From: a virus
UHGV virus genome: UHGV-0135394
Length of the DNA stretch: 25,890 nucleotides
Reading direction: 5' to 3' (one strand)
Within the stretch, counting starts at the first letter, position 1; every line of letters begins with the position of its first letter. The notes under the pieces were generated by a model. The model ran no database searches. It saw nothing but the letters and a program-made list of their open reading frames with translations, and was not told the origin of the DNA. Position numbers and translations under genes: made by a program. Below are positions 1 through 25,890 of the stretch, one piece after another.

Positions 1-118
1 CTGGAAAGTCTCTACAAAACACAATTGTACCGCTCTCAAAGAGCGGAACGAGCATCTTTGGTACGTTTCCAATGTTAACTTTTTTCATGGTATCCTGTGA
101 AAAACTAAGGAGGTTGGT

Positions 119-346
119 GTGAAGCGATGGTTCCTCATAATTACTGTTTTCGCGATCATTTACGCTATTTTCCCTGCATTAAAAGCACCAATGCAAATAA
201 TTTCACTGGCAATAATTGCAATTGGTGCTTTCATTACAGTATCCGTACTTGTGTTTAAGGTTTTAAAGTTTTTAGTTTGGCTATCAAAAGATGATGGATG
301 CAAAGTTCATCAAGAAAAAGAAGGCAAAATAACCAAAGTTGACTAA
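119..346 (+). CDS. Small two-transmembrane-helix membrane protein (75 aa), moron-like, GTG start
   Basis: Strong SD AAGGAGG at 107..113, 5 nt before GTG 119; two hydrophobic segments (residues ~4-21 and ~27-49) with charged C-tail; AT-rich relative to flanks; stop overlaps stop of convergent gp16-like gene. Confidence 0.55.
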   Translation: MKRWFLIITVFAIIYAIFPALKAPMQIISLAIIAIGAFITVSVLVFKVLKFLVWLSKDDGCKVHQEKEGKITKVD

Positions 347-2466
347 CTGTCACTAGCGAGCCATGTAATAATCCCCGTGCGGGCAATGGTTTTTGCTTCA
401 TCTGTTGATAGGGTTTTCTCCCATCTCTTAAATGCCCCAGATTGCATCAGTTTCCTTTCTATTGCGCGTCTCACTTCTGCTCTGTCTACTGGTGCGTTTT
501 GCAGGCGAAATAGCATTGATTTAAACTCAGGAGAAGACAGTAGAGCATCAGCAGCCTTTATCCTGCTTGTTTTCCCTGACATCAATGCGGACGTTATCAC
601 CCCTGTTGCACCTACACCAGGAAGACCAGATAAGCTTGTAACACCTTCCGCCGCAGCAGCTTTTGAGGCTATTCCATAAATTTTTGCTAGACTACCCTTT
701 TCCTTCAGAAAGTTATTAACTTGCTGATCCACAAGGCTGCTAGCATACTGCTTACCAGTATTGAGTCTATTCATAGCCTTGGCAGCTTGATAAATCGTAT
801 CAAGGCGCTTTGATGCATCTGTGCCAATAGCATCACGGAGAGCCTTCATATTGGCCCCATTGCGTGACATTCCGTTATACCATTTTACAAATCCATCAAC
901 CCCTAATTGCTGACCTGGTGATTTAGCATAGCTGGTAAATGCTTTATTCATTGAGGTGAGCGCAACTTCCTGCCGCATATCCTTTGGAATTGACTTCATT
1001 AATTGCCTAAAGTCACCACCGTTTCCTTTTGCCATATTAACAACGGCACTTTCAACTTTTGGAATTGCTGATTGCTGAAGTTTTCTACCCAAAACGGTTA
1101 CGGCATCATCTTCCATGGATTTTCGTTTTTTTACCAACTCCTTACCAAGCGTCCATAACTCCCCTGCGCCATATTTTTCTGCGACAGCCTGTTGGTCATC
1201 TGTTATAGCTGCATATAACTTTTTAAGAACACCTGTTTCTTCATCCTTGAATGGGCCAGAGCCTTTGCCAATAGCTTGCCCAACCTGCTTTCTAGCGAGA
1301 TCTAAACGCCCATACGTTGGCAAGGTGTTTGGATCAAGTCGGTTCAATGTCCGCTTCATTATTGGAGATAATTCATCAATTCCACCTATGTCATCAGCAA
1401 AATCCTCTAAAAAATTCAATGTATTGGTTGCCTCAATACGGTCTCTTACTGGAACCTTTTCGGCAATTTTGTTGTAGATGTTATCTGACTGATTTTGTAA
1501 TGATGAAATGGTTTTATCAAAATTATCTGCAAGCCTGTCAGAAACCAGTTGCTTATCAAGGTTTCCCCCAAATGAAGTTATCATTTCATCAGCTTTTCTT
1601 CCTAATTCAGTAATAAAGCGCTTATGCGCCTCACTAATCTCTGTTCCAGGGAGACTTGCCACTGCATTATCAAGAGCCCTGACAGCAGGATTATTAGAGA
1701 TCATTCCTGGAGTGGCATAATTTTCCAGTTCTAGCTCACGGATGGCATTTATCGCGTTAAAATCAGGATTAACTTCATCGGCGAAACCTTGAATAGCTCG
1801 TTGCCCGCCAATAAATTTATTATCCATTGCGCCAGCAGCTTTCTTTAACGTTGCTTTAGATGATTTACTCCCCATCCCTACGGATGAGCGATAAATATCC
1901 CCGGCACTATTTTTAATTTTTCCTGCAATCTTCCCAAGCGCTGGACCAACAATCTCGGCTACAGGGCCAGCCACAGCGCCAATAGCAGCGCCGGAAGCAA
2001 CATCGCCATTTGTTCCATTGGCTACAATAGCCCCTTCTCCAGCACCAAGCCCTGCGGCGGCAGCCAGCCTTGCCGCCCCTTTCGGAACCTGAGAAATAAT
2101 CCCACCACCACTAACAAATGGCGCTGCTTGTCCAACAAACTCACCAACATCTTGTGCGGTTGATGGTTTTGCCGCTAACTTCTGCTGTAGAGACTGAATT
2201 GCGGCTTGCTCTTCTGGTGTCATATCCTGAAACAGGCCAACACCTTTACCAACATCCATCAATCCACTGAGAACGCCATACATAAAACGGTCGAAACCGT
2301 TAGCATTATTAACAACATTTTCCTGTCTGGAATTTTCCTCTGGTGAAACCAAAGGAGATTGCTGCTGTTCTGGTTGGGAATCAAGCACAAAGCCATCAGG
2401 AAGTTGTGAGTTATCAGGCTGTTCATCCAGAACAAACCCCTCTGGTAAACCTACATTGGTTGCCAT
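343..2466 (-). CDS. Ejection (E) protein, P22 gp16-like (707 aa)
   Basis: Last gene of the gp7/gp20/gp16 ejection-protein series by synteny; Ala/Gly-rich large protein; start overlaps upstream gene end. Confidence 0.75.
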
Positions 2467-3800
2467 TGTCCGTTCCTGTAAATAATTTTCTGACCAGTTT
2501 TAGGATTTTTCGCGGTCATACCTTCTCGAAATGTTTGACCGCCAGATGTTGCTTGTTGTGTCTGTTGTTGCGCAGGCTGCTGAATATCTTCATACAGCTT
2601 GGCTTTTCTGGATTGCAATTGCTTAGTTAGTCCGCTGGGGAGAGAATCTCCATAAGTTGAAAGATAATCATCCATTTGCTGATTAAACTTTTCGCCTTCA
2701 GTATTTGCCATCAGTTTTGAGGTGTTGATTAAGTCTTGGACTTGCTCATTATTCAGCATCTTGCCGTTAGATAATTGGCTAACATAGTTACCAAGTGTGC
2801 CGAATATTCCATCAGTGCGTTTTACCTGCACTTGCTCACCTTCGCGTACCACAGATTGCGGATCCAGCGATTTCATATAGTTGAAAATCATTCCCAACTG
2901 CGCGGCTGGAGTGTTGCGCTTCCCAAGGGCTTGTAGGTTGTCAGAAGCACTGCGCATTGCAGAATAATTCTTTGAGAACCCATTAATATCACTATTCAGA
3001 TCTCGAACAAGTTTTGGGTCAATCTTTCCGCTTTCCTGTTGTTTCATCCCTAATTCCTGCAACTTCAGGGCTACGTTATCATTATGCATTTGTGCCCGCT
3101 GAGCCCTGTCTAGTTGAGCGTTTTGGATATTTGCCCATCCTCTCGCGTTCTCCATGTCAGCCTGACGGATGCTTTCATCCAATCGCCCTTTCTCAAGTTG
3201 GCGACCAACCATCTTATCCTGATAATCCAGCATTTTATCCGGGCCAACAGCCCCTAGCGTCATAGTAGTCAGCATGTGTGATAGCTGCTCTGGATTCTGA
3301 ATACCTGTCTGAATCATCCAGTCAGCATTAGCACCAACGCGATTTAACCTGTCCTTGTTGTCAGTAATGAATTTACTGTAGGCTTCCGGTCCCTGAGAAA
3401 GAGCGACGTTAGCCATCATGGCTAAATCGCCCATATCGTTGCGTTGCTGATCATTAAGACCGGAAAACGCCTGTTGTGCCTGTGCAACAAACGCTGGATT
3501 TTCCTGGGCAAACTTAAATAGTCCCGATGGATCACCAGAAGCCCATGCATCAGCGTGAACCTTATTGAACGCACTAATAGCTTTCTGTTGCTGTTCCTGA
3601 TTGTAAATATCAGCAACTCCAGCCAGACCACGTAACGCGGTCAGGCCAACGTTATTTGCACCTGAGCGAGCCAGTTCATTGTTTTCGCGGATCAGACCAA
3701 GCGTTGCGTTAATGTCGCTTGCCTTTGGCGCATTCTCGTTTTGCGCACCAATGCCAGCAAGAAAACCACCAGAATTAATACCCTGTTGCCACGTAGCCAT
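2451..3800 (-). CDS. Ejection protein, P22 gp20-like (449 aa)
   Basis: Synteny between gp7-like and gp16-like genes; Gln/Asn-rich composition typical of P22-group internal ejection proteins. Confidence 0.8.
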
Positions 3801-3810
3801 TGATTACCCC

Positions 3811-4503
3811 TTAAAACAACGAGCCAAGCAGACCAAGACCAGCACCGATACCAGCACCCCACGGAGTTGATAGCTCGAGAGCACTGGCTATGCCACCACC
3901 CAAAAGCGCACCGGATGCAGCACCACTAACACCCTGCTGCAATGCTGACGGTCGGTTGGCGTTTGCAGCCGCCAGCGCCGCGCTTTGCTGTGAAATCTGA
4001 CTCATGTTGTTGGCATATGTCTGCCCGGCGTTTGCCTGACCTTGCAGAGCACCAAGCCCAACGTTTGCCAGATTCTGGTAGTTGTTCATCTGACCAGACA
4101 GCCACTGCTGACCAAGCGTTGGTGCGATTGTTGCTAACTGATTACCGGTTGCAGTGGAACCCAATCCACCTGTTGCTTCCGCTGACGCCAGACTCTGATA
4201 GCGAGCCTGACCAGCAAGATCTTTGTACTGCTGAGAGTTGTAATACTGGTTAAGTGCCTGACCTTGCCCTTCCAGAGACGATAAGTTCTCGAGGCTGCCG
4301 ACATACTTATCAGCCAGAGGAGTAAACGGCTTCAGGTTGTTCATGATGGTGTTGAACTGCTGATTTTGCAGGTCTGCTGCATACTTCTGAGCTTCTGCTG
4401 CATACTTTGCGCTTTTATCAGAACTGCCACCTTTCCCGCCTTTTTCAGGGCAATAAGGTTCCTCGCCGCGCAGTTTTCTGCCCAGCTTAAATGCATATAA
4501 CAT
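3811..4503 (-). CDS. Ejection protein, P22 gp7-like (230 aa)
   Basis: Translation MLYAFKLGRKLRGEEPYCPEKGGKGG... with Gly/Ala-rich C-terminus ending GLLGSLF closely matches recalled P22 gp7. Confidence 0.88.
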   Translation of the reverse strand: MLYAFKLGRKLRGEEPYCPEKGGKGGSSDKSAKYAAEAQKYAADLQNQQFNTIMNNLKPFTPLADKYVGSLENLSSLEGQGQALNQYYNSQQYKDLAGQARYQSLASAEATGGLGSTATGNQLATIAPTLGQQWLSGQMNNYQNLANVGLGALQGQANAGQTYANNMSQISQQSAALAAANANRPSALQQGVSGAASGALLGGGIASALELSTPWGAGIGAGLGLLGSLF

Positions 4504-4505
4504 GG

Positions 4506-4964
4506 CTATCTCCCGTGATTCAGGAAGTCGATTAGTTCTTCGCGTGTGGCGCTGTAAAAAGTCACGTCATCCACGCCTTTAAAGTATTTCTTGATGGTTC
4601 CTACACGCTTAAGGCCAATCATTGCACAGTACATCTGACCGTGGCGGAATTTGCGTGCAGCGAACGATGTGACGCACTGAACGGTGGTGTTAGTCAGAAT
4701 GTATCGCCAGAACGCCAGCCCGATTTCCTTGCTGAAGCCGCGAATCTCTGGCAGGTACATGGCGTGGCAATCGAATGTCAGCGGCTGAATCTCCTGATAG
4801 TAAACAATGCCGCCGAACTGCCCGTGCACGTTCACCTCAAAGTAACGGCAATCATGTTTATAGTCGTATCCATCACCGTTGTTGCTCCCGGCAATAATGT
4901 CAGGGTGATTTCCGACTGCTTCTATCAGGTCGATGTTTCGCGTTGGTTTGAACTGAATCATCAC
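4506..4964 (-). CDS. P22 gp14-position protein (152 aa), head-assembly/ejection accessory
   Basis: Positional equivalence (between tail needle and gp7); sequence itself not confidently recognised. Confidence 0.55.
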
Positions 4965-5809
4965 TGCTCCGCGATTATCTTGATGGTTGTGGCAGTAAAC
5001 GCCGCACCATTTGACTGAATGGTTAACGTGCTGCCATTTGTGGCAAGAAAGCCGTCTTTATCCACGCTGAAGAACGTAGCTAACAAGATGTTATCGGTTG
5101 TTGTCGCCGAGTTGCGACTGCTTACCAGTGTGTCAGGAACAGAGCCGGAAAAGGTTAGCTGCATTGACCTGTTGGCGGTTCCGCTGGGCCACGTCCCGAC
5201 GATCGACAGCTTGAAGAACAAGGTTTTGTTCTCGTTGAACACAACCATCTTGTTGTTAACGGTGTCGAAGAATGGTGCCAACGTGCCGGATGACGGCGTG
5301 AGCGTTTTCAGCAGGCTAACAAGGTTGGTCGGCGCTGTCGGGATGGTTACAGATACGCCAGAGTAAACAACCTCTGACTTCTTGCGAGTAGTGGCATACT
5401 CCAGAGCATCGATGCGCGTTTCATGGTCTGAAACCTGCGATTCGAGCGACTGAACTCTGGTATCAAGCGACGCAATATCGCTTTCATTCTGAGCTATTCG
5501 TGTTTCATGTTCCTGAAGAGTTGATTCTGCCTGGCTGATTCGCTCCTCATGATTAACAAGCGTTGCTTCCGCAGCAGAAATTCGCTGCTCATGGTCAGCG
5601 AGAATCACATCCTGCTCATCGTTCCTGACTTGTGCATCATAAGCGCCCTGTCCGGCCTCGTTGGCCTTGTTCGCCACGTTACCAACATCAGTGCCCTGCG
5701 CGATAACGTAAAGCAGATACGACTGCGAGAAGATATTGCGTGGAAGGATTGATGTATCGAGCCGCGTCGCCTGCACAATAACAGGGGTGTTGAGATTCGA
5801 ATCAGCCAT
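4961..5809 (-). CDS. Tail needle protein, gp26-like with C-terminal knob domain (282 aa)
   Basis: N-terminus [43 protein letters not shown] matches P22 gp26 N-terminal domain; heptad-like coiled-coil middle; ~100 extra C-terminal residues as in Sf6/HK620-type needles; ATGA overlap with gp10-like stop. Confidence 0.85.
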
Positions 5810-7227
5810 TACTCAATCCTTATCTGGCAGCCTGACAGAGTGACAGGTGACTTCGTGATAACGCGCAATTTGAAGCCGACATTTTTCCTGATGCGCCCGA
5901 CTCGCTTCCACAAAACACGTTTGTCATAAACGAACGGTTCATTCTGCTCAATCATCTGCTCACGCCCGTAATTGATGCCGTCAGTGGTTGCAGAGAGAAA
6001 AAGGCGGTCGGCGTACTGAGCAACGCCAGTTGAAGATTCAACTTCAAGGTCGAAAACTCTGGCGTTATCCGCTTTGAAGAGTGGAGTAAACAGCAGGTGT
6101 TCTTGCTGTAGCCCATACTGGCTGCTGATATCGAACTGCAATTTCCCAATCACCGATTCCAGCTTATCGCCGCACGTTATCTGATTGCCTTCGTAAATGA
6201 AGTCGATAGCGCGGTACACATCGTCATACAAGCCAGTTTTCAACACACACCATTGCGGACCATTGGCGCTTGAAGATGCGTCGTACACCAGAACATGGCG
6301 CGGAAGATGGATAATCAGCAGTTCATGCGCATCAAATCGCAGCGATTCCATCACACCATCAGCCAGTTCATCAGCAGTGTAGGAGCGTAGTATTTTCTCA
6401 ATGCTCGCGCTGGCGATTGGTGACACCTGACCGGATCCGATGATGTATACAGACGGCGCACCTGTTGCCGGATTGCTGATGAACGCATACGAATCAGCAA
6501 ACGGCGTTTTGCAGTAAGTCCCAGCAATGCCTTTCTGCACCATCAGCGATGGCTGTGCGACATACAAAGCAGCACCAACTGTGGTTGCACCAGTCAGGGA
6601 GAAATATTCAATCGTCGATGAACCAAAGCAGACGATGAAGTCTCGCCATGTACCTATGCCGATGATGCCGTCCGGCTGTGATTCTGCGCGATATGCTGCA
6701 CTGTATCGGTCAGGGTGCGATTCGTCTTCAAGGTCAGTGATAAACCATGAATCAGTTCCGTCTTTTGACCACGCATAACGCCCACGTAAGCGCGTAATGT
6801 CGCGAACTGAACCTAACTCGTACTGTGTGAATCCGCTGTCCGTAGGCCAGTTCGAGACGGTTTTAACCGTGCCATCATAGCGGTATTCGACCAGTTGACC
6901 ATTAACGCCTACCGCCTGTGATGTCCGCCCATGCGCCATTGATACGCGACCACTTCCGGCAACGTCACCGACTTCACTTTCGCCTTTGTAGAGCTTGCCA
7001 CCACACACGCGATAAACAGCATTCTGCGCCATGTTGTACTCGACACCGCGCGATACACCATTCACATCAGAGCGTTTGGCAATGCCCGGGAATGAGCGAA
7101 GATATCCGCTGCTGTTGAGGATTTCTTTGGGTGTAGCCAGCATATTCACTGGCAGATAGTCGATATAGTCAGCGTTTCGAAAGTCTTTGCCGACACCTTT
7201 CATAAGCGGAAGTTGCTGAATCGGCAT
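5809..7227 (-). CDS. Tail accessory factor, P22 gp10-like (472 aa)
   Basis: Near-identity over full length to recalled P22 gp10 ([11 protein letters not shown]...SGCQIRIE). Confidence 0.92.
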
Positions 7228-7728
7228 TTATTCGCTCCCGTTATCACAAGGTTCCTTTCGGTGGAAGTAATTCCAACCGTTCCACTTCGCCAACTGATTA
7301 CCGCTACCAACAGGCATACGGTTTGGATAACCGGACTTACATTTAGCGGCTTTTGCTCTGTCCATTGCAGACAGTTTGACGAGTCGCTCTTTCCCGTATC
7401 TGGCAGTGGTTATAAGTTTTGCTGACGCTTCCAGCGCATAATCCGGAGCAATGCGGCAGGCAAGGTTGAAAATGACGGCATTGATAGCGTTATTTGATAA
7501 ACCGTGCTCATCGCCCGGATCCGGAGCGACATCTGCATCAGCAAAAATGTAGCCAACGTTGATACCAGGTGACGCATCACCGCCAAGCCATTCAGCCATC
7601 ATCATTTCAAGGTCGTTGACGCCGTCTTCCATGGACTGAGGTTCGACATCGGTTAACGTGGCATTTGATGCCACACCGAGCTTACGTAATGCCGCAAGAA
7701 CTAAATCACCCTTCGTTGTCAGGTTCAT
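7228..7728 (-). CDS. Tail accessory factor, P22 gp4-like (166 aa); start placed at internal Met of the 195-aa ORF
   Basis: Homology begins at [21 protein letters not shown] (P22 gp4 starts MQIKTKGDLV...); SD-like AAGGCGG upstream of that ATG; the upstream SQSQSQ extension is read-through of a hexamer repeat. Confidence 0.85.
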
Positions 7729-7954
7729 CTGCTGCCGCCTTAGGTTTTCGACCAGGCTTTTTACGCTGTTTTTCTTCTGGCTCTGGCTCTGGCTCTGGCT
7801 CTGGCTCTGCAACATCCTTCAAAAGGTCATCAGGATGTGAAAACCAGCCAGCATCCAGATATTCCTGAAGCTCTTCGGCTTTCACGATTTCAAAGTCGTA
7901 TCCAACGCCTTTCCATTTCTTCATGTCTCCATGACTAAAGATCATGTGTGTCAT
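7706..7954 (-). CDS. Small protein (82 aa) with (Glu-Pro)5 repeat and Lys/Arg-rich tail, between coat and gp4
   Basis: GGAGA SD then ATG at 7952..7954 immediately after the coat terminator hairpin; positional equivalent of the small ORF between coat and gp4 in P22-like phages. Confidence 0.45.
7777..7809. repeat. Perfect tandem hexanucleotide repeat (CTGGCT) x5.5
   Basis: Direct reading of 7777..7809; encodes (EP)n in the small-ORF frame and (SQ)n in the frame upstream of the gp4 start. Confidence 0.95.
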
Positions 7955-7965
7955 GCTTGTCTCCA

Positions 7966-7990
7966 GATAAAAAAGGGAGCCGAAGCTCCC
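7966..7990 (-). terminator. Intrinsic terminator just after coat gene
   Basis: Minus-strand hairpin GGGAGC-UUCG-GCUCCC (plus 7975..7990) followed by UUUUUUAU; 8 nt after the coat stop. Confidence 0.6.
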
Positions 7991-7998
7991 TCTGGTTA

Positions 7999-9294
7999 TC
8001 ACGCAGTCTGGTTAGGCAGACCAACACCAATTGCCTCTGGTCGTACAGCACATGCTGAATACCACACAGCAATACGGCACTTACCAGACAGAGTGTTGAT
8101 ATCGCCCTGCGTTGCGAAGATGCCGTTAACACCAATACCAGGAATGCTGAAGGAAGAAGTTTTCATGCCAGCAAACAGTTCATGGGTTACCGGGATCGGC
8201 TGAGACAGTAGGCGGATTGAGTCATCAGCCCAGAACACGTTAGCGGTGGTTGTTGCCACGTTCAGAACGTTTACCGGAGTGGTATCAGCAAGAGAAGTGT
8301 TTACGTTAGCGTAAGCCTTCTCTTCTTTTGTCAGTGACGCGTCATCCAGTGCAATCGGCTTCGGCGTGATTTCGATGTGAGTACCATCGATCACACGGGT
8401 GATTGAGAAAGTCGCATCATCAGTTAGCACGTTCTTCGCCATCTGAGACAGGAATTTCACACCAGTGAAGCTGATTTTGTCGCCGCGCTTAAATCCGGTG
8501 GTGGAGGATACGGTCACCGTTGCAACACGGTTGTCGACGTTCTCTTTGTTACCATCGGTATCAAGGGTGTATGCCTGCGGCTTAAACTTCTGCGCACCAG
8601 ACACAGTTACACCAGTAGCGGTTGACTTGGTAACTGCCGGAAGTTTCGGTGAGCGAAGAATTTCATCAAAGCCAGCAATCTGACGCTGAATAGTACCGTT
8701 GCGATACGCTTCTTCAGGAACGCGCCCAAAGATGTCACCATCTACCAGGTTGCGGCCTGCTTTGCGGTAATCGTCAGGGTTCAGGAAGTAACTGATGCCC
8801 ATATCGCGGTTTAGCTCACGGGAGAACATCAGGCGCTCTGCATCAGACACAAAATCCCAGCCAGACAGGCCAGTAGATGGACCAATTGCGCGGGTATCGT
8901 GAACAACAAGCGAGCCCATTTCAGTTGCCTGTTTGGCAATCGCTGACTCAATGTTATTCGCCAGTTTTTTGGCGGATGCCTGGATGCGGCGACGGTAAGA
9001 ACGCTCATCACGCAGGTCATCTGCACGAAGCTCGAAGAAATCGTTATCCGGATCGCCCATGTTGCATTTCACGGAGAGTTCCAGAATCCCTGTTGCGTTG
9101 CCAGTTAAATCCCAGCCAGTCTGGGTTGGCGCTTCCTGCTCAACAGGCATCCACACGGTGTTGCTTGAACGCTGCATGGATTCTGCCGGAGGGGTGTATT
9201 TTGTCACTTTGGACGCCATTGGCGTCAGGTTCTGGACGGTTTCAATGATTTCATCCAGAGCATATGTGACCAGTTGACCTTCATTTAATGCCAT
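7999..9294 (-). CDS. Major coat protein, P22 gp5-like (431 aa)
   Basis: Full-length similarity to recalled P22 coat (MALNEGQ...[13 protein letters not shown]). Confidence 0.95.
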
Positions 9295-10205
9295 TATCGA
9301 ATTCCTTTATTCAGTTGCGCCTTGAGCTTGCGGTATGTCTCTACATCCCCTTTGTTTGCTGCCGCTTCCATCTGCTTTTCAATCGCAGAGATATTTGCAG
9401 CAACAGCGTGTCCCTGAATTGGTTCATCAGGTAACGGGGCTTCTGAAACAGGCTTGGCTCGAGGCTTGAGAGTTAAACGTTCTGACAGTCGAGTGAGTTC
9501 AATCAGCGCGGATTGCCCGTCCATCGCCAGCAACTGGCGTGTTTTCTCAGGATTAGCACCAAGGTGATACATGAGAGCGGCGGATTTCTCCGGGAAGAGG
9601 CGCATGATGTCGGCACCGACTGATGGCGGCACCAGTTGCATGAATGCATCCTCTTTCTCCTGATAGTCAGGGATATTGAGCTTTTCCGCTGCGTCGTAGT
9701 GCTTACGGGCTGCCTCGACGTATTGCGCTGATTGCTGGGTGAACTCCTGAGTTTTGCGACCCTGCTCGGCTACAGCCTGGCTTCGTGCGTCCATAGCCTT
9801 GATCTGCCATTCACTGTTTGCCTGCTGGAAGGCAGCCAGTGCGCGGCTCTGGTCATAGTCGTACTTAGCCAGTGCATCTTCGGAAAGATAATCGTTAGGG
9901 TCTGGTTGTTTTGGTAACTCAGGGTTCACCCGCAGGTGCTCCGGCAACTCTCCACGCTTAACCGCTTCCATCTGCTGCTCAAGCTCACGCTGTCGTTTGC
10001 GTTCGATGCGGCGACGGGCAAATTCAGCATTAGTTGCCGGGTCTTGTTTTGGTTTCTCATCGTCTTTCAGGACAATCTCGAAGCCTTCTTCCTGACCTGC
10101 GTTGTCGTTGGCATTATCGACAACTAAGCCATCAGCAGATGCCGCTGCATGATTGCCGGGCAGGGTTAATTCTTCAGAAGCCTGAATGTCGGTGGTTTGG
10201 TCCAT
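9294..10205 (-). CDS. Scaffolding protein, P22 gp8-like (303 aa)
   Basis: Strong similarity to recalled P22 gp8, including conserved C-terminal coat-binding region ...[11 protein letters not shown]. Confidence 0.92.
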
Positions 10206-10218
10206 GATTAACTCTCTC

Positions 10219-12384
10219 TTATTGAGGTGTCTCGGCTACTCCGCCGGAGGGGATTTGAACTTGACGCATAAGATTCGCGAAATCCATGCGTTGTGAATGA
10301 GTCTGGTCTGCATCTTTAAGAAGCAGCTCAGCGTTAGCACGAGCATCTTTGCTGCGCTGTTGCTGGAATTGACCTACGAGCTTGAGGTACTCACGCAGTT
10401 CTGCCTGCTTGTCGAGGTCCATATTGTTGAAGATTTCTGCAATCTTCGCGGCGTTGAGTTGGTTTTGAGCTTCAACCTTGGCAGCTTCAACCTGAATCTG
10501 CGCCTGTTGGTTCTCTGCCTTGAGCAATTCAGCCTGACCTTGCAGAAGGATACCCTGCGCCTGAATTTGCTCTGCTGATGGCTGCTGCGGCTGCTGTTGC
10601 GCCTGTTGTACCATCTCCATCTCTTCAGGTGTTTCTGGTTTCTTCAGCCCCATCATCACCAGTTGCTTGTTCGCGTACTCTCGCATCATCTCGACGCCTT
10701 TACCGTCAAGCAGAGTGAAGTATTGCAGCATCAGCATCTGGAACTCTGGAGTACCTTGCGGAACCTTGGTGAGTAACTCCTGAATCTCTGCGCGGTTCTG
10801 TTCCTTCATGCTCTGGAAGGATGGCCCAACGTCCGTATAGCACTCATAGCGACCACGAATGTCGTTGAGTGTGACCACATTGCCGGACTGGTAATCGACA
10901 ACTTGCGCATAGAGTTGAACGTCTTTCTCGCTACCATCTTCAAGTGTCAGCGTTACATGACGAGGAACGTCATAAATATCATTGACCATTGATGCATAAA
11001 TCTCGCCATCGCGTCGCATTGCGGTAGCCAGGTTATCCTGAAACACGTATGTCTCAAGGTCTGCCCGCATGTTCAGTTGATTGACGGTATCGAAAGCGAC
11101 CTGACCGTTTGCTGCCTGCGCATCCACGCCAAGACTAGCCACCTCTTTCACTGCGTTGGTGGCAGCCTCAAGCATGTAAGCGTTGGCCTGCGGTACTTCA
11201 GGGTTTTCCATGTAAGAGATTGGACCAATCGGCAGGTCGTTACCGTTTTCATCGTTCTTGTTCTGCAGATAGTACGGATAGTCATCATTTCCACCGTACA
11301 TGTATTCGTAGCCTTCGATTTGCTCAGGGAAGAAGGTCGGTTTCTTCTTCGGTGAACGAGCAACAATATCGGCGTTGAATGACATGATCATGTTACGAAG
11401 GCGCTGACCGTCTTTCGTCAGCCTTACCACTCCTTCGTAGCACTCCTTGTCACCAGCGAATGACCATTCGCCATACACTGGAACGATTGGAATATGCTCT
11501 CCGGCTATCTTCTCGCGGTCTTTCAGTATCTGCGTGCAGGTGATGATCGACTTATACACACGCCGACGCTTCACCTTGCGCTCTGCTACCTTAATGAATC
11601 CACGATTAGCCAGGTCGTCGATGACGTCTTTGATATCCTGCTGGTAATAGCTGACCGGCTCACCTGTCAGCGGGTCGCGGTAGATGAAGACTTTCTCTTT
11701 CTTCTCTTCTACCTCGTAATACTCAGCAACGTAGACGACATCATTCGATACCCACGGAAACAGCCATGTATCGTTTGGATTCTGGAAAGATGGCAAGGTG
11801 TCAGGATCAATACCGTAATCCTCTGCGAACTCTTTCCAGCCATTGCGCGACAAGGCGTTAATCACCGTGCAGTGCTTAGCGTCGCTCTTATCCATCTGCT
11901 TGCTGTTGGCGTCCCATATGACGTGTGAGCAGGCTTCATGGATTGGAAGGCGTCGGATTACCTGATTGTTGCTTGTTGGGTCGTTGTCTTCGTACTGGGT
12001 GACCAGACGCCATGCACCAACGCCGGACTCTATCTGCTCACGAACTCCAACGTTAACGGCAATCTTTGCCGTGTTATGGCGCATATCAGTACGATACATT
12101 CCCATCAACACATCGGCAGCATCAGGATTAGCGCCGTCTTTGGGTCGGAAGAGAACGTCGATAGGGTTCCGGCGCATCTCTGCGACCAGTTTCCTGACCA
12201 CCGGGCGAACAACATCGAATTGTCCGCGATATTGCAGAGTCGTGTAGTTTGATAGCCAGTCATCCCATTGCGACACTCGGCTAAAATACAGGTCATTTGT
12301 CGCCTCGGTTCTGGCTTCATCGCTCGCCATCCAGTCCGCGTCAAACTTACACAGAATGGAATTGAGTCTGTTTTCGTCGGCCAT
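10219..12384 (-). CDS. Portal protein, P22 gp1-like (721 aa)
   Basis: Full-length similarity to recalled P22 portal, including Gln-rich C-terminal barrel region ending SGGVAETPQ. Confidence 0.95.
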
Positions 12385-13884
12385 TTAAGTTCTCCGTGCG
12401 ATGGGCCTGATTGGGGCTGGTATCTTTTTCTCTTTTGGTTTTTTGATGTCGCGCATCATTTTGGAGAAGCGGCGCATCATGTATGCATAGCGAACGGCTG
12501 AGAGAACGTCGTCGTTAAGCTTGACGATCTTCCCGTTTTCATCACGGTGATAGAGGCGAAACTCCTCAAAGAATGGTTCACAGGTGTTGAATACCTTGAA
12601 GCGACCATCTAGCATCATGTCGCGCAATTCAGTGATTCCAGGCTCAACAGCATTACCGCCATCAGGCCATGTCGCATGCTCCTGCAACATCATAAATCCA
12701 GCGTCTGCATACTGCCCTTTGAGCTGCTCACCGCCGCCCTTCTCATGCTGGTTTCCGTCATGAGGCCATGCGGTTGGCACTTTATGCGCCCATGATTTAA
12801 CAGCTCCCCATGCCTGAACAGCTGTTTTTTCTTTCGCCTTCCACACGCGTGAAACGTAGATTGTGTCTGCGTCCTTATCCCACCAAAGCTGAACCTGCGC
12901 CTGTGGGTGATCCCATCCGAAATCCATCCCACCAATTACGTAGAAGTGATCAGGACACTCGAACGGCTGACACTTAATCGTCTCTTCCGGTATCTGGAAG
13001 ATTCGACCACTACCCATCGTAGGAATACCGCGAGCACGCGCCTCTCTCTCATGCTCGGGATAGGATGCGATGATTTGCTCTTTCTGCTCGTCGGTGTAGT
13101 GCTCAGCGTCGTAGATGGTCATGTTGACAACTTTCTGCGACTTGCTGGGATTCTTCAGGAACTTGGTAACAACGTCAGACATCCCCATCAGCGGGGTAAA
13201 CGTCAGAATTGAGAATTGCCCGTATTTGTTGGTACGGGTAAGACCTTCGCCATAAATGCTGTATGGTGGTTCTTCGTCAAACCACACGCCGTGGATTGTG
13301 TCACCCTGCCAGCGAGCGCGGCCTTGCGAGTATGGTTTGAAGTAGCAGATTGAAATGCCATCTTCAACGCCATCAGCCGTGTGATGCTTAACCAGAAGAT
13401 GATCAACAAGGTTCGGAAAGAAAGGAGACTTCTTCCAGCTAATGATGTCCTCTTTCGGTATGGAACCGTAGCCAGGCTCATCATTCTCTTCGATACGACC
13501 GCACAGGATGCGTTGAGTCGTTTTGGTTACAGTCTCGTTTGTCTCGCCGCCAATCCAGAAGACAACAGGCTCATAGAAACGCTTACCTTTCCACTCCCCA
13601 CCATATTTACCATCAGCAGGATAGCCTTTTGTGCCCGGATAACGCCCTGTAAGGTGAAACGCGACTTCAGCAGCACCAGTAAATGACTTACCAAGCTGGT
13701 TACCAGCCATAAAACATCGCTCTGGATAGTCATGTCCGGCGTCGATGAACTCACGCTGTTTGCTGTATGGCGTAAATTCATATAGCAGGTGAGTGTTCCG
13801 GTAGTTCTCTTCTTCTTCGAGTAGCTCGAGCAATTCGATTTGCTCTTCGTCGCTCAAGTTATCAAGAATCGCGTCCAGTTCCAC
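12385..13884 (-). CDS. Terminase large subunit, P22 gp2-like (499 aa)
   Basis: N-terminus [37 protein letters not shown] and length match recalled P22 gp2; Walker-type GNQLGKS motif. Confidence 0.95.
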
Positions 13885-14356
13885 GGTTGAATAGCTCCTT
13901 GATACGAGAGCGTCGCTTATCGCGATCTCCCTTATCAGGTGTCACGTCTTCAACTTGCGACTGCTCTTTGAGGCCCAAATCACGGGCGATGATATTAGCG
14001 TTGAGAAGGTCAGCGGCTGCGCCAGAGAATTTCTGGTCGTAGATGACCTGCTCTGCTCGCGTAACGACTTCAGATAAATCTTCTCGCAGGCGATATGTGC
14101 GCCATGTTTCAAGCGTCACATCAATGAACAGAGTGAGGCCGGTAATGGTCATCGCTCGCATCTTGGCGATAGGCTCTTGTATCACTTCACCCTGATACGA
14201 GAACGCCTTCATCTCCCATAGCGGGTTAGCTTCAACCCACTCGAAGTATTCACAACAAGCAGCCCACAGCGCCTCGGGCGATTCGAATTTAGGGTTTCGC
14301 CCATGACTACTGCGGGCCTCCCAAAATCGGTTGCCCTTTGGTGCTGCCATATTCAT
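13862..14356 (-). CDS. Terminase small subunit, P22 gp3-like; true start probably the third codon (ATG at 14348..14350)
   Basis: [38 protein letters not shown] matches recalled P22 gp3; expected to contain the pac site for headful packaging. Confidence 0.9.
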
Positions 14357-14373
14357 CTCACTTAGTTGTTATT

Positions 14374-14553
14374 TCAGGCTGAGGACTCTTTCGCGCCTTC
14401 AATCAGTGACTGCTTCAGCAATTCGAGTGTGCCAATCGCCTCGCATAAACTGATTTCACCATCGTAATCATGGATGGCGCTTTCCATCCGCTCGTATAGC
14501 TCTTGAGTAATTGGGAATTTCTTCTCCTTACCCAAATTGATTACGCGGCTCAC
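14374..14553 (-). CDS. Possible small ORF (59 aa, GTG start) upstream of small terminase
   Basis: Open frame found by manual reading of the minus strand; below the 60-aa ORF-track cutoff; no strong SD identified. Confidence 0.25.
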   Translation of the reverse strand: MSRVINLGKEKKFPITQELYERMESAIHDYDGEISLCEAIGTLELLKQSLIEGAKESSA

Positions 14554-14554
14554 A

Positions 14555-14797
14555 TCATGCTCCGGTGGTGAACAGGTCTAACGCTTCCTTCGATTTACGC
14601 ACCGCTTCGATAGTGCGGGTCGTGATATCTGAATTAGCGCCGCCTGACTGGAAGTGAATTTTGAATAGCTCAAGCTTCAGCTCGTCAGTGCCAATGAATT
14701 GAAATGCTTCTTCTGCGGCTGCGTTCTGGTTCATGACCAGTTTGTAAATCTCTAACTGGAATTTCTGTTCTTCAGTCATGGGAATAATCTCTGCCAT
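14555..14797 (-). CDS. Hypothetical phage protein (80 aa)
   Basis: ORF in the lysis-to-terminase accessory cluster, same strand as the late genes. Confidence 0.5.
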   Translation of the reverse strand: MAEIIPMTEEQKFQLEIYKLVMNQNAAAEEAFQFIGTDELKLELFKIHFQSGGANSDITTRTIEAVRKSKEALDLFTTGA

Positions 14798-14812
14798 TGT
14801 TGGCTCCGTTTA

Positions 14813-14844
14813 TCCGTTAAAAGGGATATCAGTTAAGTTATCCC
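14813..14844 (-). terminator. Possible weak intrinsic terminator
   Basis: Minus-strand hairpin GGGAUA-10 nt loop-UAUCCC (plus 14823..14844) followed by CUUUUAA. Confidence 0.3.
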
Positions 14845-14900
14845 GTGTAGGGTATAAGCCATTATCAAAGCCACTCTGTAGGGAATGGCTTTTGTAATAA

Positions 14901-15272
14901 CTACTGTTCGCTTAGCTTCTGCTTCAGCAAGTAACCTTCCAGCATCCAGATTTTATTCACCGCATTTTCGCGGGCGATCTTGCGACCGATCTCCGGGTCG
15001 AAGTTTTCCGGGCTGGCGCAGGCGCTTTCGCCGGTGACGGTGAAGCCGTTGCGCAGCACCAGGACGCAGAATGTAAGAAGCTTTAATGCTTCCTGACTTT
15101 CGGTTAAATCAAGCGCGGATTTGTATGTCGCCATAGCGCCCTCTCCGCCAATACCATCGTATGCGGTGAAGCAATGCTCGCTTTTAATCACGTCTTCGAT
15201 GTGCTGAGGAGTGATTCGCGGGGCTGTTTTGCCTTTCTCAACGATTTCTTTTTCGATTTGCTGGTCGTTCAT
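14901..15272 (-). CDS. Conserved phage protein (123 aa), possibly N4 gp49 / Sf6 gp66 family
   Basis: ORF in the accessory cluster; family assignment is from recollection only. Confidence 0.5.
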   Translation of the reverse strand: MNDQQIEKEIVEKGKTAPRITPQHIEDVIKSEHCFTAYDGIGGEGAMATYKSALDLTESQEALKLLTFCVLVLRNGFTVTGESACASPENFDPEIGRKIARENAVNKIWMLEGYLLKQKLSEQ

Positions 15273-15348
15273 AATTATGACCTTGTTGGTTGTTAAAGAT
15301 GTTTTTGTGATGGCGATAAAAAGGCCGCCTGAGCGACCTGTTAGTTGT

Positions 15349-15537
15349 TCACAACTTCCATTGTTGAAGGTTCAGCATGTCGAAAAATGATCCGCATTTG
15401 GGGGGATTTTCCATTCTTGCCCTCTCTTCAGCCGCTTTGTAATAAGCCATTGGCCTTTTCACACCATCAGTACCAGTGATGTATTCAACGCCTTCCTTCT
15501 GGTCTTTGTTTACGGAAACCATCGCAACATCTTCCAC
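15349..15537 (-). CDS. Hypothetical small protein (62 aa)
   Basis: ORF in accessory cluster; flanked by about 200-bp non-coding gaps. Confidence 0.4.
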   Translation of the reverse strand: MEDVAMVSVNKDQKEGVEYITGTDGVKRPMAYYKAAEERARMENPPKCGSFFDMLNLQQWKL

Positions 15538-15751
15538 TTGTTCGTTATCGATTCAGCGGATGTCTTTCCATCAGTCCGCCACCACAAAGAATCTTTTTTG
15601 CCTTAAGGCAGGAGCTTCATCTTTCAGTGGCTGCCAGTGTTATTTCCCCACTTACTGGCTTGGGTTGTTTCGTGGTACTGCCGTTAACTGGTGGCCCAGA
15701 ATAAATTCCGGTTTCATTATCAAGCCCACCCGTAAATGGGCTTTGTAATGG

Positions 15752-16015
15752 CTACTTCACTTTTGCTTTTGCTTCCGCTCGCTTACGCCGGCGCTCTTCT
15801 TTCCTCTCGGCTTTTGCCATGTCCATGAATGCCTGCATGATCGAGTTCCGCATCATGTAGCTAACAAAGTGATGATTGACACAGCCGTTGAGGCGCAGCT
15901 GCTCGCCAAACTCATCCACCGAGGCCAATGCTTCCATCATGCCCTTCTCGCCTTTCATGAACTCTGAGAAGTCGCGCCCCGCTCTGGAGGCGCATTCAAT
16001 GACACGATCACTCAT
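15752..16015 (-). CDS. Hypothetical protein (87 aa) with Lys/Arg/Glu-rich C-terminus
   Basis: ATGA-type start overlap with upstream KilA-N gene stop suggests translational coupling. Confidence 0.5.
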   Translation of the reverse strand: MSDRVIECASRAGRDFSEFMKGEKGMMEALASVDEFGEQLRLNGCVNHHFVSYMMRNSIMQAFMDMAKAERKEERRRKRAEAKAKVK

Positions 16016-16509
16016 CCCGGAAGCCCGGGGATCGTAATCTGCAGCTGGTTAGCCAGGGAGTTAATCTCAGCGACCAACACTGGCTTCGTATAGCGCCATG
16101 CTGCCAGCCCTTGTCCGCAGAAGCTCGCCATGTCTTTCTTCTGGTCAAACTCATGACATTTCATGTTGAGCTGCGCACTTAAGCTGTTGCGATGCTGAAG
16201 TTCTCCGGTGAAGTAGTCATCGAGGACTTTATAGGCCGCGTACTTGAACCCGGGGTTTAACCAAGCCGCATAATCGTAAGCAACAAACTTCCCGCCATAT
16301 GTTCCACCGTGTACACCGCGCTCAGTAAAAACCACAGATTCGTGGTTTTTCTCCAGCTCGGCTAAGAACTCTTTGGTCTGCTTGTTTCGCAGATAGTGGT
16401 ACGGCGATTCAGATTCACTTTTACCACTAGCTTTCCACATGTCAGTGAGGCAGATCATGCCATCTTCACCGATACGAATTGGTTGATTGAAGAGGGTTAA
16501 TGATTTCAT
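16012..16509 (-). CDS. KilA-N domain protein (165 aa)
   Basis: N-terminal region ...GMICLTDMWKASGKSESESPYHYLRNKQTKEFL resembles KilA-N/APSES-type DNA-binding domains common in phage accessory regions. Confidence 0.6.
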   Translation of the reverse strand: MKSLTLFNQPIRIGEDGMICLTDMWKASGKSESESPYHYLRNKQTKEFLAELEKNHESVVFTERGVHGGTYGGKFVAYDYAAWLNPGFKYAAYKVLDDYFTGELQHRNSLSAQLNMKCHEFDQKKDMASFCGQGLAAWRYTKPVLVAEINSLANQLQITIPGLPG

Positions 16510-16625
16510 AGCGTGTACCTACTCTTTGAAATGAACCTTTGCCGCACAGGAAACCAGCCCACCGAGGCTCGCCAGCACTAACTGGTATCCTCAAAGGCCC
16601 ATTCCAAAGGGGCAGGTTCGGTGTA

Positions 16626-16682
16626 AAAAACATGCGTTGCGGTACGCATTTATTGCAAAAAGCCCCGCATCGCGAGGCTCAT
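16626..16682 (-). terminator. Two tandem hairpins with U-tracts downstream of the lysis cassette
   Basis: Minus strand: GCCUCGCGAUGCGGGGC + UUUUUGC (plus ~16658..16682) and AUGCGU-6 nt loop-ACGCAU + GUUUUUU (plus ~16626..16649). Confidence 0.4.
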
Positions 16683-16710
16683 TAAATGGACTTTGTGATT
16701 TGCAAAAAAA

Positions 16711-17169
16711 TTATTTCAGGCATTGCGTCCTGATGTATTCCTGCAGGTAGTTAACCTGCGCGGTTATCTTGTCGATTCCACTTCGGAGACGGTAATAATT
16801 GAGTTCAGCATCTGCTGTAAGTCCTGGGCTTTCTCCATCGCCCATGCCGCTGGCTCCGGTCGTTGACTTTGCACAGGTGGCGGCGACTTGCAGGCGCTTA
16901 CGCCCAGCAGAAACATCAGCACGGAGACTTTCGATAGTCGCGTTAGCATCAGCAAGCTCCTTTGTGTATCTTGCGTCGAGTTCTGCTACATCACGTTGAC
17001 GCTTCCGCATGTCAGCGATGGTGGCGTTCGCCTTCTCCAGTTCACTGGCCTTGTTATCGCGCTGCTCTTTGTAGGCGATTGCGTTATCACGGTAATGATT
17101 AACAGCCCATGACAGGCAGACGATGATGCAGATAATCAGAGCGGGGATAATCGCGGTTACTCTGCTCAT
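16711..17169 (-). CDS. Rz: Spanin inner-membrane subunit Rz (152 aa)
   Basis: N-terminal TM helix plus coiled-coil periplasmic domain; close to recalled lambda Rz; follows R with 4-nt overlap. Confidence 0.9.
16764..16955 (-). CDS. Rz1: Spanin outer-membrane lipoprotein Rz1, embedded in the +1 frame of Rz
   Basis: Embedded ORF with lipobox-like ...LLGVSAC and Pro-rich mature region; exact start within the ORF uncertain. Confidence 0.8.
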
Positions 17170-17642
17170 ACCTCAATCTCTCTGACCGTTCCGCCCGCTT
17201 CTTTGAATTTTGCAATCAGGCTGTCAGCCTTATGCTCGAACTGACCATAACCAGCGCCCGGCAGTGAAGCCCAGATATTGCTGCAACGGTCGATAGCCTG
17301 ACGAATATCACCGCGATCAATCATCGGTAAAGCGCCACGCTCTTTAATCTGCTGCAATGCCACTGCGTCCTGGCTTTTGGGAGAGAAGTCTTTCAGGCCA
17401 AGCTGCTTGCGATAGGCATCCCACCAACGGGAAAGAAGTTGGTAACGTCCGGCTGCTGTTGATTTGAGTTTTGGGTTTAGCGTGACAAGTTTGCGAGGGT
17501 GATCGGAGTAATCAGTGAATAGCTCTCCGCCTACAATGACGTCATAACCATGATTTCTGGTTTTCTGCCGTCCGTTATCAGTTCCCTCTGACCACGCCAG
17601 CATATCGAGGAACGCCTTACGTTGATTATTGATTTCCACCAT
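17166..17642 (-). CDS. R: Endolysin, lambda R-type lytic transglycosylase (158 aa)
   Basis: Near-identity to recalled lambda R ([35 protein letters not shown]...). Confidence 0.95.
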
Positions 17643-17949
17643 CTTCTACTCCGGCTTTTTTAGCAGCGAAGCGTTTGATAAGCGAACCAATCGAGTCAGT
17701 ACCGATGTAGCCGATGAACACGCTCGTTATATAAGCGAGATTGCTACTTAGTCCGGCGAAGTCGAGAAGGTCACGAATGAACCAGGCGATAATGGCGCAC
17801 ATCGTTGCGTCGATTACTGTTTTTGTAAACGCACCGCCATTATATCTGCCGCGAAGGTACGCCATTGCAAACGCAAGGATTGCCCCGATGCCTTGTTCCT
17901 TTGCCGCGAGAATGGCGGCTAACAGGTCATGTTTTTCTGGCATCTTCAT
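17626..17949 (-). CDS. S: Class I holin, lambda S-type (107 aa) with dual-start motif
   Basis: Near-identity to recalled lambda S; Met1-Lys2-Met3 dual start (antiholin S107 / holin S105). Confidence 0.95.
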
Positions 17950-18342
17950 GTCTTACCCCCAATAAGGGGATTTGCTCTATTTAATTAGGAATAAGGTCGA
18001 TTACTGATAGAACAAATCCAGGCTACTGTGTTTAGTAATCAGATTTGTTCGTGACCGATATGCACGGGCAAAACGGCAGGAGGTTGTTAGCGCGACCTCC
18101 TGTCACCCGCTTTCACGAAGATCATGTGTAGAAGGCCGCAGCGTAACTATCACTGATGAATTCAGGATAGCCAGTGGCTACGGCTCAGTTTGGGTTGTGC
18201 TGTTGCTGGGCGGCGATGACGCCTGTACGCATTTGGTGATCCGGTTCTGCTTCCGGTATTCGCTTAATTCAGCACAACGGAAAGAGCACTCAATGCATTT
18301 AAACCAAGCCCCATAAAGGAGAATGCTCTTACCTGTTGCACA

Positions 18343-18406
18343 GATATAAAAAATCCCGAAACCGTTATGCAGGCTCTAACTATTACCTGCGAACTGTTTC
18401 GGGATT
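18343..18406 (-). terminator. tR'-like intrinsic terminator of the late leader transcript
   Basis: Long imperfect hairpin (UCCCGAAAC...GUUUCGGGA) followed by UUUUUUAU on the minus strand; matches recalled lambda tR'. Confidence 0.8.
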
Positions 18407-18540
18407 GCATTTTGCAGACCTCTCAGCCTGCGATGGTTGGAGTTCCAGACGATACGTCGAAGTGACCAACTAGGCGGAATCGGTAGTAAGCGCCGCCTCT
18501 TTTCATCTCACTACCACAACGAGCGAATTAACCCATCGTT
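18345..18540 (-). ncRNA. Lambda 6S-like short late leader RNA (pR' to tR')
   Basis: About 196 nt between the predicted pR' start site and tR', matching the roughly 194-nt lambda 6S RNA; sequence close to recalled lambda. Confidence 0.5.
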
Positions 18541-18546
18541 GGGTCA

Positions 18547-18575
18547 AATTTACCCAACTTTATTCAAAAAGTCAA
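18547..18575 (-). promoter_or_regulatory. Late promoter pR' with overlapping Q-utilisation (qut) region
   Basis: Minus strand -35 TTGACT (plus 18570..18575), 17-bp spacer, -10 TAAATT (plus 18547..18552), as in lambda pR', directly downstream of Q. Confidence 0.8.
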
Positions 18576-18617
18576 TATCATGCCGTTAATATGTTGCCAT
18601 CCGTGGCAATCATGCTG

Positions 18618-19241
18618 CTAACGTGTGACCGCATTCAAAATGTTGTCTGCGATTGACTCTTCTTTGTGGCATTGCACCACCAGAGCGTCATACAGCGGCT
18701 TAACAGTGCGTGACCAGGTGGGTTGAGTAAGGTTTGGGATTAGCATCGTTACAGCGCGATATGCGGCGCTTGCTGGCATTCTTGAATAGCCGACACCTTT
18801 GCATCTTCCGCACTCTTTCTCAACAACTCTCCCCCACTGCTCTGTTTTGGCTATATCAACCGCACGGCCTGTACCGTGGCAATCTCTGCATCTTGCGCCC
18901 GGCGTCGCGGCACTACGGCAATAATCCGCATAAGCGAATGTTGCGAGCACTTGCAGTACCTTTGCCTTAGTATTTCCTTCAAGCTTTGCCACACCACGGT
19001 ATTTCCCCGATACCTTGTGTGCAAATTGCATCAGATAGTTGATAGCCTTTTGTTTGTCGTTCTGGCTGAGTTCGTGCTTACCACAGAATGCAGCCATTCC
19101 GAATCCGGCTTGTGATTGCGCCATCCCCATAGCAGCCATCACATCAGTACCGGAAAGAGAGTCAGAAGCCGTAGCCCGTGGTGAGTCGCTCATCATCGGG
19201 CTTTTTGGCGAATGAAATTTAGCTACGCTTTCGAGCCTCAT
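18618..19241 (-). CDS. Q: Late-gene antiterminator Q, lambda-type (207 aa)
   Basis: Essentially identical to recalled lambda Q, including Cys-rich zinc-binding region CRDCHGTG...CGRCKG. Confidence 0.95.
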   Translation of the reverse strand: MRLESVAKFHSPKSPMMSDSPRATASDSLSGTDVMAAMGMAQSQAGFGMAAFCGKHELSQNDKQKAINYLMQFAHKVSGKYRGVAKLEGNTKAKVLQVLATFAYADYCRSAATPGARCRDCHGTGRAVDIAKTEQWGRVVEKECGRCKGVGYSRMPASAAYRAVTMLIPNLTQPTWSRTVKPLYDALVVQCHKEESIADNILNAVTR

Positions 19242-19426
19242 GGCCTTCCCCTTTTGCCCTGTTTGACCATCAGGACGCCGTTAACTATTACGTGACGCTC
19301 GCCTTTGCTGTCTCGGTTGTACTTGAGCACTGTTCCTCTTGCGCAGGAAAGCATCCTCGCCACTTCGGTCTGATTGCCTCGTGTCTGGATAAGAAGCTCT
19401 GGTATCGTTTGAATTGTGGCGTTCAT
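19238..19426 (-). CDS. ninH: NinH-like protein (62 aa)
   Basis: ...GNQTEVAR...CSRGTV...IVN.VLMV matches recalled lambda NinH; ATGA overlap with Q start. Confidence 0.75.
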   Translation of the reverse strand: MNATIQTIPELLIQTRGNQTEVARMLSCARGTVLKYNRDSKGERHVIVNGVLMVKQGKRGRP

Positions 19427-19785
19427 ACGTTCTCCAGTTCGGTGATTTTTATTCCAAGCCTTCCGCCTGGTACTTTCACACCACGAATTACGCGAATGTC
19501 ATCGAATTGCTCGTCGTCTTCCGCAAATCCGGCGTGGATAAGGGAGTCGAGTAAACCTTTCAGGATGTTGTCGAGGTCGCGGCGGCGGGAGTCTGGAACG
19601 TCTGCGATGACTTTGATGCGGAGTCGTGATTTGGTGAAAATGTCTAACTTGAGTTGGCGGATTATTTGCTGTACATCTTCTCGGTATTTCTGGCCTTTAT
19701 CGCTGATGTAGTATTGGCTTCCCCTTCTTCGCCAGTAGGTATTCAGCGACGGTGGGTACGGAAGCACAAACTGATATTCGTTCAT
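19423..19785 (-). CDS. rusA: Holliday-junction resolvase RusA family (120 aa)
   Basis: Length and motifs (LP.PPS.N.Y...RRRDLDN...GGRL.I.I.E) match RusA; ATGA overlap with ninH. Confidence 0.85.
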   Translation of the reverse strand: MNEYQFVLPYPPSLNTYWRRRGSQYYISDKGQKYREDVQQIIRQLKLDIFTKSRLRIKVIADVPDSRRRDLDNILKGLLDSLIHAGFAEDDEQFDDIRVIRGVKVPGGRLGIKITELENV

Positions 19786-20072
19786 GACTTAATCTTCCCC
19801 TCCTTCAGCAGTATCACCTGCGTCCTGATCACGCCTTCGAGGTGGTAAAGTCTGGCGTCTTTGTTGTCGATATTATGGGTGCGTCGGTCGATTTCATCGT
19901 GACACGCGCTACAAGCCCATGCGCCGATCAGGTCGTCAGGCTTCATTCCCGTTCCGCAAATTCCAGCCATCCGGTAATGTGCCAGAACTGTAGTTTCAGG
20001 GTTGCCATTGCATACGCCGTAAATACGTACCTGACATTCTCTGCCGCGCGCTTCTTTGCGTAGATTAGCCAT
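19782..20072 (-). CDS. ybcO: YbcO-like nin-region protein, putative Cys-rich nuclease (96 aa)
   Basis: MA.LRK.ARGRECQVRI.GVCNGNPET.VLAH...CSACHDEIDRRTH matches recalled DLP12 YbcO; GGGGAGG SD 9 nt upstream; ATGA overlap with rusA. Confidence 0.8.
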   Translation of the reverse strand: MANLRKEARGRECQVRIYGVCNGNPETTVLAHYRMAGICGTGMKPDDLIGAWACSACHDEIDRRTHNIDNKDARLYHLEGVIRTQVILLKEGKIKS

Positions 20073-20392
20073 TAAGCAGCCTCCCCGGTTACTTTCAGCA
20101 TTCCGTTATCGAGCAGCTTTCTGGTCAGCCACTGTTGACCACGCCCGGTGATTTTTGTGGTGAACGATATCTGTATTCCGTGATTTGTGTTGACCGCTGT
20201 TTCTTTCACGGTGAAATAGGCGCGATCACTTTCGTCTACTCCGTTACAAAGCGAGGCTGGGTATTTCCCGGCCTTCCTGTTATCCGAAATCCTCTGAAAG
20301 CACAGCGGCTGGCTGAGGAGATAAATAATAAACGAGGGGCTGTATGCACAAAGCATCTCCTGTTGAGTTAAGAACGAGCATTGAGATGGCAC
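20072..20392 (-). CDS. Hypothetical; probably only the 3' part is a real (possibly 5'-truncated) nin-region gene
   Basis: C-terminal ~60 codons look coding and the stop is coupled (TAATG) to the ybcO-like start; N-terminal ~45 codons are low-complexity and overlap the divergent plus-strand gene by 49 bp. Confidence 0.3.
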   Translation of the reverse strand: MPSQCSFLTQQEMLCAYSPSFIIYLLSQPLCFQRISDNRKAGKYPASLCNGVDESDRAYFTVKETAVNTNHGIQISFTTKITGRGQQWLTRKLLDNGMLKVTGEAA

Positions 20393-20535
20393 ATAGCCTT
20401 GCTCAAATTGGAGTCAAGTTTGTGCCAATACCAGTAGAAACAGACGAAGAATTTCATACGTTAGCCGCATCCCTTTCACAAAAGCTGGAAATGATGGTGG
20501 CGAAAGCAGAAGCAGATGAGAGAGACCAGGTATGA
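20344..20535 (+). CDS. Small early-operon protein (63 aa), acidic
   Basis: SD GAGGGG 5 nt upstream of ATG; first gene of a plus-strand operon pointing toward int; stop overlaps next start (ATGA). Confidence 0.55.
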   Translation: MHKASPVELRTSIEMAHSLAQIGVKFVPIPVETDEEFHTLAASLSQKLEMMVAKAEADERDQV

Positions 20536-20615
20536 CAACCACGGAATGCATTTTTCTGGCAGCGGGCTTCATATTTTGTGTGCTTATGCTTGCCGACATG
20601 GGACTTGTTCAATGA
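20532..20615 (+). CDS. Candidate 27-aa hydrophobic micro-protein (MTTTECIFLAAGFIFCVLMLADMGLVQ)
   Basis: Found by manual reading; ATGA overlaps at both ends couple it to the genes on either side; single predicted TM helix; below ORF-track cutoff. Confidence 0.35.
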   Translation: MTTTECIFLAAGFIFCVLMLADMGLVQ

Positions 20616-20827
20616 CACCTCAGCAAGAAAACGCCCTTCGCAGCATTGCCCGTCTGGCTAACTCTGAAATCAAAAAAGCCAGACAGCAGTTTCCGGATAA
20701 AAACGTCGATGACATTTGCCGTAGCGTACTGAAGAAGCACCGCGAAACGGTAACGCTGATGGGATTCACACCGACTCATTTAAGCCAGGCGATCGGCATG
20801 TTAAACGGCGTCTTTAAGGAGCGATGA
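20612..20827 (+). CDS. Small early-operon protein (71 aa); start at internal Met of the 103-aa ORF
   Basis: ATG at 20612 is translationally coupled to the preceding micro-ORF; the upstream part of the ORF-track frame overlaps two other genes. Confidence 0.55.
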   Translation: MTPQQENALRSIARLANSEIKKARQQFPDKNVDDICRSVLKKHRETVTLMGFTPTHLSQAIGMLNGVFKER

Positions 20828-20848
20828 ACATGAAGAGCAAAATCATCA

Positions 20849-20873
20849 GGGAGCTACAGGCTCCTTTTTTATT
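20849..20873 (+). terminator. Short GC hairpin plus U6 tract inside the early operon (attenuator or sRNA 3' end candidate)
   Basis: GGAGC-UACAG-GCUCC (20850..20864) followed by UUUUUUAUU (20865..20873). Confidence 0.4.
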
Positions 20874-20925
20874 GTTCGCATTCACCCTCAAGCGTATTAA
20901 CCAACAATTCAGGGATTAATGGAAG

Positions 20926-21147
20926 ATGGCAGACATCATTGATTCAGCATCAGAAATTGAAGAATTACAGCGCAACACAGCAATAAAAATGCGCCGCCTG
21001 AACCACCAGGCTATATCTGCCACTCATTGTTGTGAGTGTGGCGATCCCATAGATGAACGAAGACGCCTGGTCGTTCAGGGTTGTCGGACTTGTGCAAGTT
21101 GCCAGGAGGATCTGGAGCTTATCAGTAAACAGAGAGGTTCGAAGTGA
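20926..21147 (+). CDS. C4 zinc-finger protein, TraR/DksA-like (73 aa)
   Basis: CCECGDPI...(16 residues)...CRTCASC four-cysteine motif near C-terminus; SD-like GGAAG upstream. Confidence 0.6.
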   Translation: MADIIDSASEIEELQRNTAIKMRRLNHQAISATHCCECGDPIDERRRLVVQGCRTCASCQEDLELISKQRGSK

Positions 21148-21560
21148 GCGAAATTAACTCTCAGGCACTGCGTGAGGCGGCAGTAGCAATTGAAACAGTA
21201 GCAACGCCTCAAAAATTGCTGGCATTTCGTATGAAAGTCACACCTCAGGTTGTGCTGGCACTGCTGGATGAACGGGAAAGAAACCAGCAATACATCAAAC
21301 GCCGCGACCAAGAGAACGAGGATATTGCGTTAACGGTAGGGAAGTTGCGCGTTGAGCTTGAGGCAGAAAAACAGCGGGCAAAGGATCTGTTTATGGAAAA
21401 TGCTCGGCTTAAGTCAGGTATAGCCGGTCTGATACACCTCGGTATTCGATATGCAGATGTTGAGGTCATGAGAATTGCTGGAGATGCCCAGCTTTCTACC
21501 CCATGCACTGACAGCATCATAAACAGCATTGCAACAGGCATTCGCATCAAAGGAGAGTGA
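21144..21560 (+). CDS. Ea22-like early-region protein (138 aa), GTG start
   Basis: Motif LLDERERNQQYIKRRDQENEDIALTVGKLRVELE is characteristic of lambdoid Ea22-family proteins; SD AGAGAGG 6 nt upstream; start overlaps previous stop. Confidence 0.7.
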   Translation: MSEINSQALREAAVAIETVATPQKLLAFRMKVTPQVVLALLDERERNQQYIKRRDQENEDIALTVGKLRVELEAEKQRAKDLFMENARLKSGIAGLIHLGIRYADVEVMRIAGDAQLSTPCTDSIINSIATGIRIKGE

Positions 21561-21561
21561 T

Positions 21562-22230
21562 ATGAGCGCTATAACCAAAGAACGTATCAAATTATTCATT
21601 AAAAATCCGCTTGATAACGGACTTACTCGTGGCGAACAAATGGAACTGGCACGAATTGCACTGGCATCACTGGAACGCGAACAGATTCGCCACGAGCATG
21701 CCAAATGGTCTGACTCCACATTTGGCTGCGTTGGCCCCATTGGTCCGCTGAAACATCTCTCAAAAGAGGCACTGGAAGCCGCAGCCGAACCAGACGATCT
21801 TAGCGAGTGGGCTGATATGCAGTTTCTGTTGTGGGATGCACAGCGCCGTGCTGGCATCAGCGATGCTGAAATTACCGCTGCTATGGAAGATAAATTGAAG
21901 ATCAACATGGAGCGCCAGTGGCCTGAGCCAAAAGATGGTGAGCCTCGCTTGCACATTAAAGAACCCGGCAACTATCCGGTAACTCCGGATGGTTGGATAA
22001 GCTGTAGTGAGCGAATGCCAGAAATGGGAGAGCGACAATGCTATGTGTTAGCAGCTGACTTTAAAAACAACTACCCACCAAACATCCCCAACACTCAGGT
22101 CGGCGTATATGGCGACTGGTTTAATGATGGCAATCCAACTTGGGATGACGGTGATGGCGAAGACCTGTATCTCAAAGAGGTAACCCACTGGATGCCTCTA
22201 CCAGAACCGCCTCGATTAAAGGAGCTATAA
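21562..22230 (+). CDS. DUF551-type early-region protein (222 aa); start at internal ATG with SD
   Basis: C-terminal ...VTHWMPLPEPP signature of DUF551 domains common in lambdoid ea regions; SD AGGAGA at 21551..21556. Confidence 0.7.
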   Translation: MSAITKERIKLFIKNPLDNGLTRGEQMELARIALASLEREQIRHEHAKWSDSTFGCVGPIGPLKHLSKEALEAAAEPDDLSEWADMQFLLWDAQRRAGISDAEITAAMEDKLKINMERQWPEPKDGEPRLHIKEPGNYPVTPDGWISCSERMPEMGERQCYVLAADFKNNYPPNIPNTQVGVYGDWFNDGNPTWDDGDGEDLYLKEVTHWMPLPEPPRLKEL

Positions 22231-22344
22231 TAGTGAACTATTATATCTATTTGTATTAAAAGAGTTTTTATAAAATAAATCTTCCAAAGCATGTAAAAAC
22301 ACTGTTAATCTTAACGTGTGTGAAACGTGAAGAGAGGTGTTGAA

Positions 22345-22626
22345 ATGAGCATTCATGATTTGTGTGAAGATCAAGAGCAATGGGCTATGCAGACCCTTAT
22401 GGGATCAGGAGTTCTTGCAAGGTGCAGAATCCATAACGATGTAATTTTAGACAGCGGAAATGATGCTTCTTCTGCTTATAAATTAGGAACTTACCTATAT
22501 CAAAAAGATAATAGCTGCAACTTATTCAATACTCTTACTGAAGCCCGCGACGCAATAAAGGATGCATATGAATCGTATTGTGGGATTGATGATTGCCCAC
22601 AATGCTCAAAATACATTGACGATTAA
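22345..22626 (+). CDS. Hypothetical Cys-containing moron protein (93 aa) in AT-rich island
   Basis: SD AGAGAGG 7 nt upstream of ATG 22345; region 22230..22900 is visibly AT-rich relative to flanks; followed by hairpin terminator(s). Confidence 0.55.
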   Translation: MSIHDLCEDQEQWAMQTLMGSGVLARCRIHNDVILDSGNDASSAYKLGTYLYQKDNSCNLFNTLTEARDAIKDAYESYCGIDDCPQCSKYIDD

Positions 22627-22646
22627 TAATATGAACAAGTAACTAT

Positions 22647-22700
22647 CCTCGCACTCGCGGGGATTTCTTTTATCTGAACTCGCTACGGCGAGTTTTGTTT
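22647..22700 (+). terminator. Two tandem hairpins with U-tracts after the 93-aa moron gene
   Basis: CCUCGC-ACUC-GCGGGG + AUUUCUUUUAU (22647..22673) and GAACUCGC-UACG-GCGAGUUU + UGUUUUAU (22676..22702). Confidence 0.45.
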
Positions 22701-22714
22701 TATGGAGATGATAA

Positions 22715-22882
22715 ATGCACTTCCGAGTCACAGGTGAATGGAATGGAGAGCCATTCAACAGAGTTATCGAAGCAGAGAACATCAATGACTGCTATGACCA
22801 CTGGATGCTATGGGCGCAGATAGCACATGCAGACATAACCAATATTCGAATTGAAGAACTGAAAGAACACCAAGCCGCCTGA
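22715..22882 (+). CDS. Hypothetical small protein (55 aa)
   Basis: GGAG SD 7 nt upstream of ATG; stop lies inside a terminator hairpin; below ORF-track cutoff, found by manual reading. Confidence 0.45.
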   Translation: MHFRVTGEWNGEPFNRVIEAENINDCYDHWMLWAQIAHADITNIRIEELKEHQAA

Positions 22883-22897
22883 TGGCGGTTTATTTTT
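22874..22897 (+). terminator. Intrinsic terminator between moron cassette and alpA-like gene
   Basis: GCCGCC-UGAU-GGCGGU stem-loop followed by UUAUUUUU. Confidence 0.5.
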
Positions 22898-22912
22898 GCC
22901 TGGAGAATTAAG

Positions 22913-23104
22913 ATGACCGATACCAGCCTGATTCCTGAGAAAGAAGTGATGAACAAGCTCGGTGTTTCATCACGTCAGACAATCTGGAACTATACCAAAC
23001 GGCACGGATTTCCGAAGCCAGTCAGAACCCACCCCAAATCATACCTTCGTGAAGCTGTTGAAGGGTGGATTCTTAACGGTGGCGTTAATCAGAAATGCTC
23101 CTGA
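22913..23104 (+). CDS. AlpA/excisionase-family HTH protein (63 aa)
   Basis: Short HTH-like protein adjacent to a P4-type integrase; 3' end overlaps the integrase 3' end by 20 bp on the opposite strand. Confidence 0.7.
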   Translation: MTDTSLIPEKEVMNKLGVSSRQTIWNYTKRHGFPKPVRTHPKSYLREAVEGWILNGGVNQKCS

Positions 23105-24263
23105 TGTGCCAGAACAATTTATCAGCGTGAAGCTCATACGCTTTGCGCTGAGCCTCTATCCAGTCGTGTTTATTGTATACGGACATTATCCCGCCAAGTT
23201 CATGACCGAGCATTCGCTCAGTAACATGAGGCTCGACATTCATCTCGGACAGACGTGTAACAAGCGTTCTTCTGAAATCATGTGTTCGCCAGTAACCCAG
23301 ATCCATCCCTCCCCTTATTCGATTTACGAATCGGTTGGCTGCAGCGATGCTGATCGGTTTGTTTATGTCTTCTCCAGGGAAAAGAACATCATTGTACGTT
23401 GTCATGGCCTTTTCGAGGAAAGGCTTAATTTGTTCGAAGATTGGACGGCGGATAACATTACCCATCTTGCTATGCTCTTTCGGTACGGTCCATACGTTGT
23501 CCAGCAGGTCAAACTCTGTCTTTGTTGCCAGCCTAAGCTCTGAGAGCCTCGCCCCCCACAGCATAAGCATCTGATGAAGGAGCTTATTTGACGTAGACGC
23601 ACGGCTTCTTTCAATAGCAAGCCAAATCTTAGCCAGTTCGTGATACGACAGTACCCGATCCCCTACCTCAGCGCGGGAGCCGAAGTCCCTTGGTTGGATG
23701 CTCATAATTGCGCAACTATCTATCAACTGACGCCGCATGCACCAACTTATTGCTGATCTTAGTTGACTTAGCACCTGCCTTGCTCGGCGTGGATTATCTC
23801 TTTCTTCTTCGGTAAGCAGGTCAACCCATTGCTTAACCGTGATAGAAGATGCCGGACGATTAGGAAAGGCGTCATGCATGCGCTTCATAACCGTTGATCG
23901 GTAAAGTGCCTGGGTCTTTTCTCTGAGAGTTGTAGAGACGTAGTTGTCGAACCAGTAGTCGAGACACTGGGCGACCGTCATGGAGTTCTCCACCTTCTCT
24001 TCAAAATAAGTGCGTGGATCCGTTCCTGAGAAATAGAGCTTTCGCAAGTCAGCAGTGATCTGTCTGGCATCCTTCAAAGACAGGGATGGGTATCGACCAA
24101 GCCCAAGTCGATTAGGCTTGCCATGCCAGCGATAGCGGTACTGGAACTGGATGACCCCCTTCGGTGAAATTCGTACGCTGAGGCCATCGGCATCAGCCAC
24201 TTCTTGTGGGCCAGAATATGGTTTACCATAAATAGTACGCAGTTTTGTGTCGCTTATAGCCAT
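23085..24263 (-). CDS. int: Tyrosine site-specific integrase, P4-type with N-terminal arm-binding domain (392 aa)
   Basis: N-terminal DUF4102-like domain (...GLSVRISPKGVIQFQYRYRWHGKPNRLGLGRYPSLSLKDAR); catalytic signature HDFRRT ... LGHELGG ... SVY near C-terminus; located at the prophage-host junction. Confidence 0.92.
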   Translation of the reverse strand: MAISDTKLRTIYGKPYSGPQEVADADGLSVRISPKGVIQFQYRYRWHGKPNRLGLGRYPSLSLKDARQITADLRKLYFSGTDPRTYFEEKVENSMTVAQCLDYWFDNYVSTTLREKTQALYRSTVMKRMHDAFPNRPASSITVKQWVDLLTEEERDNPRRARQVLSQLRSAISWCMRRQLIDSCAIMSIQPRDFGSRAEVGDRVLSYHELAKIWLAIERSRASTSNKLLHQMLMLWGARLSELRLATKTEFDLLDNVWTVPKEHSKMGNVIRRPIFEQIKPFLEKAMTTYNDVLFPGEDINKPISIAAANRFVNRIRGGMDLGYWRTHDFRRTLVTRLSEMNVEPHVTERMLGHELGGIMSVYNKHDWIEAQRKAYELHADKLFWHIRSISD

Positions 24264-24273
24264 AAATAATATT

Positions 24274-24315
24274 TGGTACGCTCAGAAATAATGGTTTGGT
24301 ACACATCTGGTACAC
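24274..24315. repeat. Three direct copies of TGGTAC(G/A)C in the int-sbcB intergenic region
   Basis: Copies at 24274..24281, 24297..24304 and 24308..24315 (spacing 23 and 11 bp), immediately upstream of the int start; candidate arm-type or regulatory binding sites. Confidence 0.45.
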
Positions 24316-24444
24316 AATATCACATGGACAACAGCGCACAGTAAACAACTATATTTGACGTTCGTAGACATACTCAGGTGAAAAAATGGTTGTTTTTCGA
24401 GTCATAACAGACAGTTAATTAACTACAGTGGACAATGCTAGACA

Positions 24445-25890
24445 ATGACAGGCACAGATAAACAACCTACCTTCCTCTTTCACGATTACGAAACCTTTGG
24501 CACGCACCCCGCGTTAGATCGCCCTGCACAGTTCGCAGCCATTCGCACCGATGACGAATTCAATGTCATCGGCGAACCCGAAGTCTTTTACTGCAAGCCC
24601 GCGGATGACTATTTACCCCAGCCTGGAGCAGTATTAATTACCGGTATTACCCCGCAGGAGGCACGAGCGAAAGGAGAAAACGAAGCCGCGTTTGCCGCCC
24701 GTATTCACTCGCTTTTTACCGTACCGAAGACCTGTATTCTGGGCTACAACAATGTGCGTTTCGACGACGAAGTCACACGCAACGTTTTTTATCGTAATTT
24801 CTACGATCCTTACGCCTGGAGCTGGCAGCATGATAACTCGCGCTGGGATTTACTGGATGTTATGCGTGCCTGTTATGCCCTGCGCCCGGAAGGAATAAAT
24901 TGGCCTGAAAATGATGACGGTCTACCGAGCTTTCGCCTTGAGCATTTAACCAAAGCGAATGGTATTGAACATAGCAACGCCCACGATGCGATGGCTGATG
25001 TGTACGCCACTATTGCGATGGCAAAACTGGTAAAAACGCGTCAGCCACGCCTGTTTGATTATCTCTTTACCCATCGTAATAAACACAAACTAATGGCGTT
25101 GATTGATGTTCCTCAGATGAAACCCCTGGTTCACGTTTCCGGAATGTTTGGGGCATGGCGCGGCAATACAAGCTGGGTGGCACCGCTGGCGTGGCATCCT
25201 GAAAATCGCAATGCCGTAATTATGGTGGATTTGGCAGGAGACATTTCGCCATTACTGGAGCTGGATAGCGACACATTGCGCGAGCGTTTATATACCGCAA
25301 AAGCCGATCTTGGCGATAACGCCGCCGTTCCGGTTAAGCTGGTACATATCAATAAATGTCCGGTACTGGCCCAGGCGAATACGCTACGCCCGGAAGATGC
25401 CGACCGACTGGGAATTAATCGTCAGCATTGCCTCGATAACCTAAAAATTCTGCGTGAAAATCCGCAAGTGCGTGAAAAAGTGGTAGCGATATTCGTGGAA
25501 GCCGAACCGTTTACACCTTCAGATAATGTGGATGCACAGCTTTATAACGGCTTTTTCAGTGACGCCGATCGTGCAGCAATGAAAATTGTGCTGGAAACCG
25601 AGCCGCGTAATTTACCGGCACTGGATATCACTTTTGTTGATAAACGAATTGAAAAGCTGTTGTTCAATTATCGGGCGCGCAACTTCCCGGGGACGCTGGA
25701 TTATGCCGAGCAGCAACGCTGGCTGGAGCACCGCCGCCAGGTCTTCACGCCAGAGTTTTTACAAGGCTATGCAGAAGAGATTCAGATGCTGGCGCAGCAG
25801 TATGCCGACGATAAAGAAAAAGTGGCGCTGTTAAAAGCGCTTTGGCAGTACGCGGACAAAAGCAGCACTGGCAGAAATGGCCAGCGGCGA
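24445..25890 (+). CDS. sbcB: Exodeoxyribonuclease I (3'-to-5' ssDNA exonuclease), 3'-partial at window end
   Basis: Translation from ATG 24445 (MTGTDKQPTFLFHDYETFGTHPALDRPAQFAAIRTD...) is near-identical to enterobacterial ExoI over about 470 residues; ORF runs to the window end without a stop. Confidence 0.93.
   Translation, partial: MTGTDKQPTFLFHDYETFGTHPALDRPAQFAAIRTDDEFNVIGEPEVFYCKPADDYLPQPGAVLITGITPQEARAKGENEAAFAARIHSLFTVPKTCILGYNNVRFDDEVTRNVFYRNFYDPYAWSWQHDNSRWDLLDVMRACYALRPEGINWPENDDGLPSFRLEHLTKANGIEHSNAHDAMADVYATIAMAKLVKTRQPRLFDYLFTHRNKHKLMALIDVPQMKPLVHVSGMFGAWRGNTSWVAPLAWHPENRNAVIMVDLAGDISPLLELDSDTLRERLYTAKADLGDNAAVPVKLVHINKCPVLAQANTLRPEDADRLGINRQHCLDNLKILRENPQVREKVVAIFVEAEPFTPSDNVDAQLYNGFFSDADRAAMKIVLETEPRNLPALDITFVDKRIEKLLFNYRARNFPGTLDYAEQQRWLEHRRQVFTPEFLQGYAEEIQMLAQQYADDKEKVALLKALWQYADKSSTGRNGQRR

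What the first reader, a model, noticed from the sequence alone, without database searches (positions are those of the whole stretch)
1..346. AT-rich small membrane-protein gene convergent with the last ejection-protein gene, with overlapping stop codons
A 75-aa two-TM protein with a near-consensus SD is encoded antisense to the late operon in the slot after the last ejection gene, the same slot where P22 carries sieA and the immunity-I genes. Its AT-richness and orientation suggest an independently expressed moron, for example a superinfection-exclusion or abortive-infection membrane protein. Its stop (344..346) overlaps the gp16-like stop (343..345), so transcription of the two genes must collide. 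A hairpin at 30..46 (CCGCUC-UCAAA-GAGCGG) could terminate late transcripts on the minus strand.
Basis: partly seen in the sequence, partly recalled or inferred. Interest (0 to 1): 0.65.

Follow-up and report, generated by a model that had tools for sequence, protein, structure and literature searches.

The report
Small membrane-protein gene in the P22 sieA slot
This is a real, conserved 75-residue membrane-protein gene of unknown function that a P22-like E. coli prophage carries, behind the P22 sieA promoter, in the place where P22 keeps its superinfection-exclusion gene, one of at least 13 unrelated genes found in that slot.

Summary
ORF 119..346(+) has an AAGGAGG Shine-Dalgarno 5 nt before a GTG start. 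It has two hydrophobic segments and 34% GC, and its stop overlaps the stop of the 707-aa gp16-like gene.

Window 1..121 is 97.5-99% identical to P22 and HK620. It contains the annotated P22 PsieA promoter (58..88, 31/31 identical), the sieA Shine-Dalgarno and the sieA start codon. Homology stops a few bases after the GTG, so the ORF is a cassette swapped into the sieA slot.

A 57%-identical homologue sits at the same place in a diverged phage, with the same stop overlap and dN/dS of 0.32. The gene is therefore real and selected.

Across 114 viral contigs the same 21-mer precedes 13 unrelated cargo families. Twelve of them carry an N-proximal hydrophobic segment.

The protein has no detectable similarity to SieA or HkcB and matches no Pfam, PADLOC or NCBIfam family significantly. 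It belongs to PHROG 7294 (function unknown).

The hairpin at 30..46 is real but lies inside an hkcC-like coding sequence and has no T tract. It is not a terminator.

Superinfection exclusion at the inner membrane is the best guess for function, and it is untested.

The parts
1..88 (-). First 29 codons (MKKVNIGNVPKMLVPLFESGTIVFCRDFP) of an hkcC-like gene. It is divergent from the 75-aa ORF and runs off the left end of the window.
   Evidence: Translation. Annotated as hkcC in HK620 and as a 121-aa hypothetical protein in the E. coli prophages.
30..46 (.). Hairpin with a 7-bp stem, lying inside the hkcC-like coding sequence. It is not terminator-like.
   Evidence: Fold. No T tract, and not reported by the terminator scans.
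58..88 (+). Homologue of the annotated P22 PsieA promoter, 31/31 bases identical.
   Evidence: AF527608 annotation and the identity check. In P22, sieA with only 85 bp of upstream sequence gives full exclusion from a single copy (PMC10883804).
89..121 (.). Conserved core between the two divergent start codons, with variable genes on both sides. It holds the Shine-Dalgarno AAGGAGG (107..113) and the GTG start (119..121).
   Evidence: Between loci with different cargo, identity is 94% over -31..0. It is about 36% further upstream and about 30% downstream of the start codon. Alignment.
119..346 (+). 75-aa ORF, member of PHROG 7294. Predicted inner-membrane helical hairpin: TM1 about nt 128..181, TM2 about nt 197..280, conserved charged C-terminal tail nt 281..343.
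343..346 (.). Overlapping convergent stop codons (TAA on the plus strand, TAG on the minus strand).
   Evidence: The same 4-nt overlap is kept in L127 at 68% nucleotide identity.
343..2466 (-). 707-aa gp16-like ejection-protein gene (PHROG 6704, with a weak match to the PHROG 770 DNA transfer protein). It is the last gene of the ejection-protein set and the constant partner of the 75-aa ORF.

Best explanation
The 75-aa ORF is a genuine accessory (moron) gene in the sieA slot of a P22-like E. coli prophage.

In this window it is transcribed from the P22-type PsieA promoter and translated from the sieA Shine-Dalgarno and GTG. In its commoner genomic context it is the last gene of a transcription unit headed by an mnt-like repressor gene. 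It would therefore be made in the lysogen.

The product is predicted to insert in the inner membrane as a two-helix hairpin. Both ends would face the cytoplasm, only about 5 residues would face the periplasm, and the conserved charged 20-residue tail would sit in the cytoplasm.

By analogy with SieA, my preferred mechanism is interference with the inner-membrane step of DNA delivery by superinfecting P22-like phages. Possible targets are the gp16/gp20 conduit or a host factor such as YajC.

Shown: the gene is real, it is under purifying selection, its position and expression signals are those of sieA, it is a swappable cassette, and it is hydrophobic.

Inferred: expression in the lysogen, the membrane topology, and the exclusion function.
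For: Position and expression signals:
- Window 1..121 matches P22 and HK620 at 97.5-99%. The annotated PsieA is 31/31 identical, and the start codon is shared with sieA and hkcB.
- P22 sieA with only 85 bp of upstream sequence excludes P22 by more than 10^7-fold from a single copy (PMC10883804).
- The commonest allele (P0008, found on hundreds of contigs) lies 29 nt behind a tightly spaced run of mnt-like, 92-aa and 186-aa genes.

Selection:
- The homologue in L127 is 57% identical in protein and 68% in DNA.
- dN/dS is 0.32 overall and 0.16 in the tail.
- The homologue keeps the same length, position and stop overlap.

Membrane protein: hydropathy and the positive-inside rule give 9 K/R on the N- and C-terminal sides against 1 in the loop.

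A slot dedicated to the envelope:
- The same 21-mer precedes 13 unrelated cargo families, one of which is SieA.
- Twelve of the 13 have an N-proximal hydrophobic segment.
- Only 2 of 23 other proteins in the window do.

Against: - There is no detectable sequence similarity to SieA (E = 2.3) or HkcB.
- The protein has no Pfam or NCBIfam hit and only a non-significant PADLOC hit (E = 0.046).
- It has 2 rather than 3-4 transmembrane segments and lacks the SieA motif FxRYPxEAxxFNK.
- Almost nothing is exposed to the periplasm, where the gp20 conduit lies.
- PsieA is not a consensus promoter and the scan does not flag it. In EC.P3-type contexts the sequence left of position 88 is different.
- No expression or phenotype data exist for this protein or for any cargo other than SieA.
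- Linkage to one gp16 type may be no more than physical adjacency.
Confidence: 0.4

Rival explanations
1. Abortive-infection or holin-like effector. A small two-TM protein with a charged cytoplasmic tail, the topology of class II holins, permeabilises the inner membrane when triggered by an infecting phage.
For: Predicted N-in/C-in two-TM topology with a charged C-terminal tail. Lysogen-type expression signals. A weak PADLOC match to a 4TM effector, E = 0.046, which is not significant.
Against: No holin or effector family hit in Pfam or PADLOC. The prophage has its own lambda-S-type holin (PF05106) and an Rz gene at 16.7-17.9 kb. No sensor partner is consistently linked, because the left-hand neighbour varies.
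Confidence: 0.15
2. Lysogenic-conversion factor unrelated to phage defence. A small membrane protein modulates a host transporter, sensor kinase or envelope function to the benefit of the lysogen.
For: Same expression and topology evidence as above. One alternative cargo is YobH-like (PF13996), which is a host-type small envelope protein. All other cargos are of unknown function.
Against: The only characterised cargo of the slot is an exclusion protein. The ORF is restricted to P22-like phages and always lies next to the ejection genes.
Confidence: 0.2
3. Function tied to the adjacent gp16 in the phage's own cycle. For example, it could protect the producing cell's membrane from the membrane-active ejection protein, or tune gp16 3'-end expression by convergent transcription.
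For: Wherever a full-length partner could be read, the ORF is paired with the 707/732-aa gp16 type, in every context examined. One locus (L136) has an intact ORF next to a truncated 358-aa gene. The ORF has co-diverged with gp16 (68% against 69% nucleotide identity) and keeps the 4-nt stop overlap.
Against: The same gp16 type (97% identical) works with other cargos in S.Kent 1-2-1, L066 and L079. The ORF is antisense to the late operon, so it is poorly placed for late co-expression. Adjacency alone explains the linkage.
Confidence: 0.1
4. Spurious or decaying ORF with no function.
For: Among close alleles the substitutions are few, and pN/pS ranges from 0.3 to 1.1, which is uninformative. The family is very narrow.
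Against: dN/dS is 0.32 at 68% nucleotide identity, with the frame, length and tail conserved. The Shine-Dalgarno is strong. The ORF is intact on hundreds of contigs.
Confidence: 0.03

Closest known systems
P22 SieA (superinfection exclusion protein; types A, B and C)
   Same: Same slot between genes 16 and 9. Same PsieA promoter, Shine-Dalgarno and GTG start. Convergent with gene 16. Predicted inner-membrane protein of a P22-like prophage.
   Different: No detectable homology (BLASTP E = 2.3; the exhaustive HMMER search finds no SieA). It is 75 aa with 2 TM against 162-164 aa with 3 TM. It lacks the FxRYPxEAxxFNK motif. Exclusion has not been tested.
HK620 HkcB and its epsilon34 homologue
   Same: Another cargo of unknown function that starts at the same GTG behind the same core and abuts gene 16.
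   Different: Unrelated sequence (no alignment at E <= 100). HkcB is an N-terminally anchored coiled-coil protein of 109 aa and is linked to a different gp16 type.
The 'ant moron' region of P22-like phages (Villafane, Casjens et al. 2008, PMC2629481)
   Same: The ORF lies in this known hypervariable region between genes 16 and 9. That paper counted ten types in sixteen genomes.
   Different: The paper describes gene content at the level of the whole region.
T4 Imm (Pfam Imm_superinfect; the family name is from my own knowledge)
   Same: A small two-TM inner-membrane protein that blocks phage DNA entry. This is the closest functional and topological analogue.
   Different: No Pfam hit at E <= 0.1. 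Imm belongs to a lytic phage and a different genomic context.
Class II holins and pinholins (for example phage 21 S; from my own knowledge)
   Same: About 70 aa, two TM segments, N-in/C-in, charged C-terminal tail.
   Different: No family hit. The ORF is not in the lysis cassette, which is intact elsewhere in the window. It carries lysogen-type expression signals.

Membership tests
P22 SieA family | Sequence homology to SieA types A, B or C, including the FxRYPxEAxxFNK motif | tested here: not met
   BLASTP E = 2.3 against P22 SieA. The motif is absent from the 75-aa sequence. The exhaustive HMMER search returns only its own cluster and P0022.
P22 SieA family | Three or four transmembrane segments in an inner-membrane protein | tested here: not met
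   Hydropathy gives two segments. Localisation is not testable here.
P22 SieA family | Located between the gene 16 and gene 9 homologues of a P22-like prophage, behind PsieA | tested here: met
P22 SieA family | Blocks DNA injection by P22-like phages | not testable with these tools
   Needs plating, K+ efflux and DNA-entry assays.
Moron (independently expressed accessory gene inserted between conserved phage genes) | Present, absent or replaced among otherwise closely related phages | tested here: met
   S.Kent 1-2-1, L066 and L079 have the same flanks and a 97%-identical gp16 but carry other cargo.
Moron (independently expressed accessory gene inserted between conserved phage genes) | Base composition deviates from its surroundings | tested here: met
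   GC is 0.34 against 0.49 for the window.
Moron (independently expressed accessory gene inserted between conserved phage genes) | Own promoter | tested here: inconclusive
   The sequence is identical to the annotated, putative P22 PsieA, but the consensus scan does not flag it. No transcript data.
Moron (independently expressed accessory gene inserted between conserved phage genes) | Own terminator | tested here: not met
   No terminator-like site lies just downstream of 346 on the plus strand. The only candidate is a weak one at 550..567.
PHROG 7294 | Profile match over the full length | tested here: met
   E = 3e-48, residues 1-75 of 75. The family has no known function.
T4 Imm / Pfam Imm_superinfect | Pfam profile match | tested here: not met
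   No Pfam families at E <= 0.1.
Class II holin | Membership of a holin family and a position beside the endolysin in the lysis cassette | tested here: not met
   No Pfam hit. The window's holin (PF05106) and Rz gene lie at 16.7-17.9 kb.
Known anti-phage defence systems (PADLOC-DB 2.0) | Significant profile match | tested here: not met
   The best hit is a 4TM effector at E = 0.046 and 11 bits.

The most novel reading that the evidence does not exclude
The roughly 34-bp stretch between the two divergent start codons (window 89..121) may be a universal recombination and expression socket of P22-like phages. Unrelated envelope-targeted genes would be swapped into it, each a distinct entry-blocking (exclusion) determinant. 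The 75-aa hairpin would then be a new, minimal type of exclusion protein. It would act within the bilayer or through its cytoplasmic tail on the gp16-type ejection conduit with which it has co-diverged. That would define exclusion groups among P22-like phages.
Probability: 0.15. Interest if true: 0.7.

Novelty: new member of a known kind. Interest (0 to 1): 0.4.

Why it matters
Leavitt et al. 2024 report that only 22 of 66 sequenced P22-like phages carry sieA. They do not say what the others carry in its place.

This analysis finds at least 12 other unrelated cargo families behind the same Shine-Dalgarno and start codon. Eleven of those 12, and SieA itself, have an N-proximal hydrophobic segment. 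The 75-aa ORF is one of these families, and it is under purifying selection.

This yields a short, directly testable list of candidate entry-blocking or envelope-modifying proteins. The assay system already exists: single-copy insertion at galK and hybrid P22 phages carrying foreign ejection proteins.

If the 75-aa hairpin does exclude phages, it would be a very small tool for probing how the gp16/gp20 conduit crosses the inner membrane.

If it does not, the finding remains an ordinary uncharacterised moron.

Tried and rejected
- AlphaFold2 on the 22-sequence alignment gave one continuous helix with pTM 0.36. This is uninformative for a membrane hairpin, so I ran no fold search.
- dN/dS among close alleles (94.7-100% nucleotide identity) rested on too few substitutions. 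I replaced it with the L127 comparison.
- Rfam at the gathering threshold found nothing in the window.
- PADLOC, NCBIfam and Pfam gave no significant hit for the ORF, for the hkcC-like protein, for SieA or for HkcB.
- The consensus promoter scan does not recover PsieA, and its counts do not exceed the shuffles. The promoter claim therefore rests on identity to P22 and on the literature, not on the scan.
- The hairpin as a terminator is rejected: no T tract, it lies inside a CDS, and late read-through to the tailspike gene is expected.
- Strict one-to-one matching of cargo and gp16 type is rejected. gp16 C-terminal type 0 carries six different cargo families, and the window's gp16 type carries three.
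- Literature searches for hkcB, for the protein accessions and for PHROG 7294 found no functional study. Hofer et al. 1995, which defined PsieA, is not held in the library.

Full report
**1. Observation.**
The window begins inside the accessory region that follows the ejection-protein genes of a P22-like prophage.
- The late operon is on the minus strand. It includes gp7 (PF25688), gp20 (PF16928) and a 707-aa gp16-like gene at 343..2466.
- ORF 119..346(+) encodes 75 aa from a GTG start. AAGGAGG lies at 107..113.
- The ORF's TAA (344..346) overlaps the gp16 stop (343..345).
- GC is 0.34, against 0.44 for gp16 and 0.49 for the window.
- Hydropathy shows two hydrophobic segments (about aa 4-21 and 27-54), an MKR N-terminus, a five-residue loop and a charged 20-residue tail. 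K/R counts are 9 on the terminal sides and 1 in the loop, which predicts an N-in/C-in hairpin.
- The hairpin at 30..46 is real: a 7-bp stem, -13.8 and -12.3 kcal/mol, z-scores -3.6 and -2.3.

**2. What the left 121 bases are.**
- Window 1..121 is 97.5% identical to P22 and 99% identical to HK620.
- In P22-pbi (AF527608) this stretch carries the annotated PsieA promoter. That promoter corresponds to window 58..88 and is 31/31 identical.
- The sieA CDS starts exactly at the position of window 119. HK620 hkcB starts at the same GTG.
- The three mismatches to P22 (positions 98-100) lie between the promoter and the Shine-Dalgarno.
- The alignment shows identity through the GTG and unrelated sequence after it.
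- On the minus strand, 88..1 encodes the first 29 residues of an hkcC-like protein.

**3. Source and surroundings.**
- Positions 1..700 match E. coli O112ab:H8 strain Res13-Lact-EA06-22 at 100%.
- In that genome, to the left of the window, lie the rest of the hkcC-like gene, an orf59a-like gene, the immI genes (mnt-like, arc-like, ant-like), the tailspike gene and then host genes.
- A terminator-like site lies just beyond the 3' end of the hkcC-like gene, about 270-285 bp left of window position 1. It corresponds in position to the bidirectional terminator tORF59A annotated in HK620.
- The tailspike gene is downstream of gp16 on the late strand. In P22, PLate transcription is reported to read through this region into the tailspike gene (PMC2629481).
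- The 30..46 hairpin has no T tract and is not flagged as terminator-like on either strand. The terminator idea is therefore not supported.

**4. Is it a real gene?**
- The family is very narrow. A word-indexed search found 21 clusters at 78-99% identity, all from E. coli or Salmonella and all annotated as hypothetical.
- An exhaustive HMMER search of 1.84 billion representatives found only the ORF's own cluster and one other true relative, P0022. The other two hits were repetitive junk.
- P0022 is 75 aa and 57% identical.
- It lies on a metagenomic P22-like contig (L127) at the same position. It is convergent with a 732-aa gp16 that is 78% identical to the window's, has the same 4-nt stop overlap, and sits behind a diverged version of the core.
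- At 68% nucleotide identity dN/dS is 0.32. It is 0.16 in the C-terminal tail and 0.38 in the TM part.
- The other five frames carry 3-9 stops.
- The gene is therefore real and under purifying selection, most strongly on the predicted cytoplasmic tail.
- Close alleles alone were uninformative.

**5. It is a cassette.**
- The same gp16 type (97% amino-acid identity) is found with other cargo. In Salmonella phage S.Kent 1-2-1 and in L079 the cargo is a 68-aa YobH-like protein; in L066 it is a 140-aa protein.
- In S.Kent the left boundary falls within the first few codons after the GTG. The right boundary falls within the last few codons of gp16.
- The ORF also occurs without the socket. Its commonest allele (P0008, on hundreds of contigs) has an ATG start and a different upstream sequence. 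It is the last gene of a closely spaced run of mnt-like, 92-aa, 186-aa and 75-aa genes.
- In the P22-pbi record mnt is annotated as the repressor for maintenance of lysogeny. Both contexts therefore point to expression in the lysogen. This is an inference.

**6. The slot.**
- An exact scan of IMG/VR for the 21-mer AAAACTAAGGAGGTTGGTGTG returned more than 120 loci.
- In 114 of them with enough flanking sequence, the GTG opens 13 mutually unrelated ORF families. These include SieA type A, HkcB and the 75-aa ORF.
- Between loci with different cargo, identity is 94% over -31..0. Part of that stretch (-18..0) is fixed by the search itself. Identity is about 36% further upstream and about 30% downstream.
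- The conserved element is thus only the roughly 34 bp between the two divergent start codons. The genes on both sides vary.
- PsieA lies in the left-hand gene. It is conserved in this window but not in every context; EC.P3 differs left of position 88.
- Twelve of the 13 cargo families have an N-proximal hydrophobic segment, against 2 of 23 other proteins in the window.
- None of the other cargos has a known function.
- Each cargo family is almost restricted to one gp16 C-terminal type. The 75-aa ORF is found only with the window's type (8 of 8 loci).
- Conversely, one gp16 type can carry up to six cargo families. The association is therefore explained by adjacency and does not prove functional matching.

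**7. Literature.**
- Villafane, Casjens et al. 2008 named this region the "ant moron" and noted ten types in sixteen genomes.
- Leavitt et al. 2024 report the following:
  - sieA with 85 bp of upstream sequence suffices for exclusion from a single copy.
  - Escape mutations map to the C-terminal regions of gp16 and gp20.
  - Only 22 of 66 P22-like phages carry sieA.
  - sieA is weakly transcribed in lysogens and is up-regulated on induction.
- I found no study of this protein, of hkcB, or of PHROG 7294.

**8. Interpretation.**
- High confidence: this is a real accessory gene in the sieA slot, carrying sieA's own expression signals, and it encodes a small membrane protein.
- Moderate to low confidence (about 0.4): it acts like SieA, blocking entry of superinfecting P22-like phages at the inner membrane.
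- Against membership of the SieA family: there is no homology, a different number of TM segments and no motif.
- Rivals are an abortive-infection or holin-like effector, a host-physiology factor, and a gp16-linked role in the phage's own cycle.
- The stop overlap is one end of a range seen in this slot: 22 bp in P22, 0 in HK620, -4 here.
- The late operon should be silent in a lysogen (by analogy with P22, not shown here), so any transcriptional collision would be confined to lytic growth.

**9. Verdict.**
The terminator idea is wrong, and the function is untested.
- The gene itself is an already catalogued hypothetical protein in a known hypervariable region, so I rate it a new member of a known kind.
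- The socket analysis and the envelope bias of its cargos give a modest, directly testable lead.

Noticed in passing
window 1..88 (-); full gene at L004 8723..9088 (-) and L131 1223..1588 (-): The 121-aa hkcC-like protein contains an HExxH motif (IAHECAHMAF), which suggests a small metallopeptidase. It has no significant hit in Pfam, NCBIfam or PADLOC.
   Followed up: partly
window 353..326 (-); the same site at L002 3266..3239 (-): A promoter-like pair of hexamers (GTGACA-16-TATTTT) sits at the gp16 stop on the late strand and is also present in EC.P3. A transcript from it would run antisense through the whole 75-aa ORF into the hkcC-like gene. The number of such sites does not exceed the shuffles.
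   Followed up: no
L002 (phage EC.P3) 1786..2657 (-): In EC.P3 the gene next to the slot encodes a SocA/Panacea-domain antitoxin (PF13274, E = 2e-24), with a 140-aa gene upstream of it. This looks like a toxin-antitoxin or defence pair inside the ant-moron region.
   Followed up: partly
L127 1785..2321 (+): In the diverged phage contig, a ClpP-family protease gene (PF00574) lies directly upstream of the 75-aa homologue on the same strand.
   Followed up: no
L066, L079 and L131, about 60 nt between the cargo stop and the gp16 stop: Loci that carry other cargo with the window's gp16 type share a stretch of about 60 nt. Their gp16 ends differently: ...ITWLSQQDTTASDDQPKMQ instead of ...ITWLASDS. 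The cassette boundary therefore lies inside the last codons of gp16.
   Followed up: partly
first codons of several cargo families: Several unrelated cargos begin with MKR(W): the 75-aa ORF, the 99-aa family and the 68-aa family. Homology to the socket therefore often extends 3-4 codons into the gene, and it supplies the positively charged start of a signal peptide or membrane anchor.
   Followed up: partly
window 343..2466 (-): The 707-aa gp16-like ejection protein is not recognised by Pfam. Its best PHROG family (6704) is of unknown function, and it matches the DNA-transfer-protein PHROG 770 only at E = 5e-27. This illustrates how diverse gp16 is.
   Followed up: partly
L004 16021..16605 (-), corresponding to about window 7021..7605: The E. 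coli genome that matches window 1..700 at 100% has an HNH endonuclease gene and a truncated gene fragment annotated 'packaged DNA stabilization protein' at this place. The window instead has an intact gp4 gene (PF11650) at 7228..7815. The window therefore comes from a closely related but not identical phage. IMG/VR contig L067 matches gp16 at 100%.
   Followed up: partly
L136 4225..5301 (-): In one genome the gp16 gene is truncated to 358 aa while the 75-aa ORF is intact. The prophage may be decaying while keeping the accessory gene.
   Followed up: no

Follow-up and report, generated by a model that had tools for sequence, protein, structure and literature searches.

A hexanucleotide repeat encoding Glu-Pro units varies in frame in a small gene between the coat gene and gene 4 of P22-like prophages

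The closest described relatives of the locus studied here are gene 6 of phage epsilon34 and its homologues, whose role is unknown and which show "significant differences in the lengths"; an internal deletion has shortened the copy in P22, where the gene is reported to be non-essential in the laboratory (PMC2629481). The counterpart in phage L is orf186, also with "detailed function unknown" (PMC8022706). In the literature searched, the length differences in this family were at the domain level (WDGH domain present or absent) and not in repeat number. A search for "orf69 P22" gave nothing relevant by titles and abstracts, and no paper was found in the literature for the term "WDGH domain". A precedent for a repeat that changes a protein of a P22-like prophage is NeuO, in which strand slippage gives 2-93 copies that are translated into a variable peptide extension (PMC3046976). 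The locus described below resembles neuO as a coding tandem repeat with a wide copy-number range in a P22-like prophage gene. However, the NeuO unit is 7 bp, so that two of every three lengths shift the frame and turn the gene off, whereas the present unit is 6 bp and all lengths are in frame. Furthermore, NeuO is a lysogenic-conversion enzyme with a measured repeat-number dependence, whereas the small gene sits in a late structural operon.

Coding repeats of 6 bp serve in MLVA typing of enterobacteria; Salmonella STTR5 and STTR6 are examples, and STTR6 lies in a prophage. The present array resembles them in its hexanucleotide unit within an ORF, its in-frame polymorphism among close strains, and its high diversity. 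No description of this locus as a typing marker was found in the literature searched, nor was one found of the hexanucleotide polymorphism, for which a literature search with the repeat sequence gave unrelated papers only; the GenBank record of APC_JM3.2 flags a repeat_region at the locus. Both the gene family and the length differences among its members at the domain level had been described before. In-frame coding microsatellites and slippage are well known, and the finding reveals no new mechanism.

The window, that is, the whole 25,890-nt stretch of virus genome UHGV-0135394 that was analyzed, carries a P22-like (Lederbergvirus-type) late operon on the minus strand. Its genes follow the order Q antiterminator, small and large terminase, portal, scaffold, coat, small ORF, gp4, and gp10, past which lie the needle, a gp14-like gene, gp7, gp20, and a gp16-sized ORF. 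The features around the array are listed in Table 1. The terminator-like hairpin downstream of the coat gene (7993-7972 plus the T run) has the same position as the stem-loop annotated in P22.

Table 1. Features of the late-operon segment that carries the hexanucleotide array (window positions)
Feature	Position	Strand	Remarks
Portal gene	10219-12384	minus	
Scaffold gene	9294-10205	minus	
P22-type coat protein gene	7999..9294	minus	upstream neighbor of the small ORF
Terminator-like GC hairpin	7966..7993	minus	gggagcttcggctccc then T run; between coat stop and small ORF
Shine-Dalgarno sequence of the small ORF	7960..7964	minus	GGAGA, 5 nt upstream of the ATG (7954-7952)
Small ORF	7706..7954	minus	82 aa; short-form homologue of P22 orf69 / epsilon34 gene 6 / phage L orf186 (phrog_1175)
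N-terminal folded module	7811..7954	minus	residues 1-48; AF2 model
Spurious upstream extension of the gp4 frame	7729..7815	minus	not conserved
Five perfect GAGCCA units	7778..7807	minus	(Glu-Pro)5; period-6 identity reaches 7776-7809
Basic C-terminal motif	7739..7771	minus	KKPGRKPK tail, AT-hook-like; core G-R-K-P, not R-G-R-P
Overlap of small-ORF end with gp4 start	7706..7728	minus	23 nt, different frames; stop TGA 7708-7706, ATG 7728-7726
gp4 head-completion / head-tail adaptor gene	7228..7728	minus	166 aa; Pfam P22_Tail-4
gp10 gene	5809-7227	minus	

Tandem Repeats Finder located an array of period 6 at 7776-7809; its 5.7 copies match at 100%. Within it, the exact (CTGGCT)5 lies at 7777-7806, for which 100 dinucleotide-preserving shuffles gave an expectation of 0 by chance. 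The first-pass annotation, made from the sequence alone, had reported a perfect (CTGGCT)x5.5 array encoding an (EP)5 linker, and both analyses bear this out: the minus-strand GAGCCA units at 7807-7778 encode (EP)5 in the 82-aa ORF (7954..7706), preceded by 49 residues and followed by 23. Head-to-tail perfect copies in such excess over chance are one mark of a coding variable-number tandem repeat. The same annotation had placed the array at the junction of the small ORF and gp4. It does lie inside the small ORF, but it does not overlap gp4 proper, whose start is about 50 nt further downstream; the true overlap of the two genes is 7706-7728, and the array overlaps only the upstream extension of the gp4 frame.

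This extension bears on how the repeat is to be read. Read from the ATG at 7815, the gp4 frame gives a 195-aa ORF (MLQSQSQ...), in which the repeat gives the SQSQSQ reading pointed out previously, and the GenBank records of IME10, Dewey, and Louie annotate gp4 with the SQ extension. If this were correct, the repeat would be part of an N-terminally extended gp4 and the small ORF would not be a gene. However, neither P22 and epsilon34 nor the long-form prophages and L019 have the upstream in-frame ATG: in P22, a stop lies one codon ahead of the gp4 ATG, and at the site of the upstream ATG, epsilon34 has no start codon, the long forms have only TTG, and L019 has ACG. The gp4 homologue at ATG 7728 matches Pfam P22_Tail-4 with an E value of 1e-58, and the match begins at residue 2 of the 166-aa form. 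The small-ORF frame also has a coding signature and deep homologues, and NCBI PGAP calls the 166-aa gp4 plus the small ORF, which is likewise called in the records of APC_JM3.2 and Bas106. We consider the extended gp4 barely credible. Because ATG 7815 is not conserved and every relative, P22 and epsilon34 among them, keeps CCTAAGGCGG 9-10 nt ahead of the gp4 ATG, gp4 starts at 7728, which settles the choice left to the follow-up between this site and one further upstream, and the SQSQ "extended gp4" is an annotation artefact. The recurring error is thus corrected: gp4 should be placed at the conserved ATG, and the small gene, missed in several GenBank phage records, should be counted as real. 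A programmed +1 frameshift at GGG-TGA that would join the small ORF to gp4 (GGG to GGU enters the gp4 frame) was also considered from the sequence; it was rejected as a feature of the family, since P22 ends GAC-TAA and has no comparable slippery site.

Comparative evidence indicates that the small ORF is a protein-coding gene, as had been proposed for a translated ORF with an EP linker. It matched phrog_1175 over the full profile (E 4e-36), and its residues 1-51 matched phrog_3769 (E 3.8e-8). At E <= 1e-3, 341 database proteins matched, in records of E. coli, E. albertii, E. fergusonii, Salmonella, and Klebsiella. Among nine DNA haplotypes, the polymorphic sites in the N-terminal 144 nt fell at eight third, five first, and zero second codon positions. 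The identity to P22 orf69 is 35%, and the N-terminal modules of epsilon34 gene 6 and an E. coli long form are 23-31% identical to the small ORF; G9, G16, G36, W37, H40, and P41 are invariant in the family alignment. The order coat, small ORF, gp4 is common to the window, P22, epsilon34, L141, and L143, and divergent relatives (36-49% identity) occupy the same place and keep the overlap with the gp4 start. The small gene invariably lies between these two neighbors, coat and gp4. The overlap is 23 nt in the window, 17 nt in P22 and epsilon34, and 11-14 nt in the divergent relatives.

The small ORF is therefore the E. coli short form of the P22 orf69 / epsilon34 gene 6 / phage L orf186 family, with which ST64T orf186 is also grouped (phrog_1175, phrog_3769). 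It shares with this family the position between the coat gene and gene 4, the homologous N-terminal module, the basic K-P-K-A tail carrying the gene 4 ribosome-binding site, and the 3' overlap with gene 4. It differs in the linker, since the Salmonella members lack the hexanucleotide array and have only a short acidic/proline linker. Shigella phage Sf6 was absent from the tblastn matches, and its gene 6 proved a false lead as a homologue, as the literature matches concerned gene 61.

Across the family, the protein starts with an N-terminal module of about 48 aa, which a WDGH domain may follow as an option; an acidic/proline linker, the basic K-P-K-A motif, and a short acidic tail whose codons overlap gene 4 complete it. 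Besides defining this modular layout, the finding highlights a conserved gene that lies between coat and gp4 in a phage group that is among the best studied. The WDGH domain (Pfam PF25311, E 1e-39) occurs both in epsilon34, whose gene 6 product has 186 aa, and in the long forms of E. coli, which have 195-203 aa. In the AF2 model, the N-terminal module comprises a β-hairpin (residues 2-25) and two helices (26-34 and 41-48) with pLDDT of about 90. Residues 50-82 have a pLDDT of about 50; the (Glu-Pro)n stretch is thus predicted to be disordered or extended, joining the N-terminal module to the basic C-terminal peptide.

The N-terminal module carries an ELQxYLDxGW motif, as found in repeat modules of GIY-YIG/HNH endonuclease-like proteins. 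When the module was compared with the whole library by phmmer, the matches outside the family were GIY-YIG and HNH-like endonuclease-like proteins (E 4e-7 to 8e-4), which contain four to seven tandem modules of about 32 aa each with this motif. In hhalign, the small-protein module and the endonuclease repeat module matched with a probability of 96% and an E value of 1.5e-9, over only 20 columns. The homing-endonuclease-like repeat (about 32 aa, IWINKdGxxKxIxxeELQxYLDdGWxxG) has a strand-plus-helix motif in common with the small protein, which, in contrast, has a single copy of the module, no nuclease domain, and a longer hairpin. The repeat module is unnamed in Pfam and without a solved structure. 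Its role is presumably DNA binding, which gives a lead towards nucleic-acid binding by the small protein rather than a demonstration. No solved or annotated structure resembling the N-terminal module was found: Foldseek against the PDB gave a best E value of 2.3 and no functional lead, the BFVD structure search returned only uncharacterised phage proteins, and PDB sequence searches with both profiles gave nothing significant. Neither NCBIfam nor PADLOC gave a match to the small protein, and a Pfam Trypan_PARP match was dismissed as compositional only (17.6 bits vs a cut-off of 100).

The basic tail has equivalents in RKGRKPKA of P22 and KKPGPKPKA of epsilon34. In the window, the tail P-G-R-K-P-K does not match the AT-hook core R-G-R-P; the distant homologue P0137 has R-R-G-R-P-P-K, and its Pfam AT_hook match (E 0.047, 14.0 bits) is below the cut-off of 17.4. 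The last codons of the basic motif (aag cct aag gcg) contain the Shine-Dalgarno-like TAAGG of gp4 at 7742-7738. Since the 3' end of the small gene holds the gp4 initiation region, translational coupling of the small ORF and gp4 is plausible.

The number of units was then compared across relatives. Far from being identical, it ranges from 1 to 33. Among phage isolates, there are two units in Bas106, five in HZ41, five in Louie (two of them ES), six in Dewey (the last one EQ), and eight in IME10 and APC_JM3.2. The region is present in 219 of 5,426 complete E. coli genomes, with match lengths of 477 to 669 nt in 6-nt steps, corresponding to 1-33 units; alleles of 1, 5, 7, 18, and 33 units were confirmed by sequence. 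The 33-unit array, in NZ_CP173582 (33.7 perfect copies), is 100% perfect. Two matches of 502 and 512 nt looked like frameshifts, but their odd lengths come from the T run of the hairpin.

A search of IMG/VR with a conserved-tail pattern retrieved 109 loci, among them a contig (IMGVR_UViG_3300045988_015114) equal to the window over 3.5 kb around the locus. These loci held 14 alleles, all of whole units; from 1 to 14 units, the counts were 7, 22, 15, 14, 8, 13, 9, 3, 6, 3, 1, 3, 3, and 2, giving a Nei diversity of about 0.89 (calculated by hand from the counts), although IMG/VR contigs are mostly short-read assemblies in which long arrays may be under-represented or collapsed. The first-pass annotation had expected changes by whole 6-bp units without a frameshift, and this held for all 109 IMG/VR loci and for all complete-genome alleles checked. 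GAGCCA accounted for 480 of the 555 units in the IMG/VR loci. The unit variants were GAACCA (EP), GATCCA (DP), GAGCAA (EQ), GAGTCA (ES), and rarer others; ET, EL, and KP were seen in addition in the protein clusters, as were higher-order duplications, for example (ESEPELEP)2. The proline of the unit is lost far more often than the acidic residue (E or D) at its first position, so that composition is under some constraint. The Salmonella relatives have a single EP in epsilon34 (gaa ccg) and none in P22; because of this, the array is seen as a lineage-specific expansion, in the E. coli group, of an older acidic/proline linker.

For the tempo of change, 55 short-form loci with long flanks were used, and pairs with <=4 mismatches in 3,509 nt of flanks were compared. 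Ten loci with identical gp4 have flanks that are about 2% diverged and are uninformative on the rate, and the IMG/VR set was used instead. The unit number differed in six of nine near-identical pairs, some of which may share a study or lineage. This is the behavior that had been suggested for a slippage-prone array: the number of units differs between prophages with almost identical flanks. In blastn alignments, the pair L061/L137 (6 vs 3 units) showed one mismatch and an 18-nt gap over 5,387 nt; L061/L134 (6 vs 4), four mismatches and a 12-nt gap over 4,415 nt; L116/L127 (6 vs 5), four mismatches and a 6-nt gap over 8,515 nt; L134/L137 (4 vs 3), six mismatches and a 6-nt gap over 9,585 nt; L022/L023 (14 vs 11), 10 mismatches and an 18-nt gap over 4,142 nt; and L089/L132 (13 vs 9), 14 mismatches and a 24-nt gap over 8,988 nt. 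The array was the sole gap in all six alignments (4.1-9.6 kb, 1-14 mismatches); its rate of change is therefore no lower than that at which single substitutions build up across several kilobases. Judged from these alignments, such array-only indels would be the signature of slippage-driven repeat variation. With at least 14 alleles and as the sole indel between near-identical P22-like prophages, the array could discriminate close E. coli lysogens or track prophage microevolution.

We consider it likely, with a probability of roughly 80%, that the array is a coding microsatellite that stays in frame as slippage or unequal recombination alters it, and that it forms a tolerant acidic spacer in a conserved accessory protein. 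Unit number would change when replication slips, or recombination is unequal, inside the perfect repeat. Since a change by 6-bp units would leave both the small ORF and the downstream ribosome-binding site and start of gp4 undisturbed, the length of the array is probably only weakly constrained. The stretch would then behave as a tolerant acidic spacer and not as a switch, neutrality being assumed, and the 3' end of the gene would be constrained mainly by the gp4 translation-initiation region that it carries. A phase-variable contingency locus was rejected, because the unit is 6 bp and every allele checked is in frame; moreover, no promoter-like site was found in 7200-8300.

The breadth of the allele spectrum, in which no single length dominates, would also be expected if length variation were adaptive, with the length of the spacer tuning the activity or reach of the small protein or diversifying it against a host factor. 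[quoted passage not shown] However, mutation pressure alone on a tolerant linker also gives a broad spectrum, and no phenotype, partner, or function was found for the small protein. The gene family is reported to be non-essential in P22 (PMC2629481), and P22 and epsilon34 are without the array, which argues that the array is unneeded for the function of the family. Adaptive length variation is therefore considered unlikely.

The array also marks a mosaic boundary. Between the window and the long form, homology of about 99% ends just past the coat hairpin, before the ORF start, and it resumes inside the array, continuing at 93-96% over gp4, gp10, and further downstream; the cassette between hairpin and array cannot be aligned. 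The swapped cassette, which recombines between the short form and the WDGH-containing long form, is thus bounded on the left by the terminator-like hairpin and on the right exactly by the array. Both forms are followed by a 166-aa gp4 identical to that of the window, and the long forms carry one to five EP units.

This arrangement could mean that the array acts as nucleic acid, either as a recombination joint for N-terminal cassettes upstream of gp4 or as an mRNA element for gp4 translation. The resumption of homology exactly at the array, its presence in both forms (with one to five units in the long forms), and its location about 50 nt upstream of the gp4 start are in line with this idea. 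However, any modular protein would be expected to have its junctions at domain linkers, with or without a repeat. The RNA between the array and the gp4 start is no more stably folded than shuffled sequences (z = -0.48), and the gp4 Shine-Dalgarno sequence and its spacing are unaltered by, and independent of, the length of the array. The synonymous or conservative units GAACCA and GATCCA also fit selection on the protein frame. A role of the array as nucleic acid is thus very unlikely, and the tolerant in-frame spacer remains the preferred reading.

A more elaborate proposal would unite several of these observations: the small protein as a late-operon factor that tethers DNA or gp4, built from a homing-endonuclease-derived module, an AT-hook-like tail, and a hypermutable spacer, with the EP array acting both as a length tuner under diversifying selection and as a cassette-recombination joint above a fixed tail needed for gp4 translation. 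We mention it as a speculation that is quite improbable as a whole.

A similar order of charged, proline-rich stretches is known from the proline-rich spacer of TonB, in which (Glu-Pro)n is followed by (Lys-Pro)m and which forms an extended, rigid, polyproline-II-like rod. The small protein likewise has a Glu-Pro run followed by a Lys/Pro-rich basic stretch, a likeness of composition and not of homology. Unlike TonB, it lacks a transmembrane anchor and the TonB C-terminal domain, Pfam gives no match to TonB, and its basic part contains two K-P pairs only, in comparison with the (Lys-Pro)m of TonB.

Many E. coli prophages carried, at the position of the small ORF between the coat gene and gp4, a long form of 195 to 203 aa, in which a diverged N-terminal module was followed by the WDGH domain (Pfam PF25311) and then by the same Glu-Pro array and basic tail. 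The WDGH domain on its own was widespread among unrelated phages, including Listeria A511/P100, phages of Bacillus, Streptococcus, and Klebsiella, and cyanophage S-2L, and no function was found for it. The positions of the long form and of the other features are collected in the table.

The ELQxYLDxGW strand-plus-helix motif was common to the N-terminal module of the small protein and to another module, about 32 aa long and unnamed, in proteins P0128-P0142. The latter occurred as four to seven repeats in GIY-YIG and HNH-like endonuclease-like proteins; it is absent from Pfam, and its structure has not been solved. In one allele, the E. coli protein P0002, the N-terminal module ended in an 11-aa tandem duplication, which shows that the small gene also undergoes larger in-frame duplications.

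The GenBank records were in conflict over the region matching the small ORF. In the records of phages Dewey (L002), Louie (L003), and IME10 (L005), gp4 was stretched through the repeat and the small gene was left out. The Dewey and Louie records additionally held a 45-aa CDS running across the coat stop codon and the hairpin that follows it. This terminator-like hairpin had the same position as the stem-loop annotated in P22, and its T run differed among relatives, from T5 to T7.

Insertions were also seen in related prophages. In one E. coli prophage (L014), an HNH/NUMOD4 homing-endonuclease gene was inserted between gp4 and gp10, and a 34-aa product encoded just upstream of it weakly matched the gp10 family (Phage_stabilise). 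In another related prophage (H160, NZ_CP086220.1), the scaffold-to-gp10 region was broken by an IS3-family transposase.

Features of the window and of related loci
Feature	Location	Strand	Remark
Small ORF	window 7706-7954	-	
N-terminal module	window 7811-7954	-	
Long form	L007 446-1051; L011-L014 and L016 about 2430-3023		part common with window, 7811-7954
Terminator-like hairpin	window 7966-7993	-	directly after coat gene
HNH/NUMOD4 gene	L014 3501-4226		
IS3-broken region	NZ_CP086220.1 794637-800356		
707-aa ORF	window 343-2466	-	position of P22 gp16
Imperfect tandem duplication	window 4373-4414		period 21, 2 copies; within gp7 ejection-protein gene
Imperfect tandem duplication	window 12789-12823		period 18, 1.9 copies; within large terminase gene
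Tyrosine integrase gene	window 23085-24263	-	Arm-DNA-binding and Phage_integrase domains

Elsewhere in the window, the 707-aa ORF had no Pfam match at E <= 1e-3. Past the Q antiterminator gene, at a distance of about 4 kb, lay the tyrosine integrase gene; this is an unusual place for a P22-like genome map and may reflect contig cutting or a second element.

Follow-up and report, generated by a model that had tools for sequence, protein, structure and literature searches.

A predicted Acb4-family sponge gene probably lies among the exchangeable accessory cassettes in the late operon of a P22-like temperate coliphage

Considered as a whole, our profile searches, structure prediction and comparisons of related loci make it probable that the DNA between Rz and the small terminase gene (positions 14,357 to 16,710) is the part of a P22-like temperate coliphage's late operon where accessory genes vary, made of independently exchangeable cassettes that keep a fixed order and include a predicted Acb4-family sponge. 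The window analysed here is the whole of UHGV-0135394, 25,890 nucleotides; it is an E. coli temperate phage of the P22-like group (Lederbergvirus), and matches the P22-like coliphages E212, APC_JM3.2 and IME10 at 95-96% identity. The region is a real feature that is mostly already known, and the support for an anti-defence role concerns one gene and comes from homology. Its DNA is 96% identical to HK620 hkbK-hkbN and 93% identical to Sf6 genes 66-68, and the Rz-to-terminase region is a mosaic of the two.

The cluster is bounded on one side by Rz (16711-17169, minus strand; PF03245, E 2e-39), with an Rz1-like lipoprotein ORF embedded in it (16764-16955), and on the other by a P22 gp3-type small terminase (13862-14356; PF16677, E 3.6e-33), which are the lysis and terminase flanks given in the preliminary description of this DNA. 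Between them, all on the minus strand, we found the six ORFs of 165, 87, 62, 123, 80 and 59 aa which that description had listed, and the gene order runs from Rz through KilA-N/ORF11CD3 with its 87-aa partner, the 62-aa ORF with a terminator, Acb4, DUF2560 and hkbN to the small terminase. For each of the six there is a separate PHROG family, matched at E <= 1e-41, which makes all of them conserved genes, including the 59-aa ORF that had been put forward only as a possibility (phrog_3546, E 7.2e-42). Their counterparts in HK620 (hkbK/L/M/N), Sf6 (66-68) and P22 (Orf80) have long been annotated, and the cluster itself is thus not new; these matches are to uncharacterised accessory genes, not to characterised P22 or Sf6 housekeeping proteins. 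Position, order and strand are alike in HK620 hkbK-L-M-N and Sf6 65-68 (also P22 rha and Orf80), with 93-96% DNA identity in the shared parts, and the HK620/Sf6 region has intergenic stem-loops and non-coding blocks in common with the window. However, unlike HK620 or Sf6, the window joins both gene sets and adds the 62-aa cassette. The non-coding gaps measure 201 bp (16510-16710), 214 bp (15538-15751), 76 bp and 103 bp, the two longest agreeing with the gaps of about 200 bp reported earlier. Further ORFs, located within the gaps or on the strand opposite the genes, were without a PHROG match, and we took all of them as non-coding, among them one of 90 aa on the plus strand (15476-15748) and one of 21 aa whose start lies in a stem-loop arm.

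The accessory character of the region is seen most directly in its relatives. Across 124 loci selected by hairpin and 72 selected by DUF2560 (the latter set anchored on DUF2560 and Rz) the gene order is constant, the flanks are fixed and the content is combinatorial, genes being present or absent in varying combinations among close relatives, and the cluster is accessory and non-structural as first proposed. In the 72-locus set we counted Rha/KilA-N in 45, a gp65-like gene in 35, Acb4 in 16, hkbL in 11, the 62-aa ORF in 5, a Tad2-like gene in 4 and an Acb2-like gene in 1. The Tad2-like gene (PF11195, E 3.9e-26) and the gene of the Acb2/Tad1-hairpin type (PF24729, E 3e-18) stand in related slots, and at two loci a Tad2-like gene and Acb4 are in tandem. 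Content that varies between conserved flanks and includes known counter-defence genes is what defines a hotspot, and since Tad2-like or Acb2/Tad1-like genes occupy Acb4's slot elsewhere, this is a variable accessory and anti-defence hotspot. Homology breakpoints gather at 14550, 14800, 14890-14900, 15280, 15550, 15690-15750 and 16650-16710, positions that coincide with the stem-loops between the genes. Over 13800-17200 one IMG/VR contig (L013) shows 100% identity, and it holds the whole combination of genes; among phage records none had this combination or a single match covering at least 80% of the cluster, and among complete E. coli genomes none covered more than 88% of a 7-kb query around it.

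Hairpin and U-tract structures are indeed more frequent than chance would give: a terminator-like scan of 13800-18400 returned 10 sites against 5.1 +/- 2.5 in shuffled sequence, and three of six gap segments folded at z = -3.5 to -4.0, with 0/200 shuffles as stable. Two terminator-like hairpins follow Rz in tandem on the minus strand, the first at 16650..16680 (GAGCCUCGC-GAU-GCGGGGCUU then UUUUGCAAU, in the MFE fold of 16600-16740), for which the mEpX1 equivalent bears a rho-independent terminator annotation, and the second at 16622..16649 (AUGCGUACCGCAACGCAU then GUUUUUUACA, from the terminator scan and the fold). Ahead of the KilA-N gene, in its 5' leader, lies a long imperfect stem (16524..16609, minus strand, inverted repeat I1; fold of 16500-16620 with z = -3.57, 0/200 shuffles as stable). 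A canonical intrinsic terminator lies behind the 62-aa ORF (15312..15339, minus strand; AGGUCGC-UCAG-GCGGCCU then UUUUAUCGCC), with a GC-rich 7-bp stem (15339..15322) followed by UUUUAU and a fold at z = -3.53, again with 0/200 shuffles as stable, whereas the other cassettes have stem-loops without a good U-tract. Two of these are boundary stem-loops on the minus strand, type B at the end of the 87-aa gene, 2 nt past its stop codon (15715..15750; CATTACAAAGCCCA-UUUACGGG-UGGGCUUGAUAAUG), and type A, 2 nt past the Acb4 stop (14861..14898; AUUACAAAAGCCAUUC-CCUACA-GAGUGGCUUUGAUAAU; z = -3.96). The DUF2560 leader carries a second hairpin (14810..14857, minus strand; GGGAUA...UAUCCC then UUUUAA; inverted repeat I3 and the fold), which, at loci without Acb4, is kept along with stem-loop A.

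The boundary stem-loops form a family in which ATTACAAAGCC and GGCTTGATAAT enclose a variable centre, and they coincide with the cassette borders. We found the motif in 4/4 reference loci and in over 120 stretches from IMG/VR, and it follows more than 13 unrelated ORF families at no more than 11 nt from the stop codon. Its 27 sequence variants all take the same fold, with 98% of cells paired, compensatory changes in four pairs and 0/500 shuffles reaching the observed covariation score, although this covariation comes largely from the two sequence types A and B and thus reflects few independent events. Rfam gave no match in the whole window at gathering thresholds and a single chance snoRNA match in 14300-16800 at E <= 1, which places the hairpins outside any curated RNA family, and on inspection the stem-loop arms do not follow the IHF consensus. 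We suggest that the conserved stem-loops would form the 3' ends of RNAs or act as weak terminators in both directions, and that they would supply short homologies for cassette swapping by recombination. The arrangement resembles morons and anti-defence hotspots, where optional genes with terminator-like hairpins at their ends sit amid conserved late genes, but unlike classical morons the cassettes here share one conserved family of 3'-end stem-loops.

Upstream of the cluster and on the same strand lie a promoter-like site (18575..18547), the holin, the endolysin and Rz, with the Q antiterminator gene at 18618-19241, and a scan of the coding (minus) strand from 13800 to 18400, which covered sigma-70 only, returned no sigma-70-like promoter at its threshold; inspection of the gaps by eye found none either. 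From the gene order and the lack of recognisable sigma-70 promoters, expression is most simply read as late and Q-dependent. Q-modified RNA polymerase would start at pR' and transcribe the cluster rightward, and as this polymerase would read through the intercistronic hairpins and terminators, we propose that the cluster proteins appear late, alongside those for lysis and the head. It is equally possible to read the terminators after Rz and the 62-aa ORF as marks of independently regulated units. In a rival explanation the cluster would consist of prophage-expressed morons with their own promoters and terminators that serve the host, and do not act against its defences, through lysogenic conversion, superinfection exclusion or defence. 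Several genes are bracketed by terminator-like hairpins, the 62-aa ORF has both a 214-bp upstream gap and its canonical terminator, and the KilA-N protein gives a weak, partial match to the PADLOC candidate-defence model PDC-S22 (E 1.2e-8), all of which would suit host-serving genes. However, the match amounts to about 30 residues of the shared KilA-N domain, and we judged it to be a domain-level or chance match; the slot's only functionally assignable genes are counter-defence sponges; and the empty sigma-70 scan counts against morons. For the 62-aa ORF the downstream intrinsic terminator is present, but the search detected no promoter specific to any cassette, and the cassettes thus fall short of the classical moron definition of promoter, gene and terminator. 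The gap in front of it also argues against the idea, as explained below, and we regard host-serving morons as quite unlikely.

The 62-aa ORF (15349-15537, minus strand; phrog_5425, E 1.7e-41) has a GTG start, but its PHROG alignment begins at residue 9, which makes the ATG at 15522 (57 aa) the likelier start. Homology breakpoints place the extent of its cassette at about 15303 to 15557. Beyond this lies a conserved non-coding block (15558-15714, minus strand) that travels with stem-loop B; its 28 sequence variants are 92-100% identical and all end at about 15558, and PHROG, Rfam and promoter searches of the block returned no matches. The block stands upstream of gene 66 in Sf6 and downstream of hkbL in HK620. 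Since 15558-15750, which is most of the 214-bp gap, is found before Acb4 in the one phage and behind hkbL in the other, it does not belong to the 62-aa ORF in particular.

The 165-aa protein (16012-16509, minus strand; HK620 hkbK type, phrog_129) had been called a KilA-N protein, and this holds: PF04383 matches residues 9-101 with 57.6 bits against a threshold of 23.8 (E 1.3e-15), and in addition we found a C-terminal ORF11CD3 domain (PF10549, residues 109-161, 50.5 bits against 25, E 2.4e-13). Its gene is 96% identical in DNA to the HK620 hkbK region. It shares the N-terminal KilA-N DNA-binding domain with P1 KilA and phage D3 ORF11, but P1 KilA is far longer and the likeness is confined to the domain (residues 17-127, about 30% identity), and with the P22 Rha-type proteins of other P22-like phages it shares the C-terminal ORF11CD3 and the position. 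Directly behind it is an 87-aa protein with a basic C-terminal tail (15752-16015, minus strand; HK620 hkbL type, phrog_875, E 3.4e-54) whose start overlaps the 165-aa stop by 4 bp (ATGA), by which the two are translationally coupled, and unlike P1 KilA or P22 Rha the KilA-N protein here always has such a coupled, basic-tailed protein of 85-87 aa behind it. The KilA-N/ORF11CD3 gene and its coupled 87-aa partner are a common mobile two-gene module, and in mEpX1 the 87-aa family follows a KilA-N+P63C protein. We suggest that the module may be DNA-binding and regulatory, or of the antirepressor type, as it occupies the position of P22 Rha. Homologue searches with the 87-aa and DUF2560 proteins returned narrow Enterobacterales families without informative domain fusions; that of the 87-aa protein comprises 138 clusters and has no Pfam domain. 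One apparent ORF11CD3 fusion from these searches (P0214) matched ORF11CD3 only in part. Besides the PDC-S22 match, PADLOC and NCBIfam searches of the six proteins returned only weak, partial matches to QatB and JetB at E about 0.01, which we judged to be chance or domain-level matches.

Next to the terminase stand the 80-aa DUF2560 protein (14555-14797, minus strand; HK620 hkbM, Sf6 gp67, P22 Orf80), which matches PF10834 with 147.7 bits against 25, and the acidic 59-aa hkbN protein (14374-14553, minus strand; Sf6 gp68), whose GTG start is one base past the DUF2560 stop and which has no Pfam or PDB match. Together with the 62-aa ORF, these are probably non-structural proteins. DUF2560 is nearly universal in the P22-like group, a constancy by which it may be a core function and not an accessory one, and it is possible to see DUF2560 and hkbN, perhaps with others, as conserved lysis-timing or packaging helpers in a region that merely looks accessory. 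DUF2560 precedes the terminase in every locus reaching gp3, whatever the other content, lies with its tightly and probably translationally coupled hkbN only 17 nt before gp3, and has a small terminase of a different type beside it in HK620, in Sf6 and in the P22-type window. However, hkbN is often absent (15/124 loci), and DUF2560 is truncated in mEpX1 and resembles no packaging or lysis protein. To our knowledge P22 genetics has placed no essential gene between gene 15 and gene 3, which also counts against helpers, and we consider this explanation unlikely. In the literature DUF2560 is named in two papers, both times in passing, the region goes unmentioned in the screen of accessory genes by Silas et al., and a search on DUF2560, the hkb names and the PHROG and Pfam identifiers was useful only in equating PF13876 with Acb4.

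It is the 123-aa protein (14901-15272, minus strand; Sf6 gp66/N4 gp49 type) to which a function family can be given. The preliminary description had listed five unknown ORFs, of which the 87-aa, 62-aa, DUF2560 and hkbN proteins are uncharacterised as it said and this one is not: PF13876 matches over all 82 profile positions (1-82) and scores 118.4 bits, where the cut-off is 27 (E 1.9e-34), and phmmer finds Acb4 (PDB 9e4w) at E 0.004, whereas PDB sequence searches with the other five proteins gave nothing credible. It is 80% identical to Sf6 gp66, 48% to N4 gp49 and 29% to the crystallised Acb4 of SPO1. Its AF2 model (pLDDT 82, pTM 0.70) has the elements H3-12, H22-28, E29-36, E66-73, E78-84 and H93-120, which are the three antiparallel strands, N-terminal helical region and long C-terminal helices of the dsRBD-like Acb4 protomer, and in a Foldseek search of the PDB the best 13 matches were all 9e4w chains (probability 1.00, target TM 0.61-0.72). 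By sequence and predicted fold, then, this ORF belongs to the Acb4 family. PF13876, the N4 Gp49/phage Sf6 gene 66 family, is Acb4, a tetrameric cyclic-dinucleotide sponge that blocks CBASS immunity and whose founding member is the Acb4 of Bacillus phage SPO1 (PDB 9E4W), and Sf6 gp66 stands in the homologue table of Chang et al. In that study 8/8 purified diverse homologues bound 3'3'-cGAMP, while binding of 3'3'-cAA was confined to the homologues from Gram-negative phages. For c-di-AMP, the Kd of N4 Acb4 is 111 nM. Cyclic-dinucleotide binding or CBASS relief is known for SPO1 Acb4, the eight purified homologues and N4/Bas69 Acb4 only, and from homologues of 29-48% identity we infer that the 123-aa protein is a cyclic-dinucleotide sponge against CBASS. 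Such a protein would form a tetramer and sequester cyclic dinucleotide alarm signals, likely 3'3'-cGAMP and 3'3'-c-di-AMP by analogy with the tested homologues from Gram-negative phages, so that CBASS effectors would stay inactive.

The binding site gives a mixed picture. The beta-beta-beta plus long C-terminal helix core and the aromatic stacking residues of SPO1 Acb4 are common to the 123-aa protein, whose model superposes on 9E4W, and the SPO1 ligand residues F48, F62 and I66 are kept as F77, F91 and I95. Five contacts are replaced (E49 to T78, V56 to C85, Y57 to A86, T70 to I99 and K81 to M110), N63, a backbone contact, is D92, and K36 aligns inside a hypervariable insertion of 28 residues, located in the loop between beta1 and beta2. 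With E49, Y57, T70 and K81 changed and K36 in the insertion, the ligand spectrum is uncertain. N4 Acb4 also departs from SPO1 at these contact positions; at the sites of E49 and V56 it has T and C, as the 123-aa protein does, and its core motifs NGFT.TG.SAC and LEGYLLKQ are near-identical to ours. The Sf6 gp66 subfamily has both this insertion and a 17-residue N-terminal extension, which are absent from SPO1 Acb4; N4 gp49 has no extension and a shorter insertion. These additions would also fit a protein that is not a CBASS sponge and whose dsRBD-like fold serves dsRNA or another nucleotide signal. The Acb4 fold derives from dsRBDs, in which RNA binding requires [KR]-x(1,3)-[KR] at the start of the second helix; the motif is absent in SPO1 Acb4 and kept in some phage dsRBDs, and the Sf6 gp66 subfamily has G-R97-K98-I-A-R101 exactly at this place, R97 being invariant and R101 nearly so. 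Against this reading stand the uniform 3'3'-cGAMP binding among the homologues of Chang et al., the c-di-AMP affinity of the 48% identical N4 protein, the retained stacking residues F77 and F91, and the typical sponge company that PF13876 keeps, as fusions to Sequestin (PF21825) and in tandem with Tad2-like genes, and we think it very unlikely. The earlier guess at anti-defence functions is thus supported by homology for the 123-aa ORF alone among the six, through its membership of the Acb4 family, and related phages have Tad2-like and Acb2/Tad1-like genes in this slot.

A wider proposal, which we regard as rather doubtful, is that the ATTACAAAGCC/GGCTTGATAAT stem-loop family marks a dedicated slot for sponge-gene exchange in lambdoid late operons, that its constant neighbours (DUF2560, hkbN, the KilA-N partner and the 62-aa ORF) encode counter-defence proteins as well, and that the hypervariable beta1-beta2 insertion of this Acb4 subfamily retunes ligand specificity or helps to evade sponge-sensing guards (Panoptes, PanDA). 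The hotspot concept itself is familiar, and what we see here is that the Acb4, Tad2-like and Acb2/Tad1-like families alternate in one slot; known families and a known concept are extended, and current views are not overturned. SPO1 Acb4 comes from a virulent phage, whereas the phage that carries the gene described here is lambdoid and temperate and encodes it in its late operon. A gene recorded as 'hypothetical' or 'Gp49 family' in HK620-, Sf6-, epsilon15- and HK97-like phages thereby gains a testable function, as a predicted late cyclic-dinucleotide sponge against CBASS. The lambdoid lysis-to-terminase gap is a place where sponge families replace one another, which makes the small conserved neighbours reasonable counter-defence candidates, and prophages of this kind would be predicted to be sensitive to sponge-detecting guard systems such as PanDA and Panoptes.

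Taken together, our profile, structural and alignment comparisons place the 123-aa ORF (14901-15272, minus strand) in the Acb4 sponge family by sequence and fold, rather than among proteins of unknown function as in the preliminary description. This assignment follows from its score of 118 bits against Pfam PF13876 ('N4 Gp49 / phage Sf6 gene 66 family'), a direct match to PDB 9e4w (phmmer, E 0.004), and an AlphaFold2 model (pLDDT 82, 34 homologues as input) whose 13 best Foldseek matches are all 9e4w chains (probability 1.0). The founding member of PF13876, SPO1 Acb4 (96 aa), assembles into a pinwheel tetramer that sequesters four 3'3'-cGAMP molecules with a Kd of ~157 nM, and on a CBASS host it allows T4 without acb1 and acb2 to grow again (Chang et al., bioRxiv 10.1101/2024.12.30.630793). 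In the same study 3'3'-cGAMP was bound by 8/8 purified homologues and c-di-GMP by 0/8, c-di-AMP was bound only by homologues from Gram-negative phages, and Sf6 gp66 appears in the homologue table (bioRxiv 10.1101/2024.12.30.630793). In a 2026 preprint, N4 Acb4 is reported to bind c-di-AMP (111 nM) and, because of this binding, to trigger the PanDA guard system. By analogy with these homologues we can predict the ligand range, oligomeric state and activity of the 123-aa protein, and the earlier suggestion that the cluster might serve anti-defence is favored, through homology, for this one ORF.

When aligned with the SPO1, N4, epsilon15 and Sf6 proteins, the 123-aa protein retains the SPO1 stacking and hydrophobic contacts Phe48, Phe62 and Ile66, while Glu49, Val56, Tyr57, Thr70 and Lys81 are replaced, with Thr and Cys at the Glu49 and Val56 positions as in N4. 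Its subfamily (Sf6 gp66 type) has an N-terminal extension and a hypervariable 28-residue insertion in the β1-β2 loop (residues 37-64; mean column entropy 2.37 bits, versus 0.24 bits in the core), in the loop where SPO1 Acb4 carries the guanine-contacting Lys36. The long helix of the subfamily starts with G-R-K-I-A-R, which fits the dsRBD '[KR]-x(1,3)-[KR]' motif and is a feature that SPO1 Acb4 lacks. We also noted a 196-aa database protein (P0071) in which an Acb4 of the same subfamily is fused to a PF21825 (Sequestin) domain.

The Acb4 gene lies within a lambdoid late operon on the minus strand of the window, comprising a 207-aa Q antiterminator (18618-19241), a promoter-like site that is a candidate pR' (18575..18547), holin (17626-17949), endolysin (17166-17642), Rz (16711-17169), and, beyond the cluster, a P22 gp3-type small terminase (13862-14356) and the large terminase (12385-13884), all on this strand. 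Rz also contains, in the +1 frame, an Rz1-type ORF (16764-16955, minus strand). Its product has the lipobox LLGVSAC and a mature part rich in proline, and makes the spanin pair complete. All six cluster ORFs were recovered at the sizes first described, each with its own PHROG family (E <= 1e-41); the gaps between them are 201, 214, 76 and 103 bp, and neither gap nor antisense ORFs of the cluster matched PHROG. The hairpins first noticed here do exceed shuffled sequence in both number and stability, with 10 terminator-like sites found in 13800-18400 against 5.1 +/- 2.5 expected, and three gap segments with fold z between -3.5 and -4.0. All cluster genes share the late-operon strand, a search of this strand within the cluster found no sigma-70-like promoter, and the simplest expression model would be Q-dependent read-through of the hairpins. 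Separately, ~400 bp (18121-18517) between the Q gene with its candidate pR' and holin are unmatched in an E. coli C4 prophage that is otherwise 97% identical; Sf6 has two tRNA genes at the equivalent position, and an ARAGORN search of the entire window found no tRNA.

The window is 95-96% identical to the P22-like coliphages E212, APC_JM3.2 and IME10, and by megablast 240 phage records match the cluster in part, with no GenBank phage record giving a single match that covers at least 80% of the six-gene stretch. The best cluster matches are HK620 (hkbK, hkbL, hkbM and hkbN; 96%) and Sf6 (genes 66, 67 and 68; 93%). Complete E. coli genomes cover at most 88% of a 7-kb query around the cluster, and one IMG/VR viral contig (IMGVR_UViG_3300045988_015114, our L013) is 100% identical across 13800-17200. 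A similar post-Rz region is found in the HK97-like siphovirus mEpX1; it contains KilA-N+P63C, a gene resembling hkbL, a PF13876 member, and DUF2560 in truncated form, which the mEpX1 annotators equate with P22 Orf80. The cluster is a known mosaic, a real feature that is ordinary in kind and largely documented.

Its parts behave as separable units. The 165-aa KilA-N/ORF11CD3 protein is 94-100% identical to post-Rz genes of Stx-converting phages, ECP1 and others, and resembles P1 KilA (~30% identity) only in the KilA-N domain. Its stop codon overlaps the start of the 87-aa ORF (ATGA), ORFs of this type also trail KilA-N proteins with different C-terminal domains, and the two genes form a mobile module of ~1 kb together with a 201-bp leader and the stem-loop at 15715-15750; they are usually annotated as putative regulators or antirepressors. 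In the KilA-N 5' leader we observed a long imperfect stem (16524-16609; 18-nt arms 50 nt apart, longer in the MFE fold; z = -3.57) that ends directly 5' of the ribosome-binding site and might act to control translation or stability. The 62-aa ORF, which had no match besides its own PHROG, forms with its terminator a discrete cassette (~15303 to 15557) between Acb4 and a conserved non-coding block (15558-15750). This block, 15558-15714 plus the stem-loop, ~190 nt in all, is 92-100% conserved across 28 variants, and 15558-15714 yielded no recognisable ORF, promoter or RNA family. It lies immediately upstream of gene 66 in Sf6, and downstream of hkbL in HK620 versus upstream of the 62-aa ORF in the window. 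DUF2560 is a narrow family restricted to Enterobacterales, found upstream of terminase in every locus reaching gp3; its predicted structure has four helices, and a structural comparison gave no informative neighbour. The hkbN product had no match besides its own PHROG.

Two similar stem-loops (14861-14898 and 15715-15750, minus strand) each begin 2 nt past a stop codon, that of Acb4 and of the 87-aa ORF respectively, two mutually unrelated genes. Their pattern, ATTACAAAGCC-variable centre-GGCTTGATAAT, occurs once each in HK620, Dewey, Sf6 and the C4 prophage, always 3' of an 87-aa-type or Acb4-type gene, and in more than 120 IMG/VR stretches, where it trails at least 13 unrelated ORF families by no more than 11 nt past the stop codon. 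Further copies lie in the related loci L001 (3259-3291), L002 (1297-1329), L003 (507-543) and L004 (3634-3666). The 27 sequence variants share an identical fold, with 98% of alignment cells paired and compensatory changes at four positions; the covariation score was reached by 0/500 shuffles, the signal coming mostly from two sequence types. Of the two strands, the antisense one has the better U-tract, and no Rfam family matched.

In other phages the genes directly upstream of this stem-loop include ones for a Tad2-like protein (PF11195, E 3.9e-26), an Acb2/Tad1-hairpin protein (PF24729, E 3e-18) and a T5orf172/MUG113 protein, one related locus (L049) reading holin, endolysin, Rz, gp65-like, Tad2-like, stem-loop, DUF2560, hkbN, terminase. 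A second census, anchored on DUF2560 instead of the stem-loop, covered 72 loci having both Rz and DUF2560, and recovered Rha- or KilA-N-ORF11CD3 proteins in 45/72, an Sf6 gp65-like 50-aa ORF in 35/72, Acb4 in 16/72, the 87-aa ORF (hkbL type) in 11/72, the 62-aa ORF in 5/72, Tad2-like proteins in 4/72 (two of these, in the L126-L205 set, in tandem with Acb4) and an Acb2-like protein in 1/72. Homology breakpoints between the window and related loci concentrate at cassette borders. Judged from these sequence comparisons, this is a site where predicted sponge genes replace one another, with a conserved stem-loop at its boundary.

Follow-up and report, generated by a model that had tools for sequence, protein, structure and literature searches.

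Three intact P22-like elements, Kapi1 (vB_EcoP_Kapi1), E212 and the sbcB prophage of Escherichia coli MS14385, share the gene order nin-Q-lysis-gp3-gp2-portal-scaffold-coat-gp4-gp10-gp26-gp14-gp7-gp20-gp16. All three carry immC (cI, cro and cII), N, O/P or a helicase gene and ninB-F, together with a complete KilAC antirepressor gene and a recombination module, all lying between the ea genes and ybcO. In integrated prophages of the P22 type, with pac in gene 3, headful packaging can start in situ and run into the adjoining host DNA (PMC8575938). Phage-derived structural and lysis clusters without self-replication are described for gene transfer agents (GTAs; RcGTA and BaGTA) and for PBSX-type defective phages (PMC5026251, PMC6209664).

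The window (the whole stretch of DNA analysed, 25,890 nucleotides, which is an entire metagenome contig) holds an E. coli prophage, a P22/lambda hybrid that belongs to the P22-like (Lederbergvirus) group and has Q/lysis and pL-distal modules of the lambda type. It has the gene order of the three relatives, and most of its proteins are 95-100% identical to those of one or other of them, but all of the early and recombination functions named above are missing.

Integration site and late genes

The prophage, approx. 30 kb in size, is inserted at the 5' end of sbcB. The features that define this end of the element are the following:

24478-24490, no strand: att core TTTCACGATTACG, the int-proximal prophage/host boundary, within the sbcB 5' end
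24445-25856, plus: host sbcB (exonuclease I), ORF from the ATG at 24445
23085-24263, minus: tyrosine integrase, 392 aa, intact (Arm-DNA-bind_3 and Phage_integrase domains)
22913-23104, plus: AlpA/excisionase-like HTH protein, 63 aa, overlapping the int 3' end convergently

In reverse complement, the att core matches exactly a 13-bp stretch that the annotation of Stx2 phage 1717 calls a "duplication due to insertion", and similarity to E212 stops at 24490. The sbcB upstream region and first 11 codons are provided by the prophage, and the offset of sbcB from int is that annotated in E. coli MS14385 and c1-17; the window shares its integrase and sbcB att site with E212 and MS14385. An identical integrase protein was present in 1,895 index blocks, with sbcB adjoining in 10/10 among the matches listed. 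The HTH protein gave a weak Pfam AlpA/HTH_17 match and falls in PHROG 66 ("excisionase and transcriptional regulator"); its gene is also found in intact relatives.

The late region, all on the minus strand, comprises:

19238-20072, minus: surviving nin genes ybcO/DUF1364 (19782-20072), rusA (19423-19785) and ninH (19238-19426) (Pfam YbcO, RusA, Phage_NinH)
18618-19241, minus: late antiterminator Q, lambda type (206/207 residues identical to lambda Q, 207/207 to Kapi1 Q)
18344-18575, minus: pR' (-35/-10 at 18575-18547), 6S-type leader and a segment at about 18403-18344 which, from the lambda arrangement, we take to be tR'
16711-17949, minus: lysis cassette (Pfam and Kapi1 identity)
17626-17949, minus: holin (Pfam Phage_holin_3_1; 100% identical to Kapi1)
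17166-17642, minus: endolysin (100% identical to Kapi1)
16711-17169, minus: Rz (Pfam Phage_lysis)
16764-16949, minus: Rz1 lipoprotein, embedded in Rz (lipobox LGVSAC in the translation)
14374-16509, minus: late-operon accessory ORFs (Pfam families on an identical JGI contig), namely KilA-N/ORF11CD3 (16012-16509), an 87-aa ORF (15752-16015), gp49_66 (14901-15272), DUF2560 (14555-14797) and a 59-aa ORF (14374-14553)
13862-14356, minus: small terminase, P22 gp3 type (Pfam GP3_package)
7999-13884, minus: P22-type packaging/head block, with large terminase (12385-13884), portal (10219-12384), scaffold (9294-10205) and coat (7999-9294) (Pfam Terminase_6N/6C, P22_portal, Phage-scaffold, P22_CoatProtein)
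343-7728, minus: head-completion, needle and ejection genes gp4 (7228-7728), gp10 (5809-7227), gp26 (4961-5809), gp14 (4506-4961), gp7 (3811-4503), gp20 (2451-3800) and a gp16-like 707-aa protein (343-2466) (Pfam P22_Tail-4, Phage_stabilise, Phage_tail_NK, DUF2824, P22_gp7, Inj_translocase)

Every ORF of the Q-lysis-terminase-head-ejection series is full length relative to Kapi1, E212 and the MS14385 prophage. The large terminase, portal, scaffold and coat proteins are 98.6-99.4% identical to those of MS14385, each protein from gp4 to the gp16-like one has a full-length match in E212, Kapi1 or MS14385, and ybcO, rusA and ninH are full length and 97-100% identical to Kapi1. The pR'/tR' region is 95% identical to lambda 43873-46235, and pR' was the sole sigma-70-like site found by a crude promoter scan of 17500-24600. 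Gene 3 contains a 22-mer (14062-14083) that matches, with 2 mismatches and 0 expected by chance, the pattern which we take to be that of P22 pac.

The original prediction that the lambda-type Q/pR'/tR' switch, the lysis cassette and the P22-type packaging/head module are intact was thus borne out by full-length ORFs and lambda identity. Its description of this machinery as complete went too far, as the tailspike and immI region lies past the contig end, outside the window, and neither of the tailspike references matched the window by tblastn.

Missing early modules and the deletion junction

When every ORF in 20072-24263 was scanned against Pfam and PHROG, only pL-distal accessory genes were found between int and the nin remnants, and no repressor or replication initiator. 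These genes, assigned by family scan, form a promoterless string:

20344-22882, plus: pL-operon distal accessory genes
20344-20535, plus: orf63/DUF1382
20612-20827, plus: 71-aa phrog_303 protein
20926-21147, plus: DksA-type zinc finger
21144-21560, plus: Ead/Ea22
21562-22230, plus: dATP/dGTP pyrophosphohydrolase-DUF551
22327-22626, plus: ea8.5-like
22715-22882, plus: 55-aa phrog_676 protein

The other families found in this interval were a KilAC antirepressor remnant, the AlpA/Xis-like HTH protein and the tyrosine integrase. The same accessory string recurs in ten other prophages, each of which has cI, O and P/helicase genes of its own alongside, which indicates that its small ORFs are no substitutes for cI, O or P.

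A tblastn search of the whole window with 49 reference early, immI and tailspike proteins (five cI types, cro, cII, several N types, O, P, DnaB, exo/bet/gam, Rad52, SSB, NinB/E/F, Arc, Ant and tailspikes) gave a single match, to the last 51 residues of the nin antirepressor. The predicted absence of immunity, N, recombination and replication modules is in agreement with both searches. Two details of that prediction need correction: the distance from the int 3' end to the nin remnant is approx. 2.9 kb (the 4.2 kb given earlier counts int itself), and of the nin operon, said to be present, ybcO/DUF1364, rusA and ninH survive while the rest is gone.

Comparison with intact relatives located the deletion junction at 20217-20227, between two truncated genes:

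20217-20227, no strand: imperfect 11-bp microhomology TAGGCGCGATC, common to both parental contexts
20072-20227, minus: KilAC antirepressor 3' remnant of the nin region, last 51 codons, pseudogene (Pfam ANT and tblastn)
20213-20371, plus: orf60a/DUF1317, 5'-truncated, residues 9-60 left, start codon gone (tblastn)

The left-parent references (Kapi1, E212 and MS14385) align as far as 20227, and the right-parent references (L024, L023, L018, phage 1717 and lambda) from 20217 onward; the consensus of the microhomology is TAG[G/C]CGCGATC, with TAGCCGCGATC in the left references. Both breakpoints are intragenic. The KilAC remnant covers only positions 66-106 of the 108 of the Pfam ANT profile, and by tblastn it is matched by the Kapi1 protein (240 aa) at residues 190-240 and by the MS14385 protein (241 aa) at 191-241. 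Residues 9-60 of orf60a are matched at 94-96% identity by the L024 DUF1317 protein and lambda orf60a. The right breakpoint, at orf60a codon 9, equals lambda coordinate 31323, about 25 bp beyond the exo stop, and window positions 20217-21371 are 94% identical to lambda 30168-31323 (orf60a-orf63-orf61-ea22).

The immunity, replication and recombination genes were probably lost in one IS-free deletion of approx. 10-12 kb. The best-matching intact sbcB relative with the same integrase is about 10 kb longer (34.8 kb versus 24.6 kb of the query), and intact sbcB prophages with this integrase hold every missing module. We propose a single illegitimate, microhomology-mediated event, with one end midway through the antirepressor gene of the nin region and the other just beyond exo, which would have removed ninF/E/B-type genes, the helicase or P gene, an O-type initiator with the origin, cII, cro, pR/oR, cI, pL/oL, N, cIII, kil and gam-bet-exo.

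Since cI and both early promoters would have been lost together, the deletion would not be lethal, and would leave the element uninducible, non-replicating and without immunity. Judging from lambda biology and the crude promoter scan, Q would be left without pR and N, so that transcription from pR' would stop short at tR' and leave the lysis and virion genes silent; read-through into Q may occur from int, which lies upstream on the same strand. The perfect state of the late ORFs would reflect the recency of the deletion, not selection.

With early modules missing and late modules intact, the element is a defective prophage, which could act only with outside help. It is most likely a recent and inert one, whose late operon has no activation route of its own, and we consider it quite probable that this was an ordinary prophage disabled by a single deletion, not a domesticated gene-transfer device.

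Rarity of the junction and competing explanations

The junction was absent from all 5,426 complete E. coli genomes (0/5,426), from GTDB species representatives and from the scanned JGI metagenome set. In IMG/VR the one match was an identical JGI contig, and the junction ORF forms a one-member cluster among approx. 15 billion proteins. The only junction-bearing sequences are therefore the window's metagenome contig and this JGI/IMG-VR contig, 100% identical to it, which begins at the same base; the right ends of the two assemblies differ.

It is improbable, though this is the rival that survives best, that the join exists in no cell and was created, in a metagenome of low coverage, by a chimeric read that fused a P22-like nin/late region with the int-proximal part of that prophage or of a different lambdoid one. 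The junction is known from low-coverage assembly alone (k-mer coverage approx. 4; 4.13 in the contig name) and nowhere beyond the two contigs, the second of which, with its shared left end, may come from the same reads. Template switching, too, favours microhomology, and the last 34 nt of the window (ENA contig) repeat in inverted orientation a piece of tsuB that lies about 190 bp from them, resembling the fold-back tip of a chimera, which suggests that artefactual joins occur in this assembly. However, the two sides have just 3-11 bp in common, far below any assembler k-mer, so real reads must cross the join. Both assemblies pass through it unbranched, which argues against a competing intact path at similar coverage; moreover, the join is collinear, with the orientation expected if a single prophage had undergone a simple internal deletion, and phages that pair such late genes with the same integrase exist (e.g. 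E212).

The original prediction read the locus as a GTA-like or helper-dependent element; a single illegitimate deletion, its intragenic breakpoints and a junction unique to one metagenome strain speak against both, and there is no sign of domestication, of control by the host or of mobilisation by a helper. It is very unlikely that a co-resident or superinfecting lambdoid phage, by giving lambda-type Q and perhaps more, makes the element yield P22-type particles or mobilises it. The late genes are intact, Q/qut/pR' is of a very common lambda type (Q matching that of lambda at all but one residue), and interactions among defective lambdoid prophages have reportedly been documented in E. coli O157 (Asadulghani et al. 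2009). But the deletion took the O/helicase region, where lambdoid phages have their ori; a helper would thus be unable to replicate the element or to mobilise it in the manner of a satellite, and a monomer that does not replicate makes a poor substrate for headful packaging. Family scans revealed none of the hallmarks of satellites (own replication module, helper-sensing repressor, capsid-size redirection), and nothing points to a helper phage sharing the cell. Activation in trans would in any case cause lysis, with mainly the late half and host DNA packaged, not the element as a unit.

The weakest reading, a domesticated GTA-like element with a host-selected late module that packages the chromosome by headful from the gene 3 pac without phage replication, draws on the complete-looking late genes, the absent replication and immunity genes, the pac-like site and the in situ packaging of P22 prophages into neighbouring DNA (PMC8575938), but it is scarcely credible: the singleton junction is without the lineage-wide, vertical conservation that marks domesticated GTAs; two genes were destroyed by breakpoints that fall at random within them; the scan of 17500-24600 showed no recognisable promoter for Q and no visible link to a host regulator; integrase, Xis-like gene and att are still there; the P22-type head (approx. 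44 kb; PMC8575938) exceeds the approx. 30-kb element, so that the GTA hallmark of genes too large to carry is not built in; and late proteins 99-100% identical to those of active phages fit a recent deletion, which would leave intact late ORFs anyway, and carry no signal of host-specific evolution.

For a recently disabled prophage, the role of the remnant would be only passive, as a donor of late-module alleles by recombination to incoming lambdoid phages; alternatively, the lambda-type Q of a co-resident phage could activate the late operon in trans.

Comparison with known systems

The window is 95% identical to the lambda Q-pR'-6S/tR'-S-R-Rz segment over 16900-19252, and has the lambda 6S/tR' region where Kapi1 and MS14385 carry tRNA-Asn/Thr after Q. 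In contrast to lambda, its head, packaging and ejection genes are of the P22 type, its integrase and att site differ, and the span from lambda coordinate approx. 31323 to the nin region is missing.

Prophages at sbcB routinely decay by deletion: four others that carry this integrase (L003, L005, L006 and L012) show independent large deletions. The sbcB prophage of c1-17, at the same locus, is also without this functional block, but its deletion was IS1-mediated and truncated Q, whereas that of the window is IS-free and microhomology-mediated, with Q intact. The K-12 cryptic prophages DLP12, Rac and Qin have likewise lost immunity and replication genes and kept int, nin/Q-type and lysis genes; they are old, widely shared and devoid of most virion genes, while the window is a singleton in which every visible virion gene is intact.

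Locked-in P22, Mud-P22 and P22 lateral transduction also use packaging from a gene 3 pac, of which the window has a likeness. These systems, however, still have their repressor, early promoters and replication genes, and need in situ replication and normal induction; in the window all such genes are deleted, and any known trigger or amplification is gone.

The likeness to GTAs and PBSX-type phages lies in a structural and lysis cluster without self-replication. GTAs are lineage-conserved and host-regulated, package DNA essentially randomly and have a gene set too large for their own particles, whereas the window is a singleton with no visible regulator input, which has kept int/att and a full-size P22-type head module.

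Gene content and integration site

The window corresponds to contig NODE_241_length_25890_cov_4.13 of the ENA assembly ERZ1745231, with a coverage of approx. 4. Its right end is Escherichia coli chromosome and everything to the left is prophage. Read from right to left, it carries the following features:

24478–24490, att core of 13 bp (TTTCACGATTACG) located in sbcB, identical to the annotated insertion duplication of the Stx2 phage 1717
24445, start of sbcB, a host gene
23085–24263, minus strand, intact tyrosine integrase gene (392 aa)
22913–23104, plus strand, AlpA/Xis-like gene
20344–22882, plus strand, string of small genes
left of the small-gene string, minus strand, ybcO/DUF1364, rusA, ninH and Q
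18575–18547, just downstream of Q, candidate pR′ promoter (TTGACT-17-TAAATT) from a promoter scan
left of Q, lysis cassette, then P22-type terminase, portal, scaffold, coat, head-completion, needle and ejection genes
343–2466, gp16-like gene, the leftmost of the virion genes

The element bears the hallmark of site-specific integration, i.e. an intact 392-aa integrase gene adjoining the att core in sbcB. The sbcB reading frame begins 33 nt within the prophage, and its first 11 codons (MTGTDKQPTFL), together with the upstream region, are supplied by the phage (24445–24490); sbcB thereby stays an intact gene despite integration at its 5′ end. At the opposite end of this gene, the final 34 nt of the contig (25857–25890) are an inverted copy (reverse complement) of a tsuB/yeeD segment situated approx. 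190 bp downstream in E. coli, and stand in place of the sbcB stop codon and the four codons before it. The arrangement resembles a fold-back chimera at the tip of the contig, or else a small inversion.

The original prediction held that immunity, N, recombination and replication modules are absent between the integrase gene and the nin region, and both family scans and homology searches bore this out. Examination of every ORF within 20072–24263 against Pfam and PHROG identified a KilAC fragment, DUF1382 (lambda orf63), phrog_303, a DksA-type zinc finger, Ead/Ea22, a dATP/dGTP pyrophosphohydrolase-DUF551 protein, ea8.5, a 55-aa phrog_676 protein, the Xis-like protein and the integrase; every gene has a clear close homologue. 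The same scans rule out a repressor or replication initiator hidden among the small ORFs. Nor do the small plus-strand genes act as stand-ins for immunity or replication functions, as ten other prophages have the same string beside cI, O and P/helicase genes of the ordinary kind.

The whole window was also searched by tblastn with 49 queries (early, immI and tailspike proteins of six related phages and prophages), a set that took in five kinds of cI, Cro, CII, several types of N, O, P, DnaB-type helicases, Exo/Bet/Gam, Rad52, SSB and NinB/E/F. The only real match was to the last 51 residues of a nin-region antirepressor; a 20-residue match of NinF inside the integrase gene (E = 0.004) was considered noise. 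The lambdoid early region (cI/c2, cro, cII, an N-type antiterminator and replication genes), expected between the pL operon and nin, is thus lacking, and the element is therefore a defective derivative rather than a complete P22-like member.

The original prediction had left room for such genes further to the left. The window is the whole contig, and an identical JGI contig begins at the same base. In relatives, the region beyond gp16 contains Arc/Mnt-type genes, Ant, small ORFs and the tailspike gene, and no immC or replication genes. The tailspike, Arc and Ant references gave no match in the window; these genes lie beyond gp16 in the relatives and are not on this contig.

Several accessory features were recorded. 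Just downstream of the gp16-like gene, on the opposite strand (119–346, plus), there is a 75-aa, very hydrophobic ORF without family assignment, whose DNA is 97% identical in the P22-like E. coli phage E212; a role as membrane moron or exclusion gene is conceivable. In the interval that separates the lysis genes from the terminase genes (14901–16509), we found a KilA-N/ORF11CD3 gene (165 aa), an 87-aa ORF and a gp49_66-family gene (123 aa), which are unlike the accessory ORFs occupying the same position in E212 and in another P22-like E. coli phage, Kapi1. Kapi1, mEp506 and the intact sbcB prophage of E. coli MS14385 carry tRNA-Asn and tRNA-Thr genes between Q and the holin gene; there are none at the corresponding position of the window (17950–18617), which holds the pR′-6S-tR′ region of lambda instead. 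No tRNA gene was detected by a tRNA scan of the window, and an Rfam scan for regulatory RNAs revealed no family at threshold.

The deletion junction and its occurrence

Related sbcB prophages encoding the identical integrase are approx. 10 kb longer than this element. In MS14385, the interval from ybcO to the ea genes contains a complete KilAC antirepressor gene, ninF, ninE, genes for a methylase, a helicase and a replication protein, cII, cro, cI, N, cIII, kil and a recombination module. Comparison with relatives, which had been proposed as the way to find a deletion junction, located it at 20217–20227. Similarity to the P22-like nin region (Kapi1, E212 and MS14385) extends to 20227, and similarity to the pL-distal region of lambda and Stx phages (lambda, phage 1717, L024 and others) starts at 20217; an 11-bp motif, imperfectly matched, is common to the two contexts (TAGGCGCGATC in the window and the right-hand references, TAGCCGCGATC in three left-hand references). 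Both breakpoints are intragenic: the antirepressor gene retains codons 190–240 only, and orf60a/DUF1317 retains codons 9–60 and has lost its start codon, the right breakpoint corresponding to lambda coordinate 31323, 25 bp beyond the exo stop codon. As judged from the sequence, this is the signature of a single illegitimate, microhomology-mediated deletion, rather than that of an alternative phage architecture or of modular exchange at gene boundaries. The element is collinear with its intact relatives except for the internal deletion and the genes truncated at its borders, as is typical of cryptic prophages.

Independent large deletions were observed in other sbcB prophages with the same integrase. 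In strain c1-17, an IS1 lies between truncated Q and kil, in two further prophages (L005 and L006) the tailspike gene or gp16 is linked through IS1 to kil or genes of the pL region, and in another (L012) the joins link cro with Rz and, next, portal. Decay of this kind is common at the sbcB locus. An IS-mediated event was rejected for the element under study, since its junction contains no IS, unlike those of c1-17, L005 and L006.

The distribution of the junction was analyzed with a spanning 37-mer (CTTTCACGGTGAAATAGGCGCGATCACTTTCGTCTAC, used in a degenerate form) and a 281-bp probe. Among 5,426 complete E. coli genomes, no genome covered the probe. The 37-mer was absent from GTDB (one genome per species) and from the JGI metagenome set scanned, the latter a weak negative, as this set evidently lacks the known JGI carrier contig. 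In IMG/VR it matched one contig, IMGVR_UViG_3300045988_015114, which is the JGI carrier contig itself. The 94-aa ORF that crosses the junction forms a one-member cluster among approx. 15 billion proteins and is present on one contig, in its ATG-start form; the GTG-start form is not on record. Prophages with the identical integrase protein, which is found in 1,895 index blocks, are extremely common.

The JGI contig (Ga0495776_154571) equals window positions 1–24263, base for base over the 14.2 kb compared. The two contigs share their starting base and differ at their right ends (25890 in the window, and 24263, the integrase start codon, in the JGI contig). The identical start suggests either that the same reads were assembled twice or that both assemblies share a graph break at the variable immI/tailspike region; the JGI contig may come from an independent sample or from re-assembly of the same reads. 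The junction is a singleton, present in one low-coverage metagenome strain.

The most serious rival to a genuine deletion, though an unlikely one, is that the join was created during assembly and is not present in any cell. Coverage is only approx. 4, the junction is unique, and artefactual joins can occur in such a 4x assembly, given the chimeric-looking tip at 25857–25890. Against this, the stretch shared by the two sides is far shorter than any assembler k-mer, a simple deletion would give the same collinearity and orientation as seen here, and two assemblies run through the join without branching. We consider it quite probable that the element is an inert defective prophage made by this deletion.

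Late module and predicted state of the element

All late ORFs are full length when compared with functional phages or the intact prophage. The Q protein is identical to that of Kapi1 (207/207 residues) and nearly so to that of lambda (206/207), and the window from 16900 to 19252 is 95% identical to the Q-pR′-6S/tR′-S-R-Rz region of lambda. The holin and endolysin are 100% identical to their Kapi1 counterparts, and an Rz1 lipoprotein ORF is embedded within Rz. The virion genes are of the P22 type and in canonical order (gp3, gp2, portal, scaffold, coat, gp4, gp10, gp26, gp14, gp7, gp20, gp16), as determined from Pfam families on the contig and full-length matches to Kapi1, E212 and MS14385; nucleotide identity to P22 is approx. 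83% across 1–19242. A pac-like 22-mer in gene 3 (14062–14083) differs at two positions from the P22 pac pattern. The Q switch, lysis cassette and P22-type packaging and head genes claimed in the original prediction are thus confirmed, while calling this machinery complete would require the tailspike gene.

Lost with the deletion were cI and cro, along with the promoters and operators of both, N, cII/cIII, the O/helicase region (the site of ori in lambda), most of nin, and the recombination genes. By analogy with lambda and P22, loss of the repressor would be survivable only because pR, pL and N were lost with it, and the resulting element would have no SOS response, replication or immunity; from the loss of cI, pR, pL, N, O and P, we infer that it is uninducible and forms no plaques. 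The same analogy and the predicted sites suggest that Q has been left without a promoter of its own. With pR′ as the only promoter-like site found and Q apparently promoterless, pR′ transcripts should end at tR′, and the lysis and virion genes should be silent. No strong terminator was detected between the integrase gene and Q, which lies downstream of it on the same strand, and weak read-through into Q may occur. In a sigma-70 consensus scan, promoter-like sites were markedly depleted across this early-region remnant (17500–24600), with one site, pR′, vs. 9.9 ± 3.1 expected in shuffled sequence.

The late ORFs are 99–100% identical to genes of active phages and show no sign of host-specific maintenance; their perfect state would reflect a recent event. 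Most likely, the element is nothing out of the ordinary: a prophage of a common type that has recently suffered one deletion. It may serve incoming lambdoid phages as a recombination partner, or a phage with a Q of the lambda type could activate its late operon in trans. Provided that the deletion is genuine, the strain retains, in silent form, a reservoir of P22-type virion and lambda-type Q/lysis genes for exchange with incoming phages.

Relation to gene transfer agents, satellites and cryptic prophages

The original prediction was correct in seeing a defective prophage, but we found no evidence for its proposal that the element is GTA-like or mobilized by a helper. Helper dependence is very unlikely. 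Activation of the late operon by a lambda-type Q acting in trans is plausible; however, the origin region is gone and the hallmarks of satellites are all absent, so that helper mobilization of the element itself is unlikely. No replication protein of the kind carried by satellites (P4-like, PICI or cf-PICI) was detected by Pfam, PHROG or tblastn, and the visible element is at least 24.5 kb long with a nearly full virion set, vs. the approx. 10–15 kb and few virion genes of satellites.

Slightly less probable still is that Q supplied by a helper makes the remnant a replication-free lateral transducer. Q from a co-resident or infecting phage would activate the late operon, terminase would cut at the pac-like site (14062–14083), and P22-type heads would take up the late half of the element and then, in successive headfuls, chromosomal DNA from the dacD side of sbcB. 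If true, this would amount to GTA-like transfer of a fixed chromosomal region without making this phage. P22 prophages are known to package in situ, starting at pac and continuing into the adjoining host DNA (PMC8575938), but this needs induction and in situ replication, both of which have been lost here.

Domestication as a GTA-like element is the least probable reading, as the singleton junction is not conserved across genomes in the manner of a vertically inherited trait, the breakpoints are random and intragenic, the integrase gene, Xis-like gene and att are kept, even though replication is lost as in GTAs, no regulatory input is visible, and the head is of the full-size P22 type. By homology, its headful would be approx. 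44 kb, vs. approx. 24.5 kb of the element in the window plus an expected 5–6 kb of tailspike/immI DNA; the headful would thus exceed the element, and the GTA trait of particles unable to carry their own production genes would be lacking.

The element is neither a GTA nor a satellite, and a prophage that has intact late genes but no replication genes should be called domesticated only if conservation is shown. A contig listed by IMG/VR as a viral genome is a host-attached, deletion-crippled prophage. It opens no long-standing question; its main value is as a warning and as a modest case study, in that it captures cleanly how prophage decay begins: one microhomology deletion takes the repressor and, along with it, the two early promoters, N and the replication functions, a combination of losses that a lysogen can survive.

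Among known systems, it belongs with the deletion-made defective lambdoid prophages, as do the cryptic prophages of E. coli K-12 and the IS1-deleted sbcB prophage of c1-17, from which it differs in being very recent and in having kept all visible virion genes. With respect to Lederbergvirus (P22-like phages), it represents a derivative with lambda-type Q/lysis and ea modules.

Follow-up and report, generated by a model that had tools for sequence, protein, structure and literature searches.

The window, a stretch of 25,890 nucleotides of viral DNA (UHGV-0135394), is a metagenome contig with a P22-like (Lederbergvirus-type)/lambdoid prophage that adjoins sbcB. The minus strand of the prophage carries the genes for morphogenesis and lysis, Q and the nin genes, the plus strand the exo-xis genes, and the two sets meet at a joint where the 3' end of roi, from the rightward nin operon, stands head-to-head with an orf60a gene, from the leftward pL operon, that has lost its first 10 codons. 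Rightward of the joint the genes are orf63, orf61, TraR-like, Ea22-like, pyrophosphohydrolase, ea8.5-like, AlpA-like and int, and beyond the integrase gene the prophage ends and sbcB starts at 24445. The features concerned are the following.

18547..18575, minus strand: late promoter pR', TTGACT-17-TAAATT, between Q and the holin gene
19782..20072, minus strand: ybcO, an intact YbcO/DUF1364 (HNH-type) nin gene (Pfam PF07102, 3e-44, positions 2-91 of 92)
20072..20227, minus strand: 3' remnant of roi, the last 51 codons and the stop of a gene of 241 codons (blastn, BLASTP and Pfam)
20072..20392, minus strand: chimeric open reading frame of 106 aa with a GTG start, composed of Roi C-terminal codons and the antisense of orf60a and of the orf63 start
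20135..20371, plus strand: second chimeric open reading frame across the joint, 78 aa with a TTG start, composed of roi antisense and orf60a codons 11-60
20217..20227, no strand assigned: the joint, with right-hand homology beginning at 20217 and left-hand homology ending at 20227
20219..20371, plus strand: 5'-truncated lambda orf60a (DUF1317), codons 11-60 and the stop (nucleotide identity, BLASTP and Pfam)
20344..20535, plus strand: orf63 (DUF1382), intact (Pfam PF07131, 1.5e-30, positions 1-60 of 60)
20612..21188, plus strand: rest of the exo-xis block (homology and Pfam)
20612..20827, plus strand: orf61-like gene of the exo-xis block
20848-20866: terminator-like hairpin in the exo-xis block
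20926..21147, plus strand: orf73/TraR-like gene of the exo-xis block
up to 21188, plus strand: first 45 nt of an Ea22-like gene, at the end of the exo-xis block
23085..24263, minus strand: integrase gene, transcribed toward the joint

Homology was searched by megablast among 50,697 phage records and 5,426 complete E. coli genomes. Positions 19780-20227 are 95-97.5% identical in nucleotide sequence to the roi-ybcO-rusA segment of HK97, HK022, CUS-3, E212 and others, and 34 phage records with roi-ybcO-rusA match the same block by blastn. The second block, 20217-21188, is 97.3% identical to lambda 31323-30352 and 99.6-99.7% identical to the E. coli J31 and MB10 prophages, with homology to lambda itself stopping at 21188. 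Two blocks with 95-99% nucleotide identity to known phages meet at 20217-20227, and on the strength of these identities their abutment is no chance pattern. A sequence-only reading of this DNA had proposed a deletion or recombination junction between the nin operon and an early-type operon, to be checked by alignment with intact phages; the alignment bears this out, placing the end of left-hand homology at 20227, with roi and orf60a both cut exactly at the joint (Pfam and BLASTP).

On the left, the first gene downstream of the joint to be complete is ybcO. It is 95-97% identical in nucleotide sequence to its counterparts in HK97, HK022, CUS-3 and E212, and its own Shine-Dalgarno sequence, GGGGAGG, lies inside the roi remnant. 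The remnant shares 49 of 51 residues (96%, BLASTP) with residues 191-241 of HK97 Roi, which correspond to residues 56-106 of the 106-aa frame, and it shows the same TAATG coupling to a YbcO/HNH gene that is seen in HK97 and HK022. Full-length roi is present in HK97 and E212; unlike these proteins, the window's version lacks 190 of 241 residues (1-190), among them the DNA-binding part at the N-terminus and the greater part of the KilAC domain, of which only profile positions 66-106 of 108 are left (Pfam ANT/KilAC, PF03374). The earlier suggestion of a 5'-truncated gene on this strand therefore holds for roi, with 51 of its 241 codons left, and a product so reduced cannot, to judge from its sequence, be a functional Roi.

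On the right, the orf60a remnant matches residues 9-60 of the lambda protein at 49 of 52 positions (BLASTP) and spans DUF1317 profile positions 10-60 of 60. It is not a full-length DUF1317 gene with its own start, the ATG and codons 1-10 having been replaced by roi antisense, and exo and everything upstream of it are missing from this side. The sequence-only reading had overlooked this plus-strand remnant, which means that a truncated gene lies on this side of the joint too. The adjacent orf63 has its own Shine-Dalgarno sequence, GAGGGG, 4 nt before its ATG and, like its lambda counterpart, shares 28 nt with the 3' end of orf60a. Positions 20217-21188 as a whole resemble the lambda exo-xis region (orf60a-orf63-orf61-orf73-ea22, read from pL) at 97% identity, with the same gene order, the same overlaps and the internal terminator. 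The window departs from lambda in that orf60a is without codons 1-10, exo and pL are gone, and the integrase and the genes distal to ea22 are not those of lambda.

Two open reading frames cross the joint. The minus-strand frame has the extent first reported for it (20072..20392, 106 aa, GTG start), its stop and the ATG of the YbcO-family gene at 19782..20072 overlap in the sequence TAATG, and its overlap with the 63-aa plus-strand gene amounts to 49 bp (20344-20392), again as reported. It is also heterogeneous, as had been noticed; its 5' part is not low-complexity sequence, as had been supposed, and residues 1-55 are the antisense of the orf60a remnant and the orf63 start, whereas residues 56-106 are Roi and are the only part with homologues. 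An open frame of 106 codons, coupled through TAATG to ybcO, might be taken for a genuine gene in its native arrangement. Against this, the homologues cover only the last 51 residues, which amount to the C-terminal 40% of the KilAC domain, and the remainder is antisense to a conserved gene; an exact-protein look-up found no gene on record with exactly this 106-aa product, a full-length homologue was likewise not found, and the arrangement occurs in no phage record or complete E. coli genome. We regard the idea of a genuine gene as barely credible: by its composition the 106-aa frame is an artefact and no gene. The 78-aa frame on the plus strand is probably not expressed as such because no Shine-Dalgarno sequence is visible, and both frames would be accidental products of the joining.

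The sequence at the joint is informative about how the two arms came together. The window reads TAGGCGCGATC, as does native orf60a, and native roi reads TAGCCGCGATC, a match of 10 of 11 bases in which the stretch common to the two parents is TAG[G/C]CGCGATC. In longer context, native roi reads ...TTTCACTGTGAAATAGCCGCGATCCATAT... (phage E212, E. coli E2865), native orf60a ...ATATCCGGGTAGGCGCGATCACTTTC... (MB10) and the window ...TTTCACGGTGAAATAGGCGCGATCACTTTC.... Position 20220, the sole mismatch, carries the orf60a base, which confines the crossover to T-A-G (20217-20219). Random joining of an HZ41-type parent on the left to a J31-type parent on the right was simulated 300,000 times, and a match in register of at least 10 of 11 bases arose at a frequency of 9e-5. 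The joint was probably made by short-homology (illegitimate) end joining or by template switching. Short-homology illegitimate recombination underlies the formation of lambda-bio and lambda-gal phages and RecA-independent deletions, and the window resembles such events in that unrelated sequences meet over a short common stretch, 10 of 11 bases in the window and 2-3 nt in the further joints described below. It is unlike them in that one end recurs at a single trinucleotide, which would not be expected from microhomology alone.

How much DNA was lost, and which genes, can be deduced from mosaic relatives, none of which carries both arms. The MB10 prophage, which has the same sbcB site, integrase and exo-xis block, holds 10.7 kb between ybcO and orf60a, comprising ninE, ybcN, ren, P, O, ydaT, a cro-like and a cI-like gene, kil, gam, bet and exo. 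The distance from int to the roi breakpoint is ~12.8 kb in phage E212 versus 2.9 kb in the window, about 10 kb more, and that from the roi breakpoint to the Ea22-region match is 11.4 kb in HZ41 versus 1.0 kb in the window (local BLAST), a difference of 10.4 kb. No repressor, cro, O/P or N homologue was found between 20072 and 23085 in the ORF list or by Pfam. The early proposal that the immunity and replication regions had been removed is supported by these comparisons, as both are present between the same points in MB10, E212 and HZ41.

Taken together, these data make it very probable that the joint is the scar of a ~10-kb deletion in a P22-like/lambdoid prophage at sbcB, made by short-homology joining and leaving the stumps on either side silent. 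Such an event would have removed exo, bet, gam, kil, N, pL, the repressor, cro, pR, the replication genes and ninB-ninF, and the resulting prophage would be unable to replicate or to be induced. A deletion scar in a defective prophage is of a well-known, ordinary kind, and this one adds one more disarmed prophage, with the repressor, early promoters and replication genes gone and the late region apparently intact.

Two other origins of the joint have to be weighed against an internal deletion. Recombination between two prophages, for example in tandem at sbcB or as a P22-like and a lambda-like element elsewhere in the chromosome, would make the missing DNA larger and partly chromosomal. It draws some support from the fact that no known phage has both arms: the roi-bearing P22-like phages E212 and HZ41 are without orf60a, MB10, the closest relative in the exo-xis and int regions, has HK97-type head genes and no roi, and the sbcB-type integrase region is common to E212 and MB10-type prophages. 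(HK629 and HZ41 were tried as parents with both arms and rejected, neither having orf60a.) Lambdoid genomes are mosaic, however, and a single parent with both modules would be unremarkable; a single collinear prophage has exactly the gene order and orientation found on the two sides of the joint, and the same architecture, with nin or late genes on one strand meeting truncated orf60a on the other, recurs in many single remnants. We therefore consider an origin from two prophages unlikely. The other alternative is an assembly chimera of two phages, and the window is indeed a metagenome contig (IMG 3300045988) whose joint is a singleton in all collections searched. Megablast found it neither in the phage records (50,697) nor in the complete E. 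coli genomes (5,426), searches of GTDB representatives and JGI metagenome contigs with an exact 33-mer and with a degenerate 35-mer that span it were negative, and its sole match in IMG/VR is the window's own contig, which ends at window coordinate 24263, leaving the joint known from one metagenome assembly alone. Yet a k-mer misjoin is unlikely because the exact overlap between the parents, at most 7 bases (10 of 11 with the mismatch), is too short, far under assembler k-mer sizes; moreover, the two flanks are those of a single prophage at a single chromosomal position, and joints of identical type and position exist in finished genomes, that of E. coli K-12 included. A chimera is accordingly very improbable, and we retain the internal deletion as the preferred origin.

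It had also been argued that the ~300 bp at the joint must hold whatever promoter now drives ybcO-rusA-ninH-Q, and here the evidence points the other way. A consensus scan detected no sigma-70 site (at least 9 of 12 matches, 16-18 nt spacing) on either strand of 20072-20700, and over 18000-24600 it returned one match, versus 8.9 expected from shuffles, this sole match in 6.6 kb being pR'. A relaxed scan of 19700-21000 yielded only 8/12 matches with poor spacers (15, 18 or 19 nt). Two of these weak matches lie on the minus strand, TTGTGC-15-TATTAT at 20351..20325 and TCAACA-18-TATCGT at 20193..20164, and together with the Shine-Dalgarno sequence retained by ybcO they are what speaks for a fortuitous promoter that now expresses the operon; the spacers of both are non-optimal, however, and the first is native lambda sequence, not made by the joint. 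The genes for Q, holin, endolysin and Rz have open frames with 95-97% identity to functional phages, and since they and pR' are intact in a prophage without a repressor, an active promoter into Q should be lethal to the host. A comparable precedent is the DLP12 prophage of E. coli K-12, whose nin-rusA-Q stump resembles that of the window: according to PMC4118853 (citing Mahdi et al. 1996), the nin/rusA operon there is not adequately expressed until an insertion creates a promoter. On balance, a fortuitous promoter at the joint appears quite improbable.

[quoted passage not shown] Both stumps would be without their native promoters, and we infer that both are largely silent, because no promoter was found at the joint, expression of Q would be lethal, DLP12 provides a precedent and pL has been lost. 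The intact Q-pR'-lysis-morphogenesis block would likewise be silent because nothing would transcribe Q, although read-through from int, which lies upstream on the same strand, or the weak sites mentioned above may transcribe the nin-Q stump.

DLP12 is like the window in a further respect, being a lambdoid remnant without the immunity and replication region in which truncated genes of opposite operons, P and exo, meet. It is unlike the window in its integration at argU, its other break partners and its IS elements, and it retains the exo side of the site discussed below, whereas the window retains the orf60a side and has a P22-like late region that appears intact. A second deletion in DLP12, leading into a xis-like gene, has as its left end the same GGGTA/ site as the right-hand break of the window (a slash marks the break here and below).

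This right-hand break, within the T-A-G of GGGTAGGCGCGATCAC at lambda 31323, is a recurrent site. In lambda, orf60a begins at 31351 in an overlap with the exo stop; position 31323 is 28 nt into this gene, and the break GGGTA/GG (lambda 31321-31323) falls at codons 10/11 of orf60a, 25 nt past the exo stop. The site has the context GGGTAGG(C/T)GCGATCAC, and many prophage deletions end there with 2-3 nt common to the partners. At least 17 different left partners, the window's included, are joined to the identical right arm, in a sampling that was opportunistic and in which the independence of events was judged from differing flanks only. These partners include truncated roi, ydaT, ninB, ybcO (twice), bet, rrrD and tail genes. 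The sequence-only reading had not noticed the recurrence, and a literature search on a recurrent breakpoint at lambda 31323 returned nothing.

Individual joints illustrate the precision of the site. In E. coli 2452 another sequence is placed on the same right arm (...GTGAGATA/GGTGCGATCAC), a joint unique among the 5,426 genomes, and a native copy of its left arm is present in O157 F6667. In E. coli 23AR1217 the partner is a 5'-truncated ydaT (...CCTGATTA/GGCGCGATCAC), and native ydaT at this point reads ...GATTA/TCTGCAG. A protein search with the 78-aa frame as query gave the same picture: 16 different N-terminal peptides are fused exactly before Gly11 of DUF1317, versus 4 variants with a break at another point of the 60 codons. 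Of the 16 variants, 14 have V, I or L (codon NTA) before the joint, and a fifteenth has M translated from an ATA start, a codon of the NTA type as well. Joints to 5'-truncated orf60a were located in DNA as follows.

truncated ninB joined to orf60a: near proA, in ~160 contig blocks
tail gene joined to orf60a: DNA context of a protein variant
ninE-proximal sequence joined to orf60a: DNA context of a protein variant
truncated ybcO joined to orf60a: DNA context of a protein variant
sequence upstream of ydaT joined to orf60a: at the argU locus
truncated bet joined to orf60a: DNA context of a protein variant

A pattern scan of IMG/VR added seven further distinct left flanks, and the only right arms in that collection not preceded by TA were native exo-orf60a sequence with a SNP. 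Every native partner examined has TA at the joint, or AG in one case. Two deletions leave the same site in the opposite direction. In DLP12, exo plus 26 nt ends in GGGTA/ and is followed by CCTCACAAC...; in intact relatives CCTCACAAC belongs to the interior of a xis-like gene (...CCTTA/CCTCACAAC), and the DLP12 structure therefore represents a rightward deletion from this site. A second rightward deletion ends inside intD. Among the 187 phage records with the exo 3' end, 180 have intact exo-orf60a and the rest break at the exo stop codon, none of them at the recurrent site, and wherever orf60a occurs in phage records it comes after exo; the window's own arrangement is similarly absent from viable phages, with 0 of 50,697 phage records spanning the joint. 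At least 17 right-arm and two left-arm joints fall within one T-A-G, in both directions, as would be looked for in site-specific recombination or cleavage, and the position of the right-hand break is non-random.

Defective prophages and mosaic joints are usually ascribed to random illegitimate recombination filtered by selection. As the breakpoint recurs, simple random illegitimate recombination is not the whole story, and some factor would have to favour breakage or joining at the right-hand phosphodiester. The pattern, in which one end is fixed, the other ends vary and are nested in both directions, the core has 2-3 nt and only resident prophages are concerned, is better fitted by a directed process than by a random one. 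We tentatively raise the possibility, which we hold to be somewhat less than even, that a site-specific enzyme or element acting at GGGTA/GG, and not generic short-homology joining, made the window's joint. Either of two candidates could account for it, and it is to the pair of them together that the same guarded expectation applies: a nuclease that makes a double-strand break or a nick at a fixed point and leaves one end protected, or a recombinase that has a 2-bp core and pairs this strong site with weak TA-containing pseudo-sites. Under such a scheme, a site-specific nick or double-strand break, or a recombinase acting in trans, would trigger nested deletions that remove the region from exo to immunity and often the replication, nin and late genes too, the window being one such event. 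Lambda 31321-31323 would then perhaps be a new nucleotide-precise break-and-join site that drives nested deletions in lambdoid prophages.

The numerous left partners on an identical right arm, the two opposite deletions into a xis-like gene and intD, the TA (AG in one) common to every native partner checked, the IMG/VR right arms and the 16 to 4 ratio of the protein survey all argue for an enzyme of this kind. On the other side, no candidate enzyme can be tied to the site; the right arm has neither an inverted repeat nor a transposase, predicted hairpins are no better than shuffles, and the left partners have no common motif beyond (T/A)TA. Int is unlikely to be responsible because the remnants carry at least three different integrases. 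The sampling, moreover, was opportunistic, and the 10/11 microhomology could by itself explain the choice of site in the window. Deletions from transposable-element ends or recombinase quasi-sites are alike in having one fixed end and variable other ends, but they differ from the present case, in which no IS, terminal repeat or transposase is found at the fixed end and no filled site in IMG/VR. For the window itself, a deletion by short-homology joining thus remains the reading that we prefer.

Several specific explanations of the recurrence were tried and set aside. A transposon-like right arm was rejected, there being no inverted copy of 20217-20240 within 20150-24500 and no transposase, and no IS-filled alleles of the site were seen in IMG/VR. 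Hairpin-driven slippage was dismissed on predicted DNA structures with z = -0.46 to -1.35 relative to shuffles. A simple insertion of the block relative to DLP12 was likewise discarded: the DLP12 sequence downstream of the site, which is not in lambda, is the interior of the xis-like gene, and there is no empty site. A left-partner motif, TTTYACNGTGARATA, derived from the roi and 2452 flanks, was dropped because the other 15 partners lack it.

We consider the recurrent breakpoint to matter more than the scar and to be the part worth following. Many independent deletions, in both directions and at unrelated loci, that meet at one trinucleotide and never in viable phages point to a directed process acting on resident prophages. 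If this is true, it could be a major route by which lambdoid prophages of E. coli, DLP12 of K-12 included, turn cryptic; if confirmed, it would account for part of the structure of DLP12 and would offer a concrete, mutable site for experiments on prophage domestication. The site may bear likenesses to the integron core GTTRRRY, the XerC arm of dif, the F-plasmid nic site, lambda cosN, the GTAG of REP elements and the IS621 target, several of which are at odds with where the shared dinucleotide lies.

The right-hand break of the joint, at which a 3' remnant of roi is fused to orf60a, falls on a trinucleotide that recurs as an end point of prophage deletions:

Window 20217-20219 (lambda 31323-31321), orf60a codons 10/11: hotspot, T-A-G within GGGTAGG(C/T)GCGATCAC

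At least 17 independent deletions across the window and the comparison loci end at this hotspot with the orf60a side kept, and two with the exo side kept; each native partner has TA in common with the hotspot (AG in one case). The comparison covers the window and loci L003, L010, L015, L016, L019, L020, L022-L024 and L027-L037. Among phage records, no break at the hotspot was found.

A deletion running from the hotspot (broken after GGGTA) into an xis-like HTH_17 gene (broken after CCTTA, before CCTCACAAC) accounts for the exoD-intD spacer of DLP12, a cryptic lambdoid prophage of Escherichia coli K-12. It took away orf60a-orf63-orf61-orf73-DUF4222 together with the 5' half of xis. The loci compared were:

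L016 2596-2720: E. coli K-12 MC4100, DLP12
L017 3860-3890: E. coli O157:H16 Res13-Lact-PEA12-26
L019 5400-5430: further comparison locus

Elsewhere in Res13-Lact-PEA12-26 (L017 1788-2485), IS1 lies directly upstream of a DUF1317-family ORF, which reads out of it, in the order quuD-IS1-orf60a. This remnant is an IS-associated deletion ending at a gene boundary, not at the hotspot.

On the left flank, native roi carries TTTCAC-T-GTGAAA, a perfect palindrome of 13 nt with its last base 1 nt before the joint (window 20204-20216); in the window, its centre is G. At the matching place in E. coli strain 2452, which has another joint at the hotspot and a left flank unrelated to roi, stands TTTTACTGTGAGA (L007 9775-9790). 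The likeness is absent from the other 15 flanks at the hotspot and is probably coincidental.

Between orf61 and orf73, the window retains the following element:

20848-20866, within 20836-20880: terminator-like hairpin

Together with the adjoining TCATCA...TTTTATTGT, it is the counterpart of the t2/p1 pair predicted between these genes in lambda and phi24B (PMC4195576), with one change in the -10 box. A promoter serving orf73 and the genes distal to it may therefore still be present. Further right lies a two-domain ORF:

21529-22230, plus strand: single 233-codon ORF, dATP/dGTP pyrophosphohydrolase (PF04447) joined with DUF551 (PF04448)

The related prophages of E. coli J31 and MB10 are annotated with only a pyrophosphohydrolase domain protein and only a DUF551 protein, respectively.

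The deletion looks recent. In the late region, pR', Q, holin, endolysin and Rz are intact (window 17166-19241), as are the P22-like morphogenesis ORFs to their left:

18547-18575, minus strand: late promoter pR', TTGACT-17-TAAATT

The prophage is located at the 5' end of sbcB (24445-25890), which starts at 24445 with MTGTDKQPTFLFHDYETFG. The first codons of sbcB appear to be supplied by the prophage. In K-12 the N-terminus is different. Window 1-24263 is IMG/VR entry IMGVR_UViG_3300045988_015114, which identifies the source as a metagenome contig; the provirus call of this contig stops at the int start codon.

Follow-up and report, generated by a model that had tools for sequence, protein, structure and literature searches.

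A probable promoterless remnant of the lambda-type exo-xis block in a defective prophage, and a hydrophobic 27-aa reading frame under purifying selection within it

Gene Content and Identity of the Block

The window—the whole 25,890-nt stretch of viral DNA analyzed here—carries between positions 20217 and 22626 a closely packed series of mostly small genes, orf60a-orf63-orf61-orf73-ea22-ea8.5 (Table 1). The ORFs of 63, 27, 71, 31, and 73 aa listed in the first-pass annotation, and their ATGA stop–start overlaps at 20532–20535, 20612–20615, and 20824–20827, are present exactly as described there. The chain itself, which that annotation confined to 20344–21147, extends further: it starts at a truncated orf60a (~20217), which overlaps the 63-aa gene by 28 nt, and runs via the ea22-like gene, whose start is coupled to the orf73 stop by a GTGA overlap at 21144–21147, as far as ea8.5. 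The integrase lies on the opposite strand, so that the operon converges on it. The element is flanked by sbcB (E. coli matches are annotated as sbcB/integrase). Among 150–156 distinct haplotypes drawn from public viral contigs, the ATGA at 20532 is invariant, the site at 20612 is ATGA in 136 and GTGA in 19, and that at 20824 is ATGA in 57 and GTGA in 93, with a second ATG (20830) invariant. The start/stop overlap arrangement is thus not a chance feature of the window copy.

Table 1. Features at the locus, in window coordinates.
Feature	Position	Strand	Basis
roi 3' remnant, ~51 codons; KilAC-domain antirepressor-like nin-region gene	20072–20227	-	left side of junction
Deletion junction, 11-bp microhomology TAGGCGCGATC common to roi and orf60a	20217–20227		three-way alignment
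orf60a (DUF1317), lacking start codon and first ~9 codons	20217–20371	+	Pfam DUF1317, E=1e-30, profile positions 10–60 of 60
orf63, 63 aa, DUF1382	20344–20535	+	Pfam DUF1382, E=1.5e-30
27-aa hydrophobic ORF (mini27)	20532–20615	+	ORF list; ATGA overlaps with orf63 and orf61
orf61, intact 71-aa form	20612–20827	+	PHROG 303, E=2e-34
31-aa ORF (conserved form 29 aa, from ATG 20830)	20824–20919	+	ORF list
t2, intrinsic-terminator-like hairpin and T-run, within the 31-aa ORF	20848–20876	+	terminator scan, RNA fold
7-aa ORF, MEDGRHH	20919–20942	+	sequence; between 31-aa ORF and orf73
orf73, 73 aa, TraR/DksA-family C4 zinc finger	20926–21147	+	Pfam zf-dskA_traR
ea22-like gene, 138 aa, GTG start	21144–21560	+	Pfam Ead_Ea22, E=2e-21
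dATP/dGTP pyrophosphohydrolase and DUF551 gene, variable part	21529–22230	+	Pfam PF04447, E=6e-42; PF04448, E=3e-20
ea8.5-related gene	22327–22626	+	Pfam Lambda_ea8_5, E=1e-15
AlpA/excisionase-like HTH ORF	22913–23104	+	PHROG 66, E=2e-8; weak Pfam AlpA match
Tyrosine integrase	23085–24263	-	Pfam Arm-DNA-bind_3 and Phage_integrase

Several lines of evidence identify these genes. The Pfam families found in the block are DUF1317, DUF1382, zf-dskA_traR, Ead_Ea22, and Lambda_ea8_5, and the order orf60a-orf63-orf61-orf73-ea22 obtained from Pfam and PHROG matches is the order annotated in lambda, Stx2 phage II, and E. coli J31. At the nucleotide level the block shares 97.6% identity across 944 nt with phage lambda, HK630, and lambda imm434, and 96% with Stx phages including VT2-Sakai; 174 phage records reach at least 80% query coverage in the nucleotide search. 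The module is also carried by ~4000 complete E. coli genomes. Intact relatives in RefSeq/GenBank are annotated with exo, DUF1317 (the orf60a counterpart in, e.g., locus L001), DUF1382, a 71-aa hypothetical protein, TraR/DksA, an Ea22-like gene, and then xis and int, with cIII, kil, gam, and bet upstream of exo. The Orf63 product is identical to lambda Orf63 at 60/63 residues (95%) and matches the NMR structure of the latter (PDB 8DSB) at E=6e-33. We conclude, with a probability of about 0.9, that window 20217–22626 represents the exo-xis (bin) block, the promoter-distal part of a lambda-type pL operon, surviving as a promoterless remnant in a defective P22-like prophage adjoining sbcB. No evidence contradicting the exo-xis identification was found, and the first impression of an early operon of packed, coupled, small host-acting genes holds, in that this is the promoter-distal early-left (pL-type) part of a lambdoid prophage. 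As a whole the module is already described in the literature and is ordinary apart from the 27-aa ORF. A separate scan of genome contigs returned mostly lambda contamination within unrelated assemblies.

The 73-aa product was correctly recognized at the outset as a C4 zinc-finger protein and has exactly the sequence of lambda Orf73 (100% identity). It scores 34.8 bits against zf-dskA_traR (PF01258; cut-off 24.9), matches the PDB entries of TraR (5W1S, E=2e-5; also 6N57), and reaches 54.7 bits in the NCBIfam TraR subfamily, slightly below the 59.7 cut-off. Its N-terminus, MADIIDSA, carries the DxxDxA motif (D3, D6, A8) that is required for function (PMC9239242). Lambda Orf73 binds the RNA polymerase secondary channel at the same site as TraR/DksA, inhibits rrnB P1 with an IC50 of ~50 nM, and increases phage yield (PMC9239242), and the window Orf73 is predicted by identity to share this RNA polymerase activity. 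In an intact phage, as the literature has it, transcription of the block starts at pL, under N antitermination and CI repression, its genes lie end to end with several start/stop overlaps, and its products retune the host and the lysis–lysogeny decision. Specifically, Orf73 shuts down rRNA and ribosomal-protein promoters and activates amino-acid promoters, lytic growth is favored by Orf60a, Orf63, and Orf61, and lysogeny by Ea22.

The dicB operon of the Qin cryptic prophage (ydfA-ydfB-ydfC-dicF-dicB-ydfD) provided the model on which the chain was initially interpreted, as an operon encoding a division inhibitor and an sRNA under a DicA/DicC-like switch. We reject it as family membership and regard it as extremely improbable. 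The analogy is one of position only—both are early-left lambdoid operons with small genes reading toward the integration end—while every sizeable product of the block has a different, specific identity, and profile searches give clear homology to known families for the 63-, 71-, and 73-aa products, an outcome that the first-pass annotation had itself listed as counting against the idea. No DicB, YdfA, YdfB, YdfC, or YdfD match was returned for 10 products at E≤0.1 (Pfam, PHROGs) or for seven at E≤1 (NCBIfam). The proposed sRNA likewise found no counterpart: Rfam yielded no match at the gathering threshold across the whole window, and at E≤1 in 19900–23300 a single, spurious mir-277 match and no DicF. 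To the left of the chain lies nin-region DNA on the other strand, and no family match to a DicA/DicC repressor pair adjoins it. What can be kept of the suggested division inhibitor is a link of the lambda region to the host cell cycle: host cell-cycle effects of exo-xis, in the form of the “bin” block of replication initiation, are given in a summary (Sergueev 2002, in PMC10789677), and these effects also speak for the dicB comparison. The inhibitor proper to this operon type is Kil, which is deleted here. Our finding re-identifies a described module and leaves the understanding of such operons unchanged.

The Deletion Junction and Its Consequences

At its left end the block was cut by a deletion, located by a three-way alignment in which the window was compared to roi from CUS-3 and to exo/orf60a from E. 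coli J31. Window 19400–20227 is 97–98% identical to ninH-rusA-DUF1364-roi of CUS-3, HK140, and E. coli prophages, and a 106-aa ORF (20072–20392) gives a Pfam ANT/KilAC match. This homology ends at 20227, whereas homology on the right begins at 20217, exactly the position at which it starts in 285 related loci. The junction occurs in only one other contig among the related loci (IMGVR_UViG_3300045988_015114), and no junction-spanning match was obtained among 5426 complete E. coli genomes. An illegitimate deletion at the 11-bp microhomology fused the roi 3' end to codon ~10 of orf60a. Lost with it were exo, bet, gam, kil, cIII, N, pL, the immunity region, the replication genes, and part of the nin region.

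It had been remarked that no repressor is visible in the element and that control of the operon is unclear. The first part stands: the repressor is absent because the deletion took out the immunity region. The second does not, as the loss of pL, N, and the immunity region explains the apparent lack of control; the microhomology deletion is thus the structural cause of the missing repressor, and it marks the element as a dead prophage without unusual control. A crude scan found no sigma-70-like promoters in 19900–23200, against 4.9 expected from shuffles. Weak internal promoters, p1 and p2, are predicted in the exo-xis region (Bloch et al., PMC4195576) and might still act. From the missing pL and the crude promoter scan, the block in the window copy is probably silent, or expressed solely from weak internal promoters. 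The deletion leaves this copy without control by pL, CI, and N; its family assignment is unaffected.

The Mini-ORFs and the Gene Model of orf61

The 27-aa product, MTTTECIFLAAGFIFCVLMLADMGLVQ, has a mean Kyte–Doolittle hydropathy of 2.33 over 19 residues and is the most hydrophobic among the 110 ATG-initiated ORFs of 20–40 aa in the window, which bears out its initial description as a single hydrophobic helix. The frame is intact in 150/152 distinct haplotypes. Polymorphism in this frame yields a pN/pS of 0.29 when every allele is counted and 0.11 when only those shared by two or more haplotypes are (binomial p = 6e-4 and 6e-5), as low as in orf61 (0.29 and 0.18) and orf73, while the other two frames give ~1; the test draws on 31 variant alleles in sequences >90% identical, and sequencing errors may account for some of the singletons. 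The 27-aa ORF is therefore under protein-level purifying selection. Since it is intact and has a low pN/pS in its own frame, it is probably real, and it probably encodes a small inner-membrane peptide whose translation is coupled to that of orf63.

The distribution of the ORF is narrow and its annotation sparse. Lambda encodes the identical peptide, and the exact sequence is deposited as “hypothetical protein” on 981 contigs; there is no annotation of the ORF in RefSeq or lambda records and no family match in Pfam, PHROGs, or NCBIfam. It is missing beside diverged orf63 (DUF1382) homologues and remote orf61 homologues, where the neighbors differ, and is therefore young and confined to one phage module; conservation beyond that module is not demonstrable, so the coding test rests on within-module polymorphism. 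Two sets of database matches were discarded: the apparent distant Orf61 relatives P0071 and P0073 are indel-ridden copies of the same sequence, and the 428-aa members of the database cluster of the 27-aa peptide are unrelated glycosyltransferase-like proteins grouped by a clustering artefact. We know of no experimental detection of the 27-aa ORF. A full-text literature search for the mini-ORF peptide sequences and the supplements of a small-gene study of O157:H7 Sakai gave no match, and the summary of lambda ribosome profiling in PMC8614690 gives only a 7-aa and a 31-aa product as extras in the block. The selection evidence presented here goes beyond the literature that we found.

In reference records the ORF is hidden because the annotation places orf61 over it in a different frame, and it could be no gene at all if 20546–20611 were the N-terminus of a 93-aa (or 103-aa) Orf61. 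Such forms are annotated in lambda, phi24B, and Stx2 phage II, PHROG 303 includes the extension, many 93-aa entries populate the database cluster, and the 93-aa frame is open in 134/144 haplotypes. Nonetheless, we find this very unlikely. The 93-aa extension frame has higher pN/pS values than the 27-aa frame, 0.54 compared with 0.29 overall and 1.0 compared with 0.11 when only alleles shared by two or more haplotypes are counted, and the 103-aa extension is interrupted by an in-frame TGA in most haplotypes (stop in 105/130, intact in 25/130). Eighteen remote homologues begin at the methionine of the 71-aa form (the remote homologues, at 32–62% identity, align over their full length and measure 69–75 aa except for a single 89-aa protein), and in a mosaic locus (L186) where a 250-aa gene replaces orf63 and the 27-aa ORF, Orf61 keeps the same start ATG. 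The NCBI pipeline calls the same 71-aa CDS, as given in RefSeq; AlphaFold2 folds it confidently into three helices (pLDDT 87.6), and residues 1–23 of the 93-aa form are inconsistent between models (Donaldson 2021). In the lambda reference an extra A in an A6 run truncates orf61, whereas the window has the intact 71-aa form. The lambda reference, like many Stx-phage records, probably carries an incorrect gene model for orf61; what is conserved is the 71-aa protein.

The label “cell division protein ZapA,” now spreading through NCBI records of the 71-aa protein, is unsupported: the Pfam ZapA match stays below its threshold (15.9 vs. 23.8 bits, E=0.016), and Foldseek of the 71-aa model against PDB gave no match at E≤0.001 and no ZapA among the best 50 matches listed. 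A homeodomain reading was also rejected, the Pitx2 match (E=3.5, TM-score 0.34) being not significant.

We would put even odds on the fuller proposition that the 27-aa ORF is a genuine inner-membrane peptide of lambda and Shiga-toxin phages, hidden under a misdrawn orf61, and that it could own some of the orf61 phenotypes. Published orf61 deletions replaced the entire annotated ORF (PMC6213356) and therefore removed the 27-aa ORF too, which is why the gene model matters to those who study exo-xis genetics in Shiga-toxin phages. If this proposition were true, some orf61 phenotypes could belong to the peptide, and perhaps part of the envelope-stress signature of exo-xis would be due to it.

That the peptide might be a membrane toxin of the type I kind, or a division-blocking peptide, seems quite unlikely to us. 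A single hydrophobic helix of this size would suit such a role, and phi24B lacking the whole exo-xis region shows lowered stress genes during infection (degP −3.0 log2, htpX −2.4, with ibpB and the heat-shock regulon down; PMC10789677), as would fit the loss of a membrane-perturbing product. Against this, the 27-aa gene is embedded in an operon with coupling to the genes on both sides, unlike type I toxin loci, and neither a promoter-like site on either strand nor an Rfam RNA was found (scans that reach described RNA families only). F-plasmid TraR activates the sigma-E pathway, and the TraR-like Orf73 might account for the stress-regulon effect. The exo-xis region is, moreover, tolerated on multicopy plasmids (PMC3824215).

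Downstream, the 31-aa ORF is intact in 146/148 haplotypes, with a pN/pS of 0.35 vs. 0.85–1.33 in the other frames. The start of its 29-aa form is preceded by TAAGGAG/TAAGGAA, and a pN/pS of 0.30–0.35 in that form (p = 0.004 and 0.05) weakly indicates some peptide-level constraint. The ORF is annotated in lambda record PV340536.1, and PMC8614690 credits a 31-aa product of the block to lambda ribosome profiling (Liu 2013). The hairpin within it has been independently predicted as terminator t2 in lambda and phi24B (PMC4195576, Table 4), where the same sequence is listed; lambda t2 and the window sequence agree as far as the T-run, and a single G/A difference (20874) falls in the tail. The 7-aa ORF is intact in 148/148 haplotypes (lambda counterpart MKDGRHH); a TAATG overlap links its start to the 31-aa stop, it also overlaps the orf73 start, and it has the length of the 7-aa product in the profiling summary (PMC8614690).

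Such an arrangement raises the question of whether the mini-ORFs are translated purely as bridges against polarity, masking t2, with peptides that have no function. The 27-aa and 31-aa ORFs exactly fill gaps of 76 and 98 nt that would otherwise be non-coding, their stop and start codons overlap or adjoin those of their neighbors, t2 lies within the 31-aa ORF, and the 29-aa form has three nonsynonymous alleles (S→N, R→M, T→I), each in 17–18 haplotypes. A pure bridge, however, predicts an open frame with pN/pS near 1, not the 0.11–0.29 of the 27-aa frame, and would not keep the strong hydrophobicity of its product; for the 29-aa form the low ratio is a weak argument in the same direction. For the pair, then, a bridge-only role is unlikely. 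The most likely role of the 29/31-aa ORF includes, as a minimum, that of a translated bridge, which would take ribosomes to orf73 and mask the t2 hairpin.

Comparison With Known Systems

[quoted passage not shown] The window copy differs in lacking exo, pL, N, kil, cIII, gam, bet, and the first ~9 codons of orf60a, in carrying a dATP/dGTP pyrophosphohydrolase–DUF551 gene in its variable distal part, and in having an integrase of another type on the opposite strand.

With the Qin dicB operon the block shares its nature as an early-left lambdoid operon of very small host-acting genes. It encodes no homologue of the dicB-operon proteins, lacks DicF RNA and a DicA/DicC-type switch, and where dicB brings about MinC-dependent division inhibition, the known activities of exo-xis are RNA-polymerase reprogramming and a lysis–lysogeny bias.

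The 27-aa ORF resembles the hydrophobic bacterial and phage proteins of <50 aa that ribosome profiling and comparative genomics have brought to light—a class of which the small membrane proteins of E. coli (Hemm et al. 2008) are an example—in size, in its single predicted transmembrane helix, and in having been omitted from annotation, and differs from the known ones in having no family match and in being confined to one phage module. Finally, both the C4 zinc finger and the N-terminal DxxDxA of F-plasmid TraR and DksA occur in the 73-aa product, though, in contrast to TraR, orf73 is phage-borne and lies in a pL operon rather than a transfer operon.

Identity and extent of the gene chain

The first-pass annotation described a DicB-operon-like chain of coupled mini-genes of 63, 27, 71, possibly 31 and 73 aa, and all five ORFs are present on the plus strand, as are the three claimed ATGA stop-start overlaps (at 20532, 20612 and 20824). 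The chain continues past 21147 to 22626, with orf73 joined to the next gene by a GTGA overlap at 21144; a 7-aa ORF, a truncated first gene and the strand of the integrase had been missed. The operon reading stands insofar as the chain is an early-left operon remnant with small host-acting genes, whereas the comparison with DicB was wrong in kind.

Coordinates and Pfam assignments of features in and around the chain
Feature	Position	Strand	Basis or assignment
Chimeric ORF, 106 aa	20072-20392	-	Roi KilAC C-terminus at end
Chimeric ORF, 78 aa, TTG start	20135-20371	+	DUF1317 sequence at end
Truncated first gene	about 20217-20371		DUF1317
orf63, 63 aa	20344-20535	+	ORF list and sequence; DUF1382
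27-aa ORF	20532-20615	+	ORF list and sequence
orf61, 71 aa	20612-20827	+	ORF list and sequence
31-aa ORF	20824-20919	+	ORF list and sequence
t2 hairpin	20848-20876		
7-aa ORF	20919-20942		
orf73, 73 aa	20926-21147	+	ORF list and sequence; zf-dskA_traR
Gene after orf73			Ead_Ea22
Gene after Ea22-like gene			dATP/dGTP pyrophosphohydrolase + DUF551
Last gene of chain			Lambda_ea8_5
Hairpins 3' of ea8.5	22645-22664, 22676-22695, 22872-22891		terminator-like, strong
Integrase	23085-24263	-	

Judged by its sequence, the system is one already known and near-identical to that of phage lambda. Specifically, window positions 20217-21160 match lambda, HK630 and lambda imm434 over their full length at 97.6% identity and many Shiga-toxin phages at about 96%, and related DNA is present in >4000 complete genomes of E. 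coli. The annotation of an intact prophage in this species runs cIII, kil, gam, bet, exo, DUF1317, DUF1382, 71-aa hypothetical, TraR/DksA, Ea22-like, excisionase and integrase; the lambda record gives the same genes as orf60a, orf63, orf61, then a 29-aa CDS, a TraR/YbiI family protein and Ea22. In profile searches the 63-aa protein is DUF1382, and it matches PDB 8DSB (E=6e-33), in which dimeric lambda Orf63 was solved by NMR (PMC10869804); that entry carries the molecule name "Xis (Excision72)," which could mislead automated annotation. The C4 zinc finger proposed for the 73-aa product holds up in Pfam, and the protein is lambda Orf73 at every residue. Orf73 of lambda occupies the DksA/TraR site of RNA polymerase and inhibits rrnB P1 (IC50 about 50 nM); it depends on its DxxDxA motif and increases the phage yield (PMC9239242). 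The exo-xis block is transcribed early from pL, with orf60a, orf63 and orf61 described as pro-lytic and orf73 and ea22 as pro-lysogenic (PMC8614690). PMC10789677, citing Sergueev 2002, reports that pL operon induction blocks host cell division and replication initiation, hence the region's other name, "bin."

The 27-aa ORF and the orf61 gene model

The annotated lengths of orf61 are 61 aa in lambda (from the equivalent of 20516), 93 aa in Stx2 phage II (from 20546) and 71 aa in RefSeq (from 20612). The lambda protein is truncated because an extra (seventh) A in an A6 run (window 20666-20671, equivalent to 1954-1960 of the related locus L002) shifts its frame; the window and most relatives keep an intact 71 aa, and the apparent truncation was already remarked upon (Donaldson, 2021). 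Several observations favour the 71-aa form: the remote homologues recovered by exhaustive HMMER search (32-62% identical; 69-75 aa except one of 89 aa) all align with it end to end, the mosaic locus L186 keeps the same ATG behind unrelated upstream DNA, a 103-aa form meets an in-frame TGA in 105/130 haplotypes, and AlphaFold2 models the 71-aa protein as three helices (pLDDT 87.6).

That model has no significant Foldseek match in the PDB. The name "cell division protein ZapA" in many NCBI records has as its sole basis found a sub-threshold Pfam hit (15.9 vs 23.8 bits), and it is not supported, given a confident model without a ZapA-like PDB match; a homeodomain is likewise unsupported by Foldseek. 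The Orf61 family reaches other phages and prophages, and some remote homologues (L310-L313) immediately follow MT-A70 DNA methyltransferase genes, which they overlap by 4-14 nt. In L186, from E. coli, a 250-aa gene replaces orf63 and the 27-aa ORF. DNA 98% identical to the block and bearing the lambda-specific frameshift occurs in loci L008-L021 (in assemblies labelled Shewanella, Bradyrhizobium, Chromatium, Pseudomonas, Paenibacillus, Kitasatospora, Oceanobacillus and others), most likely as lambda DNA contamination of these assemblies.

Given an Orf61 start at 20612, the 27-aa ORF is the only one in the 76 nt that separate orf63 from orf61. Among 165 distinct haplotypes of the homologous stretch, drawn from 308 loci, this ORF is intact in 150 of the 152 that cover it (one exception lacks only the last codon, the other is an indel-ridden assembly), and the ATGA at 20532 is invariant. 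Its frame carries a synonymous excess (binomial p = 6e-4 for all alleles, 6e-5 for recurrent ones).

Variation per reading frame among haplotypes, for all alleles and for alleles in ≥2 haplotypes
Frame	Syn/non-syn	pN/pS, all	pN/pS, ≥2 haplotypes
27-aa ORF	16/15	0.29	0.11 (11/4)
Extension frame, same span	10/20	0.54	1.00
Third frame, same span	5/25	1.36	0.99
orf61	28/29	0.29	0.18
orf73	37/41	0.32	0.21
orf63	9/20	0.63	0.57

The product was proposed to be a hydrophobic helix and is indeed strongly hydrophobic (Kyte-Doolittle mean 2.33 over 19 residues), ranking top among the window's 110 ATG-ORFs of 20-40 aa. We consider the ORF to encode a real, translationally coupled small peptide, predicted to lie in the membrane, with a probability of roughly 0.6-0.7. 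The peptide is identical in lambda and deposited as an unnamed "hypothetical protein" on 981 contigs; RefSeq and lambda records carry no annotation of it, and we found no mention of it in the literature. Its 90%-identity cluster also lists two 428-aa glycosyltransferase-like proteins (P0080, P0081), which are unrelated and reflect a clustering artefact of very short sequences. Neither diverged DUF1382 genes nor remote Orf61 homologues have the ORF next to them, so it is young and confined to the exo-xis module.

In published orf61 deletions the complete annotated ORF was replaced (PMC6213356), which took out the 27-aa ORF as well. In infections by phi24B without the entire exo-xis region, degP, htpX, ibpB and the heat-shock regulon are lowered (PMC10789677). 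This drop, to which we attach little weight, is compatible with a membrane-active product; the TraR-like Orf73 might equally be its source, since F-plasmid TraR activates the sigma-E pathway. Only the evidence for selection on the 27-aa ORF as a coding sequence, and for a wrong orf61 annotation drawn across it, goes beyond the accessible literature.

The 31-aa ORF and the t2 hairpin

The 31-aa peptide is also identical in lambda, and its frame has a pN/pS of 0.35 vs 0.85-1.33 in the other frames (p = 0.004). Its conserved form is 29 aa, because position 20824 is GTG in most haplotypes while the ATG at 20830 is invariant and preceded, at good spacing, by TAAGGAG or TAAGGAA. Lambda ribosome profiling reportedly yielded 31-aa and 7-aa products in the conserved block (Liu, 2013, as cited in PMC8614690), lengths that agree with those of the 20824 and 20919 ORFs. 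Inside the 31-aa ORF lies a terminator-like hairpin with a T-run, the "t2" predicted by Bloch et al., downstream of which mRNA levels are lower in lambda (Bloch et al.). Translation of the ORF would carry ribosomes over the gap to orf73 and could mask this hairpin.

State of this copy and comparison with known systems

The left flank (19400-20227, minus strand) matches the ninH-rusA-DUF1364(hkbD)-roi segment of CUS-3, HK140 and many prophages, and homology to the exo-xis block starts at 20217. Because the two homologies overlap in TAGGCGCGATC in a three-way alignment, a deletion across this 11-bp microhomology must have fused the last ~51 codons of roi (a KilAC-domain nin-region gene) to about codon 10 of orf60a. 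It took out all that separates the two in a lambdoid genome: exo, bet, gam, kil, cIII, N, pL, the immunity region—and with it the repressor—the replication genes and a portion of the nin region. Besides the window, a single metagenomic viral contig carries the junction, which two chimeric ORFs span; it occurs in 0/5426 complete E. coli genomes. With this deletion, a Q antiterminator, a P22-type small terminase and other late genes on the minus strand, and a site adjoining sbcB, the element is a defective P22-like prophage. The window holds no tRNA gene (ARAGORN).

In a simple scan of 19900-23200 (3.3 kb) neither strand had a sigma-70-like promoter match, whereas shuffled sequence gave an expectation of 4.9, and the operon interior seems depleted of promoter-like sequence. 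We infer no more than weak expression, or none, for this copy of the block; the weak internal promoters predicted in lambda (Bloch et al.), p1 over the t2 hairpin and p2 within the 27-aa ORF, might still fire.

A DicB operon is rejected: searches of Pfam, PHROGs and NCBIfam link no product to DicB or the Ydf proteins, and Rfam finds neither DicF nor any other RNA. The division inhibitor of lambda-type pL operons is Kil; intact relatives have its gene upstream of exo, and here it is deleted. The likeness to dicB is positional only. As for lambda, the hairpins downstream of ea8.5 resemble its predicted t3, t4 and t5 (Bloch et al., 2014). Unlike in lambda, the pL-type operon and the minus-strand integrase gene converge in this element, and the 3' end of int is overlapped for 20 nt by a plus-strand AlpA/excisionase-like ORF (22913-24263 together).

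Follow-up and report, generated by a model that had tools for sequence, protein, structure and literature searches.

A predicted pL-operon terminator, t2, inside a small orf61-coupled ORF upstream of orf73 in a lambdoid prophage remnant

The hairpin and the prophage remnant that carries it

A hairpin followed by a run of U between two genes read in the same direction raises the question of what it does there: end transcription, supply the 3′ end of a small RNA, tune the gene downstream, or nothing at all. Such an element lies in the 98-nt gap between an orf61-type and an orf73-type gene of UHGV virus genome UHGV-0135394, and we refer to the whole stretch of DNA analyzed (25,890 nt) as the window. 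A sequence-only reading had described a GGAGC-UACAG-GCUCC stem and U-tract in this gap, overlapped by a possible 31-aa coupled ORF, and had proposed either an sRNA 3′ end in the manner of DicF or an attenuator. The stem was found as described at 20850-20864 with its T-run at 20865-20870, and the ORF exists at 20824-20919, its start overlapping the orf61 stop as ATGA. The features of the region are listed here by position in the window.

About 20217, strand not applicable: approximate deletion junction, inside orf60a, where lambda homology starts
From about 20217, left of orf63: orf60a (DUF1317), truncated, homologous to lambda from this point (Pfam and annotated relatives)
20244-20285, plus strand: terminator-like hairpin t1 (Bloch et al. 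2014), inside the truncated orf60a, with one change relative to t1
20344-20535: orf63 (DUF1382; Pfam and annotated relatives)
20612-20827, plus strand: orf61-type gene coding for 71 aa (phrog_303, function unknown), 5′ of the putative terminator
20824-20919, plus strand: small ORF of 31 codons (MNMKSKIIRELQAPFLLFAFTLKRINQQFRD), containing the hairpin and U-tract
20848-20866, plus strand: putative terminator hairpin, 5′ arm AGGGAGCU, loop ACA, 3′ arm GGCUCCUU
20865-20876, plus strand: U-tract TTTTTTATTGTT, directly 3′ of the stem
20911-20915, plus strand: AGGGA, likely Shine-Dalgarno sequence of orf73, 10 nt ahead of its ATG
20926-21147, plus strand: orf73-type gene, TraR/DksA C4 zinc-finger protein (Pfam PF01258), the first gene 3′ of the putative terminator

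The orf61-type gene stops with TGA at 20825-20827 and the orf73-type ATG is at 20926, leaving 20828-20925 as the gap. Within it, GGGAGCU-ACA-GGCUCCU occupies 20848-20866 and is followed by UUUUUUAUUGUU; in the core of the hairpin, GGAGC (20850-20854) pairs with GCUCC (20860-20864) and UACAG (20855-20859) lies between them. The element is on the plus strand like the flanking genes, 21 nt past the orf61 stop and 60 nt ahead of the orf73 ATG. A terminator scan gave a stem of 8 pairs (4 of them G-C) with the tail TTTTATTGTT, and the stem is a modest one that is closed by G-U pairs at both ends. ATTGTT follows the T-run, whose first two T are able to pair at the foot of the stem, and the U-tract is read as Phe-Leu-Leu in the small ORF. 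What is expected of an intrinsic terminator is present, namely a GC-rich stem of at least 5 pairs, a loop of 3-8 nt and an adjoining U-tract on the same strand near a gene end.

How far this exceeds chance was examined by folding and shuffling. The 40-nt piece holding the hairpin folds at −10.2 kcal/mol (z = −2.3), a value equalled in 6 of 200 shuffles, and when 151 nt were folded the hairpin was seen in the minimum free energy and centroid structures alike. Across 19000-23500 (4.5 kb) there are 10 terminator-like sites against 4.6 ± 2.4 in shuffled sequence, an enrichment of about twofold. Taken by itself, then, the hairpin exceeds chance modestly, and what raises it further is that related prophages conserve it, with compensatory changes in the stem. 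In E. coli a common variant (G20849 to T) cuts the stem to 6 pairs.

The genes around the gap place it in a well-known operon. The orf73-type product is identical to lambda Orf73 (100% over 73 aa; lambda 30395-30613), and together the genes make up the exo-xis segment, part of the leftward early operon in lambdoid phages; ea22-like, ea8.5-like and AlpA-like genes also belong to the segment. Immediately left of the junction, on the minus strand, is a 3′ fragment of a KilAC/ANT-domain gene, followed by ybcO, rusA and Q. The window contains no pL, nutL, N, cIII through exo (including bet and gam), immunity region or replication genes; these are deleted, lambda homology beginning only at about 20217. 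Related prophages measure about 35 kb compared with about 25 kb in the window. With the promoter pL and N deleted, what looks like an operon in the window is a remnant, in which the t1 hairpin and the orf61-orf73 hairpin remain as tandem terminators with no known promoter upstream of them. The t1 hairpin folds at −17.6 kcal/mol, making the orf61-orf73 stem the weaker of the two. It is probably lambda tL3, going by the lambda interval in pKD46 (31088-33241).

The element between orf61 and orf73 is already known, as it matches the predicted terminator t2 of phages lambda and 24B. Bloch et al. 2014 (PMC4195576) gave t2 of both phages as 'AAAATCATCAGGGAGCT ACA GGCTCCTTTTTTATTATT', with an RNAmotif energy of −8.3 kcal/mol. 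The window shares AAAATCATCAGGGAGCT ACA GGCTCCTTTTTTATT(A/G)TT with it at 37 of 38 positions, the one difference being an A to G change in the tail at 20874 (ATTATT to ATTGTT), and the flanking genes, orientation and distance to orf73 are alike. The two differ in setting, as the window's element sits in a prophage remnant without pL and N. That paper predicted termination at t2, and it is silent on the embedding small ORF and on compensatory changes. The lambda copy of the hairpin lies at about 30673-30691 on the leftward strand (L003 3174-3192); lambda GenBank records have no annotation at this site, and a search of the literature found no report testing termination at t2.

The module is widespread. 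Of 5426 complete E. coli genomes, 3366 carry the 901-nt stretch around the hairpin at above 95% identity, and the 98-nt gap itself was found in 3291 of the 5426 (4669 copies) and in 182 phage records, including lambda, 434, 933W and VT2-Sakai. In Sakai prophages Sp5 and Sp15 and in strain J31, N, cIII, kil, gam, bet and exo precede the module and share its orientation.

Evolution of the stem and of the small ORF

Diverged orf73 genes led us to prophages of Enterobacter, Citrobacter, Lelliottia and others in which the spacer is clearly homologous. Their stems are written differently (GGUCGC/GCGGCC, GGGAGC/GCUCCC, GGCCUCU/AGAGGCU and GGGAC/GUCCC), and the U-run always adjoins. There were 45 distinct haplotypes, all but one of which fold, at about −3.5 to −13 kcal/mol. 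Since MAFFT misaligned the stems of the two E. coli spacer types (A and B), we measured covariation in codon-anchored, ungapped sets split by pairing register. In the 23 distinct sequences sharing one register, 3 pairs were changed on both sides and 11 further pair types occurred; covariation was 0.202 compared with 0.125 in shuffles, none of the 500 shuffles reached the observed value, and slid controls were all lower. A second set of 20 sequences, with the register shifted by one, added one more compensated pair. Conservation of the hairpin in related prophages, which the sequence-only reading had named as a way to judge it, is thus seen as pairing that is kept through compensatory changes across four stem types.

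E. coli has a second spacer type, type B. It is found upstream of orf73 genes that are 71-74% identical and after an antirepressor-like gene, for example in Shigella phage 75/02 Stx and at a second locus of VT2-Sakai. Its flanks cannot be aligned with those of type A and only 20 nt separate it from the ATG, and it keeps AAGGAGC-UUCG-GCUCCUU with six T (−14.2 kcal/mol), so that the GGAGC/GCUCC stem is common to both types. The T-run is kept across all three spacer types (A, B and the Enterobacter type). The single lineage without the hairpin, L199, is missing the U-run too. From the compensatory stems, the type B stem and this joint loss, we take the hairpin and U-run to be a selected RNA unit, in other words a terminator by prediction. 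The compensatory stem changes are the first comparative evidence pointing to lambda t2 as a selected RNA structure.

Variation within E. coli, where the copies are nearly identical throughout, does not add to this picture, as the hairpin is polymorphic at 4 of 28 sites compared with 17-23% in the flanking genes, meaning it is no less variable and polymorphism density fails to set it apart. Across copies, the terminator-like element accompanies the small-ORF module in 193 of 196. It is dispensable for orf73, since about a third of the Enterobacter-type homologues do without one (module and terminator are both missing at 32 of the 96 loci examined). No hairpin is present at more distant TraR homologues, those of Klebsiella, Salmonella and phage Flotzy, which overlap their upstream gene. 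Three sequences considered as distant orf61 homologues (P0064, P0070 and P0072) were set aside as uninformative, being either assemblies rich in errors or variants at the N-terminus whose 3′ end and gap are unchanged.

The second conserved feature of the gap is the small ORF. Its first ATG overlaps the orf61 stop and its TAA is 6 nt ahead of the orf73 ATG; a second ATG at 20830, 8 nt after AAGGAG (20816-20821), would give 29 codons. Among about 200 copies of the module, drawn from several genera, almost all keep the frame open, and across these the start often overlaps the upstream stop and the stop falls 1-6 nt ahead of the orf73 ATG. Family-wide the peptide reads ...ITRxLxxPFLLLAFTFNRINRQFREH* across genera. 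Over the last 18 codons pN/pS is 0.28-0.58 (four lineages), and the other two frames have stops in most comparisons. Within the hairpin, amino acids covary only as the stem dictates (RSLxRP as opposed to RELxAP), indicating that the RNA pairing rather than the peptide is constrained there; downstream of the hairpin, the peptide is the constrained part. The final codons of the small ORF include the AGGGA that likely serves orf73 as its Shine-Dalgarno sequence, and Enterobacter-type copies keep an equivalent GGGAG.

Two genomes give an indication of where the small ORF came from. In L192 (Citrobacter sp. OP27) and L199 (Enterobacteriaceae G50) the small peptide is the C-terminus of a full-length orf61 homologue of 74 aa, which has 43% identity to the window's orf61 product over 70 residues (E = 6e-18). 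The E. coli gap thus corresponds by homology to the last third (3′) of a second orf61-type allele. It probably derives from such an allele, and it still carries the terminator-like hairpin and the orf73 junction, retained behind a complete orf61. Within E. coli the small ORF has 4 synonymous, 6 non-synonymous and 2 nonsense changes (the latter singletons) and no third-position bias; this neutral-looking pattern is some evidence against a protein function in that species. The small peptide (PFLLxAFTxxRINxQFRE) might nonetheless act in its own right. RefSeq has no annotation in the gap in the genomes listed and PHROGs has no family for the peptide; some phage records annotate the small ORF as a CDS. 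In about 60% of complete E. coli genomes, as in lambda and the Shiga-toxin phages, the orf61-orf73 "gap" holds a conserved and mostly unannotated ORF of 29-31 codons. Compared with the literature, the compensatory stem changes and the conserved, orf61-derived and orf73-coupled ORF around the terminator are new, and we consider this a modest addition.

A probable terminator in the pL operon and its possible link to translation

Taken together, we think it very probable that the hairpin is t2, an intrinsic terminator of the pL operon that N-modified polymerase reads through, embedded in a coupled small ORF and likely a relic in the window. It would act as a Rho-independent terminator in the exo-xis segment, between orf61 and orf73. 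We infer that in an intact phage, polymerase unmodified by N would stop at the hairpin, and N-modified polymerase coming from pL would pass it and go on to orf73, ea22, xis and int. Antitermination by N overrides the internal terminators of the lambda pL operon, and the orf61-orf73 hairpin resembles these (tL1, the tL2 cluster and tL3) in being an intrinsic hairpin with a U-run, co-directional with the operon, and in lying within coding sequence, as some of them do; N-modified polymerase would be expected to read through it likewise. It is not known to be among the classically mapped pL terminators. In the window, where pL, N and the whole immunity and replication region have been lost, the terminator has most likely been inherited as a relic and would have no regulated transcription left to control.

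Expression data are available for both phages in which t2 was predicted. In lambda, RT-qPCR showed orf73, ea22 and ea8.5 mRNA at levels below those of the upstream genes, an indirect sign in favour of a terminator, whereas in phage 24B this drop was not seen and orf73 and ea22 were as high as N despite the same hairpin (PMC4195576). The 24B result counts against a terminator, as do the modest stem, the E. coli polymorphism that equals the flanks and the dispensability for orf73. Orf73 of lambda, a homologue of TraR, acts on RNA polymerase by binding it and inhibits rRNA and ribosomal-protein promoters; it slows host growth, raises phage yield and is made from pL early after induction (PMC9239242). 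The arrangement of terminator and small ORF is immediately upstream of this gene whose product reprograms host transcription and slows host growth, and because of that position, the tightness with which orf73 is shielded from leaky transcription in lysogens can be put as a concrete question and tested.

The position of the hairpin inside a conserved ORF that is translationally coupled to orf61 is also the reason we keep the attenuator half of the original proposal, as a tentative possibility that would add to termination at t2 instead of excluding it. In this scheme a ribosome close behind the polymerase would melt the 5′ arm and allow read-through, given that the hairpin is inside an orf61-coupled ORF ending beside the orf73 start, and transcription uncoupled from translation would terminate. 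Synthesis of a TraR-like inhibitor of rRNA transcription would then be tied to translational capacity, in the way of the pyrBI and pyrE leaders. In the pyrBI leader and the rph-pyrE attenuator, translation up to or through the terminator hairpin suppresses termination. The orf61-orf73 spacer likewise has either a short ORF running through the hairpin (types A and C) or a stop just before it (type B), and both arrangements are coupled to the downstream gene. It differs in that no nucleotide-sensing pause or regulatory codons were identified and the operon has its own antiterminator, N.

Several features of the locus are consistent with such a mechanism. The ORF is open in nearly every copy, coupled to orf61 and adjoining the orf73 start; AAGGAG is 8 nt ahead of the ATG at 20830; pN/pS is below one (0.28-0.58) with the other frames mostly closed; and some phage records already carry the ORF as a CDS. 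Type B has no small ORF, and there the stop of the upstream gene is only 4-5 nt ahead of the hairpin, close enough for the 5′ arm to be covered by a ribosome that terminates at it. In L192 the terminator-like element lies within the full-length orf61 homologue. Against it, E. coli polymorphism shows no third-position bias and RefSeq leaves the gap unannotated in the genomes listed, and a regulatory codon run, a pause element or an alternative antiterminator pairing was not evident in the 151-nt fold or the peptide. N antitermination by itself would already account for read-through in lambda. Embedding in coding sequence need not imply regulation either, since the operon has other terminators placed this way, such as t1 in orf60a. 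The stronger proposal, that the ORF of about 30 codons is a translated bridge from orf61 to the TraR-like orf73 that makes the embedded terminator translation-gated, seems to us rather doubtful. If it were true, the supply of ribosomes would feed back on a phage factor that itself turns off the making of ribosomes.

Promoter, small RNA and chance explanations

Besides t2, Bloch et al. reported a BPROM promoter, p1, that overlaps it (PMC4195576), and it is conceivable, though very unlikely, that this internal sigma-70 promoter (−35 TCATCA, −10 TTTTATTAT) drives orf73 and ea22 independently of pL and that the hairpin is incidental. Its BPROM score is 4.82, and the high orf73 and ea22 mRNA seen in 24B after hydrogen peroxide induction (PMC4195576) would fit. 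However, the −35 shares just 3 of its 6 positions with TTGACA and is about 21 nt from TATTAT, the window reads TATTGT, and a consensus scan found no promoter-like site in the region; p1 was rejected as the main explanation on the scan and the −35/−10 spacing. TCATCA is not kept in type B or Enterobacter-type spacers, and a promoter leaves the compensatory stem changes unexplained.

The suggestion that the terminator forms the 3′ end of a regulatory sRNA, either cut from orf61 mRNA or made from its own promoter, we consider highly improbable. It has some appeal, as a hairpin with at least six U is the usual Hfq-binding 3′ end and the same operon provides a real precedent at another site, where the lambda sRNA LPR1/PreS ends at terminator tL2a. 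Both PreS and the orf61-orf73 hairpin involve internal pL-operon terminators with a GC-rich stem and poly-U tail. PreS, however, is Hfq-enriched, runs as distinct bands of 88 and 68 nt and possesses a seed (bioRxiv 10.1101/2024.10.31.621285), none of which is known for the orf61-orf73 site, where the 5′ flank is not conserved. Variation is greatest in the 20-60 nt on the 5′ side of the hairpin, with 6 of 20 sites polymorphic in E. coli, and these nucleotides are unrelated among type A, type B and Enterobacter-type spacers, which leaves no conserved sRNA seed; the conserved part is 3′ of the terminator. A consensus scan found no promoter-like site in 19000-23500, and pL is absent from the window.

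Two published sets of Hfq data, neither of them a dedicated test of this site, are in line with this. Table S2 of Tree et al. 2014 gives 60-odd orphan sites of Hfq binding for O157 Sakai, none of them at the gap copies, and there is no Hfq-CRAC peak at the Sakai copies in those cultures, which were not induced; the sites compared were the Sp5 gap (1251248-1251345), the Sp15 gap (2939331-2939428) and a computed type B site near 1305900. The lambda RIL-seq preprint (bioRxiv 10.1101/2024.10.31.621285) reports LPR1/PreS, LPR2 and 6S RNA as the only Hfq-bound phage sRNAs, and its supplements do not mention orf61, orf63 or ea22. In papers on the svsR and Pas sRNAs, TraR, orf61, ea22 and the exo-xis region all go unmentioned. 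HnrS was considered and set aside, being located in phage late genes.

DicF (RF00039), of the dicB operon in the Qin prophage, is the sRNA that had been put forward as the model arrangement, with the caveat that the sequence did not resemble it. The caveat was borne out, as a search of Rfam that included the DicF covariance model gave no match at the gathering threshold or E ≤ 10. The likeness is confined to a terminator-like 3′ hairpin between early-operon genes of a prophage: there is no match in sequence or structure, the neighbouring genes are not homologous, and the gap is 98 nt here and 566 nt between ydfC and dicB in K-12. We also compared the neighbours with YdfA and YdfC, and orf63 with YdfA and orf61 with YdfC were unalignable at E ≤ 100. 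With no Rfam match, non-homologous dicB neighbours, an unconserved 5′ flank and published Hfq lists that do not include the site, the DicF-type arrangement falls away and the sRNA reading is not supported; what holds of the proposal is an intrinsic-terminator-like element within a phage operon. We see in the element a routine component of the phage operon that has been studied most, and advise against pursuing it as a new DicF-like sRNA.

Least tenable is a functionless chance hairpin in an AT-rich spacer, for which the enrichment of terminator-like motifs by only about twofold, the 6 of 200 equally stable shuffles and the flank-like E. coli polymorphism would speak, as it is disfavoured by the stem covariation and would have to account for four different stems pairing at the same place beside the same U-run and for the joint loss of both in one lineage.

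Small genes between orf60a and orf73

The protein annotated as 'orf61' in lambda has 61 aa and is not the one of 71 aa (or 103 aa) found elsewhere. This is explained by an A-run in orf61 (window about 20667-20672; lambda region 30839-31024), which is A6 in the window and 91 of the 103 related loci and A7, with a shift of the frame, in reference lambda and six of those loci. Between orf63 and orf61 we found a small ORF bridging the two genes:

20532-20615, +, 27-codon hydrophobic ORF encoding the peptide MTTTECIFLAAGFIFCVLMLADMGLVQ

Both of its ends overlap the neighbouring genes as ATGA, and an identical copy is present in 89 of the 103 related loci. A search for a PHROG family for this ORF gave none; it could encode a small membrane peptide, or could merely be an out-of-frame N-terminal extension region of orf61. 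The preceding gene, orf63 (20344-20535), carries 23 non-synonymous against 12 synonymous variants across 72 haplotypes and lacks a third-position bias, in contrast to orf61 and orf73. This pattern could come from mosaicism among alleles, from relaxed constraint or from a signal that overlaps the gene.

Further terminator-like hairpins and a second orf73

One further hairpin lies within a coding sequence, and a group of others lies towards the integrase end:

20244-20285, +, t1-like hairpin within the orf60a coding sequence, strong at -17.6 kcal/mol
22645-22695 and 22872-22891, +, three or four hairpins resembling terminators, clustered between the ea8.5-like gene and the downstream AlpA-like gene

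The hairpin within orf60a has a weak U-tract, CCUUCCUGUUAUCC, and we take it to be, probably, lambda tL3. It equals predicted terminator t1 save for one change, and two hairpins of the downstream cluster are similar to predicted lambda terminators, t5 included (Bloch et al. 2014, Table 4 for the latter; PMC4195576). Stx2 phages, VT2-Sakai and other records, each carry two TraR-like orf73 genes, one following orf61 (type A, as in the window) and the other (type B), close to the opposite end of the prophage, following an antirepressor-like gene, and the GGAGC/GCUCC hairpin with T6 is found upstream of both.

Prophage junction and integrase end

A prophage deletion junction lies within 20072-20344, near 20217, where orf60a (DUF1317) is truncated, with about nine N-terminal codons missing, and adjoins an opposite-strand 3′ fragment of a KilAC/ANT-domain gene, with ybcO, rusA and Q beside it. 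Related prophages have, and the window lacks, a segment of about 10 kb with pL, N, red and the immunity and replication genes. No tRNA gene was found in the window. At the other end of the operon remnant are two genes that converge with a 20-nt overlap:

22913-23104, +, AlpA-like gene
within 22913-24263, -, integrase of 392 aa (Arm-DNA-bind_3 and Phage_integrase)

This arrangement differs from lambda and strain J31, where xis and int are co-directional.

Follow-up and report, generated by a model that had tools for sequence, protein, structure and literature searches.

The 25,890-nucleotide stretch of viral DNA analyzed here (UHGV virus genome UHGV-0135394; hereafter the window) probably contains the int-side junction at which a P22-like prophage has entered the 5' end of sbcB, together with a complete site-specific recombination cassette of the Phi24B/P4 type. 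In this joint reading, which we hold with good confidence, the integrase would bind repeated arm-type sites beside its own gene and repress its own promoter, and a small convergent gene would supply the excisionase. The cassette, its sbcB target and core, the inverted integrase and the inducible-excisionase logic have already been published; the new practical detail is a map of five predicted arm-type sites, of candidate arrays for Xis binding or DNA bending, and of the crossover core.

The whole cassette region (1.75 kb) shares 98–99% nucleotide identity with phages HK140, mEp234, HK544, Sf101, 2851 (Stx2c) and 1717 (Stx2), and with many Stx1a, Stx2a and Stx2c phages. Across xis, int and the P arm, and in the core and the sbcB target, we find no material difference from the six named phages; a putative attP is annotated in HK140. 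Portal, gp10 and ejection-protein genes mark the surrounding prophage as P22-like, and its late, lysis, Q and nin genes lie on the minus strand, the strand of int. The int gene is the final phage gene ahead of the att core (24478–24490) and is transcribed inward, into the prophage. A preliminary description of this DNA had proposed an integration module at this position, with int reading inward on the late-gene strand, opposite to the lambda arrangement; the orientation is correct and had been published for Phi24B (PMC3064807), and the module is borne out by its protein domains, catalytic residues, core and junctions, and by the near-identical phages. A lambda-type int-xis arrangement is ruled out, since int lies on the strand opposite xis and the early-left genes and is not co-directional with them.

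The integrase gene (23085–24263, minus strand) encodes an sbcB-targeting protein of 392 residues beginning MAISDTKLRT. Pfam searches place an Arm-DNA-bind_3 domain (PF13356/DUF4102) at residues 4–85 of Int (8.2e-18; 64.8 bits against a cut-off of 27) and a Phage_integrase domain (PF00589, 1.1e-16) toward its C-terminus. The catalytic set R239, K266, H328, R331, H354 and Y363 is invariant among 15 homologues that are 59–86% identical. Int is 99–100% identical to the integrases of 2851, Sf101, HK140 and mEp234, 57% identical to that of Phi24B (E = 8e-172), and 25% identical over 330 residues to that of P4 (E = 5e-13), with 22% identity to IntS of KplE1. Taken together, domain content and homology show Int to be a P4-type tyrosine recombinase, and the earlier assignment to the P4 rather than the lambda type is upheld by the two Pfam domains and the resemblance to P4 Int.

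The insertion point can be read by aligning the window with a free phage and with an unoccupied host gene. Homology to HK140, a free phage with a contiguous attP, extends up to 24490, and homology to K-12 begins at 24461. In this comparison the attP/attB identity segment is shown to be the 13-bp core TTTCACGATTACG (24478–24490, plus strand), which occupies sbcB codons 12–16 (F-H-D-Y). The three-way alignment of window, K-12 and HK140 likewise shows that in sbcB the start codon and first 11 codons (24445–24477, plus strand) have been replaced by phage-supplied sequence, such that exonuclease I (ExoI), the sbcB product, starts MTGTDKQPTFL here where the K-12 enzyme starts MMNDGKQQSTFL. The rest of the gene (24491–25856, plus strand) is host-derived and 96.6% identical to K-12 sbcB. 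The core sits on the FHDYET motif, which holds the ExoI catalytic residues D15 and E17. The same 13-bp core has been published for phages 2851 and Sf101 (PMC4159516).

Converging on int is a 63-residue gene (22913–23104, plus strand), predicted to encode a recombination directionality factor (RDF) with a MerR-type winged-helix fold. The strongest evidence for its function is homology to the experimentally tested Phi24B Xis (47% identity, E = 4e-19), and the protein also matches PHROG 66, "excisionase and transcriptional regulator" (1.9e-8). Its resemblance to P4 Vis is weak (33% over 45 residues), and similarity to TorI was not significant in a direct comparison. An AF2 model with a pLDDT of 83 has winged-helix-turn-helix topology, and the top Foldseek matches in the PDB are RacA, CarH, BldC, other MerR-family proteins and a phage Xis; all have E > 1e-3, so that the MerR-type assignment of the fold is suggestive. 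As part of the joint reading, the gene is thus likely to be the excisionase. The preliminary description had called the product AlpA- or excisionase-like, and the two halves of that label fared differently: an excisionase-type partner agrees with the Phi24B homology, whereas the AlpA name is a loose one, since the Pfam AlpA match (PF05930) reaches 17.8 bits against a gathering cut-off of 21, HTH_17 is also below threshold, similarity to K-12 AlpA was not significant in a single pairwise BLASTP comparison (E = 0.028), and the gene order of CP4-57, the element that carries AlpA, is different.

The setting of this gene is also informative. An intrinsic terminator lies just 5' of it (22872–22891, plus strand) and is annotated in HK140 as well; it is the last in a row of three on the plus strand (22645, 22676 and 22872), and a scan reaching back to 20000 counts four plus-strand terminators ahead of xis. 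Terminators in this position fit expression from antiterminated pL transcripts. The excisionase gene would then close the early-left operon transcribed from pL, with terminators ahead of it, and its product would be made only after induction and antitermination, with the supply of Xis acting as the excision switch. This scheme has a precedent in Phi24B, where int has its own promoter that is not repressed by CI and the small ORF at the int 3' end is a functional excisionase under pL, on which excision depends (PMC3064807).

Three copies of the octamer TGGTACRC, all on the plus strand, lie 11–52 nt upstream of the int ATG, at 24274, 24297 and 24308, in agreement with the preliminary description, which had noted three TGGTAC(G/A)C direct repeats there. 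The first, P1 (TTTGGTACGCT, 24274–24281), is 11 nt from the ATG and falls in the int 5' untranslated region predicted by homology to Phi24B; the second, P2 (TTTGGTACACA, 24297–24304), overlaps the −10 region of the int promoter predicted by the same homology; and the third, P3 (TCTGGTACACA, 24308–24315), is 11 bp from P2. The window contains four matches to TGGTACRC against 0.84 expected, the fourth being an isolated copy inside a coding gene (2844, minus strand), and the clustering of three within 42 bp is far beyond chance. Independent repeat finding recovered the same three sites and extended the consensus to (T)TTGGTACRCA.

To follow these repeats to the other side of the core, we read the far att arm from the HK140 attP and from lysogen Z30, as the window holds the int-proximal junction only. 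The HK140 attP carries a distal pair, TTTGGTACGCAATTTGGTACACA, 56–78 bp past the core. At the far junction of Z30 the order is dacD, a K-12-type sbcB 5' end, the core and then the P' arm, in which the same pair is present. Window and HK140 together thus place three TTTGGTACRCA sites on the int side of the core and two on the other. The repeats had been offered earlier with the proviso that their absence from the other att arm would tell against them; with copies on both arms, that objection fails. A similar layout is seen in Hafnia phage yong2, phage phi346 and Klebsiella phage P12620-1, whose integrases are 54–61% identical to Int and whose attP sites are contiguous: each has three int-side sites and two tandem sites ~285–297 nt away, and in each the sites of both arms are variants of one GTAC-centred motif in the same geometry.

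The triplet is conserved well beyond these close relatives. Among 80 homologous loci with integrases 41–99% identical to Int, 60 carry a triple of G(T/G)AC motifs with spacings of 21–25 and 11–12 bp at most 90 nt from the int start, compared with 2 of 3736 control windows. The arm motif consensus over these loci is (T/A)TNTGTACNCA, of which TGGTAC is a minority variant, and Photobacterium has GGACRCA. When the first 100 positions of Int, where the arm-binding domain is found, were compared between loci with TGGTAC and loci with TGTAC, no individual residue separated the two variants. The published studies of Sf101 (PMC4159516) and Phi24B (PMC3064807 and PMC7581858) make no mention of arm repeats. 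P4 offers an annotated counterpart: it shares the N-terminal arm-binding domain family, and its record lists "attP arm sequence repeats" in a 3+2 arrangement, with three repeats by the int start and two in tandem at 12-bp spacing ~54 bp past the core. P4 differs from the window in its arm motif, GGGGGCAT, in the location of vis, which is not adjacent to int, and in its integration target, a tRNA-Leu gene. Based on number, placement and conservation, the repeats are very probably Int arm-type sites. The N-terminal arm-binding domain of Int would bind five (T)TTGGTACRCA sites, three by the int start and two in tandem past the core, and Int would connect these arms with the core in the manner of the P4 and lambda integrases.

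The position of the three int-side repeats on the int promoter region could also be accommodated if the 63-residue protein acted as does AlpA of CP4-57, as an activator or antiterminator of int, and if TGGTACRC were its operator rather than an arm site. The weak AlpA and HTH_17 matches and the RefSeq label "AlpA family regulatory protein" given to the homologues in HK140 and Stx phages lend this some color, and CP4-57 does resemble the window in pairing a small helix-turn-helix protein with a P4-type integrase beside the target gene. We nonetheless consider it highly improbable. The AlpA match falls short of the Pfam gathering cut-off, and no significant similarity links the protein to K-12 AlpA; in CP4-57, whose AlpA activates transcription, intA is followed on its own strand first by another gene and then by alpA; and the closest characterized relative of the 63-residue protein is an excisionase, which worked with int expressed from a plasmid promoter. 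Furthermore, the far-arm copies lie ~280 bp away, past the core and in the geometry of P4 Int arm sites, a location that makes no sense for promoter operators. We therefore continue to treat the repeats as predicted arm-type sites for Int.

As arm-type sites, the repeats bear on how int itself is expressed. In Phi24B, 5'-RACE placed the int transcription start 46 bp past the formerly predicted start codon (PMC3064807); that former start is the GTG at 161, which puts the transcription start at ~207, between repeat 2 and repeat 1. A sigma-70 consensus scan of both strands over 22600–24520 and 20000–22950 found no promoter, and −10/−35 candidates in the int-sbcB spacer (24264–24445) are weak, such that the int promoter of the window is placed by homology to Phi24B alone. 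With this placement, P3 and P2 would occupy the promoter spacer and −10 region and P1 the 5' untranslated region. Because the sites overlap the promoter, Int is predicted to repress its own, otherwise constitutive and CI-independent, promoter; we infer this autorepression by analogy with related elements. In P4, both Int and Vis exert negative control over int (cited in PMC2951348). In KplE1 (CPS-53), as in the window, the integrase is transcribed inward from a promoter that overlaps an att arm, and it is repressed by Int and the RDF, a scheme set out as a KplE1/P4 model, with the RDF gene transcriptionally uncoupled from int and the RDF sites arranged in two blocks (PMC2951348). In other respects the IntS-TorI systems of KplE1, Sf6 and HK620 are unlike the window: in KplE1 and Sf6 the order is torI-attP-intS on one strand, and the RDF gene comes to lie at the opposite end of the prophage from intS (K-12). 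Membership in that group is ruled out for the window cassette, in which xis is adjacent to int and convergent with it.

The two convergent genes meet tail to tail in a 20-bp overlap (23085–23104, from the ORFs), at the place and with the length that the preliminary description gave. In ~43 of the 80 loci, down to an Int identity of 49%, a xis homologue converges on int and shares 14, 17, 20 or 23 bp with it, and among the overlapping loci the relative frame of the two genes is always identical. Phi24B is another instance, with int at 236–1405 (plus strand), xis at 1389–1571 (minus strand) and a convergent overlap of 17 bp. A search of the literature for int/xis pairs that converge or overlap, in combination with AlpA, found nothing.

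It has been suggested for the window that such an overlap might couple the two genes: antiterminated pL/xis transcripts running antisense through int would lower int expression, either through colliding polymerases or through antisense RNA, and int transcription would in turn lower xis. The retention of a 14–23 bp overlap in the same relative frame in more than half of the loci and in Phi24B speaks for this coupling. No conserved intrinsic terminator on the xis strand, nor any other conserved signal, was found inside int among the loci with an overlapping xis, and read-through into int is thus possible; a hairpin at 23406–23425 inside int is shared only with a 99% relative. On the minus strand, the hairpin 3' of int has a poor T tail. 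On the other hand, common descent with whole-codon insertions and deletions, coupled with the compact coding of phages, accounts for conservation of the overlap equally well; the published models for Phi24B and KplE1 explain int/xis control without it; and members of the clade in Vibrionaceae lack an adjacent convergent xis. Weighing these points, we regard a coupling role for the overlap as unlikely.

Between P3 and the core, the P arm contains two phased arrays. Block I (24326–24369, plus strand) consists of five NNAC units at 24329, 24339, 24349, 24359 and 24369 (GGAC, GCAC, CAAC, TGAC and AGAC), and block II (24430–24463, plus strand) of four at 24433, 24443, 24453 and 24463 (GGAC, AGAC, GCAC and AAAC). 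In both blocks the units are spaced exactly 10 bp apart, and block II spans the sbcB start codon. Across 54 non-identical loci, RRAC motifs recur at 10, 20 and 30 bp with z = 47, 32 and 20, values that in part reflect shared ancestry, as the loci are related. They recall the TorI sites of the KplE1 attL, which also form two blocks (PMC2951348), and the arrays are the best candidates for sites of Xis binding or of intrinsic bending. For Phi24B Int, IHF is not needed and an attP of 350–427 bp is (PMC7581858), a length that would fit a need for the int-proximal repeat.

These observations raise the question of whether the P arm is more than a recombination scaffold. In every lysogen, phage DNA makes up the whole sbcB promoter together with the start codon and the 11 codons that open the gene, in hosts from Enterobacterales to Vibrionaceae and Shewanella. 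The arrays, which are conserved across this integrase clade, could support an Xis filament or a bend that replaces IHF, and could also link host ExoI expression to the Int/Xis state. We offer this extension as a long shot.

Whether the cassette still operates in this particular prophage is a separate matter. The segment between the nin and early-left genes, which normally holds exo or erf, kil, N, cI, cro and O-/P-type replication genes, is absent; at ~20217 the two sides are joined through a chimeric ORF in which an Ant-like protein is reduced to its C-terminus. The window differs in this from the HK140-type phages, its cassette being joined to a P22-like prophage that lacks the immunity/replication region. 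We found the two sides of the ~20217 junction contiguous in none of 5426 complete E. coli genomes, and no complete E. coli genome spanning at least 80% of the window. Since pL and N are missing, no promoter-like site lies upstream and four plus-strand terminators intervene, Xis is unlikely to be produced, and excision is probably disabled, leaving the prophage locked in.

This leads to the possibility that the cassette is here an inert relic of a defective prophage, without regulated function. The loss of repressor, N, pL and replication genes, a junction that recurs in none of the E. coli genomes, and four plus-strand terminators with no promoter-like site ahead of xis are all in keeping with such a state. 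At the same time, both ORFs, int and xis, remain intact, as does the near att junction, with 99–100% identity to the counterparts in active phages; int by analogy has a promoter of its own, and a second prophage providing Xis could still bring about excision. We judge the chances that the cassette is inert here to be evenly balanced; the issue concerns activity in this prophage rather than the identity of the cassette, which on our preferred reading is that of a Phi24B/P4-type recombination module at sbcB.

The module adjoins sbcB in ~527 of the 5426 complete E. coli genomes, and its carriers include Stx1, Stx2a and Stx2c phages and serotype-converting Shigella phages. The site map could therefore guide studies of excision and stability of Stx prophages at sbcB. 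Beyond E. coli, sbcB lies upstream of int and divergent from it in ~56 of the 80 homologous loci, those of Vibrionaceae, Shewanella, Endozoicomonas and Orbaceae included. This distribution is evidence that one integrase clade targets the ExoI FHDYET codons across many Gammaproteobacteria, rebuilding the 5' end of the gene as it does so.

Phi24B, a functionally characterized relative, is like the window in its int, inverted with respect to lambda, in its xis, convergent at the int 3' end, and in its three GTAC-type repeats, which lie at the same offsets from int. It differs in having TGTAC rather than TGGTAC as its arm motif, and in that Int and Xis function has been tested there, whereas the window cassette is known from sequence. 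The targets differ too. In a sub-clade of integrases ~51–56% identical to Int, the loci we inspected carry, at the corresponding position, a tRNA that begins like E. coli argW, and the Phi24B record opens with sequence matching the tRNA start at these argW-like junctions, whereas the cassette of the window targets sbcB.

The 80 compared loci (L007-L086) hold a single integrase clade at 41-99% identity, and members of it adjoin sbcB, in divergent orientation, in Enterobacterales, Orbaceae, Vibrionaceae, Shewanella, Catenovulum and Endozoicomonas. At the loci inspected from a sub-clade at ~51-56% identity, the same architecture abuts the 5' end of a different target, a tRNA that starts like E. 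coli argW.

Between the three TGGTACRC arm-type sites and the att core, the P arm (the int side) carries arrays of NNAC/RRAC elements in strict 10-bp phasing, at 24326-24369 and 24430-24463. Their conservation extends across the clade (loci L007-L062), with z = 47 for the 10-bp spacing, and they may serve as binding sites for Xis or as intrinsic bends.

In lysogens, phage DNA supplies the sbcB start codon and first 11 codons (24445-24477), together with every signal upstream of them, giving a phage-encoded SbcB N-terminus of MTGTDKQPTFL, as against MMNDGKQQSTFL in K-12. The far junction keeps the native sbcB promoter and first 16 codons, and the native reading frame there continues into the P' arm. 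At the other end of the gene, the K-12 match of the window sbcB stops 13 bp short of the stop codon (25856/25857), and the 34 bp that follow, the last of the window (to 25890), are an inverted match to the interior of tsuB (yeeD). None of the 5418 E. coli genomes matching the sbcB part has this sbcB/tsuB junction, which would change the C-terminus of SbcB and could have arisen by a small inversion, by some other rearrangement or as an artefact of assembly.

Just upstream of xis, the predicted excisionase gene, a 55-aa lambdap35-like ORF is bracketed by three + strand intrinsic terminators, at 22645, 22676 and 22872 (within 22645-22891). A further terminator-like hairpin on the xis strand falls inside the int coding region (23406-23425); the 99%-identical relative alone shares it, and more distant homologues do not conserve it.

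The immunity, recombination and replication region is entirely missing from the prophage, and the nin region is joined directly to early-left genes of the DUF1317 and DUF1382 type at a junction near 20217 (within 20072-20520). A chimeric 106-aa ORF results, to which an Ant/KilAC protein contributes only its C-terminal 50 aa. The left and right flanks are each common in E. coli; as a contiguous pair, they were found in 0 of 5426 complete E. coli genomes. Among the early-left accessory genes (21529-22230 and 22327-22626) are a homologue of lambda Ea8.5 and an ORF of 233 aa in which DUF551 occurs together with a dATP/dGTP pyrophosphohydrolase domain.

Follow-up and report, generated by a model that had tools for sequence, protein, structure and literature searches.

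At the right-hand end of the stretch of DNA analysed here, a virus genome sequence of 25,890 nucleotides (UHGV virus genome UHGV-0135394) that we call the window, a tyrosine integrase gene (int) is followed by a short non-coding interval and then by sbcB, the gene encoding the host nuclease ExoI, whose reading frame is still open at the edge of the window (Table 1). The domain architecture of the integrase, as recognized by Pfam, consists of an Arm-DNA-bind_3 domain (PF13356, residues 4-85, E 8e-18) and a Phage_integrase catalytic domain (PF00589, residues 204-366, E 1e-16), and the DNA of the int region is 98.6-98.9% identical to that of phages 1717, HK140, mEp234, 2851, and Sf101. The assembly collection lists 1,895 blocks with an identical integrase protein, and in all ten loci displayed from among these blocks int lies 181 bp from a 474-aa ExoI gene.

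Table 1. Features at the int-sbcB end of the window, by position.
Feature	Coordinates	Strand	Remarks
AlpA-type excisionase-like gene, 63 aa	22913..23104	+	Convergent with int; overlaps the int 3' end
Tyrosine integrase gene int, 392 aa	23085..24263	-	Phage 2851/HK140/Sf101 type; points away from att
Phage P arm, 181 bp	24264..24444	.	Spans int start to sbcB ATG
Arm-type direct repeats, three copies	TTTGGTACGC 24272-24281; TTTGGTACAC 24295-24304; TCTGGTACAC 24306-24315	+	Detected by repeat search
Phage-supplied sbcB codons 1-11	24445..24477	+	MTGTDKQPTFL, in place of native MMNDGKQQSTFL
att core, 13 bp, TTTCACGATTACG	24478..24490	+	Identical in all four aligned sequences
Chromosomal sbcB body, ExoI codons 16-470	24491..25856	+	98-100% identical to E. 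coli sbcB
tsuB (yeeD) fragment, 34 bases	25857..25890	+	About codons 20-31, sense; fused to sbcB codon 470/471

The small gene that converges on int matches the PHROG family phrog_66, described as 'excisionase and transcriptional regulator' (E 1.9e-8), and its equivalent appears as an AlpA family regulator in the records of HK140, Sf101, and other phages; no Pfam match was found for it at 1e-3. In this phage family, int does not share a strand with xis and the early-left genes but lies on the other one (22913-24444 in the window), so leftward early transcripts would cross int in antisense and then sbcB in sense unless they were terminated. No terminator-like site was found on scanning 24150-24560.

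An earlier note, made from the letters of the window, had the element ending within 181 bp of the sbcB start codon, with no tRNA in between. The distance is exactly that, and neither a tRNA nor a tmRNA was found by ARAGORN in the entire window; the element does not end before the start of sbcB, however, but inside the gene. This can be seen in a four-way alignment of the window, the attP of phage HK140, the junction of the Stx2c phage 1717, and the empty site of the prophage-free E. coli EJN001, where a single block of 13 bp, located at sbcB codons 12-16, is shared by all, in agreement with the suggestion of the same note that the att core may lie within the first 30 or so codons of the gene. 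This core takes in codons 12-15 and extends one base into codon 16, encodes F-H-D-Y-(E), which belongs to the Exo I motif of ExoI, and is 100% identical in the window both to HK140 attP and to the EJN001 empty site.

On the two sides of the core, the resemblance of the window switches from one partner to the other. To the left, the 181-bp P arm is identical to that of the free phage HK140 at 179 of 181 positions (98.9%), versus 36.4% identity to the region upstream of the empty site, and codons 1-11 agree with HK140 attP at 32 of 33 bases (97.0%) and with the empty site at 20 of 33 (60.6%). The arm would thus supply the N-terminal codons of sbcB as well as its upstream DNA, as had been proposed. 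To the right, the 110 bases from 24491 to 24600 are 98.2% identical to the EJN001 empty site and 31.5% identical to the P' arm of HK140, which also upholds the earlier remark that the first codons of this sbcB are more diverged than the rest. The last differences before the core are still of the phage type (24474, 24475, and 24477, reading TTCCTC versus native TTTTTG) and base 24491 is already chromosomal, which confines the strand exchange to the 13 bp. It is thus almost certain, from these alignments, that the crossover took place inside the core, with everything to its left being phage DNA and everything to its right chromosomal DNA. Since the core occurs only once in the window, the other end of the prophage must lie beyond position 1.

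The same block is known from other sources. The HK140 record annotates a putative attP at this site, the record of phage 1717 gives the 13 bp as the insertion duplication, and the attP reported for Shigella phage Sf101 and for phage 2851 is the reverse complement of the core, CGTAATCGTGAAA (PMC4159516). The integration site is, in this respect, already described, the same 13-bp att having been published for those two phages. A region that we take to include the catalytic residues Asp15 and Glu17 of the DEDDh site of ExoI is encoded at the core (F-H-D-Y-E, K-12 codons 13-17), and this would explain why the core is a stable target.

A BLAST search with positions 24100-24700 against 5,426 complete E. 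coli genomes returned the full int-sbcB junction in 582 of them, and in the remainder the match begins only at about 24461-24478. Free-phage genomes follow the window up to 24490 and no further, and a scan of IMG/VR for the attP form yielded three contigs. One entry of the E. coli collection, NZ_CP063485.1 (39,096 bp), ends at about the att core, and its positions 38997-39096 match only 24390-24489 of the window; it resembles a circular phage genome, with attP unrecombined, that the assembly has kept as a replicon of its own. These searches also bear on the most conservative reading of the locus, according to which the unusual N-terminus would be ordinary allelic variation of sbcB and the prophage would end in intergenic DNA. 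The hybrid 5' end is present in 580 of the 5,426 complete genomes, and in none of the 5,426 was it found apart from a prophage junction, prophage-free relatives with the same 5' end being the case that was looked for. The 181 bp and codons 1-11 are, moreover, 97-99% identical to HK140 attP and run into P' in the free phage. We have rejected ordinary allelic variation on these grounds and consider the chance that it is correct to be negligible.

The reciprocal junction can be read in E. coli Z30, which carries a P22-like prophage with the same integrase between dacD and sbcB. At the far end of this prophage, the order is dacD, the native sbcB upstream region, MMNDGKQQSTFLFHDY followed by AQHP and a stop codon, and then the P' arm; in terms of the junction itself, the native upstream region leads into ATGATGAATGACGGTAAGCAACAATCTACCTTTTTG, the core, and phage P' DNA. 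The displaced native 5' end therefore survives in Z30 as a 20-codon stub, MMNDGKQQSTFLFHDYAQHP-stop.

Such an arrangement can be accounted for by the following course of events. The tyrosine integrase would pair the 13-bp core of attP with the identical 13 bp in codons 12-16 of sbcB. The P arm of attP holds its own diverged version of the beginning of sbcB, made up of an ATG, ten more in-frame codons, and an upstream region. Integration would cut off the native promoter and the first 12 codons, which would be left at the far end of the prophage with a stop four codons on, and it would at once rebuild a full-length gene, encoding a 474-aa ExoI with a phage-derived N-terminus. With high confidence, then, we interpret the window as containing the int-proximal junction of a lambdoid (P22-like) prophage of the 2851 att type, integrated inside the 5' end of sbcB and rebuilding a hybrid ExoI.

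The hybrid gene starts at the ATG at 24445, which is in frame with the core and opens the hybrid ORF; it is the only possible start, since two codons before it the frame is closed by a TAG. Its product begins with MTGTDKQPTFLF, versus MMNDGKQQSTFLF at empty sites. Over the N-terminal stretch, the window reads MTGTDKQPTFLFHDYETFG, EJN001 reads MMNDGKQQSTFLFHDYETFG, and the solved K-12 ExoI chains read KQQSTFLFHDYETFG, so that the K-12 N-terminus given in the earlier note was correct. Downstream, residues 5-470 align with the chains of PDB entries 1fxx and 4jrp at about 98% identity, and the Pfam domains RNase_T (PF00929, E 4e-31) and Exonuc_X-T_C (PF08411, E 2e-103) are both recognized. In all ten sampled genomes with the identical integrase, the gene encodes a 474-aa ExoI that starts with MTD(T/A)DKQPTFLF and ends with WQYAEEIV, and PGAP and other gene callers report an intact 474-aa sbcB product from the phage ATG in the related lysogens examined. 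When the window is compared with these ten genomes, the P arm differs from it at two to five positions in each, and two bases are private to the window: a C at 24403, in the P arm, and a G at 24452, through which the hybrid ExoI has Gly in place of Asp at residue 3 (D3G).

The two versions of the beginning of the gene differ in an informative manner. From the start codon to the core, the phage copy reads ATG ACA GGC ACA GAT AAA CAA, then a gap of one codon, then CCT ACC TTC CTC, and the native copy reads ATG ATG AAT GAC GGT AAG CAA CAA TCT ACC TTT TTG. Between K6 and L11, four of the base changes are synonymous and a single one alters the residue (S to P), and one whole codon is deleted; this predominance of synonymous differences together with a codon-sized deletion argues for coding constraint and would fit selection acting on the peptide over DNA identity.

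Tyrosine recombinases recognize core-type sites placed in inverted orientation on either side of the overlap region, and the likeness between arm and gene might be due solely to the need of the integrase for extended homology or for such core-type sites, the restoration of the frame being then incidental. Agreeing with this, the likeness peaks beside the core, where CTACCTT..T.TTTCACGATTACG is common to attP and attB. However, it extends as far as the ATG, 33 bp from the core and farther than a core site normally reaches; the mismatches are at wobble positions and in a 3-bp indel, which is the pattern of coding constraint and not of DNA binding; and in divergent relatives an in-frame start codon (ATG, GTG, or TTG) is kept at the same distance. 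An explanation by integrase requirements alone is, accordingly, very unlikely in our view.

Lying between int and the sbcB ATG, the P arm must carry both a promoter for int on the minus strand and the promoter and RBS that would now serve sbcB on the plus strand. Signals of this kind are inconspicuous there. A consensus scan of 24150-24560 found no promoter, and a sigma-70 position-weight scan of both strands over 24230-24470 gave nothing above shuffled sequence, with best scores of 9.2 on the plus strand and 8.5 on the minus strand and a shuffled median of 8.6. The Shine-Dalgarno sequence of hybrid sbcB is weak (GGA, about 15 nt upstream), and the native gene is similar in that respect. What the arm does contain is a set of direct repeats with the consensus TTTGGTACRC, the first of which lies 9 bp from the start codon of int. 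Two further copies are located in the P' arm of HK140 attP and two at the far junction of the Z30 prophage, after the stub, and the motif is conserved in the Buttiauxella remnant described below. These repeats are presumed to be sites for the N-terminal arm domain of the integrase. By analogy with P4-type systems, the three copies beside the int start would bind Int and probably autoregulate int.

The scarcity of recognizable signals lends some weight to the possibility that integration inactivates sbcB or strongly down-regulates it, leaving the frame open behind an inadequate arm promoter and the lysogens poor in ExoI (xonA-like). The 181-bp arm has no consensus promoter or strong RBS, int is divergent and thus unable to drive sbcB, and the STEC typing literature terms occupied sbcB sites 'disrupted', the reading frame not being addressed there (PMC8309913). 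Set against this, the region upstream of native sbcB is equally poor in consensus signals, the full 474-aa ORF is retained in ten of ten sampled lysogens with an identical Int, the mostly synonymous changes and codon-sized indel before the core imply selection on the protein, and intact sbcB genes with a phage-type 5' end are found behind decayed integrases in Mixta, Buttiauxella, and Winslowiella. We regard inactivation or strong down-regulation of sbcB in lysogens as improbable. Expression of hybrid sbcB from the phage arm is, by the same comparisons, probable, and we infer that the promoter and RBS of the 181-bp arm would be sufficient for it.

The decayed loci came to light in a scan, with one genome per species, for DNA encoding KQPTFLFHDYE, which recovered eight loci, seven of them from outside E. 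coli. Integrase fragments and remnants of the P arm immediately precede an sbcB gene of full length in Buttiauxella sp. B2, Mixta theicola, Mixta sp. Q2659, and Winslowiella arboricola, the decayed fragments in these genera showing about 70-75% amino acid identity over most of them, and Mixta tenebrionis has a mere trace of the 5' end of the integrase at this place. The N-termini of the sbcB products behind these remnants are of the phage type (xxxxKQPTFLF), and in Buttiauxella the arm repeats are still intact. No integrase remnant was found at the sbcB locus of a Yersinia MAG and an Enterobacteriaceae MAG. The seven loci had been considered as a possible donor of the phage-borne 5' piece, a candidate that was rejected: five of them carry remnants of an integrase of the same family and are, for this reason, not independent 'native' alleles of sbcB. 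The presence of remnants before an intact sbcB means instead that phage-derived 5' ends persisted after prophage loss. This constitutes indirect evidence that the persisting 5' ends drive sbcB expression, and it suggests that such ends may become fixed after the prophage has decayed.

A different question is whether the exchange of the 5' end matters to host or phage. The phage-borne 5' end could be other than neutral, through an altered level of ExoI, through coupling to the state of the prophage by Int or Xis bound at the arm, or, after induction, through early-left transcripts that run on across int into sbcB, a suggestion that we make tentatively and consider unlikely. If it were true, the effect could favour phages whose recombination needs the 3' single-strand ends that ExoI destroys; recombination systems of this class (Erf/Abc, RecT, and Rad52-like) are present in related prophages.

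The opposite end of the gene in the window is abnormal as well, in a way that is separate from the att junction. The last four codons of sbcB and its stop are replaced by the tsuB fragment, and the frame ends at the edge of the window as ...WQYADKSSTGRNGQRR, without a stop, instead of ...WQYAEEIV-stop. In the usual arrangement, tsuB converges on sbcB from a position about 200 bp downstream; in 3,361 genomes, the match of the 34 bases to tsuB is on the opposite strand, some 190-225 bp beyond the breakpoint in sbcB. The sbcB-tsuB junction is absent from the 5,426 complete E. coli genomes, none of which matches past base 257 of the query, and from the ten genomes with an identical integrase, and its 31-mer is absent from IMG/VR and the JGI metagenomes. 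Either an inversion of roughly 225 bp or a chimera made by the assembly at the edge of the window would fit these observations. Because of this abnormal 3' end, the copy in the window may not encode a normal ExoI, for reasons unrelated to att. Some lysogens, for their part, lack tsuA-tsuB (yeeE-yeeD), and about 73 bp separate plaP from the end of sbcB there; this spacing was seen at the Z30 locus (L005, 2586-2660) and at two further loci (L020 and L025, about 4321-4395). Taken together with the altered end of the window, it is a hint that rearrangements may arise readily at the boundary between sbcB and tsuB.

The prophage in the window is also incomplete. It is colinear with that of Z30, except that about 15 kb of the latter are replaced by 2.4 kb, and it is without the immunity, replication, and recombination block (20072-22640). 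The 2.4-kb segment encodes only DksA-like zinc-finger, Ea22, dATP/dGTP pyrophosphohydrolase-DUF551, and ea8.5-like proteins, and an ORF on the minus strand (20072-20392) joins an unrelated N-terminal part to the last 50 residues of the Ant antirepressor, a chimeric ORF for which a look-up returned no other record. On this gene content, the window prophage is probably a deletion derivative and defective.

Regarding its relationship to known systems, the window shares int, the 13-bp core, the P arm, and the sbcB target with the 2851-type att/int module, which is found in the Stx2c phages 2851 and 1717 and in Sf101, HK140, HK544, and mEp234; for HK544 and mEp234, the site is entered in GenBank as 'attP type 2851'. 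It differs in its cargo, the virion genes being P22-like and the window containing no stx. The integrase has the same domain architecture as the P4-type integrases (Arm-DNA-bind_3/DUF4102), with which the locus also shares an int gene that adjoins att and is transcribed away from it, and, on the stretch from the start of int to the core, direct repeats of the presumed arm type. Whereas the P4-type enzymes target the 3' end of tRNA genes, the target here is a protein-coding gene. Integration into a coding gene has a parallel in icd, where phage 21 and e14 have a core inside the gene and bring a diverged copy of the displaced end, giving rise to a full-length hybrid. In icd, it is the 3' end that is replaced, so the host promoter and start codon are retained. 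In sbcB, it is the 5' end, which means that promoter, leader, start codon, and N-terminus would all be phage DNA and that regulation would pass to the phage. No new kind of biology is added by the sbcB junction.

The locus is of practical use. sbcB is one of the four loci routinely employed for typing Stx prophages in O157; 26.9% of 346 strains had the site occupied, and Stx2c phages show a preference for it (PMC8309913; PMC3519850). For sbcB prophages, work on O145:H28 uses a 12-bp att (bioRxiv 10.1101/2024.03.06.583675). In the literature searched, which did not extend to the primary paper on phage 2851 (Strauch et al. 2008), we found no explicit statement that the frame, the start, or the upstream region of sbcB is supplied by the phage. 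An occupied sbcB is often called 'disrupted', and what the present comparison reveals is a gene rebuilt with a phage-made 5' end. This is relevant to the reading of insertion-site PCR results and of recombination phenotypes of lysogens and, as far as annotation is concerned, it means that the start of the hybrid sbcB is correct and not miscalled. About one in ten sequenced E. coli strains would encode, if not also produce, an ExoI that owes its promoter, leader, and first 11 residues to a phage. The remnants in Mixta, Buttiauxella, and Winslowiella suggest, furthermore, that such phages may leave a core host gene with a 5' end that is altered for good.
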